From Malacoraja senta (lineage: Eukaryota): a stretch of 64,000 nt of DNA. Shown here piece by piece: positions 1 through 64,000 of this stretch. Location of the stretch: contig CM075984.1 of the NCBI GenBank assembly GCA_038087875.1, positions 34,100,001 through 34,164,000 on the forward strand, in the 5' to 3' direction. The translations under genes were made by a program, and so were the position numbers. How positions within the stretch are numbered: the first letter of the stretch is position 1; each line of letters opens with the position of its first letter. The notes beneath the pieces are model-generated. The model made no database searches. It had not been told where the DNA came from and was given only the letters and a program-made list of their open reading frames with translations.

Positions 1-799
1 CACCTCAAAAACCTTAGAAACCATCATAGATTTCAGACGCAAACAAAACCTCAAACCCCCGGTCCATGTCAACTCCCATCCCATAACCTCCACGAACTTA
101 TTTAAGTTTCTGGGCACCTATATCTGCAATAATCTAAAATGGCACATCAATGCTGACCACATCATTAAGAAAGGACAACAACGACAACAAGGACAACAAC
201 GCCTATACTTCCTCAGACAGCTCAAGAAGTTCAGAGTTCACAAACACCTCCTGGTACGCTTCTATCAATCCATCATTGAAAGCATCATTACTTCCTCAAT
301 CACAGTCTGGTACGGAAACACTGACAGTCATTCACTACACAGAATACAGCGCATTGTCTCCAAGGCCTCTAGGATCATCAACTCTCCCCTCCCCTCAATC
401 CATTCCATTTACCTCCAACGTACCTCAAAACGGGCAACAAAGATCCCATCCAGCAAACCACCTTTTCTAGTCTCTCCCTTCAGGGAGGCGCCTTAGGTCA
501 CTTGCTACAAAATCCACCCGTTTTAAAAACAGTTTCTTCCCCATAGCAATAAGAACACTTAATTCCCTCCAATAACTTTTTGACTTTGATGTATACAGTG
601 TCTTGTCTATGGTTTTTGTCTGTTCTTTTGCACTATGTATTGTTGGTGAGATTTGTGATTTGTGATGTGCTTTATTATTATGATCTGTGTTGTTATTAGT
701 GTTAATGTGCTAAAGCAGTGTACCATCATGTACCGAACCCAATTACCACCAACCCTGGTCGTGTGGCAAATAAAGTTTCTATCTATCTATCTATCTATC
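1..799 (+). mobile_element. Rex1/Babar-like non-LTR retrotransposon 3' end
   Basis: RT C-terminal motifs FKFLG, QQRLYFLRQLKKF, IIESIITSSITVWYG; AATAAA then (CTAT)n tail. Confidence 0.85.
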
Positions 800-2151
800 A
801 TGCTAAGCAGTGGTCTTCATTCACAGTACAACATCAAGAATCTGTTCCCTACCAATAGCTTTGCATTCATGATTCATTCTACTCCAATTCCATCAACTCC
901 CTTCAAATCTCATGTATTGCAGATTCATAGCACTAAAAATAAAAACAGATTTTTTTCATTATTTGATGAAAACTCTTCCGAATAAGGTAAGTTCATTGAT
1001 CCAAAGCATCATGGTAAAACTCTCTCTCTCCCTCGCTAGCATCACCTCTCCTTAAGGCTTCTTCCATATTCAGCAAGATGGTCAACAACAGGAGCATCAA
1101 AGCCGAGCCCAATTCTACATGCACTTTGAGAAAGTGAGAGGAGGAAGAAAGAATGAGGGGAAAGATAAGGTGGGAGAGGAAAGAAGATAACCTTGTGAAC
1201 AAGAGAGACTGGAGAGCAAGAGTAAGATACAGATGAATTGGAGGAGGAAGGGAAACAAGCATTTTACAGCAAGATTTATTGGCTTGTGATCTGGAGTTGT
1301 AATCCAAGCTGAATTTATTATCTGCCAATCCCTGGAGAATTTTGGTGACACACTGGTGTAAATAGTAGAGTTGCTTCCTCATAGCTCCAATGGCGCAAAT
1401 TTAATCCTAACCCCTGGCACTGTCTGTGTGGAGCTTGAGTGTACTCGCTGAGACTATGTGGGTTTCTCCTGAATGCCTCAGTTACCTCTCAGATCCCAGA
1501 GATTGTAGGTTAACACTCCACTGTAAATTAACCTTATTGTATACTGTAGGTGAATGTGTAAATCAATGGACAGTTGATGGGAATGTGAAGAGTCCCCTGT
1601 ATCTCAGTCTGAAGAAAGGTCTTGACCCGATACGTCACCCATTCCTTCTCTCCAGAGAAGCTGCCTGTCCAGCTGAGTTACTCCAGCATTTTTGTGTCTA
1701 TCTTCGATGTAAATCAGCATCTGCAGTTCATTCCTACACAATCCTTTCACTCACTCAGCCTTCAAAATGAAGTACTGTGTGTACGTGTGCGTTCACCAGA
1801 TGGAACTCCAACTGACTTATGAAACATTTAAACTGATTGAATAGGCAAGACCTAAATATGAGACACATGTTTTAATCTGGAATCCTAGATTGGCAATAGG
1901 GTGTTAACAGCTCTTTAAATCAGCTCTTCCCTTTATATTAATCCCCATCTTGCCCTTTTCTGACAGTCTGTCTGTTTCTTTTATATTTGCACATTTCCCT
2001 TATGTCTCATTTCCCTTCAAACACCATTCCATTTCTTTCTCTTTGTCCAACCTCCCTCCTCACCCGTCCTTGTTCATCCTTGCACCTCAGTCTCCCCGGC
2101 ATGCACTCCTCTATACGACGTCATCATCCAAGTCAAGTCCAAATTCCTTAC

Positions 2152-2289
2152 ATGGTGGAAGAAGCCAGGTTACTGTCCTCCAGTTTGGTTTTCCCATCCA
2201 GCGCGATTCCATGTTTGCCTCGGTTGTCGGCCATTGTGGGCAAAAGCACATAGGTCTTTGAGAATGTGGAGCCTGCGGCAACCTGATCA
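2152..2289 (-). CDS. SAG: Arrestin exon 11 (gate loop); gene continues beyond window start
   Basis: [45 protein letters not shown]; 138 nt. Confidence 0.94.
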
Positions 2290-3020
2290 CTGTGTATTTA
2301 AAACAAAAACTAATATTTAGATGCACCATCTTATTTGATGGAAGCATATTTCCTCTCATTAAAGCACATTCAATCATCACATTCCTGAATCCCATCTACA
2401 GCAAGAAGTTTAATTCTAAAAATGGTGTTATTCCATCAAGGGATGTAATAAATGTATCACATTTCTTATGTAACTTATTTCTATCGGTCCTACATCTACA
2501 TGGCTTGGATGAAGTTTTGGATGACTGAAAGTATGTTGGGGAGGTCATGTCCTATGATGCATGTTCTTCTCATTCTGTCCAGACCTCAAAGAACTTAAAA
2601 AAAACAAAAACACAAAGTACCCGTGTAACTTAGCGGGCCTTGCAGTATCTCTGGAAGACAAGGATAGGCGACGCTTCATGTGAAGAAAATAGACTCTATC
2701 GTACCAGAAAGATTATTTGGGGAAATTGATGGGAATGTGGGGGAAAACAATTGGATTAGTGAAAATGGGTGTTTGAAGGTTAATATAGACTGGCTGTGCC
2801 TGAGGGCCTGTTTGCTGAAGGACATGATGTATGATTGAATCTATTTAAAAGTGAAAGTGATGAGACGCAAATGAGAAAAAATAACAGAGAACCAAGGCAA
2901 CTTGTAGTATAAGGATCCCAAATTATCTAAGACAGTCATACAGACGTCAGGATGTTTTCTAGCTTTTTTTAGCCTTGGTAGTCCAATGGGATTATTGAAT
3001 TTATACAACAATGTACTTAC

Positions 3021-3093
3021 TTTGCATCCTCCTCAGCAACCACCTCTGTGTATTTATCATTCGAGTACAGCACCACAGTGGTTGTTTGTTCAA
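3021..3093 (-). CDS. SAG: Arrestin exon 10
   Basis: VEQTTTVVLYSNDKYTEVVAEEDA; 73 nt. Confidence 0.93.
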
Positions 3094-4098
3094 CTGAAAA
3101 TGGAAAAAAAGGTATTTAGATCATGCGGTATTTATAGGTGAAAAAAATCTGATTGAGACAAAGTATCAACATTTCCACCATGACAAATTATGAAATATGG
3201 TTAATAAAATGTGAAGAACCAAGACAATTTAGAAGGCAACATTATAAAATAACTTTCAGAATGACAAATAAACACACTTTCGACTCGAACTAGGGATCAT
3301 TGTTTAAAATACACGGTTATTCATTTATGACATCTATGGGATGTTTTATTTTCTCTGAGGTTTAGAATCTTTACCATACTTCCTCAAAGAGCAGGAATAG
3401 ATTCTTGATAAAGGTTAAGAGGGGAAAAGATTATTACTAGATAGAAATGTGATGTTTGGGTTACAATCAATCTGAATAAATGGTGGAATAGGCTGACAGA
3501 CATACTCCTGCTCCTAATCCATCTGTTTGTTCATGCCTCCTCTGTCAGAGAGTTGGAGTGACATTGACACTCACTCATGCAGCTTTGTTTACCCAGAAAC
3601 CAAGGCAGGCATTTACTCAGAAACCCACGAGGCAATCACTGGCTGCTGAGACAGAAGCATGAGCTTTATAGGATTAAATCTTGATCAACTTTTATGTACA
3701 AAAACTTCAAAGCCGTCCAATGGGTAGAAGGCATGGGGTTGAGTGGGGAAAATAGATCAGCCACGATTAAATGGCGGTGTAGTCTCGATGGGCCGTATGT
3801 CCTCATTCTGCCATATGGTCTTGCAACCACCATTCTCACCTCAAGCCTTTGCTGCTTATTCCACTCACCTGACAATCATCCCCTCCCCCACACCTGTATC
3901 CACCTATCACCCGCTAGACTTTCTTCCTTCCCCACCTCTATTTTCCAGCTCTCTCCACCCAACTCCAATTAGACCCAAAACATTATCTGTCCATTCCCTC
4001 CACAAATGCTGCCTGGTCTGTGGAGTTCCTCCAGCACCTTGTGTTTTGCTCAACATTCTGGCATCTGCAGTTTCTTGTGTCACCAGGTGTGCTCATAC

Positions 4099-4183
4099 CT
4101 GTAACTTTGATGCTCTTCACATGTTTGTTGGAGTTATTTGTCACTTGAACATTGATGTTGATGGGATCCCCGTGGTAATATAT
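4099..4183 (-). CDS. SAG: Arrestin exon 9
   Basis: [28 protein letters not shown]; 85 nt. Confidence 0.94.
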
Positions 4184-4753
4184 CTGAGGAGTAAAAATAA
4201 TCATCAGCTTAAATATTGTCCTTTTCTGTCTCCACTAAAACCAGTCACTCTTTCTGGTGCCTCATTCAATTGCCAAAGTTCATTCACAAAATGACTGAGA
4301 AAAATTCGGCATGGAAACAGGCCCTTTCTCCCACCTAGTCCACGTTGACCATTGATCACTCATTCACACTAGTTCTATGTTATCACACTCTCACATCCAG
4401 CCCCCTCACATTAGGAGCAATTTACGGAGGCCAATTAGCCTAAAGAAATTCACATCTTTGGGATGAGGCAGAAAATTGTAGCACCCGGAAGAAACCCACA
4501 CGGTCACAGGGAGAATGTACAAACTCAACGCAGTCAGCACCTGAGGTCAGGATCAAAACCAGGTCTCTGGCAAAATGTGGAAGCAGCTTTACCAGCTGTG
4601 CAAGTGGACTCTTTTTTATAAAAATTCAGATTTGGGCATTGTTGGCAATGACAGCATTTATCGCCTATCGTTCAAAGATATTGATTGGTAGATTAGCCTT
4701 CAGCATTCAAGGAGTGAAGTATTTACTTGGGGCTTCTATCGTGCGGCCCTCAC

Positions 4754-4889
4754 CTCTTTATTCAGGGATGCCATCAGCTGAAGAGGCTGGTCGGACATGA
4801 GGAAATGCTTGCTGATGTGAGTACTTGGCAGTGGCCCGGCTCGATCTGGAGCATACTGCACTTTACGGATAGTCATGCGCACAGAACTT
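4754..4889 (-). CDS. SAG: Arrestin exon 8 (polar-core Arg)
   Basis: [45 protein letters not shown]; 136 nt. Confidence 0.94.
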
Positions 4890-5095
4890 CTAGATAAGGA
4901 AACAAGACAGACATTTATCAGTCAGAAACCAGCTAAAGTAATTAAAAAATAAAATCTGATTATGAAAGTTGATTTCAGTAATATGTCACAGAAAGGAACT
5001 TTTCACCTTTTCATGCCTACCAGACATAGAATGTAGAACAGTACAGAGGAACAAGCCCTTCGGCTCCTGATTTCTGTGTTGAACGTGATACTATA

Positions 5096-5754
5096 AATTA
5101 CGCGACCTCGTGATCGCGTTGAGGCGCACGGGCATCGTATGGCCGTACGGGGCCGGTCCCACTTAGAAGCGCGGAAGGGTATGTAGTTGTGCTGACATCA
5201 CGCGGGGCTCAGAAATTTTTGTAGTGAACAAAATCTTCGCGCGCCAATGGCCTGTTGCGGAACTGACGGCCAAAGTGGGACAGGCCCAAGACCCTGGCGT
5301 GACACAACGTCTCACCTTCAACAGCAGCAGAAGCAGGCAAACAATCGCCGAACTCGGCCTGCAACTCATGGCCGTTGCGGTCCGGATCCGCCCCCACTTC
5401 TACTCCCAGAGCGGGGCCAAGAATATTGAAGATAGACACAAAATGCAGGAGTAACTCGGCGGGACCGGCAGCATCTCTGGAGAGAAGCAATGGGTGACGT
5501 TATGTGTCAAGACCCTTCTTTTCAGACTGAAGAAGAGTCTCGACATGAAACGTCACCCATTCCTTCTCTCCAGAGATGCTGCCGGTCCCGCTGAGTTACT
5601 CCAGCTTTGTGTCCATCTTCAAATGATGTCACGCGCTCCAGACGGCTGAGCGTACGCATGAAATCGCGCCCGACCTTCGCGGGGCTATTGCGGCTCAACG
5701 CGACCACGAGGTCATGTAATTTGAGTGCCAAGGACACGTAAATGGGATAGGCCC
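5096..5754. mobile_element. GC-rich MITE, possibly PIF/Harbinger-like, with nested Penelope-derived pair
   Basis: Inverted repeat about 5096-5124 / 5694-5722; right end GGGATAGGCCC followed by TTA; interrupts a CR1 3' fragment. Confidence 0.55.
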
Positions 5755-6907
5755 TTAAATTTTCCTAATTCGTTCCTGCTGTACATGATTGAAATCTTTC
5801 CATTCCCTGTCTATCCATGTGCCGATCAAAAAACCTCTTAAATGTCATTATTGTGTATCTGCTTCCACCACCACTCCTGATAGCATGTCCAGCTGAGGAA
5901 GCTGTGTAAAAAAAACTTGCCCCATGCATCTCCTTTAAACTTTGCTCCTTCAAGATATAATAATACTTGCCTGATTCTTAACGCCCTAAAGGGACTTCCT
6001 GATTAGAAATAATAACTGAATCACAAATTCTTCCTGCATTCAAAAAGTTTTTTTAAAAACCTCACAATTTAGATACAACAAAACTATTTTTACTCTGTCT
6101 CACCAGTCACTCACAGGGCAGATAAAGGTTAGATGTAAAAATGTAAAAAATCTTATACAGCACTCAATATCTTTATTTAACATGGATATCGCTGGTAAAG
6201 CCAGTATTATTGTACATTCCAAATTATCTTCAATAAGCTGGTGCAGGGTTGACGTTTTCATGTCCGCTACCTTTATCCCTCATAGCTGCAGTGATTAAGG
6301 GGTTTTTAAGAGGTATTTGGAGGTACTGTTGTGGTGCTAGACAAGTAACTGCAAAGTGCTTTGTAGATGGTACATACTGCAGCTACCATGCATGGCGGGA
6401 GGAGAGAATTAATGTTTAAGGTGATGAATGGGTACTAATCAAGTGGGCACCTTTGGGTAATGTTAAACTTTCTGAGTGTGCTGGAGCTGCATTCATCCAG
6501 ACAAATGGACATCTATCATCACGTTTCTGATTTGTGCCATGTAGAGAGTGGAAAAGCTTTGGGATAATTCACCCACTATTGGGTACCCAGCCTCTAAGTT
6601 GTTCTTGCACCCACATATCTGGGTGTTTGGTCTAGTTGTACTTCTGTTTAGTGGTGACCCCAAGGAGGTTGATGATGAATTATGAAATGATAAATTAACT
6701 AAAACTAATTAAACTAGCAAATAGTTTGCACCAATGATTCATTAATGACCCATTGACAATTCACAATTCTTTGCATCTTTGTTTCACTCATCTAATTTCA
6801 GCCGGTAATTATCAAACTTAATTATACCGAGGCAATGACAGGTATGTCATGTGTCACTTGATCACTTATTGCAGAACATTAGTTTAGCTTAGTTTATTGT
6901 CACGTAC

Positions 6908-6975
6908 CTTTTACGGATCTTTTCCTCGAGATTGCTCACGCAGAAAGCTATTATCTCAAAATCTACGGAACAAAG
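6908..6975 (-). CDS. SAG: Arrestin exon 7
   Basis: LCSVDFEIIAFCVSNLEEKIRK; 68 nt. Confidence 0.9.
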
Positions 6976-8003
6976 CTGCAGAGAAATCAGAAACATCAGA
7001 AGTTGTAGTTATCCAGCAGGGGAGGGGAGGTAATAAAGAGATCAGGTCCAGGCTGTTAGTTCATGAACACTGTCAGGTTACAAATCAACAGAAGAATATT
7101 CATTGTAAGTTATCAGTCCATTGGGCACGGACCATTTCCAATTCATGTATTCACTGGAGCGGACCCATGCTAGGTTACAGGACCATGAATGATGATTCAT
7201 TATGAATGAATGGTCTGTGGAGCATTGACACATTCTAGATTATAATCATGTGCACTGATTAATGGATAATGATTTGTTCTAAATTGCAGATTCAGGATCT
7301 CATTCTAGATTATAAATTCATGCACTAAATTTCTCATTTTCAAGTACTTGCTCACTATCTTTCAGAGACACTTATAGAATGAGCTTGTGACATTTTTTTC
7401 AGGAGGAATATGCCAGATTCCAACAACTCCAAGTCAAAGACTGCCTCACCGCTCACTTAGATTTCTTGCCAACGATATCGAATCAGCGGGAAGTCATTAA
7501 TACTACTGTCAAAAATAAAGATTCACTGCTTTAAGGCAGAGGCAAAACTATTTATTTTCTCTCAAAATCACCATCTTTTGCAACTCTCTTCCTCAAAAAT
7601 CTTGGAAGTAGTGCTTCTCAATACATGTTGGAAGGATTCTTGATAAGGGGGCTTAAAGTGAACATGCGTACCTTGGAATGCAGTTCAATTCAGCCACAAT
7701 CATAAATGGCAGAGCAGGTTCCAGAATTCAAGTGGCCAACATCAACAACTAACTTGTATATTCCATGAGATTACCCTTGACCATCTCTTTTCAAAGAAGA
7801 AAAGTCCTAATGCAAGACTCATCATGTAATGATCCTCATTCCTGGTAAACTTCTTTTCAACAGTTTCTAAGGACTTTCCTGACTCGGTGTACCGAGAATT
7901 GCTTCGACTAAGTAATTAATATTTAACCTATCCACTTAAACATATTCTATGCCTTCAGAAATGCAAATAACCAATATGCTTTATAAGCCACATCATCAAC
8001 CTC

Positions 8004-8138
8004 CTGTTTAAGAAGGAACTGCAGATGCTGGAACAATCAAAGGTAGACAAAAATGCTGGAGAAACTCAGCGGGCGAGGCAGCATCTGTGGAGTGAAGGAA
8101 TGGGTGACGTTTCAGGTTGAGACCCTTCTTCAGACCCT
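8004..8138 (-). mobile_element. Penelope-derived short repeat with minimal hammerhead motif
   Basis: GGGT-CTGAAGA-stem-GAAAC-GTC-ACCC on minus strand; 11-bp flanking duplication TCATCAACCTC. Confidence 0.75.
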
Positions 8139-8521
8139 TCATCAACCTCTTCTGTGATTTTGAAGCATTTCTTTGAGGGACACTCATGTTTCTTCTCATC
8201 CATTTGAAAAATAGTGCCATTTGTACCAAACTGTATTTCAACACTGTCCTTCCATAACTGATATACTTCATACTTTTCAAATTTGAACTACAACTGACAT
8301 ATCTCATCCTATGTTATCATCCTATTTCTCATTCTTAAGTGCAGCAAGAAAATGTATCCTCACCAAAACACTGTAAAGTTTTGGATTGTCTTCAAATTTT
8401 GTATCCAAGCATCCAAGTTTATAAAATTGAAGTGTTGGCCCCAACAGTTCACATCCGAGAAACATTGCACAACAGCCCACACCTGAATAGCACCATTGCT
8501 GCTATCCTCGGTTTCCTGCCT

Positions 8522-10217
8522 TTTTTTAAATTATTTTTTTATTTTAATTTTTTATTTATTTATTTTTTAATTTATATATTTATTTATTTATTAGAAGTAA
8601 GTACATTACATTTTGATGGTACCTTTTTACAGGTTCCCAGAATTATTAAAACATTCTATGTACAACTTCCTTTTTTTTTTTTTAGAAAGAAAGAAATGAG
8701 AAAGAAAGAAGTAGTGAAGAGTAAAGAAAAGTCTAGTGAGTGTGAGATAAAGAAAAGAAATAAGTAAGAAAGTGAAGCAGAAAGGAGATTCTCCCTCGCC
8801 ACAAGTCGATGCTTTTTTATATTCTTAATCATTTTTCGCCCAAACCCAGAATTTTTTAATTTTACAATACTATTGCACCACATGAATCCACAAGGTCAAT
8901 AAATGGAGACCAACTCGTTAAGAATTGGTCTTGTTTATCTATTAGGAGTCTCATTTCTTCCAAGTGGGCAGTTTCCAACATATTATCAATCCACATTTTG
9001 AGTGTTGGTATAGTAGCATTTTTCCAAAATTTAAGTACGAGTTTTTTTGCTATTATTAAACCATAATTAAAAAATGAAATTTGGGATATATTTAATTTGT
9101 TTCCGTCTCCTATTACTCCGAAGATAATCGTTTCCATATTAGGTTCCATTTTTATCTTAAATAAACTAGTAAATATATCAAATATATCACACCAAAATCC
9201 ATGAAGTTTTGTGCAAGAAACGAAAGAATGTGTGACATTGGCATTTTGAGAAAGACATTTATCGCAGATGGGAGAAATATTTGGATAGAATTTATTCAAC
9301 CTAGCTTTTGAATTATATAATCTATGTAATATTTTAAATTGAATTAAATTATGTCTGGCGTTAATCGAACATTTATGTATATATATCAAATACCTCTCCC
9401 ATGTTTCTTTAGAAATTGTTGTCATTAATTCTTTTTCCCAGTTTTCTCTAATTGCCTCTGTTGATGGCAATTCTCTATTAAGAATACTATTATATAAATA
9501 TGATATTCATTTTTGTGAGTCCGCCTTAATATTCATTGCTTCTTCCAATGGGTCTATCATTATGCTCTGTAGTCTTGGTATATATTTTTTTATAAAGTCA
9601 CATATCTGTAAATATTTAAAGTATTGGTTATTATTCAGATTAAATTTTTATTTTAATTGTTGAAATGATAATAAATTTCCCATTTCATACATGTCCCCCA
9701 CCTTTTTAATTCCCAATCTTTCCCATTGTCTATATGTTTTATCCATAAAAGATGGTTTAAATACCGAGTTATTCACTATTGGTGTTAATGATGATAAGTT
9801 CCTTAATTTTAAAGTTAATTTTATTTGTTTCCAAATTCGAATTATATTATGTATAATTGGATTCTTCTTATATAATGTATTATTCAATTTTATCGGAGAG
9901 AAGAGGATCGCTCCTAAATCGTACGGAAAACAATCGTCTTTCTCCATTCTTATCCATTCCATCTGTTGAGAAGGGCAGTCCAACCAATAAAAGATATTCT
10001 TAATATGCACTGCCCAATAATAATATAAAAAATTAGGCAGTGCAAGTCCCCCTACATCTTTAGGTTTACACAGATGATTTCTTTTAATTCTATGTGCTTT
10101 GTAGTCCCAAATAAAATTAGTAATATTAGAGTCTAGTTTTTTTAAGAAATATTTTGGTATATATATTGGTATGGATTGAAATAAATATATTATTTGTGGT
10201 AGAAATATCATTTTTAT
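8522..10217 (-). mobile_element. 5'-truncated L1/Tx1-type LINE
   Basis: ORF2 C-terminal ORFs (GGLALPN; CDKC..H..C zinc knuckle); A-rich tail; 11-bp TSD GTTTCCTGCCT at 8511-8521 and 10218-10228. Confidence 0.9.
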
Positions 10218-11029
10218 GTTTCCTGCCTCTTAATTACTTCACATACAGACTGCCAATTTTCCCTTAATTTATCTTTGGTCTTCTCAACAAGCCACCTTGT
10301 GGCTCTTCATTGAACTGCTTCACTCTGTTACCTTCAGCAGATTCAATCAGGTGAGTTGGTGTAATTTACCTCCAGCAAATCCATTTCACCTCTCCGTGGT
10401 CATTCACTGCCTTTCTAACTAACACATGATTTTGTCCCTGATAATGGCTTCTAATCTTTACTTCACCAGTGATGTTAACCTGACTATCAGTTTTCTCCTG
10501 CTTTCCCCTTTCCTTCCTATTACCAGTGTTCATATTCTTAACTATAGCATTCCTGGCTACTGCATGATTTCTGTATTCATCAAGAATGTAAGGATTATGG
10601 CTGCTGTCTCTACTAGTTTATTTCTCTCAGTCTATAGACCAAGTGATTTATTTACCTTAAATGCAATAATTTTCTTAACATGTCATCCCTAGTGGTACCT
10701 CGAACATGCTTCCCTTGCTTCCCAATCTCACTCCGTGTTATTCGATATATTAGTTACCAAAATTATAGTTCATCGGTTTGGATGCTACTCTGTAAATCAT
10801 TCTCCATTTGGACCAGGTACATTTGGCCTATTCTACACAACCAAAATACATTAAAAATGTAAATTAGCTTAAGGCAAATCTAGAAATTAAAATTTAAAAC
10901 AGCATTTGAATTTGGACCAGCTTCAATTTCATCAGGTGATCTTCATTTTGAGCGATTTTGGTGGCATTAATAAGGAGCGGTTTTAGACTGTTATAGAACA
11001 TTGAATCACGACTGTCATTAGAGACCTAC

Positions 11030-11089
11030 CTTGTCTGGATCATTGGCACCAGGCTGAAGATAAACAGAGCAGGGCAGATAATTTGGGAA
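11030..11089 (-). CDS. SAG: Arrestin exon 6
   Basis: FPNYLPCSVYLQPGANDPDK; 60 nt. Confidence 0.93.
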
Positions 11090-11180
11090 CTGTTAAAAGA
11101 AAGGACAGAAATACATATTATGGCAGGTCATAAATAACACTTAAAATAAGAACATCTGGTTATGCAAGATTATTAACAAC

Positions 11181-11377
11181 CTGAAAAGAGAAAGGCAAAG
11201 CTTTGTCTCCAATCTTCTTCATCAAGCGTTCCTGCAGCTTGGTTAGTGATTTCAATTCCTCGCCTGTTTGAGGGTACACCTGGACAGTAGATATATACAG
11301 GTCCCTTATAAAAGCCTGTCCGATCATCTCAGTGTCCTCTGGTCCATAATGGAAAGTACATTTCAGTCTGCAATAAA
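11181..11377 (-). CDS. SAG: Arrestin exon 5 (finger loop)
   Basis: VYCRLKCTFHYGPEDTEMIGQAFIRDLYISTVQVYPQTGEELKSLTKLQERLMKKIGDKALPFSFQ; 197 nt. Confidence 0.93.
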
Positions 11378-12517
11378 CTGGAGAGGCAATAATAGTGAAG
11401 ATTAGAGAGTTCGAGAATAATTTAAATTACACTGGATATACTGGGCAAGTCAGCTGGTTCCATAAAGGATCAAACATGCTGCTTATTGCTGGATCGTTCA
11501 GATGTGAGAATCTGATCAGAGGGAACTAACAATTCATTGTGATCTTTCCACAGATTTCTTGGAAGCTACTTATGATTTATCCTGAATCCCTACTATTAAG
11601 TTTGACGAAGCGCCTTTCGTATGCAACTTTGCTTCGTTTTTTCTGGGCTTCAAACATACAGCACAACCCACTTCCGTCAAATTATATTAATCTGGCAGCG
11701 CTTTTCATTCCTGAATCTGTATTTATTTGTCCATGGATTATTATTATGGAGATGAGCTTTGAAGCAATTCCTGATAATCAAATTCATTGATCTTATATTG
11801 GTAAAAGACACACAGTGGGTCTTTTGTCTGTGGCTGGTTTATTCCTTCTTTCTTTAGGCACCATTTGCATTTTCCACTGCCAAGGAGGGTGGTAATCTGA
11901 GGAAACGGGTTTATAAGTTAACACCAAGAACAATGGGAAGATGAGGTTTCTATATTATTAGCACTATGCACAGGAATGCACTGTCTGGTGGGGTGGTGGT
12001 ATTTAATCCAGAAACAACTTTCAAACGAGGACTGGTTAACTTCTTGATATGGAAATAAATTGTGGGAATAGAGTTGGGGACTAAATCTGATTGAATGCAA
12101 TGTTCAAACACAGGGCATTGCCTAGTTGTCTGCTTGGGTACACAATTAAACCCAGGGCTACTAGGTTTCTCAGGGCAACTAGGTTTCAGTAATAAACATT
12201 GGCCTTCACACATAGGTCCTCATGTTCAGAATGAATTTAAAAATAAATTACATTAAACAGATCAACATCTCCACAAAAACAGGAATGAAAAGAAGCTGTG
12301 TAAGTGAGTAAAATATTTCTCCTAACATCAGACGCAGGGGCTCCATGGTCTCATTTTTTAATGTTGAGCAAGAACTCTAACCAAATCTGGTCATTCCACT
12401 TTCACAGATTGCCAAATATTATTGGATTAAAAATGAAATATTGAGAGGTTTTGTTAAAGACTTTGTACAATTGATAATGCCAGGAAATTTTAATACTGCA
12501 GATGGTAAAGATCTCAC

Positions 12518-12562
12518 CTTTTTGTTCCCTTACGTAACCGGTGTCCACCAACAGCACACCAT
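12518..12562 (-). CDS. SAG: Arrestin exon 4
   Basis: DGVLLVDTGYVREQK; 45 nt. Confidence 0.92.
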
Positions 12563-14068
12563 CTACAGAGGGAAGCAGAATATTTGGTTACTCCGAATCT
12601 ACGTTCAAACCATATTACCCATAACAATTTATAATTGGCTCAGATTCTTGGAATTAATTGATCATAACCAATACAGTCAATGCTCATAACTTTCAATAAC
12701 TCATTCCAAGCTGTCTGGTATTGTTGAAAAAATAATTTTAAAATATCCATTTGCACAAGAACCTGTGCATTTTAGAGGAGGACATTTTCCAAATTCTGTC
12801 AACAAAATATCCGTCGGTATATAGAACGGTAATAGATAGTCATACAGATTTAGAATGAAACATGAGCAAAGGTTTGACCTCTCTTGTTATATGACAATCT
12901 TAGGAGATATGTATGTTTGAGTGTGTGAGAGAGAACTAATACTGCACACCTCAACTACAAAACTATTTCAGTGATGATCTACTATGGACTTTGCTTAGGT
13001 TACACGACATACTTTAGTCTGCACTATTATGGTTTGGTTACCTAGCATTACTGATGATTTATTGTATTATTGTTGTGTTGTATTAATGTGCATGCAAAGC
13101 GCTAGCAAGAAAGAATTTCATTGTTTCATTCCTCGTGCATTTGACAATTAAATGATCTTAACTCTTGTTTACTGACCTTGCTAGTAGTAAAGGTTTCTCC
13201 CCATCCACTGACAAAAAATAACTAGAAAGACCTCTTTAATCTCATATTACTCTTTCTGCTCTAAGCAGAATAACATTTGCCTCGCCAGGGTACTAAATGT
13301 TCTCAGCCCTGTCATTGTTCTTAAAATTATGTCTCTGCTCTCTCCAAAGTCTCACCTCCCTCACAGAGAGTTGTCAGTGCAAAGCAACACCAAAGATGGG
13401 TCTTAAGGTAGAACCATCATCTAATGGACATAATTCCAGAGGTAGCCCCCCCCCCCCAAACTGAGAGATACTTCCCCCTCTAGTAATTTATTTCATTCTT
13501 CACATGTTTAAATTATAATGTCTTATTCTTAATTGTTTACTGTATATCGTGTTGTTACTTGCGAGCAAAGCACCAAGGTAAATTCCTTGTATATATACAT
13601 ACCTGGCTAATAAAATGTATTCAATTCAATTCATAGTCGGATTCTCAAGATCAAGCCTACCCCCACACTCAGGTGAGTGACATCACCTCGGTGAGGGTCA
13701 CTACCACTCAGACTCTGCCCGTCAGATTGAAAGACACCGTCAGCCACAAGCATCTCTTAGATGATAGTGGCTGCTGCAATGAGAGGGAAACGGGTCGACT
13801 TTCTATAGGGAATGTCCTTATTAACAGAAGATAGACACAAGACACTGGAGTAACTCAGCGGGACAGGCAGCATCTCTGGAGAGAAGGAATGGGTGATGTT
13901 TCGGGTCGAGACTCTACCTGCAGACAGGTTAGGGATAATGGAAAACGAGAGATATAGGTGAAGATGTAGAGAGATAAAGAATAATGAATGAAAGATATGT
14001 AAAAAAGTAACGATGATAAAGGAAACAGGCCATTGTTAGCTGTTTGTTAGGTGAAAATGAGAAGCTAG

Positions 14069-14325
14069 NNNNNNNNNNNNNNNNNNNNNNNNNNNNNNNN
14101 NNNNNNNNNNNNNNNNNNNNNNNNNNNNNNNNNNNNNNNNNNNNNNNNNNNNNNNNNNNNNNNNNNNNNNNNNNNNNNNNNNNNNNNNNNNNNNNNNNNN
14201 NNNNNNNNNNNNNNNNNNNNNNNNNNNNNNNNNNNNNNNNNNNNNNNNNNNNNNNNNNNNNNNNNNNNNNNNNNNNNNNNNNNNNNNNNNNNNNNNNNNN
14301 NNNNNNNNNNNNNNNNNNNNNNNNA
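14069..14325. other. Assembly gap inside a Penelope-derived repeat
   Basis: Run of N; flanks at about 13825-14460 belong to the same repeat family. Confidence 0.9.
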
Positions 14326-14579
14326 AATCAATAATCATACCATTGGGCTGTAAGCTGCCCAAGTGAAATATGAGATGCTGTTCCTCCGATTTGCATTGAG
14401 CCTCACTCTGACAATGGAGGAGAAAGGTCTGTGTGGGAATGGGAAGTAGAATTCCATATTAACAGAGATGATAATGAAAGCTAAGGAAGAAAATAAATTG
14501 CTGAGTTATTGTGGGAATAAATAAAGTTATTTTTAAGATTTACTGGGAGAGTAGTTGATTGTAAGTGATTCACACTTAC

Positions 14580-14640
14580 CTACAGGGTCAATATGGCTGC
14601 CATGGTCCACAAAATCTCTTTTGCTCAAATAGGCAGCAAC
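14580..14640 (-). CDS. SAG: Arrestin exon 3
   Basis: VAAYLSKRDFVDHGSHIDPV; 61 nt. Confidence 0.92.
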
Positions 14641-14899
14641 CTATTAAAGATCAGAAGTGGAAATCATTGGCAGAAGAGGATGATAATTACACTTTATTCA
14701 TCAATTAAATGGCCGTAAACAACTTATGGATTAAAATAACAAAGGAAACATTGTTAAAGGTTGAAACAAAAATCATGTAAGAGTTTAAACTGATAAGAAT
14801 GTAGAGATAGGTCCAGTTTAGACAGTAAACATATGAGAATACAGACGGGGTTTGTATGGAGTTTGATCTGCTCGTAGTATGGAGATAGGACAGGACAAA

Positions 14900-17800
14900 T
14901 GGTAAACAGTAATATAAAGAGGCAACATAGAGGCTCACCTGATGAGCTAAAGGAAAGAGGATTAGTGAAGAGGATGAACTTGACTTAAGTCAGATATGTG
15001 TGGAGATTATGCTGATGTACAATGGCAGGCACAATATAGTGATTATAATGATTCAGAGGTGGAAACAGAAGTGATCTAGGGATTACTCTGATAAGAATAC
15101 AGCTGACAGTGTAGAGGTGTGCCGATCATAGTGGAGACACAAGGGTCGTGCGAAGTTCAAATTGACTAGCCAAGGACATGGGATCAACATGCTTAAACTA
15201 ACCATCATACAGAAATTGGGAAGAAGGTCAAGCTTAAATTGGAATATATAGACAAAGATAATTCCGAGCTAAATTTATCAGGATATGAAGGTGATGCAGA
15301 GTTTCGAGACAGTTTCGAGAAGGTAACTCCCTTCTTGTGCAGGAAACAAAGAATCTTATATTTAAGAAGCCCTCTAGGATGGAGAATTTCAAAAGACATC
15401 TCAATTTATCTCTGACTTCACTGATTGGTCATAGAGCAAAAATAGACAAACAAATCAGCACCTAGAGCAGGAGAGTGTAGAACAGGTTGGGGGCTGGACA
15501 CAGGGGATTCAGTTCCAGGGTAAGGCCCATTCAGCGTTTAAATTGATCAACAAATAAAGCCAACATTTATAAAGATAAGACAGGTTTAGTTATACAATCT
15601 GTTTTATAAACTGATTTTAAATTGATCAGACTAAAAAGTATCGTGTTTGAACTGAATGGACAAGTGGACTTTCAACTGATTGGGGTATAGGGACAGGACC
15701 AGTAAAGAGTTAAATAACTGCAATGTAGCAAACACAGCAGAATGAGTGCAACGGTAAAGGTGAGAGTGCATTGGGGAGAAACAGGGTCTGATGGAGCCTC
15801 ATACAAAGCCTATAATCTACAATTTTCTGAAAAGATGGGGTAATCAAGGAAAGTAAAAGGTATCTGTGTTAACAAGTAATTTAAATCATAAACATATGAA
15901 GGCCAATTAAAATGCCTTATGAGTTTCCACTTATATATCAAGGTAGATAGGATAGGATATAAAAGGGAGTAAGATATATTCCGAATGTACTTGGCCTTCA
16001 GGAGTTTTGGCGATGGAACTTCAGGAGAGATACACACAGGTATTAGCCTTGAAGACGGTGTAGCAGAGATTCACGCAAATGATTCTGAGATTTAACCCAT
16101 AAGATTATGAGGATAATTTATATAAACTTGATTTGCATTCTCAGAGAATCATATAGCACAGAAATAGGACCTTCGGCCCAACATATTCATAGCAACCATT
16201 TTGTCCAGCGTTCCTGAATTCATTTGTCCACATTATGTCCATATCTTCTATGCCTTGCCTATTTAAATATGCATCTAAATGTCGCTTAAATGTAATTATT
16301 GTTTCTGATTCCACTACATCCTCTGGCAGCAAGTTCCATAGTTTGACCACTGTCTAACAAAACCTTCCTCTCAAATTCTCTTTATAACTCTTTATTTTTA
16401 ATTTAAACCTATACCCTCTTGTTTTTGATACTCCTCGCAGGGGAAAATGATTCTGACTATCTATCTAATCAATGCCTTATACGTTTTATTTAATCACCCG
16501 CAGCCTCCTTCACTACAGAGAAAAAAAAACAGCCTAGCTAATTTTTCGCCATAATTAAAATCCTCCTTCTTATAGTGTGGCAACCAGAATATCACACAAT
16601 TTTCCAAGTTCAATAAAACCAGCATTTAAAAGAGTTGAAATATAATGTCCCAAATATTATATTCTATGCCCCAATGTCTAAAAGCATGCCATGTGATCTT
16701 TTTTAACCACCTTTCCACCTGTTGTCACTGTCAGGGATCTATGGACTTGAACCCCAATGTCACTTTGTTCATCAACATTCCTTAGTGTGCTAGTATTTAG
16801 TGTAGTTTATTATTGTCACATGTACAGTGAAGAACTTTGGTTGCACGCTATCCAGTCAAAGAAAATACTATAGATGATTTGCCATGTGCCTTTTTTAAAC
16901 CACCAGTGTTGTCACGTTCAAGGCACTTTCACTTGAACCCAAAGGTCACCCTGTTCATCAAGATTCCTTAGTGTGCTACAATTTATTGTATATGTCCTAC
17001 TCGTACAATTTTCCATCTGATCCATACCCTGCTGTAGCTTTAGAAAACCTACTTCGTCATCCACCACTTACTAATCATGCCTCCTACATTCACATGCCGT
17101 TTTAAAGTGTTTGGGAATCACGAAAAAAATCAGGATAGAACTTTCAATGAATGGTAGGGCCCTGGAGTGTTGTAGAGCAGAGGGATCTAGGAGTACAAAT
17201 ACATAGACCCCTGAAAGTGGCAGTAAAGAAATCGTTTAGCACATCGACCATAAGTCAGGGAATTGAGTATCGAAGTTGAGACATTATTTTACAGTTGTAC
17301 AAGATGTTGGTGATGCTGCATTTGGAATATTTTTTGGTCACCCTGCTATAGGAAAGACTCGATAAAGTTCGAAAAGGTGCAGAAATTTACAAGGATGTTG
17401 CCAGCGCTAAAGGGCCTGAACTATAGGGAGAGGTTGGGCAGGCTAGAACTTTATACCTCGGAATGCAGGAGACTGAGGGGTGATCTTACAGAGGTGTATA
17501 AAATCATGAAGGAAATGGGCTGAACGCACCGAGTCCTTTTTCTCAGGGTTTCAAGAACTAGAGAGCATAGGTGAGAGGGAAAAAAATTAATAGGAACCTT
17601 GCAAACAAGGATCTCAACCCCTGTGGTACTCCACTGGTCAGACTTCCAATCAGAAAAGCAACTTTCCACCACTACCCTCTGCCTCCCAACACTAAAACAG
17701 CTTTGGATCAAATGAGATAACTTACTTGGATTCCGCATGTCTTAGCCTGCTGCAGCAGAATACTCTGTGACACCTTGTCAAAAGCCTTACTGAAGTCTGA

Positions 17801-19200
17801 AGTCCAGGCTGCCAACACATTCTGCCATGACTTCTTCATTCCACCCAGTTATCTCCTCAGAAAAATCTATCAAATTAGTGCTGCAGGATTTACCCCGCGC
17901 AAAGTTATGAGAACTATCCCTGATCAGCCTGTGCTTTTCCAAATGTACATAAATCCCATTCCTTGGAATTTTCTCCAATAATTTACCTACCACTGACATA
18001 CGGCTTACCTAGCTTATCCCTGCTGCCTTTCTTAAATTACCTATCCTCCAGTCTTCTCGCACCTCACATGCGGCTAACAAAAACTTAAATTTTTCCATAA
18101 GCGCCACAGTTATCTCTTCCCTTCCTTCCCATAACAATCTGGAATAAATCTCACCCAGCCCTGAAGAGTTACTTATCCATCCCAGGACATCGAACATCTC
18201 CTCCTTCTTAATACATGACCTCACTGTGTTTCACATCTTTCTCCTTGGTGAACACAGATGAGACATAATCAGTTAGAGCCTTGCCCACATTCCATGGCTC
18301 CAAACACAAATTACTTCTTAGGTCCCTAAAGGGACACCTTTGTACCCTGGCTACCAGCTTGATCCTGATATAGAATGTCTTTATGTTGGGTCTTTATTAA
18401 ATCAAACGCATGGTGCCAGAGCTGTCAACTTCTTGGATGCTGGTCCCAGAAGAGGATCTAATATCATCCACTTGAATCACTGCAATCTTAAATCTCTATT
18501 ATATTCTGCACTCTGGTATTTTTTTCCTTTTGCACAACCTTTACTTGGCTTGATTGTACTCATATATAGTATGATTTAACTGGATAGCACGCAAACAAAG
18601 CTTTTCTCAGTATCTTGATATATGTGACTGATACACCAATACTGATCCCAATAAATCTATTTTGATTCTGCTCAATCATATTATTATTTTGTAAGCCCCT
18701 TAATATCTCATTCGTCATTATAGATTTCAGCCTTTCCCTACTATCAGCTATCAGATTATGCAAAGGTTTTCTTCTCTTTCCTTTATTATATGGCAGCGTC
18801 ACATCTGCTACCCTTCAATCTGCACAAACCTAGAACCTACAACATTTTTGAAGTAGGTAACCAGAATAACCAAGTCTATCTATAGCCACCATTCACTAAA
18901 CTCAGAACATAGATCACCAGGTCCTTATCTTCCAGACTTATTATTTTCTGTAGTAGTATTTTTTCATCAATAGGTTTACTTCCTCAATAGTCAGGTATAC
19001 CTTTCAGCAATGCCTTTCCGGGTAATCCTATTTCCTTATATTTAAAACCATCTTTAATTTCTCTAATAATCCATGTGTGTGGTTTTCCTGTCTTAGATTG
19101 AAAAACCACGTTTCAGATTTTGAACTACATGATATCCAAACTTATTACAAAATTCTATATTATAGATGCTCTTTCCTAAAAGGTCTCTTAGCAAGAAGAT
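14900..19200. mobile_element. Cluster of old CR1 fragments in both orientations
   Basis: Degenerate CR1 motifs (LWNLLP, QRVVV..FSDW, KSCSTNLIDF) in the ORF track; boundaries approximate. Confidence 0.7.
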
Positions 19201-20023
19201 TATTAATTAACACTATCTATTTTGGAATGCAATATGAGAGTAATCCGAGGCAAACATGGTAAGTGTAACATGTTTATATTGCCAGGATTTGTCAATAATT
19301 CCATTGGCTGTCTATCATGCAAATTCTGCAAGGGTAGAAGGTGAACTGTGGACCAGAATCGTTTTCATCTTCAATGTATACACTCCCTGTAGCTTTTGCA
19401 CTGCCCTGCACTCTAGACACTGATGCCCCAAAGACAACCACACCCAAGAGAGCCACATCTCACAGCACCAAAGAGTGGCATTTTCTGTGTGACACACAAG
19501 TTTCCTCCCAGTGCTCTTATTTCCACCCACAACACAAATCCATGGGTTGGTAGGTTAATTGGCCACTGTAAATTGCTCATATGTAGGTGAGCAATGGAGC
19601 TTAGGGTCAGCTGATAGGAATGTGGGTAGAATTTTAAATATGAGATTAGCGTAGATGGATGACGTTGGTGTAGACTGAAAGTTCTGTTTCCGTGCTATAT
19701 CTCGACAAGACTTTGAGACCTTTACATATTTACTGGCCCATCCTATTTCTTTATACTTGCTTTTATATCTTGCTACAACTTGCTTTTTTTCTAACTTTTC
19801 AGTTCTGATGAAATGTCATCAGCCAGAAAAGTTGACTGCTTTTTTAGGTTTTCTTTTTCTGCATTCTATGTTTCTATATCAGACTGCAACTGAAAGGTGT
19901 GGGTTATTCTATTGTAAGGGGAGATCATAGAGGAAATGTGGACAGAAACATTTTTGTCATTCCCGTTTGCTTCTGATAAAGAAAAGGGACAGGGACACAA
20001 TAAAAAGATAAGAAAGTACAAAC

Positions 20024-20089
20024 CGATTTGTCACGAGACACTTTTTTAAAGACAACATGCTTTTTGGAATTCTTGCCGTCAGCACTCAT
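20024..20089 (-). CDS. SAG: Visual arrestin first coding exon (exon starts at 20131)
   Basis: MSADGKNSKKHVVFKKVSRDKS (human ...HVIFKKISRDKS); directly downstream of ATG16L1 on the same strand, as in human. Confidence 0.88.
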
Positions 20090-20205
20090 TCTTTCTACAA
20101 TGGGTGGTATTTCGTTGTAGGATCAGGGTTGCTGAGAAGACAAAATAAAGAGAGTTGCTCGACTGAACGTATCAAAGCACTGTATTTTGTGAATAATAAT
20201 TAAGT

Positions 20206-20278
20206 GCCCGGCTAGCTCAGTCGGTAGAGTGCGAGACTCATAATCACAAGGTCGTGAGTTCGAGCCCCACGTTGGGCG
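20206..20278 (+). tRNA. tRNA-Lys(CTT)-derived copy with anticodon CAT, probably a pseudogene
   Basis: 73 nt, 7 substitutions from canonical vertebrate tRNA-Lys-CTT; A/B boxes recognisable; two anticodon-stem mismatches and one T-stem mismatch. Confidence 0.8.
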
Positions 20279-20289
20279 AGAAATATTTG

Positions 20290-20575
20290 GGCGACACAAT
20301 GGCATAGCGGTAGAGCTATCGTGCTTATAACGCTACAGGTGCTTGTCTGCACGGAGTTTGTACGTTCTCCCCATGACCTGCGTGGGTTTTCATCGAGATC
20401 TTCGTTTTCCACCCACAATCCAAGATGTACAGGTTTGTTGGTTAATTGGCTTGGTATAAATTCAAATAAATTGTCCTTGTGTGTGTAGGGTAGTGTTAAT
20501 GTGCAGGGATCGTTGGTGGGTGCAGACTCAGTGACCCAAAGTGCCTGTTTCTGCGCTGTATCTCTAAACTAAACC
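20290..20575 (+). mobile_element. HE1-like tRNA-derived V-SINE
   Basis: tRNA-like head, central GGAGTTTGTACGTTCTCCCC domain, CR1-like tail ending CTAAACTAAA. Confidence 0.8.
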
Positions 20576-22455
20576 CAAGTAATTTTGAGCTGCATCTCTA
20601 AACTAAACTACATTAAGTAATGATATAATTAATTCACAGGTGGCCACATATGAGGCAATGATTATCCTCAAAAAATATTTCAGAAACAAATGATTCTTTG
20701 AATCCAGGTATACTTATTGTAGGCTACTATGTATATACTTACATTTATTGATTAATCTTGGCACGTCATGTCACTATGAGTTATAAAAGATCAAACAACA
20801 TCCTTTCACACTCTAGGATTGAATGATACAAGTGGATCAAAAACTGTTCTTTTACAATCTTGGACTGGGTAACACCTAGGTCATACACTGTCCTGTCACA
20901 TTCTGGGACTGGGTGATACAGTGAATCATATACTATTCATATGGATATTGATGATTAGCGTTGAAATATTAATGCAAAACATTTGTGTTAATTCAAAACA
21001 AGTGGAGTAACCAACATAAAGTTAACACACATAATTATGGTTGAAAAATTAGAAAGATATAGAAGCTAACGTTTTGAGTGCATCTAAGAACAAAAAGACT
21101 GGGTGTGCATGCTTTAGGAGGAGGCAGACCACATTGAAGAAACAATAGCTTTAGAATACAAATACAAAAAGGTTTTGCAAAAACTAAAAAAATTATTGAA
21201 TAGGCCCTAGCTCAAATTCTATCACCAATTTTAGGCACTTAAATTTAAAAGGTGCTGAGATTTATTAGCAGGTCACCAGGGTTAGATTTCAGGTGCCAAA
21301 CGACTGAAGAAACGTTATTGCACTTAGAAGAGAGTTAAAAATTGGTTAAACTGTATTATTCAAAACTTTGATGGGTTTTGAGAGAATTAATAATTGCAGT
21401 AGCAGGGTGGTCAATAATCAGAGGATGGATATTTATGGTGGGTAGAGAGATATAGCATTGAAATAGGCCCATCAGCCCATTGAGTCCACACCAATTATCC
21501 ATTTACCAAAAGTTCTTTGTTATCCTACTTTCTCATCCACTCCACAAACAAGGGGCAATTTACAGAGGCCAATTAACCTACAAACCTGCATATCTTTGGG
21601 ATGTGGGAGCAAACTCGAGCAGCTGGAGGAAACCCACACAGCCACAGGGAGAACATGCACAGTGGTGCAGTTGGTAGAGCTGCTGCCTCTCGGCACCAGA
21701 CACCCGGGTTCGATCCTGACCTCGGGTACTGTTTGTGATTACTGAATAAACTGGAGGTAACAGGCAGAAGCAATATTTGTGCATCTTATTGGGACATGGA
21801 ATTCACTTTGTGAATGGGTGTCGGAATCAAATTCAGTAACTTTCAAGAAGGAATTAGATAAAAGATTGAGAAGAATAGGTACGCAGAGCTATGGGATTAA
21901 GCAGAGAAATTAGACAAACTGGATGGTTCTTTCAAAGAACTGCTGCAGGTACGATGGACTATGGGTTTTTACTACACGATATGACTGTGTGCATAATAGT
22001 GCTGAATCATAACTAGAATGTTATTAGTTAGTGAAAAACATTCCTGCATTGGAACTGGACACTAACATTAATTTAGATAATAATATCACATTAGAACATG
22101 CAATCATTAGCAATCACAGTGCTAAATTAGAATTAGCAGCAAGTGAATGAGTGAGAAAGGTCTCTTGGACCTAGAATAACTGAACTAGATGAGAGCTATT
22201 GCTGTTACTGGCTGAATATGGATGCTGCATTAAAATCAACCACTGTTACTAACAGAATAACTGCAGTAGTAATTGAGTTTAAATACTGTTTTAGTTCCAA
22301 ATACACAATTGTTAGCATAATAGAAACACATGGATTGATATTACCAAGAGCGAAAGACAGGTCCATTGGGACTTTTTCCTAAGACTATTTTCTTCACAAT
22401 AATAATTATAAATTAGACAATAATAATGCAATTATGCAATGGGAATACTGTGTAC

Positions 22456-22850
22456 CTGAAGGAGCCACAGGACAGATATAGATAATTGCTATTCCACACC
22501 CTTCAGCGTTTCCTAGAATGTTCCCTCGGTTAGAACTTTTCTTAGCCTGTTCTCACTCCAAGTAGGAAGTCTTCCTCTCGGGATTGCATCAGCCCAATAT
22601 TGGTACTTGCACGTGAAGAACTGGAATCATTTATAGACAGTCAATTTAATGAGTCCATCCTTAAGCTGTTGAAGGGAGGTTCATGTTTCTCATTTACATG
22701 ATCAAGCTCAGAAATCCTGTGAGACATTCTAATAAGCCTCTGCTGTCCAGCAGACTGAACAGATTATAGGCTGTATCGTCAGCATAGCAGATTCGTATCA
22801 AGGTTAATAAATCTGGTAGTAAATCTTTTAATAACCATATGTAATCTGTT
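22456..22850 (-). promoter_or_regulatory. Putative SAG promoter and non-coding exon 1
   Basis: Minus-strand TATAAAT at 22635-22629; donor CAG/gtacac at 22456/22455; CRX/OTX-like TAAGC/TAATC sites near 22662, 22734, 22762, 22841; CACGTG at 22610-22615. Confidence 0.45.
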
Positions 22851-25800
22851 GACACCTTCAACAAATACACAACGTCATGCATAATAGTGCATATATAGTA
22901 TGAGGATATTATCCATTTCCCTCTGGTCAAACCCACGCAATTAAATGGCTCTGGTTGGAAGTTACCAAACTGATTGTCAAAGAAGAACAAAGTGCTGGAG
23001 GAACGAAGCATCTGTGGAGAGAAATTGTTAGACTACTGGCTAGTTGTGGGTCTCACAACTCTTGTTAATGGAGATGCTGGAGATTACAAATGCTGGTGTC
23101 TTGTGCAAAAAAACCCGGTGTTGGAGAAACTCAGTGGGTCAAAACTACGTTTTAAATAGGCCTGACCCAAAACAATATCCGTCCATTTTCATCCACAGAT
23201 GGATTAATTAATTAATACTTTATTGTCACATGTGACAAGTCACAGGGAAATTCTTTGCTTGCATACCCAAGGTATGCAAATAGTTGCCCATAAAGGGCGC
23301 TGCCAAAGTTAAGAGTATCCATGCCAGGTCCCCCTTTGTTTCCCCCCTCCCTCACGGCAGCTCCCCCCCACGTCGGGTCCTCCATTGTCCATTGTTCTGC
23401 CCCCTCCCTCACAGTGGTCCCCCCATGCTGGCTCCTCCATTGTTCCTTCCCTGACCCACCGAGTTTCTCCAACACTGCTTTTTACTCAAGATTTCAGCAT
23501 TTGTAATCTCTTGCGTCTCCACTGATCAGGTACTGTATTCTTAGACTTAACATCCTTTTTTACCATGACTGTCACCAATGCAAGAGTTGTGAGACCCACA
23601 ACTAGCCAGTGCTTCACTGGGTCAGAAGGGGAGCATTTAATAATTGCCAGAAATGCATGTGTGAGAGCACTGGGCAACAATGAGCTTGGGGCTCATCCCC
23701 GGTTATCCCTGCAGCTAAAGGTCAGCCTATTCAGATGTAAATGAAATCTGACAAAGTAGCAACGCGTCTATTCTGTGGAATGGAAACTGTTCATTCCAGT
23801 CTCAGTTTGTCAGGGTATTTCTTCCGAAGAGGAAGAGCTGACTATTGAGCCTGGATTGAAAGACTTGGTTGAAGGGCCAGGCAATTCGCTTGTGCGGCTT
23901 AATACTTATGTGGGATTAATGAGATATTCTTAGCTTCAACTGCTGTTGAGTTGAAAATAGACTATCTTTGTGTAGGAATTTGCTCTTTGAGATTGTGGGG
24001 AGTTAGTTTTATAAAACAGCTAGTATACGAGTAAAATCATTTTTTGTTTATGGTGTTTATAAATTACTATCTTTACATATTGGTTGTCCTGCTGCAAGTA
24101 CGAATTTCCTTGTTCCATTTCATACGACAATGAAACACTTGACTCTTGCCATGGAATGGGTATGGTCTAACAGTACATGGTCAGTATGAGTTAGAGTAGA
24201 TATAGACATAGAAACATAGAAAATAGGTGCAGGAGAAGGCCATTCGGCCCTTCGAGCCAGCACCGCCATTCATTGTGATCATGGCTGATCGTCCCCAATC
24301 AATAACCCTTGCCTGCCTTCTTCCCATATCCCTCGATACTTAATGACCGTGGAGAGAAAGGTGGTCAGTGCTTGATGGAGTAAGCATGTTAGCTGCAGAT
24401 AGAATGCAAGGAAACCAGACATAGTGCTGCATTATAAGAGTAATATTAAAAGGTGAAGGGATAGCAGTAACTAGGAAGTGACAAGATTACAATAACCCTA
24501 CATTCAACAAAATTCTAATTTTAGAAAGATTACTTATCTAACCAACGCAATCAAATAACAACATGCATCTAGATGGGGCCTTTCACAATCTCAGGACTTC
24601 CTAATAGAGTGAAATCACTTTTTTTAAATATTAGGAAGTATGTAAATTCATAGATACTTGAACAGTGACCAAAGATTGGCAGGTAGCAGGTGTAACACCA
24701 CTGTCTAAAAAGAGGAAACAAGATAACAGAACAGACCACCTAATCAAACATCAGTGAGAGGGGAAATGGTGTCATCTATTTTTAGGAAGTAGTAACCAGA
24801 CATGTAGAAAATGACAACAGCATTGGGCAGAGGGTAGCTTCTCAATAGGACAGGTTTAGAGGGATATGGGCCAAACGCAGGCAGGTGGGACAAGTGTAGA
24901 TGGGGCATATTGACCAGTGTGGGCAAGTTGGGCCGAAGGGCCTGTTTCCATGCAGACTCGGACGCTAACCTAGTTTTATGAAAGGGAAAAATTTTGACAA
25001 ATCTTTTAGTTTTTGAAGGTTACAATTGGTAGAGTTGTTCAGTTAAATGATCTGTATAATGCTGACCCTAAATGTCACCCATCCTTTTTCTCCAGAGATG
25101 CTGCCTGACCGGCTGAGTTACTCCAGCTCTTTGTGCCTATCTTTGGCATAAACAAGCGCCTGCAGTTCCTTTCTACACACGTTTTGAAATTCATTCCCAA
25201 ATCTATTCTCAATTTTTTAAAGCACTGCCATCACCAAGCTTAATAGCTGGAGAATTGACCAGTCTTGTATTGAGTGACAAGAATTGCATTGCCACTATAT
25301 GGCAGTGTTTTTCTTGAAGCAAAGATTAAACTAAAATGCTCAAAATAAAGAGTTCATGGAAATTTGTGGCAAGAAACAGTTCATAGCTCAGATTCAATGG
25401 CACTTCATCAAAACCTGCTGAGTATTTCCAGCATCTGCAGTTGGTTTTCAATTATTTGTCTTAGAGTACCTGGTTTAGCAAAAGCCTCAGTGAGGCCAAT
25501 ACCCATCACCTAACAGTATAACGTTCCATGCAGACTTTAGGAACTTAAAAGAACTCCAGAAAGCATCTTACAGTTTTAAAAATCATAGCTCTGTGAAAAG
25601 CCAAATAGCAGCTAACCTGAAAGAACCTGATACTAAACCTGGTTACAGTGAAGAGGTGTTTTGCTGGGGGGCTTTTGCTACTCTCCACACTTCTGGATGG
25701 CGTTAGTTGCTCATTAATATAAAACTGTGCAGGATTCGGACAACAATGTACGTTGATGCATCAGATGTTACTTTGAATCAAATTGAGTTTTTGAAAATCA

Positions 25801-26149
25801 TAATTTATGGAGATGAATTTTGTAGCTACACATGTCATTACAGGTGTTCACTAGGTAATAGCGATTTGCCACCACTCCCTACTTTGCCCTGAGGAAACCA
25901 TTGTTATCTCAGCAACGACAAATGTAATGTGAACGAAAGTGAGAAAGTGATAGATCAGTCATGATTTAATGGCGGAGTAGACACGAAGGGTCGAATGGCC
26001 CAATTCTGCTCCTATGCCTTATGAACTCATTTGCATTGCACAGCAGTTCAAACCATCAACACATTTATAACAATATAACAGACACAATCTGCAGGGGAAA
26101 ACATTGAATGAAATTACAGTAGATATGTGGCAATTCAGAATTTGACACG

Positions 26150-29100
26150 GGTGCATTATTTAAAATTAAATTTTATTACAAAAAACATTTGTAATGATTT
26201 ACAGAGGAAATTGGTGGGATTACATGGGATTCAGTCACGAGCGAGCTAAATCTCAGCCAAACAACTATGTTGTTATGCTGTGCTCTTCAGAGCAAAAATA
26301 TAAAGTGCAAATAAGACTCTGGAGAGCACTCTTAAAGCATTGATACAAATGAGGTAATTGGAACATGCCACTTAACTAGATGCACACACACACAGACCAA
26401 AGATCAGACCCTGGTATTGTTGCTCTCTATACAAGAACAGATACGCAACTTCATCTACAATCAGTGCAACATTTTATGAATAGTCGACCCCTGCATTACA
26501 GAGATGTGGGGGGGGATTGTATTTCTAGAAATCAGGCTTTCCGTAACACAAAGCTGTGTCATCTGTTCATATATCAAGAAACGTGCTGGAAAGGTGTTGA
26601 TATATTTACTACCCCCTGCTCCCCCCCTCATGAAATCTGTGAGAGTACATTTTATTCTGTATCTCAAATATTTTGATAGTGATTTGAGAATTCTGCAAAG
26701 ATGAATTTTGGTTAACCGAATGGCCATAATGTGGGGGTCGTTTGCAGCACATTTGGTAGAACTTTCCTATCCAAGTAAGGTTAGATCTGCAGGCTCGGCT
26801 AAGACAGGAGACACTTGTCCGCTCTCTTCCCAATTCCAAATGGCTTGGGTTCAGAGCAATGAAAAGCAACAAATGAAACTCTTTCCATAACAAATACAGG
26901 GGCTCAATATCAGAACATTGCATCTGCAGCTGTGAAGGAAGAGTATGAAGCCTTGAGCTCCAGAGCGCAGTCTACCAGCCCCACCCTTAAATTACACTGG
27001 GCTACTTTCAACAAGAGTGAATTTTGTTTGGAATGCAATGATGGAACTACCAAGTGGACTCCAAGATGGTTTGATATGAGCAATTTTACACATGGGCAAC
27101 ACCCAAGGACTAAACACTCTTCAGCACTGCTGAAGTTCAACGATGAACAGCGATGAAAGGTCAGATATTCCTTGAGAACAATATATGGAGATACTGTTAA
27201 TGGTTATATTTTGATTCATCGCTTTACGTAGAAAGTCAAGGAACAGAGCAGTGTCTTAACTACTGGTCTTTATCAATCTGAACGCACAAACAGCCCTATA
27301 GTGGTGCAGATGGACCACTCAGGTGGTGCCCGAGATAGGACATGTATGGACATGGACTGACGGAAATGTATGCTAGATCTTGCCAAGTGTGCTCTCAGCA
27401 AGAATCAGATTCAGAGTAAAAGTGCCCCAGCAATAAGCATTCCTCTATTAGGTGCCACAAATGGCCTTTTTGCTTTTTCTCGTAAATCATTCCAAAATGA
27501 CATGCAACTTGGGTTAAATGTAAGTTAACAAACACATTAGCTACATGGGTCACAGAGTAAACCTGTAGAGTAATTTTTTTGCAATCAAGTACTCCCGGAT
27601 TAGGTGAAGCGCAGATTAGATATGAGCAAATTGAGACTCCAAGAACTTCTTGCCTCACTATTTGGACTGACCATCAATTTGGTGCACATAATTGGAAGTG
27701 GTCTTGCAGCCGCCTGAGGACAACAGTGGGAGTTTCTTTCCATTCGGGGCTCATGGGACTCACTCTCATTACAGGGTCAGAACTGAATTTGAACTTAGAT
27801 CTCAGATGGTTCCTTTTCAACAGATTGCAATCTCCTTTTCAGCATCATTCTCGCTATAGATTCTCTTTCATAACAAATCCCTTTGCGATTTCTCTCGCAT
27901 ACCAATTGATTTGCTGCATTGGTGCAATTTTCTTTTCACTCATCATTGAGCAACTTTAAAAAACCACAATATGTAATTGCAATAAGCTTTTTAAAAGTGA
28001 AAACAATGTTTGGTAATTTAACATATGGTTGGCTCCTCCTCAATTTGGCAAAGGCTCTTTAAATTACAAGACCTGGTACTAGAATAAGGTAGGTATTTCA
28101 ATATAAGCTTGGATTAGACCATGAGTCATATGAAGAAATAATAAATGCATGCTGCTGAACTTTCTTGCCCAGTATCTAGCTCATATTATATGTGTGGACA
28201 ATGTAGAAACGATATGCTGTTGGCATACTGCTGTCCAAATACAATAATCAGGCACACTTGAATTCTAATTAACACTCAAACATACTTTTAAGTCACTTTA
28301 TTAGAGATGTTATACTTAATATAACAAGTTTTCCAGCTGTCGCAGTGCTTTGTGGATGGAGTGCAGGGACCAGGGCGCAGTATATTGAGGAGACAATTGG
28401 AACCCTGGGACTTAGTGTTGAAGTACACACTGGAACCTGCACCACAGTGTATTTAATGAACATGGACACCAAGGCCTAGTGTGCTGAAACATCTGTGGGC
28501 ATCATCACCCAGTGAGATGCCAAACCATCCAGATTTCCAAACACTTGGATGGTGGATTGTTAGGGTTATACTGAAAATTTTACCTACAGCCTTCTGAAAC
28601 TATTAGTGCCTGCTGGGGAGTAGACCCGTCACCTTCTGGTGACTTGACGCTCAATCTAGAAATGTGCTTAGATGGCATTGACAGAATATGAAGCATGAGA
28701 ATGTGGTGGTGGTTGGGGGGGGGGGGTGAGGGAGGTGTGCATCACGAGGTAGATGCTTCCATTCAATATTTCCCACGCAACCAACACACACAGACATACT
28801 TTCCAGCGAGTCACAATGGTCATTTTCAGTATGTCTAGCTACTTCAATGTTTACCTAACACAGGAGAGTTGATGCCAATTTTAACTCCCCAAGCGCTTCT
28901 CTCAATCATCAGATAGAGAATACACACAAGAAACCTGTCTTAGGGATTCAACCGTATCATGTCATATGACACAAATGGTGGTATGATGTCTCTATAGGAG
29001 ATACATGGAACAAGAAGCTGGACAATGCTTGACTGGGTCTAGAAATACTTTAAAGTGCAAAGTTTGGAAGCTGGTCCTCTGAATAAAGTCTGCAAACTAG

Positions 29101-30139
29101 CTTGATCATAAAAACTGAGTCGTCGAAAATAAAATGCAAGGAACAAGTGACCATTGAAAACATTCAGGATAAGTTATGGAAGGTTGGGTGCATGAGTAAA
29201 GAGGGTAAATAGCAAGACTTGACAGGTGGATTGCTAAAACTGAGGAGAAACCGTGCAGTTCTGCTGATCGTGCAAATGTGGCCAGATTAACCTTTAATGG
29301 AGATTAATAATGGGAGGTTTATCCCCTTGGACGCCAGCACGATGGGAGCATAATCACATGATTCACAGCAGCAACCCACCACTAGCTGAGAGTAATTGGG
29401 AAGAAGCAATAATTTCAGTGCAATTAAGCTACAAATGCAGTAATTCCACGTTTAAAGAACAAACAATTAAAAATTAACATCTGCCCTCAGTGGTAGGAAA
29501 CTAAATTTCTCTTTCAGGGAAAGCTTCTCACAATAATATAGTATATGGTGCATAACTCCCTCACAGTACAAGCAAACATCTTTCCTTGTCGATTAATGCA
29601 ATAGCTATTCTTCACTTCAAACTATTTCACCAACAAAGCACAAGCCATCTGTAACTACATTTCACTTTCAGCACTTCCCATTCCAGAATCTGCCAAAGAA
29701 TTAAAACCAGTATTTTTACTCAGGTTGGGGAAGGGAAATGATGGACACAATACATCAACAGATCCTGTGATTGGTATGGTAGCAACAAAAAGGAAGCAGA
29801 GGCAAGAAGACAGCCAGGCACCTTAGGTGGAAAACCCAGGCCTAGTAGAGTGGCTTTGTGTCCTGAAGTTAATCACAGCAGCTGGTATGGCAAAAAGCCC
29901 TGCAGATATCACCTCAAATGATTTACCCCAGCAGGCAGAGCATGCTTCTTGTGAATGATTGTAAATGCAGAAGAGCCCACCATTGTCCAAATGCCTTGGC
30001 AGCAGCTCAGATATACGAGAGGGATGTTCTACAAGGCTTACTCTGCCATACTGTGTTGCAATTCCAAGCATGTCGTGGGCAATCTCCTCCGTGTAGCTAG
30101 AAGGTGTGTTGAGTGCAAGGGCACTACGGTGGTTTTCAC
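26150..30139 (-). other. Probable long ATG16L1 3' UTR
   Basis: About 4 kb after the stop with no recognisable SINE/LINE; minus-strand AATAAA at 26177-26172, others near 26650 and 28300; true end not determinable. Confidence 0.45.
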
Positions 30140-30334
<195 letters not shown>

Positions 30335-30457
30335 CTAAACTCTATTTTAATCTTTGCAATTGTTGGGCAAGGCTTCGCTAAATAAGTTTCTTTAGGGAGG
30401 ATGGAAAAAACATGCCCATACAAAGAATGTAATCAGGTACTGCACTAGAGCTTATAT

Positions 30458-30746
30458 CGGTGACACAGTTGCATAGCAGCAAAGTTGCTGCCTTATAGCA
30501 CGAGAGTCCCAGGTTTGATCCTGACTATGGGTACTAACTGCACGTAGTTTATATGTTCTCCTTGTGACCATGTGGTATTTCTCCAGGTGCCTCCCATGTT
30601 CCAAAGACCTGCAGGTTTGTGGGTTAATTGGCTTCTGCAAATTGTCCCTAGTGTGTAGGATAGAATTAGTGTACGGGTGATCATTGGTTGGCGTGGACTC
30701 GGTGGGCCAAATACCTATTTCCATGCTGCATCTCTAAGCTAAACTA
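30458..30746 (+). mobile_element. HE1-like V-SINE
   Basis: Same family as 20290-20575. Confidence 0.8.
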
Positions 30747-31307
30747 ACAACACATTGCAAATACCAATAATTTTAACAGATCAGAAGAGGGAACTCGTTA
30801 AAATGGCATGAACACTGTTTCAATCACCGATGGCAACCACCCAGAAACAAAGTTCCCCAACACACGAGGATATAATCAGCACAATTAATGGCAGCACGGC
30901 AGTCTGTGCTGCTGCAATGCTCCAGGAATCTCTCAATCCTGTTTTGATTCAGTGCGTTCTCCCTGGACACAGTTCTTTCCACATCAGAAAGAAATGTAAG
31001 GTAGTTGGTTTCTCTAAATTACCCTTTAGTAGTAAGAATCAAATTAATTAAGGGGGAGTTGATAGGCAAACAAATAAGTTGCTGGATGTACAGTGACATG
31101 AGGGGAAAATGAAACTGATGGGATTGCTCTGCTGGGAGCTTATAAATATCTTAAGGGCCAAATGGCCACTTTCTATGCTATGGCATGGCATGCAAGATAG
31201 CAAGCACCATCTACAAATTGCCCAAATGCTAACAGGGCTTTCAAATACATATGCACATAAACATGTAGGCAACACTTTTGCGAATCAAAATCCAGCTTTA
31301 ACAGCTA

Positions 31308-31439
<132 letters not shown>

Positions 31440-32640
31440 TCACATATAATTTGAATTGGCTGTTGACTTTGGATTCCCTTGAATACATCTCAAGCAATAT
31501 TACACAATGTGTGGAAACCACACGGGGTTGAATAAAAATTATTTGAGAGAAACTGACATTTATTTTCCTCTCTGTCAATGAAAACTTCAGGGGGGTTTAC
31601 AAGGATAAGCACCTACAGCAGCGTAGTGATCATTACAACTATACCAATCCAAAGAAAACAAATCAATTCTTAAAAATGTAAATTCCGTTCAGAAAAGTTT
31701 AATTAAAAAATTAAAAAATGGTTTAAGCAAAAGTGACCAGAAAGCCATGCCAGAAAAACGAATTCACTGGTATCATTCAGGGAAGAAAATAGGGAATGTT
31801 TACTGAGTGCAGACAGCAACAACCTTGCTCACCCTTACAGGTATTGGGCATGGTTAGGCAAAACATGCCAATTATGCTTAGACACACGAGAGTTGTGAGA
31901 CTGTGGAATTCTCTGCCTCAGAGGGCGGTGGAGGCTGGTTCTCTGGATACTTTCAAGAGAAAGCTAGATAGGGCTCTTAAAAATAGCAGAGTCAGGGGAT
32001 ATAGGGAGAAGGCAGGAACGGGGTACTGATTGTGGATGATCAGCCATGATCACATTGAACGGCAGTGCTGGCTCGAAAGGCCGAATGGCCTACTCCTATT
32101 GTCTATTGATTGAAGGAAAAAGAGGAAGTTTGGCTAATGAAAATCGGTTTGTACCTTAATTGGTACGTGACGATAAACTGACCTTGAAATCTTGACACCC
32201 TGAAATGACCAGTGCAACCAAATCTAGGATCCCAGTTCCATCCACAATACCACTAAGCTTTACCACCAGACACTAGTTTTGGTTGTAGGCACGAAATAAA
32301 GGATAAATACTGGTTTCTAAGCTAGGAGCAAAAGGTCATCTAAACTGAGGGCTGCCATTCTACGATATCCTTGGAAAAATAACACTAATACAACCGTGAT
32401 AAGTAATTTTTTGTTTTGTGGAGGGAGTGTGTTGGGCAAGAAAAGATAGAAACGCTAGCAGTGGGAGCTTAATAGTACTTCTTGTCACGTGTACCCAGGC
32501 CCAATGAAATTATGCATACAGCTCAGTAAAAATCTTACTATACATAGGTATAATCATATGCAAGTACAAGAGTGTAAGATTAGATTAGACTGAGGCAGTA
32601 CATGAGAAACGCCATGATTCCAGCACCCTTCATATTTAAA

Positions 32641-32985
32641 CTCCCCGTTGGATTGCAACCTTGTCGTGGTCGACGAGCTTGTGTGCCTCAGTGACCCCTA
32701 GAGCTATGCCAGTGGGAGATTCGTCTCCTGTTAGGGTCTCACATGCTGGACAGGTCAAAGGGTAGAGGCAAGACGAAGAGCAATCCACTGGTCCTCCAGG
32801 TTGGAGGTTGAACACAGGGCTAACAACCCTGTCTCGTAAAACAAATATAAAACAGCAACTGAAGGAATCAACACTACTTGGAACTGACCTGGGGTAGTGT
32901 CCAGAAGCTAGCCCAGAACAGACAGGAGTGGAGGACCTTCGTTGCTGCCCTACATGCCAGGAGGCATAATAGGCAGTAAGTAAGT
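32641..32985 (+). mobile_element. Non-autonomous bipartite RTE-derived element
   Basis: RTE-like 5' UTR (CCTTGTCGTGG...GAGCTATGCC) joined to RTE 3' end (WRTFVAALHA) and (TAAG)n tail; TSD CATATTTAAA at 32631-32640 and 32986-32995. Confidence 0.8.
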
Positions 32986-33164
32986 CATATTTAAAGTTGT
33001 TAAGAATGTTAGCCTTAACTTGACCACAAAGGCCAGTTGTCCTTTATGTCATCCAAAGTTTCATAGGCAGCTCATTGTGACACAACATTGAAGGCATGGC
33101 ACTATCAAACATGTAGTGCTTTAGTCTCTACTGCCCAGATGAATGCCAGATAGTGATCAATTAC

Positions 33165-33212
33165 CTGAACGTTATTCTTGTCCAGTCTGATCCACACTTG
33201 AATCCTTGTGAA
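33165..33212 (-). CDS. ATG16L1: ATG16L1 exon 16
   Basis: SQGFKCGSDWTRITFS; 48 nt. Confidence 0.95.
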
Positions 33213-33575
33213 CTGTGCAGAAAAAAAAGTATATAGTCAGAAGCAATACAGGAACGATCCACATTAACTGTATGGGCAAGGAAAGAACCAAACAATCATC
33301 TGATTCAGACAGGGAGATACCAAGTGCACAAGAAAGGTGAGAGAAGACCAATTCTGGAATATAAACAGTTCAACAATACAGATTCCTAGATGGAAATACA
33401 GATGAAAACATGCAAGCAGCCTTACATTGTAATTTCAATTATAAGCAAGAGAACAGACAAGCAGTGTATCATAAATTTGGGAATGCATAGACATGGAGTT
33501 CCAGATATAAACAGGATGACAGATACCAATTGACATTTATAAAGAAGTGAAACCTTGGCTGACCCCACACAATTA

Positions 33576-33824
<249 letters not shown>

Positions 33825-34229
33825 TTATTTCATTCAGTAATGAAGCTTGCATTGTGTTCTCTATTGTGGAAATAAAAGGGCAGTAATCATAAAGACTCTT
33901 GAATTCACCCGTCTCAAATCCAGTACATCTCAGTTGCCTTTAAATATGTAAATCTCCATTAAGGTTTTGGAGAACGTATGCACTCACCAACACTAATTCC
34001 TGAGCAGTATGCTCTGTATATCTAATGTAGATATAACAATCCATGCCCTTCCTTGCTCTAAGCTCAAGCACGTAGCCCTGTTTTTATAGCTAGTGCTAAA
34101 TTCAAATATTTTTCCGAGGATACACTCTTAATGGCCAGGAACAACATTTCCATTAGATTTTTCATATTCAAAATAAACACATTGGAAAAACAATGCAATT
34201 CTGGTCATAATCCTATCTAAACTATCTCA

Positions 34230-34349
<120 letters not shown>

Positions 34350-36044
34350 TCACATTGAATAATTAAGTGGAAATCAGAATATTAAACTTCAAAGTCATTT
34401 TCACTATTTTTAAACTAGTTTGAGTTTACTTTCACAGACCCAAATCTACCACATCAAAGTGTCACACTCCAAGGTTATTGTTCCTTCTACAATACAAATT
34501 ACATCCAGGCAGTTGCATAAGGAGCATCTTGGAGTCTATAAAGCACTATAAAGCATCTATAAAGCACCGTGCCCCAAGCATCACTAACATACCAATCATC
34601 TGCACATACTTTTGAACTGTACATCCAATCAAGGGTGGATCAAAACCCAGAGTGTCGTTTTTAAGTCCCTGCTGATTGCTTCACTGAAGAGTTATCTCCC
34701 TTAATTATTACACTGTACATTGCTCACCTGGCCCCTACCTGCTGCATGCAAACTGGGAATTATTGATGTGTAAGTTATTGCCTTGCTCAACAATTGGATG
34801 TAGTAGAGGAGAATAAAGAAAGAAGAAACCTTTATCCCCAATTGACTGTCTTTAGTCAATACTTAATTCCAAGTTATAACAAACAGCCTTGGCAAAAAGA
34901 AAATGGATAATGTCAAAAATCCAAATGGAAATTCCTGGTAATGCATGCAGGCTATAACGGTTAGGTTAATATTTTAATAAGCCTTCTGGACTTTGCTGAA
35001 GACTTTCCTCTTGACACATTTTTGCAGGTCACACTATTAATTTCATTTTATCCGCAGTTTTGAATTTGTCCCTCCTTCAGGGATAATATTCCACTAGCAT
35101 TGATGACCACAACTAGCATTTCAATAGAGAGGGTTATTGAAGGCAGGATCAGAACATTGGCAAGCCCCAATTCACCTTGAACTGGAGATGCCAGCTAGGC
35201 AGTGTCATAAAATAGTTAACCATACCGCTGTAGGTCTAGTCACTCACAAGTAAGACGAGGTAATGGCATCCGATTACCTTTCCCCCCCAAAAAAACATAA
35301 ACCATATATTCACCGGAACATCACACTGTTGCTAAATCTTATTTAAATGTCAAGTTATTTATTTAAATGAATTTAAATCTCAAGTAGCCAGGGTGATATT
35401 TGAATTAAAGCATAACAAAGTGTTGGAGGAACTCAGCAGGTCAGGTACCATCTGTGAAGAGAATGGACAGATGACATTTTGGGTCGGGACCCATCTTTAG
35501 ACTCATCACTCCAGATTAATCCTGGCCTCTGGATTACCATTGCAGAAAAAAATACCATCCAATTAAATTGAGTGTCATGGTTGAGCTCGATCCAGTTTAG
35601 AGACGTTGACTGTTTTTTCTACTCTCTATCCCAGGTTTAGTTCCAATCGTTAAATATGGTTCATATATAAGGGGATATTACCCAAAGAGAAGCAAATACA
35701 TGGAAACCACTGACAAAGAGTGATGGAAGCTGTGGCACTGACAACATACAAATGTCTAGATGAGTTCTTGAATTGCTTAGGCATAGATGGCTGCAGGCCA
35801 CATGCTGGAGGATTAAAATTATGATAGATGGCAGACAAACTGGACTGTTTCCATACTGTGTGACTCCCTGACAAAATGATTGGGACTGAAATCTATGACA
35901 CCTGGTTGTTTTCGTCCATCGCTTTAGTCATTCAGCTGTGGAACTTGCTTATTTTCAGTCAATTTTAAATCAGAGCAGTCCTTGGACTGCGACTGCTCTG
36001 GAATGGGAAGACCTGATGTTCCTTTTTCCTTAATATTGCCCTTA

Positions 36045-36203
<159 letters not shown>

Positions 36204-36576
36204 TCAGATTTATATTTAATGTTTTGAATCGTATAATTCTACTCATACTTTTTAAAAAAGAAATGTAGATATCTTTGGTAAATACCATAATTTATGCAAT
36301 GTAGATCAGTACAGCGCAGGAACCTTCCGCCCACCATATCTGTGCCGACTGTGATGCCAATCTAACAGACCTATTTGCCCACACATGGTCTGCATCCCTC
36401 TAATTCCCTGCATGTGTTTATCTGAATGCCTCTTAAATGTTGCAATTGCTTCTGGAGGGGGAAAGTGTTATACTAAGTCCATGCTACATGTAGAACATGA
36501 CACATGCACATAAGAAAACTAACAGCAAGGCAACAGATATATGCCCGTTAGAGATCTTCGTACAAGGTTCTGATGT

Positions 36577-36846
36577 GAGGTCTCAGTTTATAGTTTGCAG
36601 TCAGGCAACAGAGGCAAATCCCATAACACCAAACACTCCTGACTAGCCTACTGTGTCAAATGCTGACTGTAGATATGCTCCAAATGTCTCAATGTGCTCT
36701 AAAGCAGCAGCATCAATTACTGTCAGGAACACCTGTATCCATACAGCAAGCCTCCAGCTGCATAGAAAATGCAGGGTTTCCTGGGAGTGAGGATGTGGGA
36801 ATAATGCCCTGAGCAGTCAGACCTTTTACCTCTCATCACTGACCTC
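36577..36846 (-). ncRNA. SCARNA6: Composite C/D-H/ACA scaRNA, SCARNA6/U88-like
   Basis: Stem GAGGTC/GACCTC; box C GTGATGA; U5 Um41 guide GGTAAAAGGT + D' CTGA; H box ACAGTA; candidate CAB box TGAG; ACA; D box CTGA; 270 nt; intron 12, as recalled for human SCARNA6. Confidence 0.85.
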
Positions 36847-37234
36847 TACATGTTACTTCAGCATACCCATAAACATGTACACATCTTTGGACACAGCAAG
36901 TTTAAACGAATTGATCAGTTTTGGTGCACACTTTAGAAAGTCTGTCAAACCACTAAAGACGTACAGGGAACGTGTACAGTGGACAGGTTATGAACAAAAG
37001 ATGAAAATTATAAATTTGTGATTATTTACTGGCAAAACTATCCATTCACTACTTGGCAATGCCCTATTCTTCAGAAGCCAGGCAGGATTATCCTTTGTAC
37101 TTTACATTCAAATTCAATCTCATCATGTTCCATGTGCAGAGAGGGTGCACACTAAGTCACCTGTACAGGTTTAGACAGATATAGGCCTTCTAGGTCACAG
37201 CACACTGAGAGGGGTTTCAACAATTTCTACTTAC

Positions 37235-37306
37235 CCGTAGTCGCGAATCATCCACCGTCCAAATTCTGCTAGCAAAGTCATTGGAGGCTGCAAGCAGATA
37301 TGCTCC
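37235..37306 (-). CDS. ATG16L1: ATG16L1 exon 12, WD40
   Basis: GAYLLAASNDFASRIWTVDDSRLR; 72 nt. Confidence 0.96.
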
Positions 37307-38384
37307 CTAAAACAAATATTTCTTTTGATTTAGTATTGTACAATTGAATTGAGCTGCTGAGCAGAAAAAAATGACTGCAATACAGCTGATCCAGACAGTC
37401 CAAGTTATAGAGGGATTGGATAAACAGAACTGTTTTCCCTGGTGCGAAGGAGACTGAGGGTTTACCTTCTAGAGGTTCATAAGATAATGGGCACATACAG
37501 GGTCGATGATCCCTGTCCTTTGCCCAAGATAGGAGAGTCAAAATAAAAGGACATAGGTTCAAGGTGAGAAGGGAAGATTTAAAGGGGGACTGAGAGGCAA
37601 TTTATTCACACAAAGGGTGATGGGTATACGCCAGAGGAGTGGGAAAAGGCGGGCACAATTACAACATTTAAAAAACATTTGGATAGATGCAGAGGTAAAG
37701 ATTAGCAGAAAATAGGCTAAACACATGCGATGGGATTAGGATAGGTATCATGATTGTCATGGACAAGCTGGGCACCAAGATCCGTTTCCCTGCTGTATAA
37801 CTCCATGAATCTACTTCATTAGACCATTAGAACCAAGGTGAGTGTAAAGATGGTGCAAAATGTTCCCTGATTTACAGGCAAGGTTAATTCAAGCAGGACA
37901 GCACAACTGTTTTCAGAACTTAAGGGCAAAGTCTGTGGAGATTTCCAAATCAGTTACAACACACGTTACATGCAGAACAAAGCACACTTGACAATGACCT
38001 ATATAAACTGCCCTCAATCACATCCTGGAGTTAGCTATACAAGGTCATCCTCCACACTGCTTCATTAAAAACACCCTTGTTCTTTGGGCTCTTCCACATT
38101 AAGTTAACTTTTTGTCAGGTGAAAGTTAACACAGATAATGGGCAATGACATGATTAGGCACTCTCATTATGCTGCCAATGTAAAATAGATCTAGACAGTT
38201 CCTTGAGACCTAAATTGAGGAACATGTACTCAGTTGTTGATTACAAGGTTGCTTAAATCCTTGGCAAATCCACTTCAGGGATTACAGGCAATGATGGTGG
38301 AGCATCTTTTATGGGGGGGAAGAAAAGCATCTCAGCTTTGGTAAACATCAAGTAAAGTCATAAAGCAGATGAACTCTCACTTAC

Positions 38385-38455
38385 TGTGCTGTCAAATTCA
38401 AGACTGGTAATTCCAGCATTACTGCCAGTGAGAGAGCCCTTCAGTTCACATCTTC
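38385..38455 (-). CDS. ATG16L1: ATG16L1 exon 11, WD40
   Basis: GRCELKGSLTGSNAGITSLEFDST; 71 nt. Confidence 0.95.
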
Positions 38456-39135
38456 CTGCAGGGAACAAACAGCAGCATGTCAGTACCCAGCATCAGTATG
38501 CATGTCCTGTCGTGAAACCTTGTGTTTAGGCTGCCAGATTTCAGTGCTGGGAATATGGTAATTCAGCTCATCAACAGGCCCTCCCCTGGCCACATACAGT
38601 GTGGCTTTGATCGAGTTAGGTTCCCAGGTTGATGCCTCAAATAAACTAATTCTACTTCAACTGGACTCAAAGTCTTGGGTTTGACAGCCAGACATCAAAC
38701 TGATGATTCAGCCTGAATCCATGACCAAGGGCAGCTTCAAGCAGAGGGACATCTCATTAATTTCATTGCCTCACAAATGAAGAATGAGCACAAGCAGTAC
38801 AGCTGTGGGTGAAAGGCAAGAACTTAAGTGAGGATCAACACATTTTAAAAAAGGGAACGGAAGAACTTAGAAATAATATCATTTATCTCCACCAGCAAAA
38901 GGTCCCACAGCTTTTGTTCCAAAGCACTGTATTGATCTCCATAGCAATCTTCTAAATCACAGATATTGGCTTCCAGAAAGTGGATACATTTTTCATTAGG
39001 ATCAAGAACAAAAAGTTCTAAACAAATTACTTCGTGGGTTCAAGTGTTTCACTACTGGGTAAGAAGCACAATTATAGATATAGCCATCAATGTTTCCAAT
39101 TATTTAAATTTCACATGTACTTCACTCTTTAAATG

Positions 39136-39416
39136 GAGGTCTCAGCTTGAAAACTTACAGTCATGCACCAGAGGTAAATCCCCACAATACCCAAAGCTCC
39201 TGGGCTACCAGTTTTGTGTGATGCCCATTGTGAAGACACTCCAAATTCCTCTTTGAGAATGTCAACTAAATCAGTGGCACAGTTACTGTCAGGAAGTCTA
39301 CTACCATCACAGCACACCTTGAGCAGGATGGGAAAGATAGGATCTCCTGGGAGCTAGCTGGCATGTGGGCATTTAATAAAGTGCTGTCGGACCTTTTACT
39401 TATCATCATTGACCTC
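39136..39416 (-). ncRNA. SCARNA5: Composite C/D-H/ACA scaRNA, SCARNA5/U87-like
   Basis: Terminal stem GAGGTC/GACCTC; box C ATGATGA; guide AGTAAAAGGT + D' CCGA (U5 loop I, Um41 at D+5); H box ACAGTA; guide AAGTTTTCAAG + D CTGA (U4 UUGAAAACUU, Am65); 281 nt; sense within ATG16L1, the known host gene. Confidence 0.9.
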
Positions 39417-40035
39417 ATTAGATTATACATTTATGAAGATACACTTGCACATGAAAAAAAATGTCAGTAGTCTGCATCAAATACTGACTCATTGATAAAC
39501 ACACAAGATTCTGTTGGCCAGGCAGGAAGTACATAGCTCGCATTCAGAGTCAGGAAAGGATGTGTAAGTATTAGGCAGGAACTATTCAACTAGGTTTCTC
39601 GATCACTACACAGGGTGTTCATTTGAGAAACATGAATGAGGACAGCATCAAGACCAGATGGAATTGATCCTTCTTGCCCAGCAACCCAACCCAATGACAG
39701 GATAGTCAACTGGCTCACACACCAGACAATCAATTGCACTCAGTACATGGAAAAAGCTTGGTGGGAACCCTCCCCAAAAGGAGTCATCGCTTAGAGGGAA
39801 GGATCAGGAAAAAGCAGTTGGGTTCTCAAGGATTATATCGTTAAATGAGCAAAATAAATACACTAGAAGAACTCAATATCAATGAATAAGAAATACAGAG
39901 CACCTTAGAGCACCATAAAAACAGTGAAGTGGTCCTAGGAAACAGAATCAGGGTGTGCTCTATTATATTCACAATTAGATTGAACTGAATCAACCCTCCA
40001 AACGGCATACACTCCAAATCAAAGTTTTGTTTTCA

Positions 40036-40197
<162 letters not shown>

Positions 40198-40486
40198 TTA
40201 GTCTCATCAAATTACTTTCTAAAGGGGTTTAGGTACGAGAAGTGCTCCGCAGCCAAAAGTAAAATTACAATGTGAAAAGGAAGAAATAATCACAACTACT
40301 TGAGCAAGTTTCAGCAGCTCGAGGAGACAAGTTAAATGAACACCTACTTTGCACCAATACAGTACTGACCAAGCTGTAGGAGCCTAGCCAGACCAATCCA
40401 AAATTGTCTGCTCTTTCACATTCACTCCACATGGATCTGCCAACGTTGACACTTGACAATGCAGCAAATCCTAGTCAACAATTTTA

Positions 40487-40783
40487 GGGTGGCACATAAG
40501 CGCAGTGATAGAGTTGCTGCCTTACTGCGCCAGAGGCCCAGATTTGATCTTGACTACAGGCGCTGTCTTTACGGAGTTTGTATGTTCTCTCTGTGACCGC
40601 GTGGGTTTTCACGGATGCTCTGGTTTCCTCCCACATTCCAAAGACGTGCAGGTTTGTAGGTTAATTGGCTCCTGTAAATTGTCCCTAGTGTGTAGGATAG
40701 AGCAAGTGTAAGGTTGATTGTTGGTCGGCACAGACTCTGGCAGATGAAGGGCCTGTTTCCATATTGTATTTCTAAAACTAAAA
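40487..40783 (+). mobile_element. HE1-like V-SINE
   Basis: Full-length copy of the same family. Confidence 0.82.
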
Positions 40784-41806
40784 CCTAGTATTGTTCAATG
40801 CATCCTTGAGTTTTTCAAAGCTATATTTTCTATGGGCAACTTACAACTGGCAGTGAACATCACACAGACCTGTCAGGAGATCATAGGTGTCACGTCCTAC
40901 TGATGTCATCTCAATGTGCTGCGATTGACGTTTCAGTGCAGCATTGTGAGAAAACTGCAATTATGAAGTTTCAATACAATGCTAATAGAAGCTGAAGAAA
41001 CATGATATTGTCATGTGGTCAATGCCAGCAAGTTATTAGATGGTCTTCTACCTCAATTCTATATTGCTGCACAATCTACATATACCTCGATCCTTTAGCT
41101 TCCAGAAATCCACTGATCTCAATCTTGACTACACACAACTAAGCATGCACATCCTCCCGAGGTAGAGAATTCCAAAAGTACACGCCCATTCAAATAAATT
41201 GCAATTCAGTCCTGAAAGTATGACCTTGAGGCTGAAACAAGTATGGAAAATTACAACAGCACCAGTACCAGAATCTGAGAATCTTATCTTTCAATGAGAA
41301 TCACCAATTCCCCAAAAGGCACATTCTCCTCAATCAATTCTGCATGTCTACTTTCTGCAATCAATGTTATATTCATCTGCCACCGTCCTTTTACATCCCT
41401 TCACGACCTATTTAATTCTCCTCCGACTTAGCTATTATTAGAAAGCTTGGTTAAATCCAAGACATCGATATAGATTACAAATAGCCGAGACCAAAGCTCT
41501 GATTCTTGTGGCATTATTCGAGTTTTATCCCATTTCTAAAATTACCCATTTATTTTTACACTTTATTTCCTGTTTGTTAAACTAACCTCAAAAGTAAGTC
41601 CCCATTTGATCTACTGACTGCATGTTAAATATATGTTGTGAAGAGTTCTTTTTACTGACTTGTCTCAATTATCCATCCACCAACACAAAGTTACTTTAGT
41701 CATTTTTCTCACTGTGTTTACAGGCTGTTGCTAGGCAGTAATTGACTGCTATGTTTCCTATATTTAAACAGTGACAATTGCTAATGAAGTACTTCATGAT
41801 TGTAAT

Positions 41807-41933
41807 CTGAAGAAGGGTTTCGGCCCGAAACGTTGCCTATTTCCTTCGCTCCATAGATGCTGCTGCACCCGCTGAGTTTCTCCAGCATTTTTGTGTACCT
41901 TCGATTTTCCAGCATCTGCAGTTCCTTCTTTAA
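41807..41933 (+). mobile_element. Penelope-derived short repeat with minimal hammerhead motif
   Basis: CTGAAGA-AGGGT-TTCG-GCCC-GAAAC-GTT; 15-bp flanking duplication CATGATTGTAATCTG. Confidence 0.75.
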
Positions 41934-42001
41934 CATGATTGTAATCTGGTTTTGTCACTTTGTTTCAAAGAGTGAATTATGAAGGCAGATTTTATATTGA
42001 T

Positions 42002-45000
42002 ACATAGACAATAGGTGCAGGAGTAGGCCATTTGGCCGTTCGAGTCAGCACTACCATTCAATGTGATCATGGCTGATCATCCATAATCAGTACCCCGTTC
42101 CTGCCTTCTCCCCATACCCCTTGATTCCACTAGCCCTAAGAGCTCTATCTAACAATCTTTTATGCATCCAGTGAATCAGCCTCCACTGCCTTCTGAGGCA
42201 GAGAATTCCACAAATTCACAACTCTCTGTGAGAAAAAGTTTTTCCTCATCTCAGTTCTAAATGGCCTACCCATTATTTTTAAACTGTGGCTCCTGGTTCT
42301 GAACTCCCCCAACATCGGAAACATGTTTCCCACATCTAGCTTGTCCAATCCGATTAGGAAAAGGGGAGATGCAACGAGACCTGGGTGTCATGGTACACCA
42401 GTCATTGAAAGTAGGAATGCAGGTGCAGCAGGCAGTGAAGAAAGCAAATGGTATGTTAGCATTCATAGCAAAAGGGTTTGAGTATAAGAGCAGGGAGGTT
42501 CTACTGCAGTTGTACAGGGTCTTGGTGAGACCACACCTGGAGTATTACGTACAGTTTTGGTCTCCTAATCTGAGGAAAGACATTCTTGCCATAGAGGGAG
42601 TACAGAGAAGGTTCGCCAGACTGATTCCTGGGATGGCAGGACTTTCATATGAGGAAAGACTGGATAGACTCGGCTTGTACATGTTGGAATTCAGAAGACT
42701 GAGGGGGGATCTTATAGAAACTTACAAAATTCTTAAGGGGTTGGAGAGGCTAGATGCAGGAAGATTATTCCCGATGTTGGGGAAGTCCAGAACTAGGGGT
42801 CACAGTTTAAGGATAAGAGGGAAGACTTTTAGGACCGAGATGAGGAAATCATTTTTTACACGGAGAGTGGTGAATCTGTGGAATTCTCTGCCACAGAAGG
42901 TAGTTGAGGCCAGTTCATTGGCTATATTTAAGAGGGAGTTAGATGTGGCCCTTGTGGCTAAAGGGATCAGGGGGTATGGAGAGAAGGCAGGGATGGGATA
43001 CCGAGTTGGATGATCAGCCATGATCATATCAAATGGCGGTGCAGGCTCGAAGGGCCGAATGGCCTACTCCTGCACCTATTTTCTATGTTTCTATGTTTCT
43101 AATCCCTTAATAAGTTTATATGTTTCTATAAGATCCCCTCTCATCCATCTAAATTCTATTGAATACAAGCACAGTCGCTCCATTCTTTCATCATATGACA
43201 GTCCCGCCGTCCTGGGAATTAACCTTGTGAACCTACGCTGCACTCACTCAATGGCAAGAATGTCCTTCCTCAAATTAGGAGACCAAAACTGCACACAATA
43301 GTCCAGGTGTAGTCTCACCAGGGCCAAGTACAACTTCAGAAGGACCTATTTGCTCCTATACCAATTCCTCTTGTTATGAAGGCCAACATGCCATTAGTCA
43401 TCTTCACTGCCTGCTGTACCTGCAAGCTTACTTTCAGTGACTGATGTACAAAGACACCCAGGTCTCCTTGTACTTCCCCTTTTCCTAACCCGACAACATT
43501 CAGATAATAATCTGCCTTCCCGTTCTTGCCACCAAAGTGGATAACCTCACATTTATCCACATTATACTGCATCTGCCATGCATCTGCCCACTCACCCAAC
43601 CTGTCCAAGTCACCCTGCATCCTCATAGCATCCTCTTCACAGTTCACACTGCCAGCTAGCTTTGTCATCAGTAAATTTGCTAATGTTACTTTTAATTCCT
43701 TCATCTAAATCATTAATGTATATTGTAAATAGCTGCGGTCCCAGCACCGAGCCTTGCGGCACCCCACTAGTCACTGCCTGCCATTCTGAAAGGGACCCGT
43801 TAATCCCTACTCTTTGTTTCCTGTCTGCCAACCAATTTTCTATCCATGTCAATACCCCAGCCCCAATACCATGTGCTCTAATTTTGCCCACTAATCTCCT
43901 GTGGGACCTTATCAAAGGCTTTCTTGAAGTCCAGGTACACTACATCCACTGGCTCTCCCTTGTCCATTTTACTTGTTACATCCTCAAAAAATTCCAGAAG
44001 ATTTGTCAAGCATGATTCCCCCTTCGTAAATCCATGCTGACTTGGACCGATCCTGTTACTGCTATCCAAATTACATCTTTGATAATCGACTCCAGCATCC
44101 TTACTGCTATTACATCTTTGATAATCGACTCCAGCATCTTCCCCACCACTGATGTCAGGTTTACTTTTCAATAACTCCCTGCTTTCTCTCTCCCTCCTTT
44201 CTTGAAAAGTGGGATAACATTAGCTACCCTCCAATCCACAGGAACTGATCCAGAATCTATTGAACATCGAAAAATGACCACCAATGCGTCCACAATTTCT
44301 AGAGCCCCACCTTGAGTACCCTGAGATGCCGACCATCAAGCCCTGGGGATTTATCAGCCTTCAGTCCCAACAGGCTACCCAACACCATTTCCTGACTAAT
44401 ATGAATTTCCTTCAGTTCCTCCATCACCCTAGGTCCTCTGTTCCCTAGCACATCTGGGAGATTGTTTTATGTCTTAGTGAAGACAAAACCAAAGTACCTG
44501 TTAAACTCGTATGCCATTTCCTTGTTCCCCATAATAAATTCATCTGTTTCGATCTTCAAGGGACCCACATGTGTCTTAACTATTTTTTTCCTCTTCACAT
44601 ATCTAAAGAAGCTTTTACTATCCTCCTTTATATTCATGGTTAGCTTACCTTCGTACTTCATTTCTCCCCGTATTGCCTTCTGTTGACCTTTAAAAGTTTC
44701 CCAATCCTCAAGGCTTCCTGCTCATCTTTGCTGTTATACGTCTTTTCTTTTCTTTTTATACTGTCCTTGACTTCCCTTGTCAGACACGGTCTCTTACTCC
44801 CCTTAGAATCTTTGTTCCTCTTTGGAATGAAATTATCTTGCATCTTCTGGATTATTCCCAGAAATACCTGCCATTGCTGTTCCACTGTCATCCCTGCTAG
44901 GGTCCCTTTCCAGTCAACTTTGGCCAGCTCCTCCCTCATGCCTCCATAGTCCCCTTTGTTCAACTGCAATATTGACACTTCTGATTTTACCTTCTCCTTC

Positions 45001-46255
45001 TCAAATTGCAGATTAAAACTTATCATATTATGGTCACTACCTCCTAATGGTTCCTTTACTTTGAGTTCCCTTTATGAAATCCGGTTCTTTACACAACACT
45101 AAATCCAGAATTGCCTTCTCCCTGGTAGGCTCCAGTACAAGCTGCTCTAAGAATCCATCTCGGAGGCACTCTCTTGGGGTCCAGTACAAACTCCCTTTCT
45201 TGGGGTCCAGTACTGTTTGGGGGCCTGTAGACAACCATTAGGGTCTTTTTACCCTTAGAATTTCTCAGCTCTACCCATACCGACTCTACATCTTCTGATT
45301 CTTTGTCACCCCTCGCTAGGGACTGAATTTCATTCCTTACCAACAGAGCCACCCCATCCCCTCTGCCCACCTGTCTGTCTTTTCTATACGACGTACACCT
45401 CTGAATATTCAGTTCCCAGTCCTGATCCTCTTGTAGCCATGTCTCTGTAATTCCCACAACATCATACTTACCAATTTCTAACTGAGCCTCAAGCTCATCC
45501 ACTTTATTTCTTAAAATTCACCCATTCATCTATAACACTTTTAATTGTGTATTCACCTCCCCTCCCACACCGGTTCATATTTCACCTTAATTTACTATCT
45601 TATCCCTTCTTGAACTTAACGTCCCATTAATTTGGGTGTCTTTCATAACTTTTCCTGTACTCTCTTCCCCTTTAACTTCATCTTTATACTCCCAATTTGT
45701 CAACCCTCCCCCCACTATTTAGTTTAAACCCACCCATGTAGCACTAGCAAACCTGCCTGCCAGAATGTTGGTCCCCCTCTAGTTAAGGTGAAACCTGTCC
45801 CTTTTTTACAGGTCACCCCTACCCCAGAAGAGATCCCAGTGGTCTATAAATCTAAATCCCTGCTCCCTGCACCAGCCCCTCAGCCACATATTCAGATCCC
45901 CCATCTCCCTGTTCCTGTCCTCACCAGCACGAGGTACTGGAAGCAATCCAGAGATAAGCACCCTAGAAGTCCTGCTTTCAGCCTTCTTCCCAACTCTCTA
46001 AACTCACGTTGCAGAACCTCCTTCCTCTTCTTCCCGATGTAGTCTGTGCCCACATGCACAACAACTTCCGACTACTCTCCTTCCCTCTCGAGGATGTTCT
46101 GAAGTCGGTCCGAGACATCTTGAACCCTGGCACCAGGGAGGCAACAGACCATCCTCGAGTCTCGCCTGCCGCCACAGAATCTCCTGTCCGCACCTCGGAC
46201 AATGGAGTCACCCACCACTATGGCTCTGCCCGACGTCGGTCTCGCAGGCAGAATC
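42002..46255 (-). mobile_element. Long decayed CR1/L3 LINE interrupted by a nested insertion
   Basis: ORF1 esterase remnant near 46000-46200; APE endonuclease (YDVVGITETW) at 45089-45502; RT ([21 protein letters not shown]) at 43336-44171; 3' end at 42002-42349. Confidence 0.9.
42352..43100 (+). mobile_element. Young 5'-truncated CR1 nested in the opposite-strand CR1
   Basis: Uninterrupted 214-aa ORF2 C-terminus, (TTCTATG)n tail, short AATCC duplication at both junctions. Confidence 0.88.
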
Positions 46256-46343
46256 TCACCGAAAGGTACTTCTGAAGTACCTCTGGTAACACCAAAACAG
46301 ACACCGACCGGGTTATAGCCACATATCCACTCAACATTACAGA

Positions 46344-46590
46344 GAGGTCTCAGACTTGCACTAGCCCGTCATGATAAAAACATCATTTTATCTTTCTAGG
46401 TTAATTGTTCTATCAGACATCTACCAAAGATATGTCCCAAATCTTGCTCTCAAATAGTGGTGTTCATTACTGTTACAAACTCCTTTTTACCATCATAGCT
46501 AATCTATAGCAGGATGGGAAATGCAGGGGTTTCTGGAAATCAAGATGTGGGGATGGTCCTTGTGCTACCAGACCACTCATCATTGACCTC
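46344..46590 (-). ncRNA. Third U87/U88-family scaRNA paralog, divergent guides
   Basis: Same terminal stem, box C ATGATGA, H box ACAGTA and D box CTGA; shares TTTCCCATCCTGCT with the intron-10 copy and CCCTGCATTT with the intron-12 copy; 247 nt. Confidence 0.75.
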
Positions 46591-47772
46591 AATGACCAAT
46601 TTCATTTTTGGGAATTGCAATCAAAATGCAATGAACACATGTAAACATTAGTGCTTGTCTGCAAATGCAAGACAGCTTCCAAAGCTTTCAGTTACAGAAA
46701 TGGCAATTTTGAATTAAATGGTTAGGAATGCGACACAGTGCACGTTGAATCCGGGAAATCAGCAGATTGTCCCATACAGTGTGATTGATATATAGAAAGA
46801 ACTCCTGGATAGGGAAACAAAATAATTTAGAATCTGGCTAATGAAGTGAATTATCGGGATAATCTGGCCAAATGGACATTCTCAACTGCATCTCGACTGA
46901 ATGCATTGAGTCACAATTAACAGGTAAATCAGAAATCAAATCAACGTGTTTGTCCGTTAAACACATTGACAAAGTAATTGTGACATGTGAGAAAAATAAT
47001 TTGGGCGAGCGGGAAATAAGCGGAACGGGACTGATGGCATTGTGATGCTGAGAATCAGCATGGAGCAAATGAGCTGAATTAGGATAATGTGATTTGTAAT
47101 ATAATGTATTTAGATGTCATTATTAGTTATTATTAGCAACTCAAAAGTCTGATTTCCCTTGGATAAAAATGAAAACACTTTCTCCAATCCTTAAAATAAA
47201 TAATTAATATGCAAAACTAAGTACATTTTGCAATCTACCCTGCATTATCAATTAATCAATTTGATTCAGGAATGGCTTAAAATGAAGCAATTTTCTTTTT
47301 TGGAGCTGCACCGAAAATACTGTTTCCTTAAATCATGCTCACATTACTTCTCTACTGATCATGAATTTCACCTTTGATTTCTAACTTGTGCATTTGTTCC
47401 ATGTACAAGAAATCATTAAATTATTAATCATTTGAGGGTTGCTATGTAATATTAGATATTTGAATCAGTCAGGTGTACTCCAATGGTTTTAATTTTCCTA
47501 TACATTCCTCTAACAAATAAATTCACAGCCAGCCTGAATTAAGGTCAAGGAGGTTATTTCTGACAATTCTGCACCATCATCATTAAATGAATACTCAGCC
47601 CACATTTTGTTGCTTTCAATCAGGACTCAAAATGGCACTGAAAAACTAGCTCCCTTTTGGTCACATAGAATTTACAACACAGAAATAGGTTTATTGGTCA
47701 AAATGATTAAAGCAGTATTTATGCTCCATGTGAGGTTTCTCTCATTACAACACATTTCATTTGTATAATACA

Positions 47773-48117
47773 GTAAACTCTCGCAACAATGTACCCCTAT
47801 ATAGTGGATTTTGGTTATAGTGGACCGAGATGCCACGTGGTGTGCTTCCAGTTGCAGGAGCAGAAAGAACAAGCAGCATGAAGGTGGCGTGAGTACCAGA
47901 CCTGTTCTCAGAGCACTGCATCTGGGGCCATGGGCTCTGTGTCTCCCCAGCCTGTGAATTCGCACTTGTTATAACCCCCCCCCCCCCCACAACACCGAGT
48001 TACTTCCCACCCGGCTTCGGGTTAAACTTTACCTCCCGCTCTCGACTATAGTGGACAATCGGTAAAAACGGACACCATCCTGCTCCCCGTGGTTCGTTAT
48101 TGCAAGGGTCCTATTGC
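47773..48117. mobile_element. Degenerate pogo/Tigger-type MITE (duplicate at 54936-55280)
   Basis: TA-CAGTAAACTCTCGCAACAATG left end with an imperfect inverted counterpart at the right end; internal TATAGTGGA repeats. Confidence 0.55.
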
Positions 48118-48168
48118 ATTACTTGACCCTTCATGTATTTCTAACCTTTCCTTTGTTTGCATACTCAC

Positions 48169-48271
48169 AAACACGTGGAGTGGTGTGGTAGGTAATTGCA
48201 TCTGATTACAAGGTCCACTACAGACATCGTGGGCATCAATCACAGTCCCATGTAACGTGGGTGATCGTTTT
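48169..48271 (-). CDS. ATG16L1: ATG16L1 exon 9, duplicate copy
   Basis: Same sequence as 55332-55434. Confidence 0.6.
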
Positions 48272-50796
48272 CTAATGGCAGCAAACACAGAACATTTCAT
48301 TTACTCAACACCTTCAGAAACGGCATGATAAAAAAAAAAAATCAGGTGCAAACACACAGTACAAAGTGTGTATTTGAACAGATTCTCTGGCATGAAAACA
48401 CAAAGGAACTCATTTTGTTATCAACATAGAAATGTTATGGTCAAATGAAGTACTGAGTTATAAATGCCCGTTGGAGAGATGCATTCTACATTGACTGGAA
48501 GACCCAATTGCAATGCCAGTCTCTTCCAAGTTAGTCAATAATACCAAGGAGATTAACTGGTCTCAGTTGTTGTTGGGGTGGGGGTAAACCAGATTCCATT
48601 CCTGCTTACTATAAGAAGGTTTGCCGAAGTTGCACCTTAGGAGGTGACCGTATAGCCTCAGTCTTGTAGCAGAGTGGGCCCTTCGGCCCACCACATCCAT
48701 GCCCATCTTTTTGTCCATCTGTACTTGTCTCATTTGCCTGCATCTTTCTATGCCTTACCTATTTAAGTATCTGTCTAAATGTCTCAAACAGTGATTGTAT
48801 CGTATTCGACCATCACCTCTTATAGTTGTGTTCCAGACATCAACAACTCTGTGTAAACACTTTCCCATCAGATCCAATTTAATAATCCTTTCCCACACCT
48901 TAGACTTTTGGCTACTTGTTTTAGGTAACCCTATCAAGGGAATTTGTTTTGTCTGTCTACCTTATACATGCTTTTCATAATCTTATATCTATCAAGGCAC
49001 TCTTCAATCTCCAAAGCTCTAAGGAAAACAAGTTTGACTTGTCCAATCTCTCCCCATAATTAAAGAATCTCAATTCATACAACATTCCAGTGAATCTCCC
49101 CTGCACTCCCATCAACCAAACCATTCCTACAATGTGGCAACCAGAATAGCACACAAGGCTCCTGAAACAGTCTAACCACATCAGTCTGAAGGGTCTCAAC
49201 CCGAAACGTCACCCATTCTTTCTCTCCAGAGATGCTGCCTGTCCCGCTGAGTTACTCCAGCATTTTGTGTCTATCTATAATTTAAAACAGCATCTGCAGT
49301 TCCTTTCTACACTAACCAGTGTTTTGTTAAGTTGCATCATATGGTCCCAACTCTTATATTATATGCCCCGACCTATGAAGACAAGTACGCCTTATGCCTT
49401 CCGATGGCGCCGAGGTAGAGATGGTTTAAAACTTCCAATTCCGAGGAGTAAATATAACCAACAACTTCTCCTGGACCACCACTATTGAAGCAATGACCAA
49501 GAAAGCACACCAACACCTCTACTTCCTTTGAAGGCTTAGGTAGTTTGTCATGTCCCCAACAATGCTCAACAACATCTGGATGCGCCGTAGAAAGCATTTT
49601 ATCGGGATGCATCACAGCTTGGTTTGGGAATAGCTCCCGTAAGAAATTGCAGCGAATTGTGGACACAGCCCAGATCATCACATGAACCAAACTCCCTTCC
49701 ATTGACTCCATTTATCCCTCACACTGCCCCTGCAATCAAGTATGGGTCGCACCCTAGCCACTCCCTCTTCTCCCCATCCCCATCGGACACAAGGTATAGA
49801 AGTGTGAAAACACACACCTCCGGATTCTGGGACAGTGACAGGACAGTGTAGCTTTTTTTCCTGGAGCACAGGACACGGAGAGGTGCCATTATAAAGATAT
49901 ACAAAATCATGAGAGGCATAGATAATGTGAATAGTCAGAGCTTTTTTCCCCAGAATAAAAGGAGTCTAAAACTGGAAGGTTCAGATTTACAGAGTAAGGA
50001 AAGATTTAAAGGGTACCCGGGGCGACTTTCTCATGTAGAGGTAGGCGGGTATGCAGAAAAAAATCCTAGATTAAGATTTTTAGACATGTACATGGATGGG
50101 AAACGTTTAAAGGAATATGTGCCAAATTCAGACAAATGGGATTAACTCAGTAATCAACTGTCGCCCAAAGGGCCAGTTTCTGTGCTGTACAACTCTGTCC
50201 AAGTTTAAAAGCTCACTGTGAAGCACAAGATCCTTCCCTTATCATAACAGAGTTTTTGCGATGTGCATTGCGAATTGTCAGAAAGAAAAGGCACAAAAAG
50301 GTTTTCGACTGAAGAGAAAAATTATTGGGATACAAACGACTGATCTGGGATAAGTTGGCAAGTGCTCACATGGAGTATGGCCCAACATATTTTTACAGGA
50401 TTGAACGTTAACTTAAAAAATTATGAAGGCATTTGGTCAAACTTCCCAACACTGTGCACTGGCAATAAAATGCCTTCCACTGGTATATTCACAAACTCTC
50501 TTCAAAACCCCTTTATAAATTGTGTAGTGTATTCAATGAACAAGCATCTTAAACTTGAGTTAATTTCTGTAGATGGGGAATAGAGGCAACACAACCCCAA
50601 ATAAAATGTTAACCAATTAATATCATAAATGGTAGGGAGAGGTTCTTTGTTAGATATAGAACAGGATGATCAGAGATGTATAATCATTAACGAGAAACAG
50701 AGCTAAGTTATATATGATTGAGCAAATATCAAGGTAAATCAGATCTAAAATACACTAATCATTAAAATAGAAACGGGAAATAAGTTCTTAACGTAC

Positions 50797-50847
50797 CCAA
50801 AGATATTACCAATAGAGTCCAAGAGTCCAGATGCCTGTGAAGTCCTT
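50797..50847 (-). CDS. ATG16L1: ATG16L1 exon 8, duplicate copy
   Basis: Same sequence as 57960-58010. Confidence 0.6.
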
Positions 50848-51782
50848 CTGTACAAAGCAGAACAGAAATTGATTGTGGATGATCAGCCATGATCACAATG
50901 AATGGCGGTGCAGGCTTGAAGGGCCAAATGGCCTCCTCCTATTTTCTATGTTTCTATGAAATAATGTTTGCTGATGCTGGTTTAGAAAAAAAGTCAAAGT
51001 GCTGGAGTAACTCAGCAGGTCAGGCAGCATCTCTGAAGAACATGGACATGTGAAGTTTTATGTCAGGACCCTTCTTCACCTAAAGTGCACTCACCTTTAT
51101 GTTTGTAATTCGAGATCACAAAATTGTAATTATGTCATTTGTAATTTGTAATCACAAAATTGTCCAATAGTCCCTACCATACAAAGACGGAAAAATGGTC
51201 TCTCAACTCTAACAATGAAACTTTCAAAGAAAATATAAGAAACTTGATCGTATTCATTAAGATTATAAAGGAATTAACAGAACTGAGCTAAATTATTCTT
51301 GGTGATAATTCCCAAGAAAAACAAAAGAAAAGGGTGTCAGGTCAGGAGGGGCTTTTGCTGTCAAAGGGGAATTAATGGGGATGACAAAGGGGGAATCTTT
51401 TTATTAGGGTCAATTAGACACGTTTGCAGGAAGAGACTGAGGAATAAAAGGGGATGATGAGCAGGCATGACTAGCCCACAAAATAGCTGCAAGAACAATA
51501 GTTAAGAATGGTCATAATGTTAGATTAATATCAAGCATTTAATTTTGGATTTCACTAAAAGGTAACATTAAGCAAGTTCACTGAACACTTGTTCCATTGA
51601 ATCACTACAAACAGCCAGTAGCATTGCAGGTTTTGATCGACTGTATAAAAACCCCAACACAAAACAATGGGGAAGTATTGCAGGTCACAATCACTGGCAG
51701 AAGAAAGGTGTATGCTCTCACATTATGCAAGCACAAGATGCACTTCATGCCTCCCTGTAATTCTCAGCTATCAGGCACTCAC

Positions 51783-51869
51783 CTGGGAGTCCTGTGCGTA
51801 GCTCGCACCGCTGATGTTTCTTCTGCGGTGTCAGGCCCTTCTTCACCAAGCACCTCTATATCATCCTCA
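51783..51869 (-). CDS. ATG16L1: ATG16L1 exon 7, duplicate copy (probable assembly duplication)
   Basis: Same sequence as 58946-59032, offset 7163. Confidence 0.6.
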
Positions 51870-52218
51870 CTGCCAATCAGAGCAGGAAAAAAAGCAAACA
51901 TAAGTCTTCTACTCCATTTGTGTGGGTTACCAGCATAGACCATTGTGATGGAACTGTAACACGAACGTCATACCTGCTCAGAATTACTACATATAATCAA
52001 CTATTTCAAAGGAGACTCNNNNNNNNNNNNNNNNNNNNNNNNNNNNNNNNNNNNNNNNNNNNNNNNNNNNNNNNNNNNNNNNNNNNNNNNNNNNNNNNNN
52101 NNNNNNNNNNNNNNNNNNNNNNNNNNNNNNNNNNNNNNNNNNNNNNNNNNNNNNNNNNNNNNNNNNNNNNNNNNNNNNNNNNNNNNNNNNNNNNNNNNNN
52201 NNNNNNNNNNNNNNNNNN

Positions 52219-53418
52219 TTACTTTGAGTTCCCTTTATGAAATCCGGTTCTTTACACAACACTAAATCCAGAATTGCCTTCTCCCTGGTAGGCTCCAGTA
52301 CAAGCTGCTCTAAGAATCCATCTCGGAGGCACTCTCTTGGGGTCCAGTACAAACTCCCTTTCTTGGGGTCCAGTACTGTTTGGGGGCCTGTAGACAACCA
52401 TTAGGGTCTTTTTACCCTTAGAATTTCTCAGCTCTACCCATACCGACTCTACATCTTCTGATTCTTTGTCACCCCTCGCTAGGGACTGAATTTCATTCCT
52501 TACCAACAGAGCCACCCCATCCCCTCTGCCCACCTGTCTGTCTTTTCTATACGACGTACACCTCTGAATATTCAGTTCCCAGTCCTGATCCTCTTGTAGC
52601 CATGTCTCTGTAATTCCCACAACATCATACTTACCAATTTCTAACTGAGCCTCAAGCTCATCCACTTTATTTCTTAAAATTCACCCATTCATCTATAACA
52701 CTTTTAATTGTGTATTCACCTCCCCTCCCACACCGGTTCATATTTCACCTTAATTTACTATCTTATCCCTTCTTGAACTTAACGTCCCATTAATTTGGGT
52801 GTCTTTCATAACTTTTCCTGTACTCTCTTCCCCTTTAACTTCATCTTTATACTCCCAATTTGTCAACCCTCCCCCCACTATTTAGTTTAAACCCACCCAT
52901 GTAGCACTAGCAAACCTGCCTGCCAGAATGTTGGTCCCCCTCTAGTTAAGGTGAAACCTGTCCCTTTTTTACAGGTCACCCCTACCCCAGAAGAGATCCC
53001 AGTGGTCTATAAATCTAAATCCCTGCTCCCTGCACCAGCCCCTCAGCCACATATTCAGATCCCCCATCTCCCTGTTCCTGTCCTCACCAGCACGAGGTAC
53101 TGGAAGCAATCCAGAGATAAGCACCCTAGAAGTCCTGCTTTCAGCCTTCTTCCCAACTCTCTAAACTCACGTTGCAGAACCTCCTTCCTCTTCTTCCCGA
53201 TGTAGTCTGTGCCCACATGCACAACAACTTCCGACTACTCTCCTTCCCTCTCGAGGATGTTCTGAAGTCGGTCCGAGACATCTTGAACCCTGGCACCAGG
53301 GAGGCAACAGACCATCCTCGAGTCTCGCCTGCCGCCACAGAATCTCCTGTCCGCACCTCGGACAATGGAGTCACCCACCACTATGGCTCTGCCCGACGTC
53401 GGTCTCGCAGGCAGAATC
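52219..53418 (-). mobile_element. CR1 5' portion, duplicate copy
   Basis: Same sequence as 45056-46255. Confidence 0.75.
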
Positions 53419-53506
53419 TCACCGAAAGGTACTTCTGAAGTACCTCTGGTAACACCAAAACAGACACCGACCGGGTTATAGCCACATATCCACTCAACAT
53501 TACAGA

Positions 53507-53753
53507 GAGGTCTCAGACTTGCACTAGCCCGTCATGATAAAAACATCATTTTATCTTTCTAGGTTAATTGTTCTATCAGACATCTACCAAAGATATGTCC
53601 CAAATCTTGCTCTCAAATAGTGGTGTTCATTACTGTTACAAACTCCTTTTTACCATCATAGCTAATCTATAGCAGGATGGGAAATGCAGGGGTTTCTGGA
53701 AATCAAGATGTGGGGATGGTCCTTGTGCTACCAGACCACTCATCATTGACCTC
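53507..53753 (-). ncRNA. Duplicate of third scaRNA paralog inside the duplicated segment
   Basis: Same sequence as 46344-46590. Confidence 0.55.
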
Positions 53754-55331
53754 AATGACCAATTTCATTTTTGGGAATTGCAATCAAAATGCAATGAACA
53801 CATGTAAACATTAGTGCTTGTCTGCAAATGCAAGACAGCTTCCAAAGCTTTCAGTTACAGAAATGGCAATTTTGAATTAAATGGTTAGGAATGCGACACA
53901 GTGCACGTTGAATCCGGGAAATCAGCAGATTGTCCCATACAGTGTGATTGATATATAGAAAGAACTCCTGGATAGGGAAACAAAATAATTTAGAATCTGG
54001 CTAATGAAGTGAATTATCGGGATAATCTGGCCAAATGGACATTCTCAACTGCATCTCGACTGAATGCATTGAGTCACAATTAACAGGTAAATCAGAAATC
54101 AAATCAACGTGTTTGTCCGTTAAACACATTGACAAAGTAATTGTGACATGTGAGAAAAATAATTTGGGCGAGCGGGAAATAAGCGGAACGGGACTGATGG
54201 CATTGTGATGCTGAGAATCAGCATGGAGCAAATGAGCTGAATTAGGATAATGTGATTTGTAATATAATGTATTTAGATGTCATTATTAGTTATTATTAGC
54301 AACTCAAAAGTCTGATTTCCCTTGGATAAAAATGAAAACACTTTCTCCAATCCTTAAAATAAATAATTAATATGCAAAACTAAGTACATTTTGCAATCTA
54401 CCCTGCATTATCAATTAATCAATTTGATTCAGGAATGGCTTAAAATGAAGCAATTTTCTTTTTTGGAGCTGCACCGAAAATACTGTTTCCTTAAATCATG
54501 CTCACATTACTTCTCTACTGATCATGAATTTCACCTTTGATTTCTAACTTGTGCATTTGTTCCATGTACAAGAAATCATTAAATTATTAATCATTTGAGG
54601 GTTGCTATGTAATATTAGATATTTGAATCAGTCAGGTGTACTCCAATGGTTTTAATTTTCCTATACATTCCTCTAACAAATAAATTCACAGCCAGCCTGA
54701 ATTAAGGTCAAGGAGGTTATTTCTGACAATTCTGCACCATCATCATTAAATGAATACTCAGCCCACATTTTGTTGCTTTCAATCAGGACTCAAAATGGCA
54801 CTGAAAAACTAGCTCCCTTTTGGTCACATAGAATTTACAACACAGAAATAGGTTTATTGGTCAAAATGATTAAAGCAGTATTTATGCTCCATGTGAGGTT
54901 TCTCTCATTACAACACATTTCATTTGTATAATACAGTAAACTCTCGCAACAATGTACCCCTATATAGTGGATTTTGGTTATAGTGGACCGAGATGCCACG
55001 TGGTGTGCTTCCAGTTGCAGGAGCAGAAAGAACAAGCAGCATGAAGGTGGCGTGAGTACCAGACCTGTTCTCAGAGCACTGCATCTGGGGCCATGGGCTC
55101 TGTGTCTCCCCAGCCTGTGAATTCGCACTTGTTATAACCCCCCCCCCCCCCACAACACCGAGTTACTTCCCACCCGGCTTCGGGTTAAACTTTACCTCCC
55201 GCTCTCGACTATAGTGGACAATCGGTAAAAACGGACACCATCCTGCTCCCCGTGGTTCGTTATTGCAAGGGTCCTATTGCATTACTTGACCCTTCATGTA
55301 TTTCTAACCTTTCCTTTGTTTGCATACTCAC

Positions 55332-55434
55332 AAACACGTGGAGTGGTGTGGTAGGTAATTGCATCTGATTACAAGGTCCACTACAGACATCGTGGGCATC
55401 AATCACAGTCCCATGTAACGTGGGTGATCGTTTT
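55332..55434 (-). CDS. ATG16L1: ATG16L1 exon 9 (T300 exon)
   Basis: KRSPTLHGTVIDAHDVCSGPCNQMQLPTTPLHVF; 103 nt, phase 2 to 0, joins exon 10 in frame. Confidence 0.88.
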
Positions 55435-57959
55435 CTAATGGCAGCAAACACAGAACATTTCATTTACTCAACACCTTCAGAAACGGCATGATAAAAAAAA
55501 AAAATCAGGTGCAAACACACAGTACAAAGTGTGTATTTGAACAGATTCTCTGGCATGAAAACACAAAGGAACTCATTTTGTTATCAACATAGAAATGTTA
55601 TGGTCAAATGAAGTACTGAGTTATAAATGCCCGTTGGAGAGATGCATTCTACATTGACTGGAAGACCCAATTGCAATGCCAGTCTCTTCCAAGTTAGTCA
55701 ATAATACCAAGGAGATTAACTGGTCTCAGTTGTTGTTGGGGTGGGGGTAAACCAGATTCCATTCCTGCTTACTATAAGAAGGTTTGCCGAAGTTGCACCT
55801 TAGGAGGTGACCGTATAGCCTCAGTCTTGTAGCAGAGTGGGCCCTTCGGCCCACCACATCCATGCCCATCTTTTTGTCCATCTGTACTTGTCTCATTTGC
55901 CTGCATCTTTCTATGCCTTACCTATTTAAGTATCTGTCTAAATGTCTCAAACAGTGATTGTATCGTATTCGACCATCACCTCTTATAGTTGTGTTCCAGA
56001 CATCAACAACTCTGTGTAAACACTTTCCCATCAGATCCAATTTAATAATCCTTTCCCACACCTTAGACTTTTGGCTACTTGTTTTAGGTAACCCTATCAA
56101 GGGAATTTGTTTTGTCTGTCTACCTTATACATGCTTTTCATAATCTTATATCTATCAAGGCACTCTTCAATCTCCAAAGCTCTAAGGAAAACAAGTTTGA
56201 CTTGTCCAATCTCTCCCCATAATTAAAGAATCTCAATTCATACAACATTCCAGTGAATCTCCCCTGCACTCCCATCAACCAAACCATTCCTACAATGTGG
56301 CAACCAGAATAGCACACAAGGCTCCTGAAACAGTCTAACCACATCAGTCTGAAGGGTCTCAACCCGAAACGTCACCCATTCTTTCTCTCCAGAGATGCTG
56401 CCTGTCCCGCTGAGTTACTCCAGCATTTTGTGTCTATCTATAATTTAAAACAGCATCTGCAGTTCCTTTCTACACTAACCAGTGTTTTGTTAAGTTGCAT
56501 CATATGGTCCCAACTCTTATATTATATGCCCCGACCTATGAAGACAAGTACGCCTTATGCCTTCCGATGGCGCCGAGGTAGAGATGGTTTAAAACTTCCA
56601 ATTCCGAGGAGTAAATATAACCAACAACTTCTCCTGGACCACCACTATTGAAGCAATGACCAAGAAAGCACACCAACACCTCTACTTCCTTTGAAGGCTT
56701 AGGTAGTTTGTCATGTCCCCAACAATGCTCAACAACATCTGGATGCGCCGTAGAAAGCATTTTATCGGGATGCATCACAGCTTGGTTTGGGAATAGCTCC
56801 CGTAAGAAATTGCAGCGAATTGTGGACACAGCCCAGATCATCACATGAACCAAACTCCCTTCCATTGACTCCATTTATCCCTCACACTGCCCCTGCAATC
56901 AAGTATGGGTCGCACCCTAGCCACTCCCTCTTCTCCCCATCCCCATCGGACACAAGGTATAGAAGTGTGAAAACACACACCTCCGGATTCTGGGACAGTG
57001 ACAGGACAGTGTAGCTTTTTTTCCTGGAGCACAGGACACGGAGAGGTGCCATTATAAAGATATACAAAATCATGAGAGGCATAGATAATGTGAATAGTCA
57101 GAGCTTTTTTCCCCAGAATAAAAGGAGTCTAAAACTGGAAGGTTCAGATTTACAGAGTAAGGAAAGATTTAAAGGGTACCCGGGGCGACTTTCTCATGTA
57201 GAGGTAGGCGGGTATGCAGAAAAAAATCCTAGATTAAGATTTTTAGACATGTACATGGATGGGAAACGTTTAAAGGAATATGTGCCAAATTCAGACAAAT
57301 GGGATTAACTCAGTAATCAACTGTCGCCCAAAGGGCCAGTTTCTGTGCTGTACAACTCTGTCCAAGTTTAAAAGCTCACTGTGAAGCACAAGATCCTTCC
57401 CTTATCATAACAGAGTTTTTGCGATGTGCATTGCGAATTGTCAGAAAGAAAAGGCACAAAAAGGTTTTCGACTGAAGAGAAAAATTATTGGGATACAAAC
57501 GACTGATCTGGGATAAGTTGGCAAGTGCTCACATGGAGTATGGCCCAACATATTTTTACAGGATTGAACGTTAACTTAAAAAATTATGAAGGCATTTGGT
57601 CAAACTTCCCAACACTGTGCACTGGCAATAAAATGCCTTCCACTGGTATATTCACAAACTCTCTTCAAAACCCCTTTATAAATTGTGTAGTGTATTCAAT
57701 GAACAAGCATCTTAAACTTGAGTTAATTTCTGTAGATGGGGAATAGAGGCAACACAACCCCAAATAAAATGTTAACCAATTAATATCATAAATGGTAGGG
57801 AGAGGTTCTTTGTTAGATATAGAACAGGATGATCAGAGATGTATAATCATTAACGAGAAACAGAGCTAAGTTATATATGATTGAGCAAATATCAAGGTAA
57901 ATCAGATCTAAAATACACTAATCATTAAAATAGAAACGGGAAATAAGTTCTTAACGTAC

Positions 57960-58010
57960 CCAAAGATATTACCAATAGAGTCCAAGAGTCCAGATGCCTG
58001 TGAAGTCCTT
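57960..58010 (-). CDS. ATG16L1: ATG16L1 exon 8 (beta-isoform cassette exon)
   Basis: RTSQASGLLDSIGNIFG (human SQPAGGLLDSITNIFG); 51 nt, frame-preserving. Confidence 0.9.
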
Positions 58011-58945
58011 CTGTACAAAGCAGAACAGAAATTGATTGTGGATGATCAGCCATGATCACAATGAATGGCGGTGCAGGCTTGAAGGGCCAAATGGCCTCCT
58101 CCTATTTTCTATGTTTCTATGAAATAATGTTTGCTGATGCTGGTTTAGAAAAAAAGTCAAAGTGCTGGAGTAACTCAGCAGGTCAGGCAGCATCTCTGAA
58201 GAACATGGACATGTGAAGTTTTATGTCAGGACCCTTCTTCACCTAAAGTGCACTCACCTTTATGTTTGTAATTCGAGATCACAAAATTGTAATTATGTCA
58301 TTTGTAATTTGTAATCACAAAATTGTCCAATAGTCCCTACCATACAAAGACGGAAAAATGGTCTCTCAACTCTAACAATGAAACTTTCAAAGAAAATATA
58401 AGAAACTTGATCGTATTCATTAAGATTATAAAGGAATTAACAGAACTGAGCTAAATTATTCTTGGTGATAATTCCCAAGAAAAACAAAAGAAAAGGGTGT
58501 CAGGTCAGGAGGGGCTTTTGCTGTCAAAGGGGAATTAATGGGGATGACAAAGGGGGAATCTTTTTATTAGGGTCAATTAGACACGTTTGCAGGAAGAGAC
58601 TGAGGAATAAAAGGGGATGATGAGCAGGCATGACTAGCCCACAAAATAGCTGCAAGAACAATAGTTAAGAATGGTCATAATGTTAGATTAATATCAAGCA
58701 TTTAATTTTGGATTTCACTAAAAGGTAACATTAAGCAAGTTCACTGAACACTTGTTCCATTGAATCACTACAAACAGCCAGTAGCATTGCAGGTTTTGAT
58801 CGACTGTATAAAAACCCCAACACAAAACAATGGGGAAGTATTGCAGGTCACAATCACTGGCAGAAGAAAGGTGTATGCTCTCACATTATGCAAGCACAAG
58901 ATGCACTTCATGCCTCCCTGTAATTCTCAGCTATCAGGCACTCAC

Positions 58946-59032
58946 CTGGGAGTCCTGTGCGTAGCTCGCACCGCTGATGTTTCTTCTGCGGTGTCAGGCC
59001 CTTCTTCACCAAGCACCTCTATATCATCCTCA
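58946..59032 (-). CDS. ATG16L1: ATG16L1 exon 7 (acidic FIP200-binding region)
   Basis: EDDIEVLGEEGPDTAEETSAVRATHRTP; 87 nt. Confidence 0.92.
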
Positions 59033-59536
59033 CTGCCAATCAGAGCAGGAAAAAAAGCAAACATAAGTCTTCTACTCCATTTGTGTGGGTTACCAGCATA
59101 GACCATTGTGATGGAACTGTAACACGAACGTCATACCTGCTCAGAATTACTACATATAATCAACTATTTCAAAGGAGACTCTCAACATGGGTTTGAAGGC
59201 TTTGCACCATGAACCATTTTTTCATTTTATTCTTCAAGACAGAGATTGTTATTTGCACGCACAATGTGAAGATGCCTCAGCTACAACTGGAAGTAATATC
59301 AATTTTTCTACAAGCATTATTGTTCTCATTTGTTAAGTAGTTTTGAAAAAAAAAGATAACTCCAGACAGCAAACAGAATCTCTTAAGTAATTTGTCTCAA
59401 AGTTTCACTAACATTGAGAGACTGAGGTTACAACAGAAAACCACTGGCAAAAGCTGCAAGTGAGATGGCAAATTCCACTCACGCACTACAGGGATTACTG
59501 CAACAAAAGTAACTCATGGCAACATGTGTGACTCAC

Positions 59537-59602
59537 GGATCAATATTCAACAGTTCTTTGGCAGCCTCAGCCAGATCCTTTTTGAGCTTTGCATGGCGTC
59601 TC
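59537..59602 (-). CDS. ATG16L1: ATG16L1 exon 6 (WIPI2-binding helix)
   Basis: RRHAKLKKDLAEAAKELLNID; 66 nt; LAEAAKE (human E226/E230) retained. Confidence 0.93.
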
Positions 59603-61542
59603 CTGAGGAAGAAAAAAGGTGCAGGAAAAATGAATACCTAACAAAAGTTATCTGAGACAAACGAGCAATGGGCAACTTCATGACAGAAGTCAGATCCAAA
59701 CAGAATACTTGGTAAATAAGCCAAATGTCCATCAGTGTGGTATGTGTAACATTTAGCTCAGACTGAAGCGTTTAAACTCAATGTTTTCATCGCCGAATAC
59801 GAGCTGGCTCCTCACACACACATTCATGTTTGACAATATATGCCACCACTTTACTTGGCCAGCAATCCTGCTCCTGTTATGCTCCCGTGCTAACTGGTAA
59901 CCTTTGTGTTACAGTTCCATGCTGCAACACCTGACCCTGTTCACTGAGGGATTTAGAATTGATTACTCATTTATTTGGGGTCACATATGGAACAAACGTT
60001 TTGCACCATGAACCATTCTTTTAATTTATTCTCCAAGACAAAAAGATTGATATTTGCACACTTTGCAACAGGGACACTCCATAATTAAAGTAGCTCAAGT
60101 ATTGCCTTCTGGAGCCAATTAATGAAACTGTTAGAGAATTTTCCGCGTCGAACAACTAGAATATAGCAGAGCGGTTGCTTGCACCAACCAACATGTAACC
60201 AGTTCAAACCATTATAGTGCCCTGCACAGAGCAACTTCAAGTGTATTGCTCCACTGCAAAATCTCCTCAAAGTAAGCTTACCTTGAAGAAGTTCTCCTCT
60301 CTCTCCAGAGGAAGTTCTGCAAGATCCTCTCTCACTGCACCCCCTCTATGATTCATGCTGCTCCAGCTCTGCACTTTTTGTCGCTTCATCTCTGGACCTT
60401 TGTCCAACGACCTGCCTATCAAAATTCCCCTCACCTGCATGCAACTATCATTTGCCAGGCTGCTGCTCTCTTCCAGCTTTCTTCTCCGCCCACCACCATC
60501 TGTCCGAAGAAGGGTCCCGACACAAAATGTCACCTATCCATGTCCTTCAGAGATGCTCCCTGACCCGTTGAGTAACTCCAGCACTGACTCTTTTTTAGTA
60601 AACCAGCATCAGTTTCTCTCAAGTGATCACCTGTTTGGAGTGTGGAGCCCTGAGGCAAGTGCATGTGGAGTTCAACACAAAGGCAGTTCTCATCATCGAT
60701 GGAAATCTGGCAAGTTTCTCTTCTGCAATGCAAACTGGCCCTTCAGAATTGATTGTTTCATTATATTAATTAAAAATTTTGATTATGTAGTCTTTTCCAC
60801 CTACTGCAATTTTTAGTCGTAATGCAGACTACAAAAATAATATTGCAGCGCCATTGCAATTCCTTGGCATCCCTACCAATTCCGATACATAGAAATAAAA
60901 TACAACATCCAAAACCTACCAAAACCCACCGGTTCACACGGGATTTATAGGGAGAATGTCCAAAAAGTTGGTGTTGGAAGATTCACTGACAAATACCTGA
61001 CTGTCCAAAAAAAGCTGGTTAGGTATCTGCCATTTATATGCTCAACATTCAAACAACATATGCCAAACATAAACCAGTGCTAGGAAAGGCTGCAGTCTGT
61101 TTCTTATCAGTGGGGCTAATACTATCTATTTATTATGTATATTATAAATACTACTATATATTTCAAACTTTTGACATCAGATTAGCAAATATACACTAGA
61201 TATGCATTCCAGTAGACAAACTTGTTCAATCATGAAAAAATGTTGAGTGGTTTTAGTATCAACAGGATAGTGGTAATTCCAATGTTGAGTGGTTTGTGGG
61301 CTGCACTAGGTAGCGAGCCCAATTAGTGACTGGAAAAGAAATGAAAGTTTTAAAAAGAAAAGGCTTTACTTATGAATGAGAGGAATCAACTAACTTGATC
61401 TAGTTTACTTTACGTCATCCCTAGTTGATTTTTAAAATTTTAAATTAACATTCATGAAAGTATAGACTGTCAGTACACAAGGATGAGCAACAAACCCAGC
61501 CTTGTCTGCACCACTGCCTTAGTTCTATCAGGAGGATGACTA

Positions 61543-61830
<288 letters not shown>

Positions 61831-62367
61831 TCAATAAAAACAAAGAGGCTGAGAATTACAATTTCCATAAAGACAGCACAACCGTGTTTAAAAGAGAAAT
61901 TAGGCAGAGAAGCAAGATTACAATTGTATTCCATTTTTACAATGTCAGCACAGTCACCACTCATTAGCGTATCGTTTCAAAGGCTGCATCTTATTCCCCT
62001 CTGATAAAGGAGATATGGGGAGTTGGTCAGTCTCACGTCTGCCTGGTCTTTTACGTCTCCTCAAAGATATCACTGGACAGTTAGTGCCGACAATTTTAAC
62101 ATCTTGGCTCACAAACCAAGAGTCGCTGCAATCATTTTACTTCTATCCGAACTGATCTCAGCCATGATCTCAAGTGCAAAGTGAATGACGTCCTCACATC
62201 CAGGGGTTATAGCATTCCTCCTCTTAATCACTACTTATTTAGGCTTGGATGTCTTGCTTCTGATGCTTAAATGAAGTGCCAGCACCTACAATCCATACAA
62301 AAAGCGAAAGCTTCAAATTTGATAAAGGTTGGGAAGTGACTCTCAATCATTATTAGGTGTCACTTAC

Positions 62368-62441
62368 TTTGCTTCATTGGCATGGATCTCTTTGTCCTTT
62401 TGTTGTAGTTGGATGTTAAGTTCAATGACATTCTGGGCAAG
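62368..62441 (-). CDS. ATG16L1: ATG16L1 exon 4, coiled coil
   Basis: LAQNVIELNIQLQQKDKEIHANEAK; 74 nt; AG/GT sites. Confidence 0.93.
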
Positions 62442-62532
62442 CTAAAAGAGGAGCAAAAAACAGTCACAAAACCTTTGGCATGGCGAGATTACAATGAAAG
62501 CATCAACCCACTGCCAACTCCCCCTCCAAATG

Positions 62533-62835
62533 GGCAACAGTGGCACAGCTGATAGAACTGCGGCCTCACAGCACCAGAGACTGGGTTCAATCCGGACCAC
62601 GGGTGCTGACTGAGTGGAGCTTGCAGTTTCTCTCTGTGACCATGTGGGTTTTCTCAGGTGCTCCGATTTCCTCCCACATCCCAAAGACATGCAACTTTGT
62701 AGGTTAATTGGACCTAGAGTGTAGGGAGTGGATTAGAAAGTGGGATAATATAGAACTATTGTGAATGGATGATCAATGGTCTGGACATGGACTCGGTGGA
62801 CCGATGGGCAAGTTTCCACGCTATATCTCTACACT
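62533..62835 (+). mobile_element. HE1-like V-SINE
   Basis: Same family; further copies near 1350-1590 (+), 4295-4600 (-), 19450-19705 (+), 21445-21730. Confidence 0.8.
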
Positions 62836-63825
62836 AGGCATGACTTGTAACATAGGGCCTTAAAAGTATTCACAAAAATCTTTATGGGGCTCTAATTCAA
62901 ATTATTTCCCACGTTGAATCAATCTGTCCAATCACTTCCAACAGTAAGTATTTAAGGAAACTCTCCATTCTTAGATGAGGCTCTTTCAAAAACACTGTTA
63001 ATGCAAGCATATATTGAGGTTTTCTTCCAATGTAAATGAAATGAGTGGTACAATGAAGTTTGCAAATCCAGGAAGGTCTGAGGTTCCTCCTTGGGAACTT
63101 CAATTATAACAAGGTGATTTTTTTCCCCCCCATAAAGGTCAACCCCCTTACAACAAGAAAAAAACGATGACCATCATTGTCTCTCTCACTGAAATCCCGT
63201 CACAATAATGGAAATGACTCCAGTGACTCAGCAAAGGCAGGCTGTTACAGTCACCTGCACTTCCCACTGGTCAACCAGCTGTGCTAGTCACAAAATAATC
63301 AATTTTCAGTTTCAAACCTATTTGCCTCTTGAGAATCAGATACTTTCTCCAACCCTTTTCAAAACATTAAAAACTGCAGATCAAAATGAATTTAGTGGTG
63401 GGAACTGTTTACACAGCTATTGCTGGAAGCCAGCAGCAGGATGAGAGGAGAGTCAAGTGGGTTCCAGGCAGGGTCAAACAGCAAAATGACCACAGCAAAC
63501 AAACAACCGTTATAATGGAGGAACAAGAGACTGCAAATGCAGGAAACTTGAGCAAAAATCAATTTGCTGGAGGATAGCAGCAGCCCAGGCAGCATCTGTG
63601 GCTGGGGATGGACAGACTAGGTTTCAGGTTATCTAAAGAAGGTCCTGTACATTTACCAGATGCTGCCTGGCCTGCTGAGCTCCGCCAGCACTTTGTTGTT
63701 CTTTGCTCTAGTGACCATTATAGGTATGCAAGGTAATCCACCACAGGACTTAATAATAGAAGCAAGCAGAGCAATCCAGCAAGGTGGGGCAGCTGGGTAG
63801 CTTTCTGTTCCACACACACACTTAC

Positions 63826-63928
63826 CTCACCACGCTTCTTGTGGAGCTCCGTGAGCTCTTCCTGGTGACGGATCCGCATCTGGGAAACTTCATGCGTCGT
63901 CTCATCCCGTACCCCATCCGATAATGGA
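63826..63928 (-). CDS. ATG16L1: ATG16L1 coding exon (human exon 3 equivalent)
   Basis: Translates PLSDGVRDETTHEVSQMRIRHQEELTELHKKRGE (human ...RIKHQEELTELHKKRGE); cag acceptor, gtaagt donor; 103 nt. Confidence 0.93.
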
Positions 63929-64000
63929 CTGAATCACCAGGAAAAGTAGCAGGAAACATTAAAAACAAATCATTTTTTGGACAAAAAGGATTGACGCACA

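What the first reader, a model, noticed from the sequence alone, without database searches (positions are those of the whole stretch)
46344..46590. Third U87/U88-family scaRNA with U5 guide deleted and an unrecognised D-box guide
Seen: a 247-nt intron-9 element, sense to ATG16L1. It keeps the 6-bp terminal stem, box C, H box and box D of the two other intronic scaRNAs. The U5 guide is collapsed (GTGGT-CTGG instead of GAGGTAAAAGGT-CTGA), and the D-box guide reads ACGGGCTAGTGCAAGT, unlike either paralog. Known: human ATG16L1 hosts two such RNAs (SCARNA5, SCARNA6). Inference: intact boxes and stem despite internal divergence suggest a still-processed RNA that may have been retargeted. The predicted target is 5'-(A)CUUGCACUAGCCC-3', methylated at the G after CUU. 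I find only a 7-nt match to U1 (UUGCACU), and its D+5 register is not Am70.
Basis: partly seen in the sequence, partly recalled or inferred. Interest (0 to 1): 0.75.

Follow-up and report, generated by a model that had tools for sequence, protein, structure and literature searches.

The report
Decaying third U87/U88-family scaRNA copy
The element is a real but eroding third copy of the U87/U88 small Cajal-body RNA in intron 9 of a skate-like fish's ATG16L1 gene; it is old, has lost its U5 guide, shows no sign of a conserved new target, and has been deleted outright in the closest sequenced relatives.

Summary
On the minus strand at 46344-46590 (ATG16L1 sense, intron 9) lies a 247-nt homolog of the two recognised SCARNA5/6 copies. 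It scores 36 bits on Rfam RF00478 (threshold 68). It has an intact 6-bp terminal stem, box C, H box and box D. Seven nt of the U5 guide are deleted and D' reads CUGG.

It lies in a 6,963-bp block repeated at 100% identity across a 200-N gap, probably an unmerged assembly overlap.

Seven other chondrichthyan ATG16L1 loci show the intron-9 copy is ancient:
- Callorhinchus: intact, 87 bits, U5 guide present.
- Heptranchias: 56 bits.
- Narcine: no Rfam match.
- Amblyraja, Leucoraja, Rhinoraja, Pristis: cleanly deleted.

The elasmobranch intron-9 copies form one orthologous clade, with batoid branches 3-4 times longer than copies A and B.

Against aligned flanking intron, the proposed D-box guide (7/15 invariant) and the D' region (4/9) evolve at the flank rate (46%). 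The guide differs in every lineage. Only the RNP core motifs are conserved above background.

Verdict: a guide-dead relic under relaxed constraint, possibly still processed. Retargeting is not supported. Expression could not be tested. In a lizard, intron 9 hosts the U87-type copy.

The parts
46344..46590 (-). Intron-9 SCARNA5/6-like element (247 nt), the finding
   Evidence: Rfam RF00478 36 bits, E 4.3e-08, full model. Orthologs in Narcine, Heptranchias and Callorhinchus intron 9.
53507..53753 (-). Identical second copy of the element inside the gap-flanking duplicated block
   Evidence: Exact match.
46585..46590 (-). 5' half of the terminal stem, GAGGUC
   Evidence: Pairs with 46344-46349 in the MFE fold.
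46577..46583 (-). Box C, AUGAUGA
   Evidence: Conserved across the intron-9 copies.
46568..46571 (-). Remnant of box D' (CUGG), preceded by only 5 nt where the U5-U41 guide should be (7-nt deletion)
   Evidence: Alignment to the model and to copies A and B.
46490..46518 (-). Upper part of the 5' H/ACA hairpin, the best-preserved internal stem
   Evidence: 17/29 three-way invariant.
46468..46473 (-). H box ACAGUA; the stem just upstream is broken (GUAACAGUAA)
   Evidence: 7/7 invariant for ACAGUAA.
46411..46413 (-). AUA at the position of the ACA box
46354..46369 (-). Stretch upstream of box D, the proposed new guide ACGGGCUAGUGCAAGU
   Evidence: Differs in every lineage; 7/15 three-way invariant, equal to the flank rate.
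46350..46353 (-). Box D, CUGA
46344..46349 (-). 3' half of the terminal stem, GACCUC
39138..39414 (-). Copy A (intron 10), U87/SCARNA5-type with both the U5-U41 and U4-A65 guides
   Evidence: Rfam 87.7 bits. 97.8% identical in three skates.
36579..36844 (-). Copy B (intron 12), U88/SCARNA6-type with the U5-U41 guide only
   Evidence: Rfam 80.4 bits. 96-99.6% identical in three skates.
48169..48273 (-). ATG16L1 exon 9 (RKRSPTLHGTV...PLHVF)
   Evidence: tblastn with batoid ATG16L1.
40036..40146 (-). ATG16L1 exon 10 ([14 protein letters not shown]...)
   Evidence: tblastn.
45056..52018 (.). First copy of the 6,963-bp block (holds exons 7-9 and the element); ends exactly at the N gap
   Evidence: 100% identical to 52219-59181.
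52219..59181 (.). Second copy of the block; starts exactly after the N gap (52019-52218)

Best explanation
The element is the window species' ortholog of an old third member of the U87/U88 (SCARNA5/6) composite box C/D-H/ACA scaRNA family. It sits in ATG16L1 intron 9, the same intron that hosts the U87-type scaRNA in a lizard, and in chicken according to the literature.

In chondrichthyans two further copies, in introns 10 and 12, carry the U5-U41 guide, and copy A also carries the U4-A65 guide. That made the intron-9 copy redundant (inference). In elasmobranchs its U5 guide was destroyed in a different way in each lineage, and no replacement guide became fixed. The copy then drifted at close to the neutral rate and was deleted several times in batoids.

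The window's copy is one of the survivors. It keeps an intact terminal stem, box C, box D and H box, so it may still be excised from the intron and bound by core snoRNP proteins (inferred, not shown). It has no usable D' guide: only 5 nt remain and D' reads CUGG. Its D guide has no conserved complementarity, and its H/ACA domain is damaged. It most likely guides nothing and is a relic on the way to loss.
For: - Homology and orthology: Rfam 36 bits, E 4e-8. nhmmer finds intron-9 orthologs in Narcine, Heptranchias and Callorhinchus. The ML tree puts window, Narcine and Heptranchias intron-9 copies in one clade (99/98) that follows the species tree.
- Decay series of Rfam scores for the intron-9 copy: Callorhinchus 87, Heptranchias 56, window 36, Narcine none.
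- Clean deletions without Ns in Amblyraja, Leucoraja, Rhinoraja and Pristis. In the skates, copies A and B stay 96-99.6% identical to the window.
- Rates: intron-9 copies are 65-68% identical pairwise, against 79-85% for A and B over the same species pairs. Batoid terminal branches are 0.32-0.34, against about 0.08-0.13.
- Intron 9 itself aligns at 60-70% across batoids and shark.
- The D guide (7/15) and D' region (4/9) are invariant at the flank rate of 46%.
- The guide sequences differ in all four species.
- Only 65% of consensus pairs are kept, against 93-100% in batoid A and B.
- The lizard has family members in introns 9 and 11, matching chicken (PMC2653536).
Against: - The RNP core motifs are conserved well above the flank rate in three lineages separated since the shark-batoid split: stem plus box C 11/14, box D plus stem 8/10, H box 7/7, about 31/37 combined against 46%. 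The two Narcine box changes (UGAUGG, UUGA) both still allow G-U pairing. Selection on RNP assembly therefore persisted for a long time and could still act.
- The element as a whole is slightly better conserved than its flanks (57% against 46% invariant, p = 0.009).
- No RNA data could be obtained, so accumulation of the RNA is neither shown nor excluded.
- No search against the species' own snRNA, rRNA or tRNA was possible, so a lineage-specific new target is not formally excluded.
Confidence: 0.7

Rival explanations
1. Retargeted functional guide. After losing the U5 guide, the RNA acquired a new D-box guide that directs 2'-O-methylation of a new target, 5'-CUUGCACUAGCCC-3'.
For: Intact box C, box D and 6-bp terminal stem. 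A 16-nt stretch directly upstream of box D that differs from both paralogs. RNP core motifs conserved above background.
Against: - The guide stretch evolves at the flank rate (7/15 invariant).
- It differs in window, Narcine, Heptranchias and Callorhinchus, with no common target.
- The element is deleted in the three nearest sequenced skates and in Pristis.
Confidence: 0.07
2. Orphan scaRNA with a function that does not depend on a guide. The RNA is still processed into a stable C/D (and possibly H/ACA) RNP, and selection acts on the RNP core. Possible roles include influencing splicing of the neighbouring alternative exons 8 and 9 of ATG16L1, or titrating core proteins.
For: Core motifs are conserved across window, Narcine and Heptranchias while the guides drift. 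The Narcine box changes are G-U compatible. Published work shows that a U87 construct lacking the H/ACA domain still accumulates (PMC6298559), so H/ACA damage need not prevent accumulation.
Against: Repeated complete deletion in batoids argues that it is dispensable. Overall rate is about 0.8 of neutral. Stems are progressively lost. There is no expression evidence.
Confidence: 0.15
3. The motif conservation is maintained not by selection on this copy but by occasional gene conversion from copies A and B in the same gene.
For: The three Callorhinchus copies cluster together and are 82-91% identical to each other (ungapped), which shows concerted evolution in this family. The two lizard copies also cluster.
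Against: In elasmobranchs the three paralog classes form separate clades that follow the species tree. No lineage-specific variants shared between the window's intron-9 copy and its A or B copy were evident in the alignments.
Confidence: 0.08

Closest known systems
SCARNA5 (U87) and SCARNA6 (U88), Rfam RF00478: composite box C/D-H/ACA Cajal-body RNAs in ATG16L1 introns
   Same: Same host gene and strand. Same overall architecture: terminal stem, box C, D' region, two-hairpin H/ACA insert with an H box, C'-like region, box D. Full-length alignment to the family model. Same intron as the U87-type copy in lizard and chicken.
   Different: Scores 36 bits against the family threshold of 68. The U5-U41 antisense element is deleted and D' reads CUGG. 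There is no U4-A65 element. ACA reads AUA. About a third of the consensus pairs are lost and the 3' hairpin apex is deleted. It evolves 3-4 times faster than the two bona fide copies.
Callorhinchus milii intron-9 copy (L006:6890-7161)
   Same: Same intron and same family.
   Different: The chimaera copy is intact (87 bits, U5 guide AGUAAAAGGU-CUGA) and is homogenised with its own copy A (89-91% identity). In the chimaera it is the intron-12 copy that looks degraded.
snoRNA/scaRNA pseudogenes and orphan paralogs produced by intragenic duplication (e.g. PMC1687206, 'Mammalian snoRNAs are mobile genetic elements'; seen as title and abstract only)
   Same: A redundant paralog in a neighbouring intron of the same host gene loses its antisense elements while the boxes persist longest.
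   Different: This one is unusually old (it predates the shark-batoid split) and is traceable because chondrichthyan introns evolve slowly enough to align.

Membership tests
SCARNA5/6 (U87/U88), Rfam RF00478 | Score at or above the family's curated gathering threshold (68 bits) | tested here: not met
   36 bits, E 4.3e-08 in a local scan, full model 1-265. Not reported in the gathering scan of the window.
SCARNA5/6 (U87/U88), Rfam RF00478 | Common descent with family members (homology) | tested here: met
   nhmmer hits to copies A and B and to intron-9 copies in other species. Tree places it in an orthologous clade inside the family. The Callorhinchus intron-9 copy scores 87 bits.
SCARNA5/6 (U87/U88), Rfam RF00478 | Terminal stem with box C (RUGAUGA) and box D (CUGA) | tested here: met
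   GAGGUC/GACCUC, AUGAUGA, CUGA.
SCARNA5/6 (U87/U88), Rfam RF00478 | Antisense element to U5 loop I upstream of D' (targets U41) | tested here: not met
   7-nt deletion; only GUGGU is left and D' reads CUGG.
SCARNA5 (U87) specifically | Antisense element to U4 (GUUUUCAAG-type) upstream of box D (targets A65) | tested here: not met
   Reads ACGGGCUAGUGCAAGU. Copy A has GUUUUCAAG. U4-A65/66 assignment from PMC2653536 and PMC7960923.
SCARNA5/6 (U87/U88), Rfam RF00478 | Internal H/ACA domain: two hairpins, H box, ACA box | tested here: inconclusive
   H box is intact and the upper 5' hairpin is kept. ACA reads AUA, the basal stem next to H is broken, and the 3' hairpin has many non-pairs and an apical deletion.
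scaRNA (Cajal-body RNAs) | CAB box (UGAG) in an H/ACA hairpin loop | tested here: inconclusive
   UGAG is present at 46449-46452 in the 3' hairpin region (coordinates counted from the sequence). Whether it lies in a terminal loop is unclear after the deletion.
SCARNA5/6 (U87/U88), Rfam RF00478 | Intronic, sense strand of ATG16L1 | tested here: met
   Exon map.
SCARNA5/6 (U87/U88), Rfam RF00478 | Accumulates as a stable ~250-270-nt RNA | not testable with these tools
   The runs found for this organism were genomic DNA.

The most novel reading that the evidence does not exclude
A composite scaRNA has kept its RNP-assembly core since before the shark-batoid split while both guide elements drift freely. 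Either it is an orphan Cajal-body RNP with a guide-independent role (for example in processing of its own host intron, next to the alternative exons 8 and 9 of ATG16L1), or it acquires lineage-specific targets, the window's D guide being one such new specificity.
Probability: 0.12. Interest if true: 0.6.

Novelty: new member of a known kind. Interest (0 to 1): 0.3.

Why it matters
Taken alone, the element is an ordinary decaying paralog. The comparison adds three modest points.
- Cartilaginous fishes carry three U87/U88-family loci in ATG16L1 (introns 9, 10 and 12), where a lizard has two (introns 9 and 11; a published chicken survey reports the same two). Only intron 9 is shared.
- Redundant U5-U41 guides decayed reciprocally: the intron-9 copy in elasmobranchs, and apparently the intron-12 copy in the chimaera.
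- Chondrichthyan introns evolve slowly enough that a flank-calibrated test can separate selection on RNP core motifs from neutral drift of guide elements.

For annotation: the element should not be called a functional scaRNA, and the assembly carries a probable false 7-kb duplication containing three ATG16L1 exons.

Tried and rejected
- Expression. Both sequencing-run runs (candidate; copy A as control) and the single read-laying run were used. The runs holding the candidate (X1) and the related runs (X9, X10, X13) turned out to be genomic DNA, with flat single-copy word depth, so they say nothing about RNA. X9 lacking the candidate reflects low coverage, not lack of expression. The RNA-type runs found for copy A belong to other organisms. 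No RNA run of the window's organism was offered.
- MFE z-scores do not discriminate: -1.8 for the candidate, -1.6 and -1.3 for A and B.
- The first ortholog search with a carp ATG16L1 returned only teleosts. X2 isoforms were not indexed. Hypanus and Chiloscyllium loci gave no DNA.
- Chance similarity or a Rfam false positive was rejected by the cross-species orthologs.
- A recent retroposed or duplicated copy was rejected, because the intron-9 copies form an old clade that follows the species tree.
- A target search against snRNA, rRNA or tRNA was not done. The window holds no snRNA gene, no vertebrate snRNA collection is reachable with these tools, and I did not type sequences from memory.
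- Earlier notes of the scan: nothing found.

Full report
**What is there**

Read on the minus strand, 46590 down to 46344 gives a 247-nt sequence. Its features are:
- terminal stem GAGGUC / GACCUC;
- box C AUGAUGA;
- an H box ACAGUA;
- box D CUGA directly before the 3' stem half.

A gathering-threshold Rfam scan of the window reports two SCARNA6 (RF00478) matches on the same strand: 39138-39414 (copy A, 87.7 bits) and 36579-36844 (copy B, 80.4 bits). It does not report the candidate. A permissive scan of 1.4 kb around the candidate finds it over the full model length at 36 bits, E 4.3e-08. It has a 7-nt gap where the family has GUAAAAGGU, and many non-canonical pairs in the outer stems and the 3' hairpin.

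Copy A carries GUAAAAGGU-CCGA and GUUUUCAAG-CUGA. Copy B carries only the first of these. In the literature these are the U5-U41 and U4-A65 guides of U87/SCARNA5 and U88/SCARNA6 (PMC2653536; PMC7960923). The 3' end of human U87, read from a published probe, also shows GUUUUCAAU-CUGA (PMC6298559).

**Host gene and intron**

Short peptide motifs and tblastn with ATG16L1 proteins place exons 3-18 of ATG16L1 on the minus strand. The order along the gene is:
- exon 9 (~48169-48273, ending ...PLHVF);
- the candidate;
- exon 10 (40036-40146, [10 protein letters not shown]...);
- copy A;
- exons 11 and 12;
- copy B;
- exon 13.

The three elements therefore lie in introns 9, 10 and 12.

The block 45056-52018 is identical, over 6,963 bp without a mismatch, to 52219-59181. 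The two copies abut the 200-N gap (52019-52218) on either side. The block contains exons 7, 8 and 9 as well as the candidate, which therefore appears again at 53507-53753.

All seven other chondrichthyan loci carry these exons once. An unmerged overlap of two contig ends is the simplest explanation.

**Read data**

The only run holding the candidate (X1), and three further runs holding copy A (X9, X10, X13), were laid on 46019-52018. They have flat single-copy word depth over unique intron, so they are genomic DNA and give no information on RNA.

They do show two things. An independent contig matches 46350-48706 without any difference. Two related organisms (D and E) carry an orthologous intron at about 90% identity.

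Those organisms share 36-40% of sampled 31-mers of copy A, yet did not reach the 5% listing threshold for the candidate. That fits a candidate diverging like ordinary intron while copy A is constrained. No RNA run of the window's organism was offered, so expression is untested.

**Orthologous loci**

Using a shark-like part of a chimeric protein as query, I obtained chondrichthyan ATG16L1 proteins and their longest isoforms. I fetched these gene loci:

| Locus | Species |
|---|---|
| L001 | Amblyraja radiata |
| L002 | Leucoraja erinacea |
| L003 | Rhinoraja longicauda |
| L004 | Pristis pectinata |
| L005 | Narcine bancroftii |
| L006 | Callorhinchus milii |
| L007 | Heptranchias perlo |

The window's exons are closest to the skates.

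Copies A and B are present in all seven species, in introns 10 and 12. In the three skates they are 97.8% (A) and 96-99.6% (B) identical to the window.

The candidate has no counterpart in intron 9 of the three skates or of Pristis, but does in three other species:
- Narcine, L005:13060-13327;
- Heptranchias, L007:28202-28471;
- Callorhinchus, L006:6890-7161.

Intron-to-intron comparison shows the flanks align and the element is specifically missing.
- Amblyraja and Leucoraja lack window ~47429-43143.
- Rhinoraja aligns to 46744 and resumes at 44245.
- In Pristis the alignment resumes about 20 nt after the element's 3' end.

None of these introns contains Ns.

**State of the intron-9 copy across species**

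| Species | Rfam bits |
|---|---|
| Callorhinchus | 87 |
| Heptranchias | 56 |
| Window | 36 |
| Narcine | no match at E 0.1 |

The U5 guide region reads as follows:
- Callorhinchus: AGUAAAAGGU-CUGA (intact);
- Heptranchias: GACAGGUGGU-CUGA;
- Narcine: a shortened stretch with no D' box;
- window: the 7-nt deletion with CUGG.

These are three different lesions.

The stretch before box D reads:
- Callorhinchus: ACUGCAAACCACAAG (like copy B);
- Heptranchias: ACUUGAACCUGCAAG;
- Narcine: ACUGGAAUGUACAGGU;
- window: ACGGGCUAGUGCAAGU.

There is no common target. Narcine's box C is UGAUGG and its box D is UUGA. Both changes would still allow G-U pairs in the canonical stem of the K-turn (my reading of the alignment).

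**Rates**

Pairwise identity over the same species pairs, gaps excluded:

| Comparison | Copy A | Copy B | Intron-9 copy |
|---|---|---|---|
| Window - Narcine | 83% | 85% | 68% |
| Window - Heptranchias | 80.5% | 80% | 67% |

An ML tree supports the following.
- Window, Narcine and Heptranchias intron-9 copies form one clade (99/98), with the two batoids as sisters (95/88). They are orthologs of one old copy.
- That clade is moderately supported as sister to the copy-B clade (83/84).
- Terminal branches are 0.32 (window) and 0.34 (Narcine). The corresponding A and B lineages are about 0.08-0.13.
- The three Callorhinchus copies cluster together and are 82-91% identical to each other (ungapped), which indicates concerted evolution there.

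On a consensus structure derived from the A and B copies, batoid A and B keep 93-100% of 43 pairs. The window's intron-9 copy keeps 65%, Narcine 74% and Heptranchias 79%.

**Is that rate neutral?**

Intron 9 as a whole aligns among the window, Narcine, Pristis and even Heptranchias at 60-70% identity, so a flank-calibrated test is possible. I used a three-way alignment of the element plus about 380 nt upstream and 90 nt downstream.

| Region | Three-way invariant columns | P against the flank rate |
|---|---|---|
| Flanks | 46% (138/302) | - |
| Whole element | 57% (136/238) | 0.009 (Fisher) |
| 5' stem plus box C | 11/14 | 0.013 |
| Box D plus 3' stem | 8/10 | 0.03 |
| H box | 7/7 | 0.004 |
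| ACA region | 5/6 | 0.07 |
| Proposed D guide | 7/15 | 0.57 |
| D' region | 4/9 | 0.66 |
| Element without core motifs | 51% (88/172) | - |

The RNP-assembly core has been under selection for a substantial part of the time since these lineages split. The guide regions have drifted like intron.

**Outgroup**

In the lizard Podarcis muralis (L008) the family model finds two members.
- One is at 9838-10114 (62.5 bits), between the exon ending ...ALCVF and the exon starting [10 protein letters not shown]. That is intron 9.
- The other is at 11773-12042 (114.5 bits), in intron 11.

This agrees with the chicken annotation (U87 in intron 9, U87/U88 in intron 11; PMC2653536). The lizard intron-9 copy has the U4 guide (GUUUUCAAG-CUGA) but a mutated U5 guide. 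The intron-11 copy has the U5 guide.

The candidate's intron is thus the tetrapod U87 position, while chondrichthyans have additional copies in introns 10 and 12. With one outgroup, and with concerted evolution in some lineages, the tree cannot say which chondrichthyan copy is the true ortholog of tetrapod SCARNA5.

**Interpretation**

The best-supported account has these steps.
1. Shown: an old intron-9 family member, redundant with two neighbouring copies that carry the same U5-U41 guide, lost that guide in elasmobranchs.
2. Shown: it acquired no conserved replacement and evolved at roughly 0.8 of the local neutral rate.
3. Shown: it was deleted at least twice, probably three times, in batoids.
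4. Inferred: the window's copy is a survivor with an intact terminal C/D core. It may therefore still be excised and bound by core proteins. A U87 construct without its H/ACA domain is reported to accumulate (PMC6298559).
5. Shown: it has no usable D' guide and a damaged H/ACA domain. Its D guide shows no sign of constraint.

I put 0.7 on 'guide-dead relic under relaxed constraint', 0.15 on a still-selected orphan RNP with a guide-independent role, and 0.07 on true retargeting. Gene conversion from the paralogs could explain part of the motif conservation (0.08).

**Limits**

- No RNA evidence could be obtained.
- No target search against the species' own RNAs was possible.
- The flank alignments with Heptranchias are gappy, which depresses their identity.
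- The consensus structure used for pair counting is dominated by near-identical skate sequences.
- The statements about K-turn geometry and about the U1 register rest on my own knowledge, not on a tool result.

Noticed in passing
window 45056-52018 and 52219-59181, gap 52019-52218: A 6,963-bp block containing ATG16L1 exons 7-9 is repeated at 100% identity on both sides of a 200-N gap. This is probably an unmerged contig overlap, and it would corrupt any gene model of ATG16L1 in this assembly.
   Followed up: partly
window 39138-39414 (-); L001:20578-20854, L002:20702-20978, L003:20316-20592: In the window and all three skates, box D' of copy A reads CCGA instead of CUGA (GUAAAAGGUCCGA). Pristis, Narcine, Heptranchias and Callorhinchus have CUGA. 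This looks like a skate-specific D' variant in an otherwise strongly conserved scaRNA.
   Followed up: no
L006:11052-11303 (Callorhinchus, intron 12): The chimaera's intron-12 copy falls below the Rfam threshold, has AAUAAAAGGU in the U5 guide and a weakened terminal stem, and keeps only 60% of consensus pairs. Its intron-9 copy is intact. This is the reverse of the elasmobranch pattern.
   Followed up: partly
L008:9838-10114 and 11773-12042 (Podarcis muralis): The lizard copies sit in introns 9 and 11, not 10 and 12 as in chondrichthyans. The intron-9 copy has the U4 guide but a mutated U5 guide, and the intron-11 copy has the U5 guide only, so the two guides appear to be divided between the copies.
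   Followed up: partly
window ~46600-46641 (-) and further upstream in intron 9: Short blocks upstream of the element (for example CAUGUGUUCAUUG and UUGCAAUUCCCAA) are conserved among window, Narcine and Heptranchias. They are unexplained conserved intron sequence, or part of an extended processing context.
   Followed up: no
window 20206-20278 (+): tRNA match, 48.4 bits; the anticodon loop reads CUCAUAA, which suggests tRNA-Met. It could be a gene or a SINE-derived copy.
   Followed up: no
window ~3900-4250 and ~11160-11430 (-): Stop-free stretches resembling arrestin exons ([26 protein letters not shown]; LKSLTKLQERLMKKIGDKALPFSF) lie downstream of ATG16L1. From memory, this fits the human ATG16L1-SAG neighbourhood.
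   Followed up: no
window 46019-46258 and 49019-51218: Very high word depth in all four DNA runs marks high-copy repeats. One begins about 85 nt downstream of the element. Intron 9 of the window is inflated by such insertions relative to the skates (8.0 kb against 3.1-5.4 kb).
   Followed up: no
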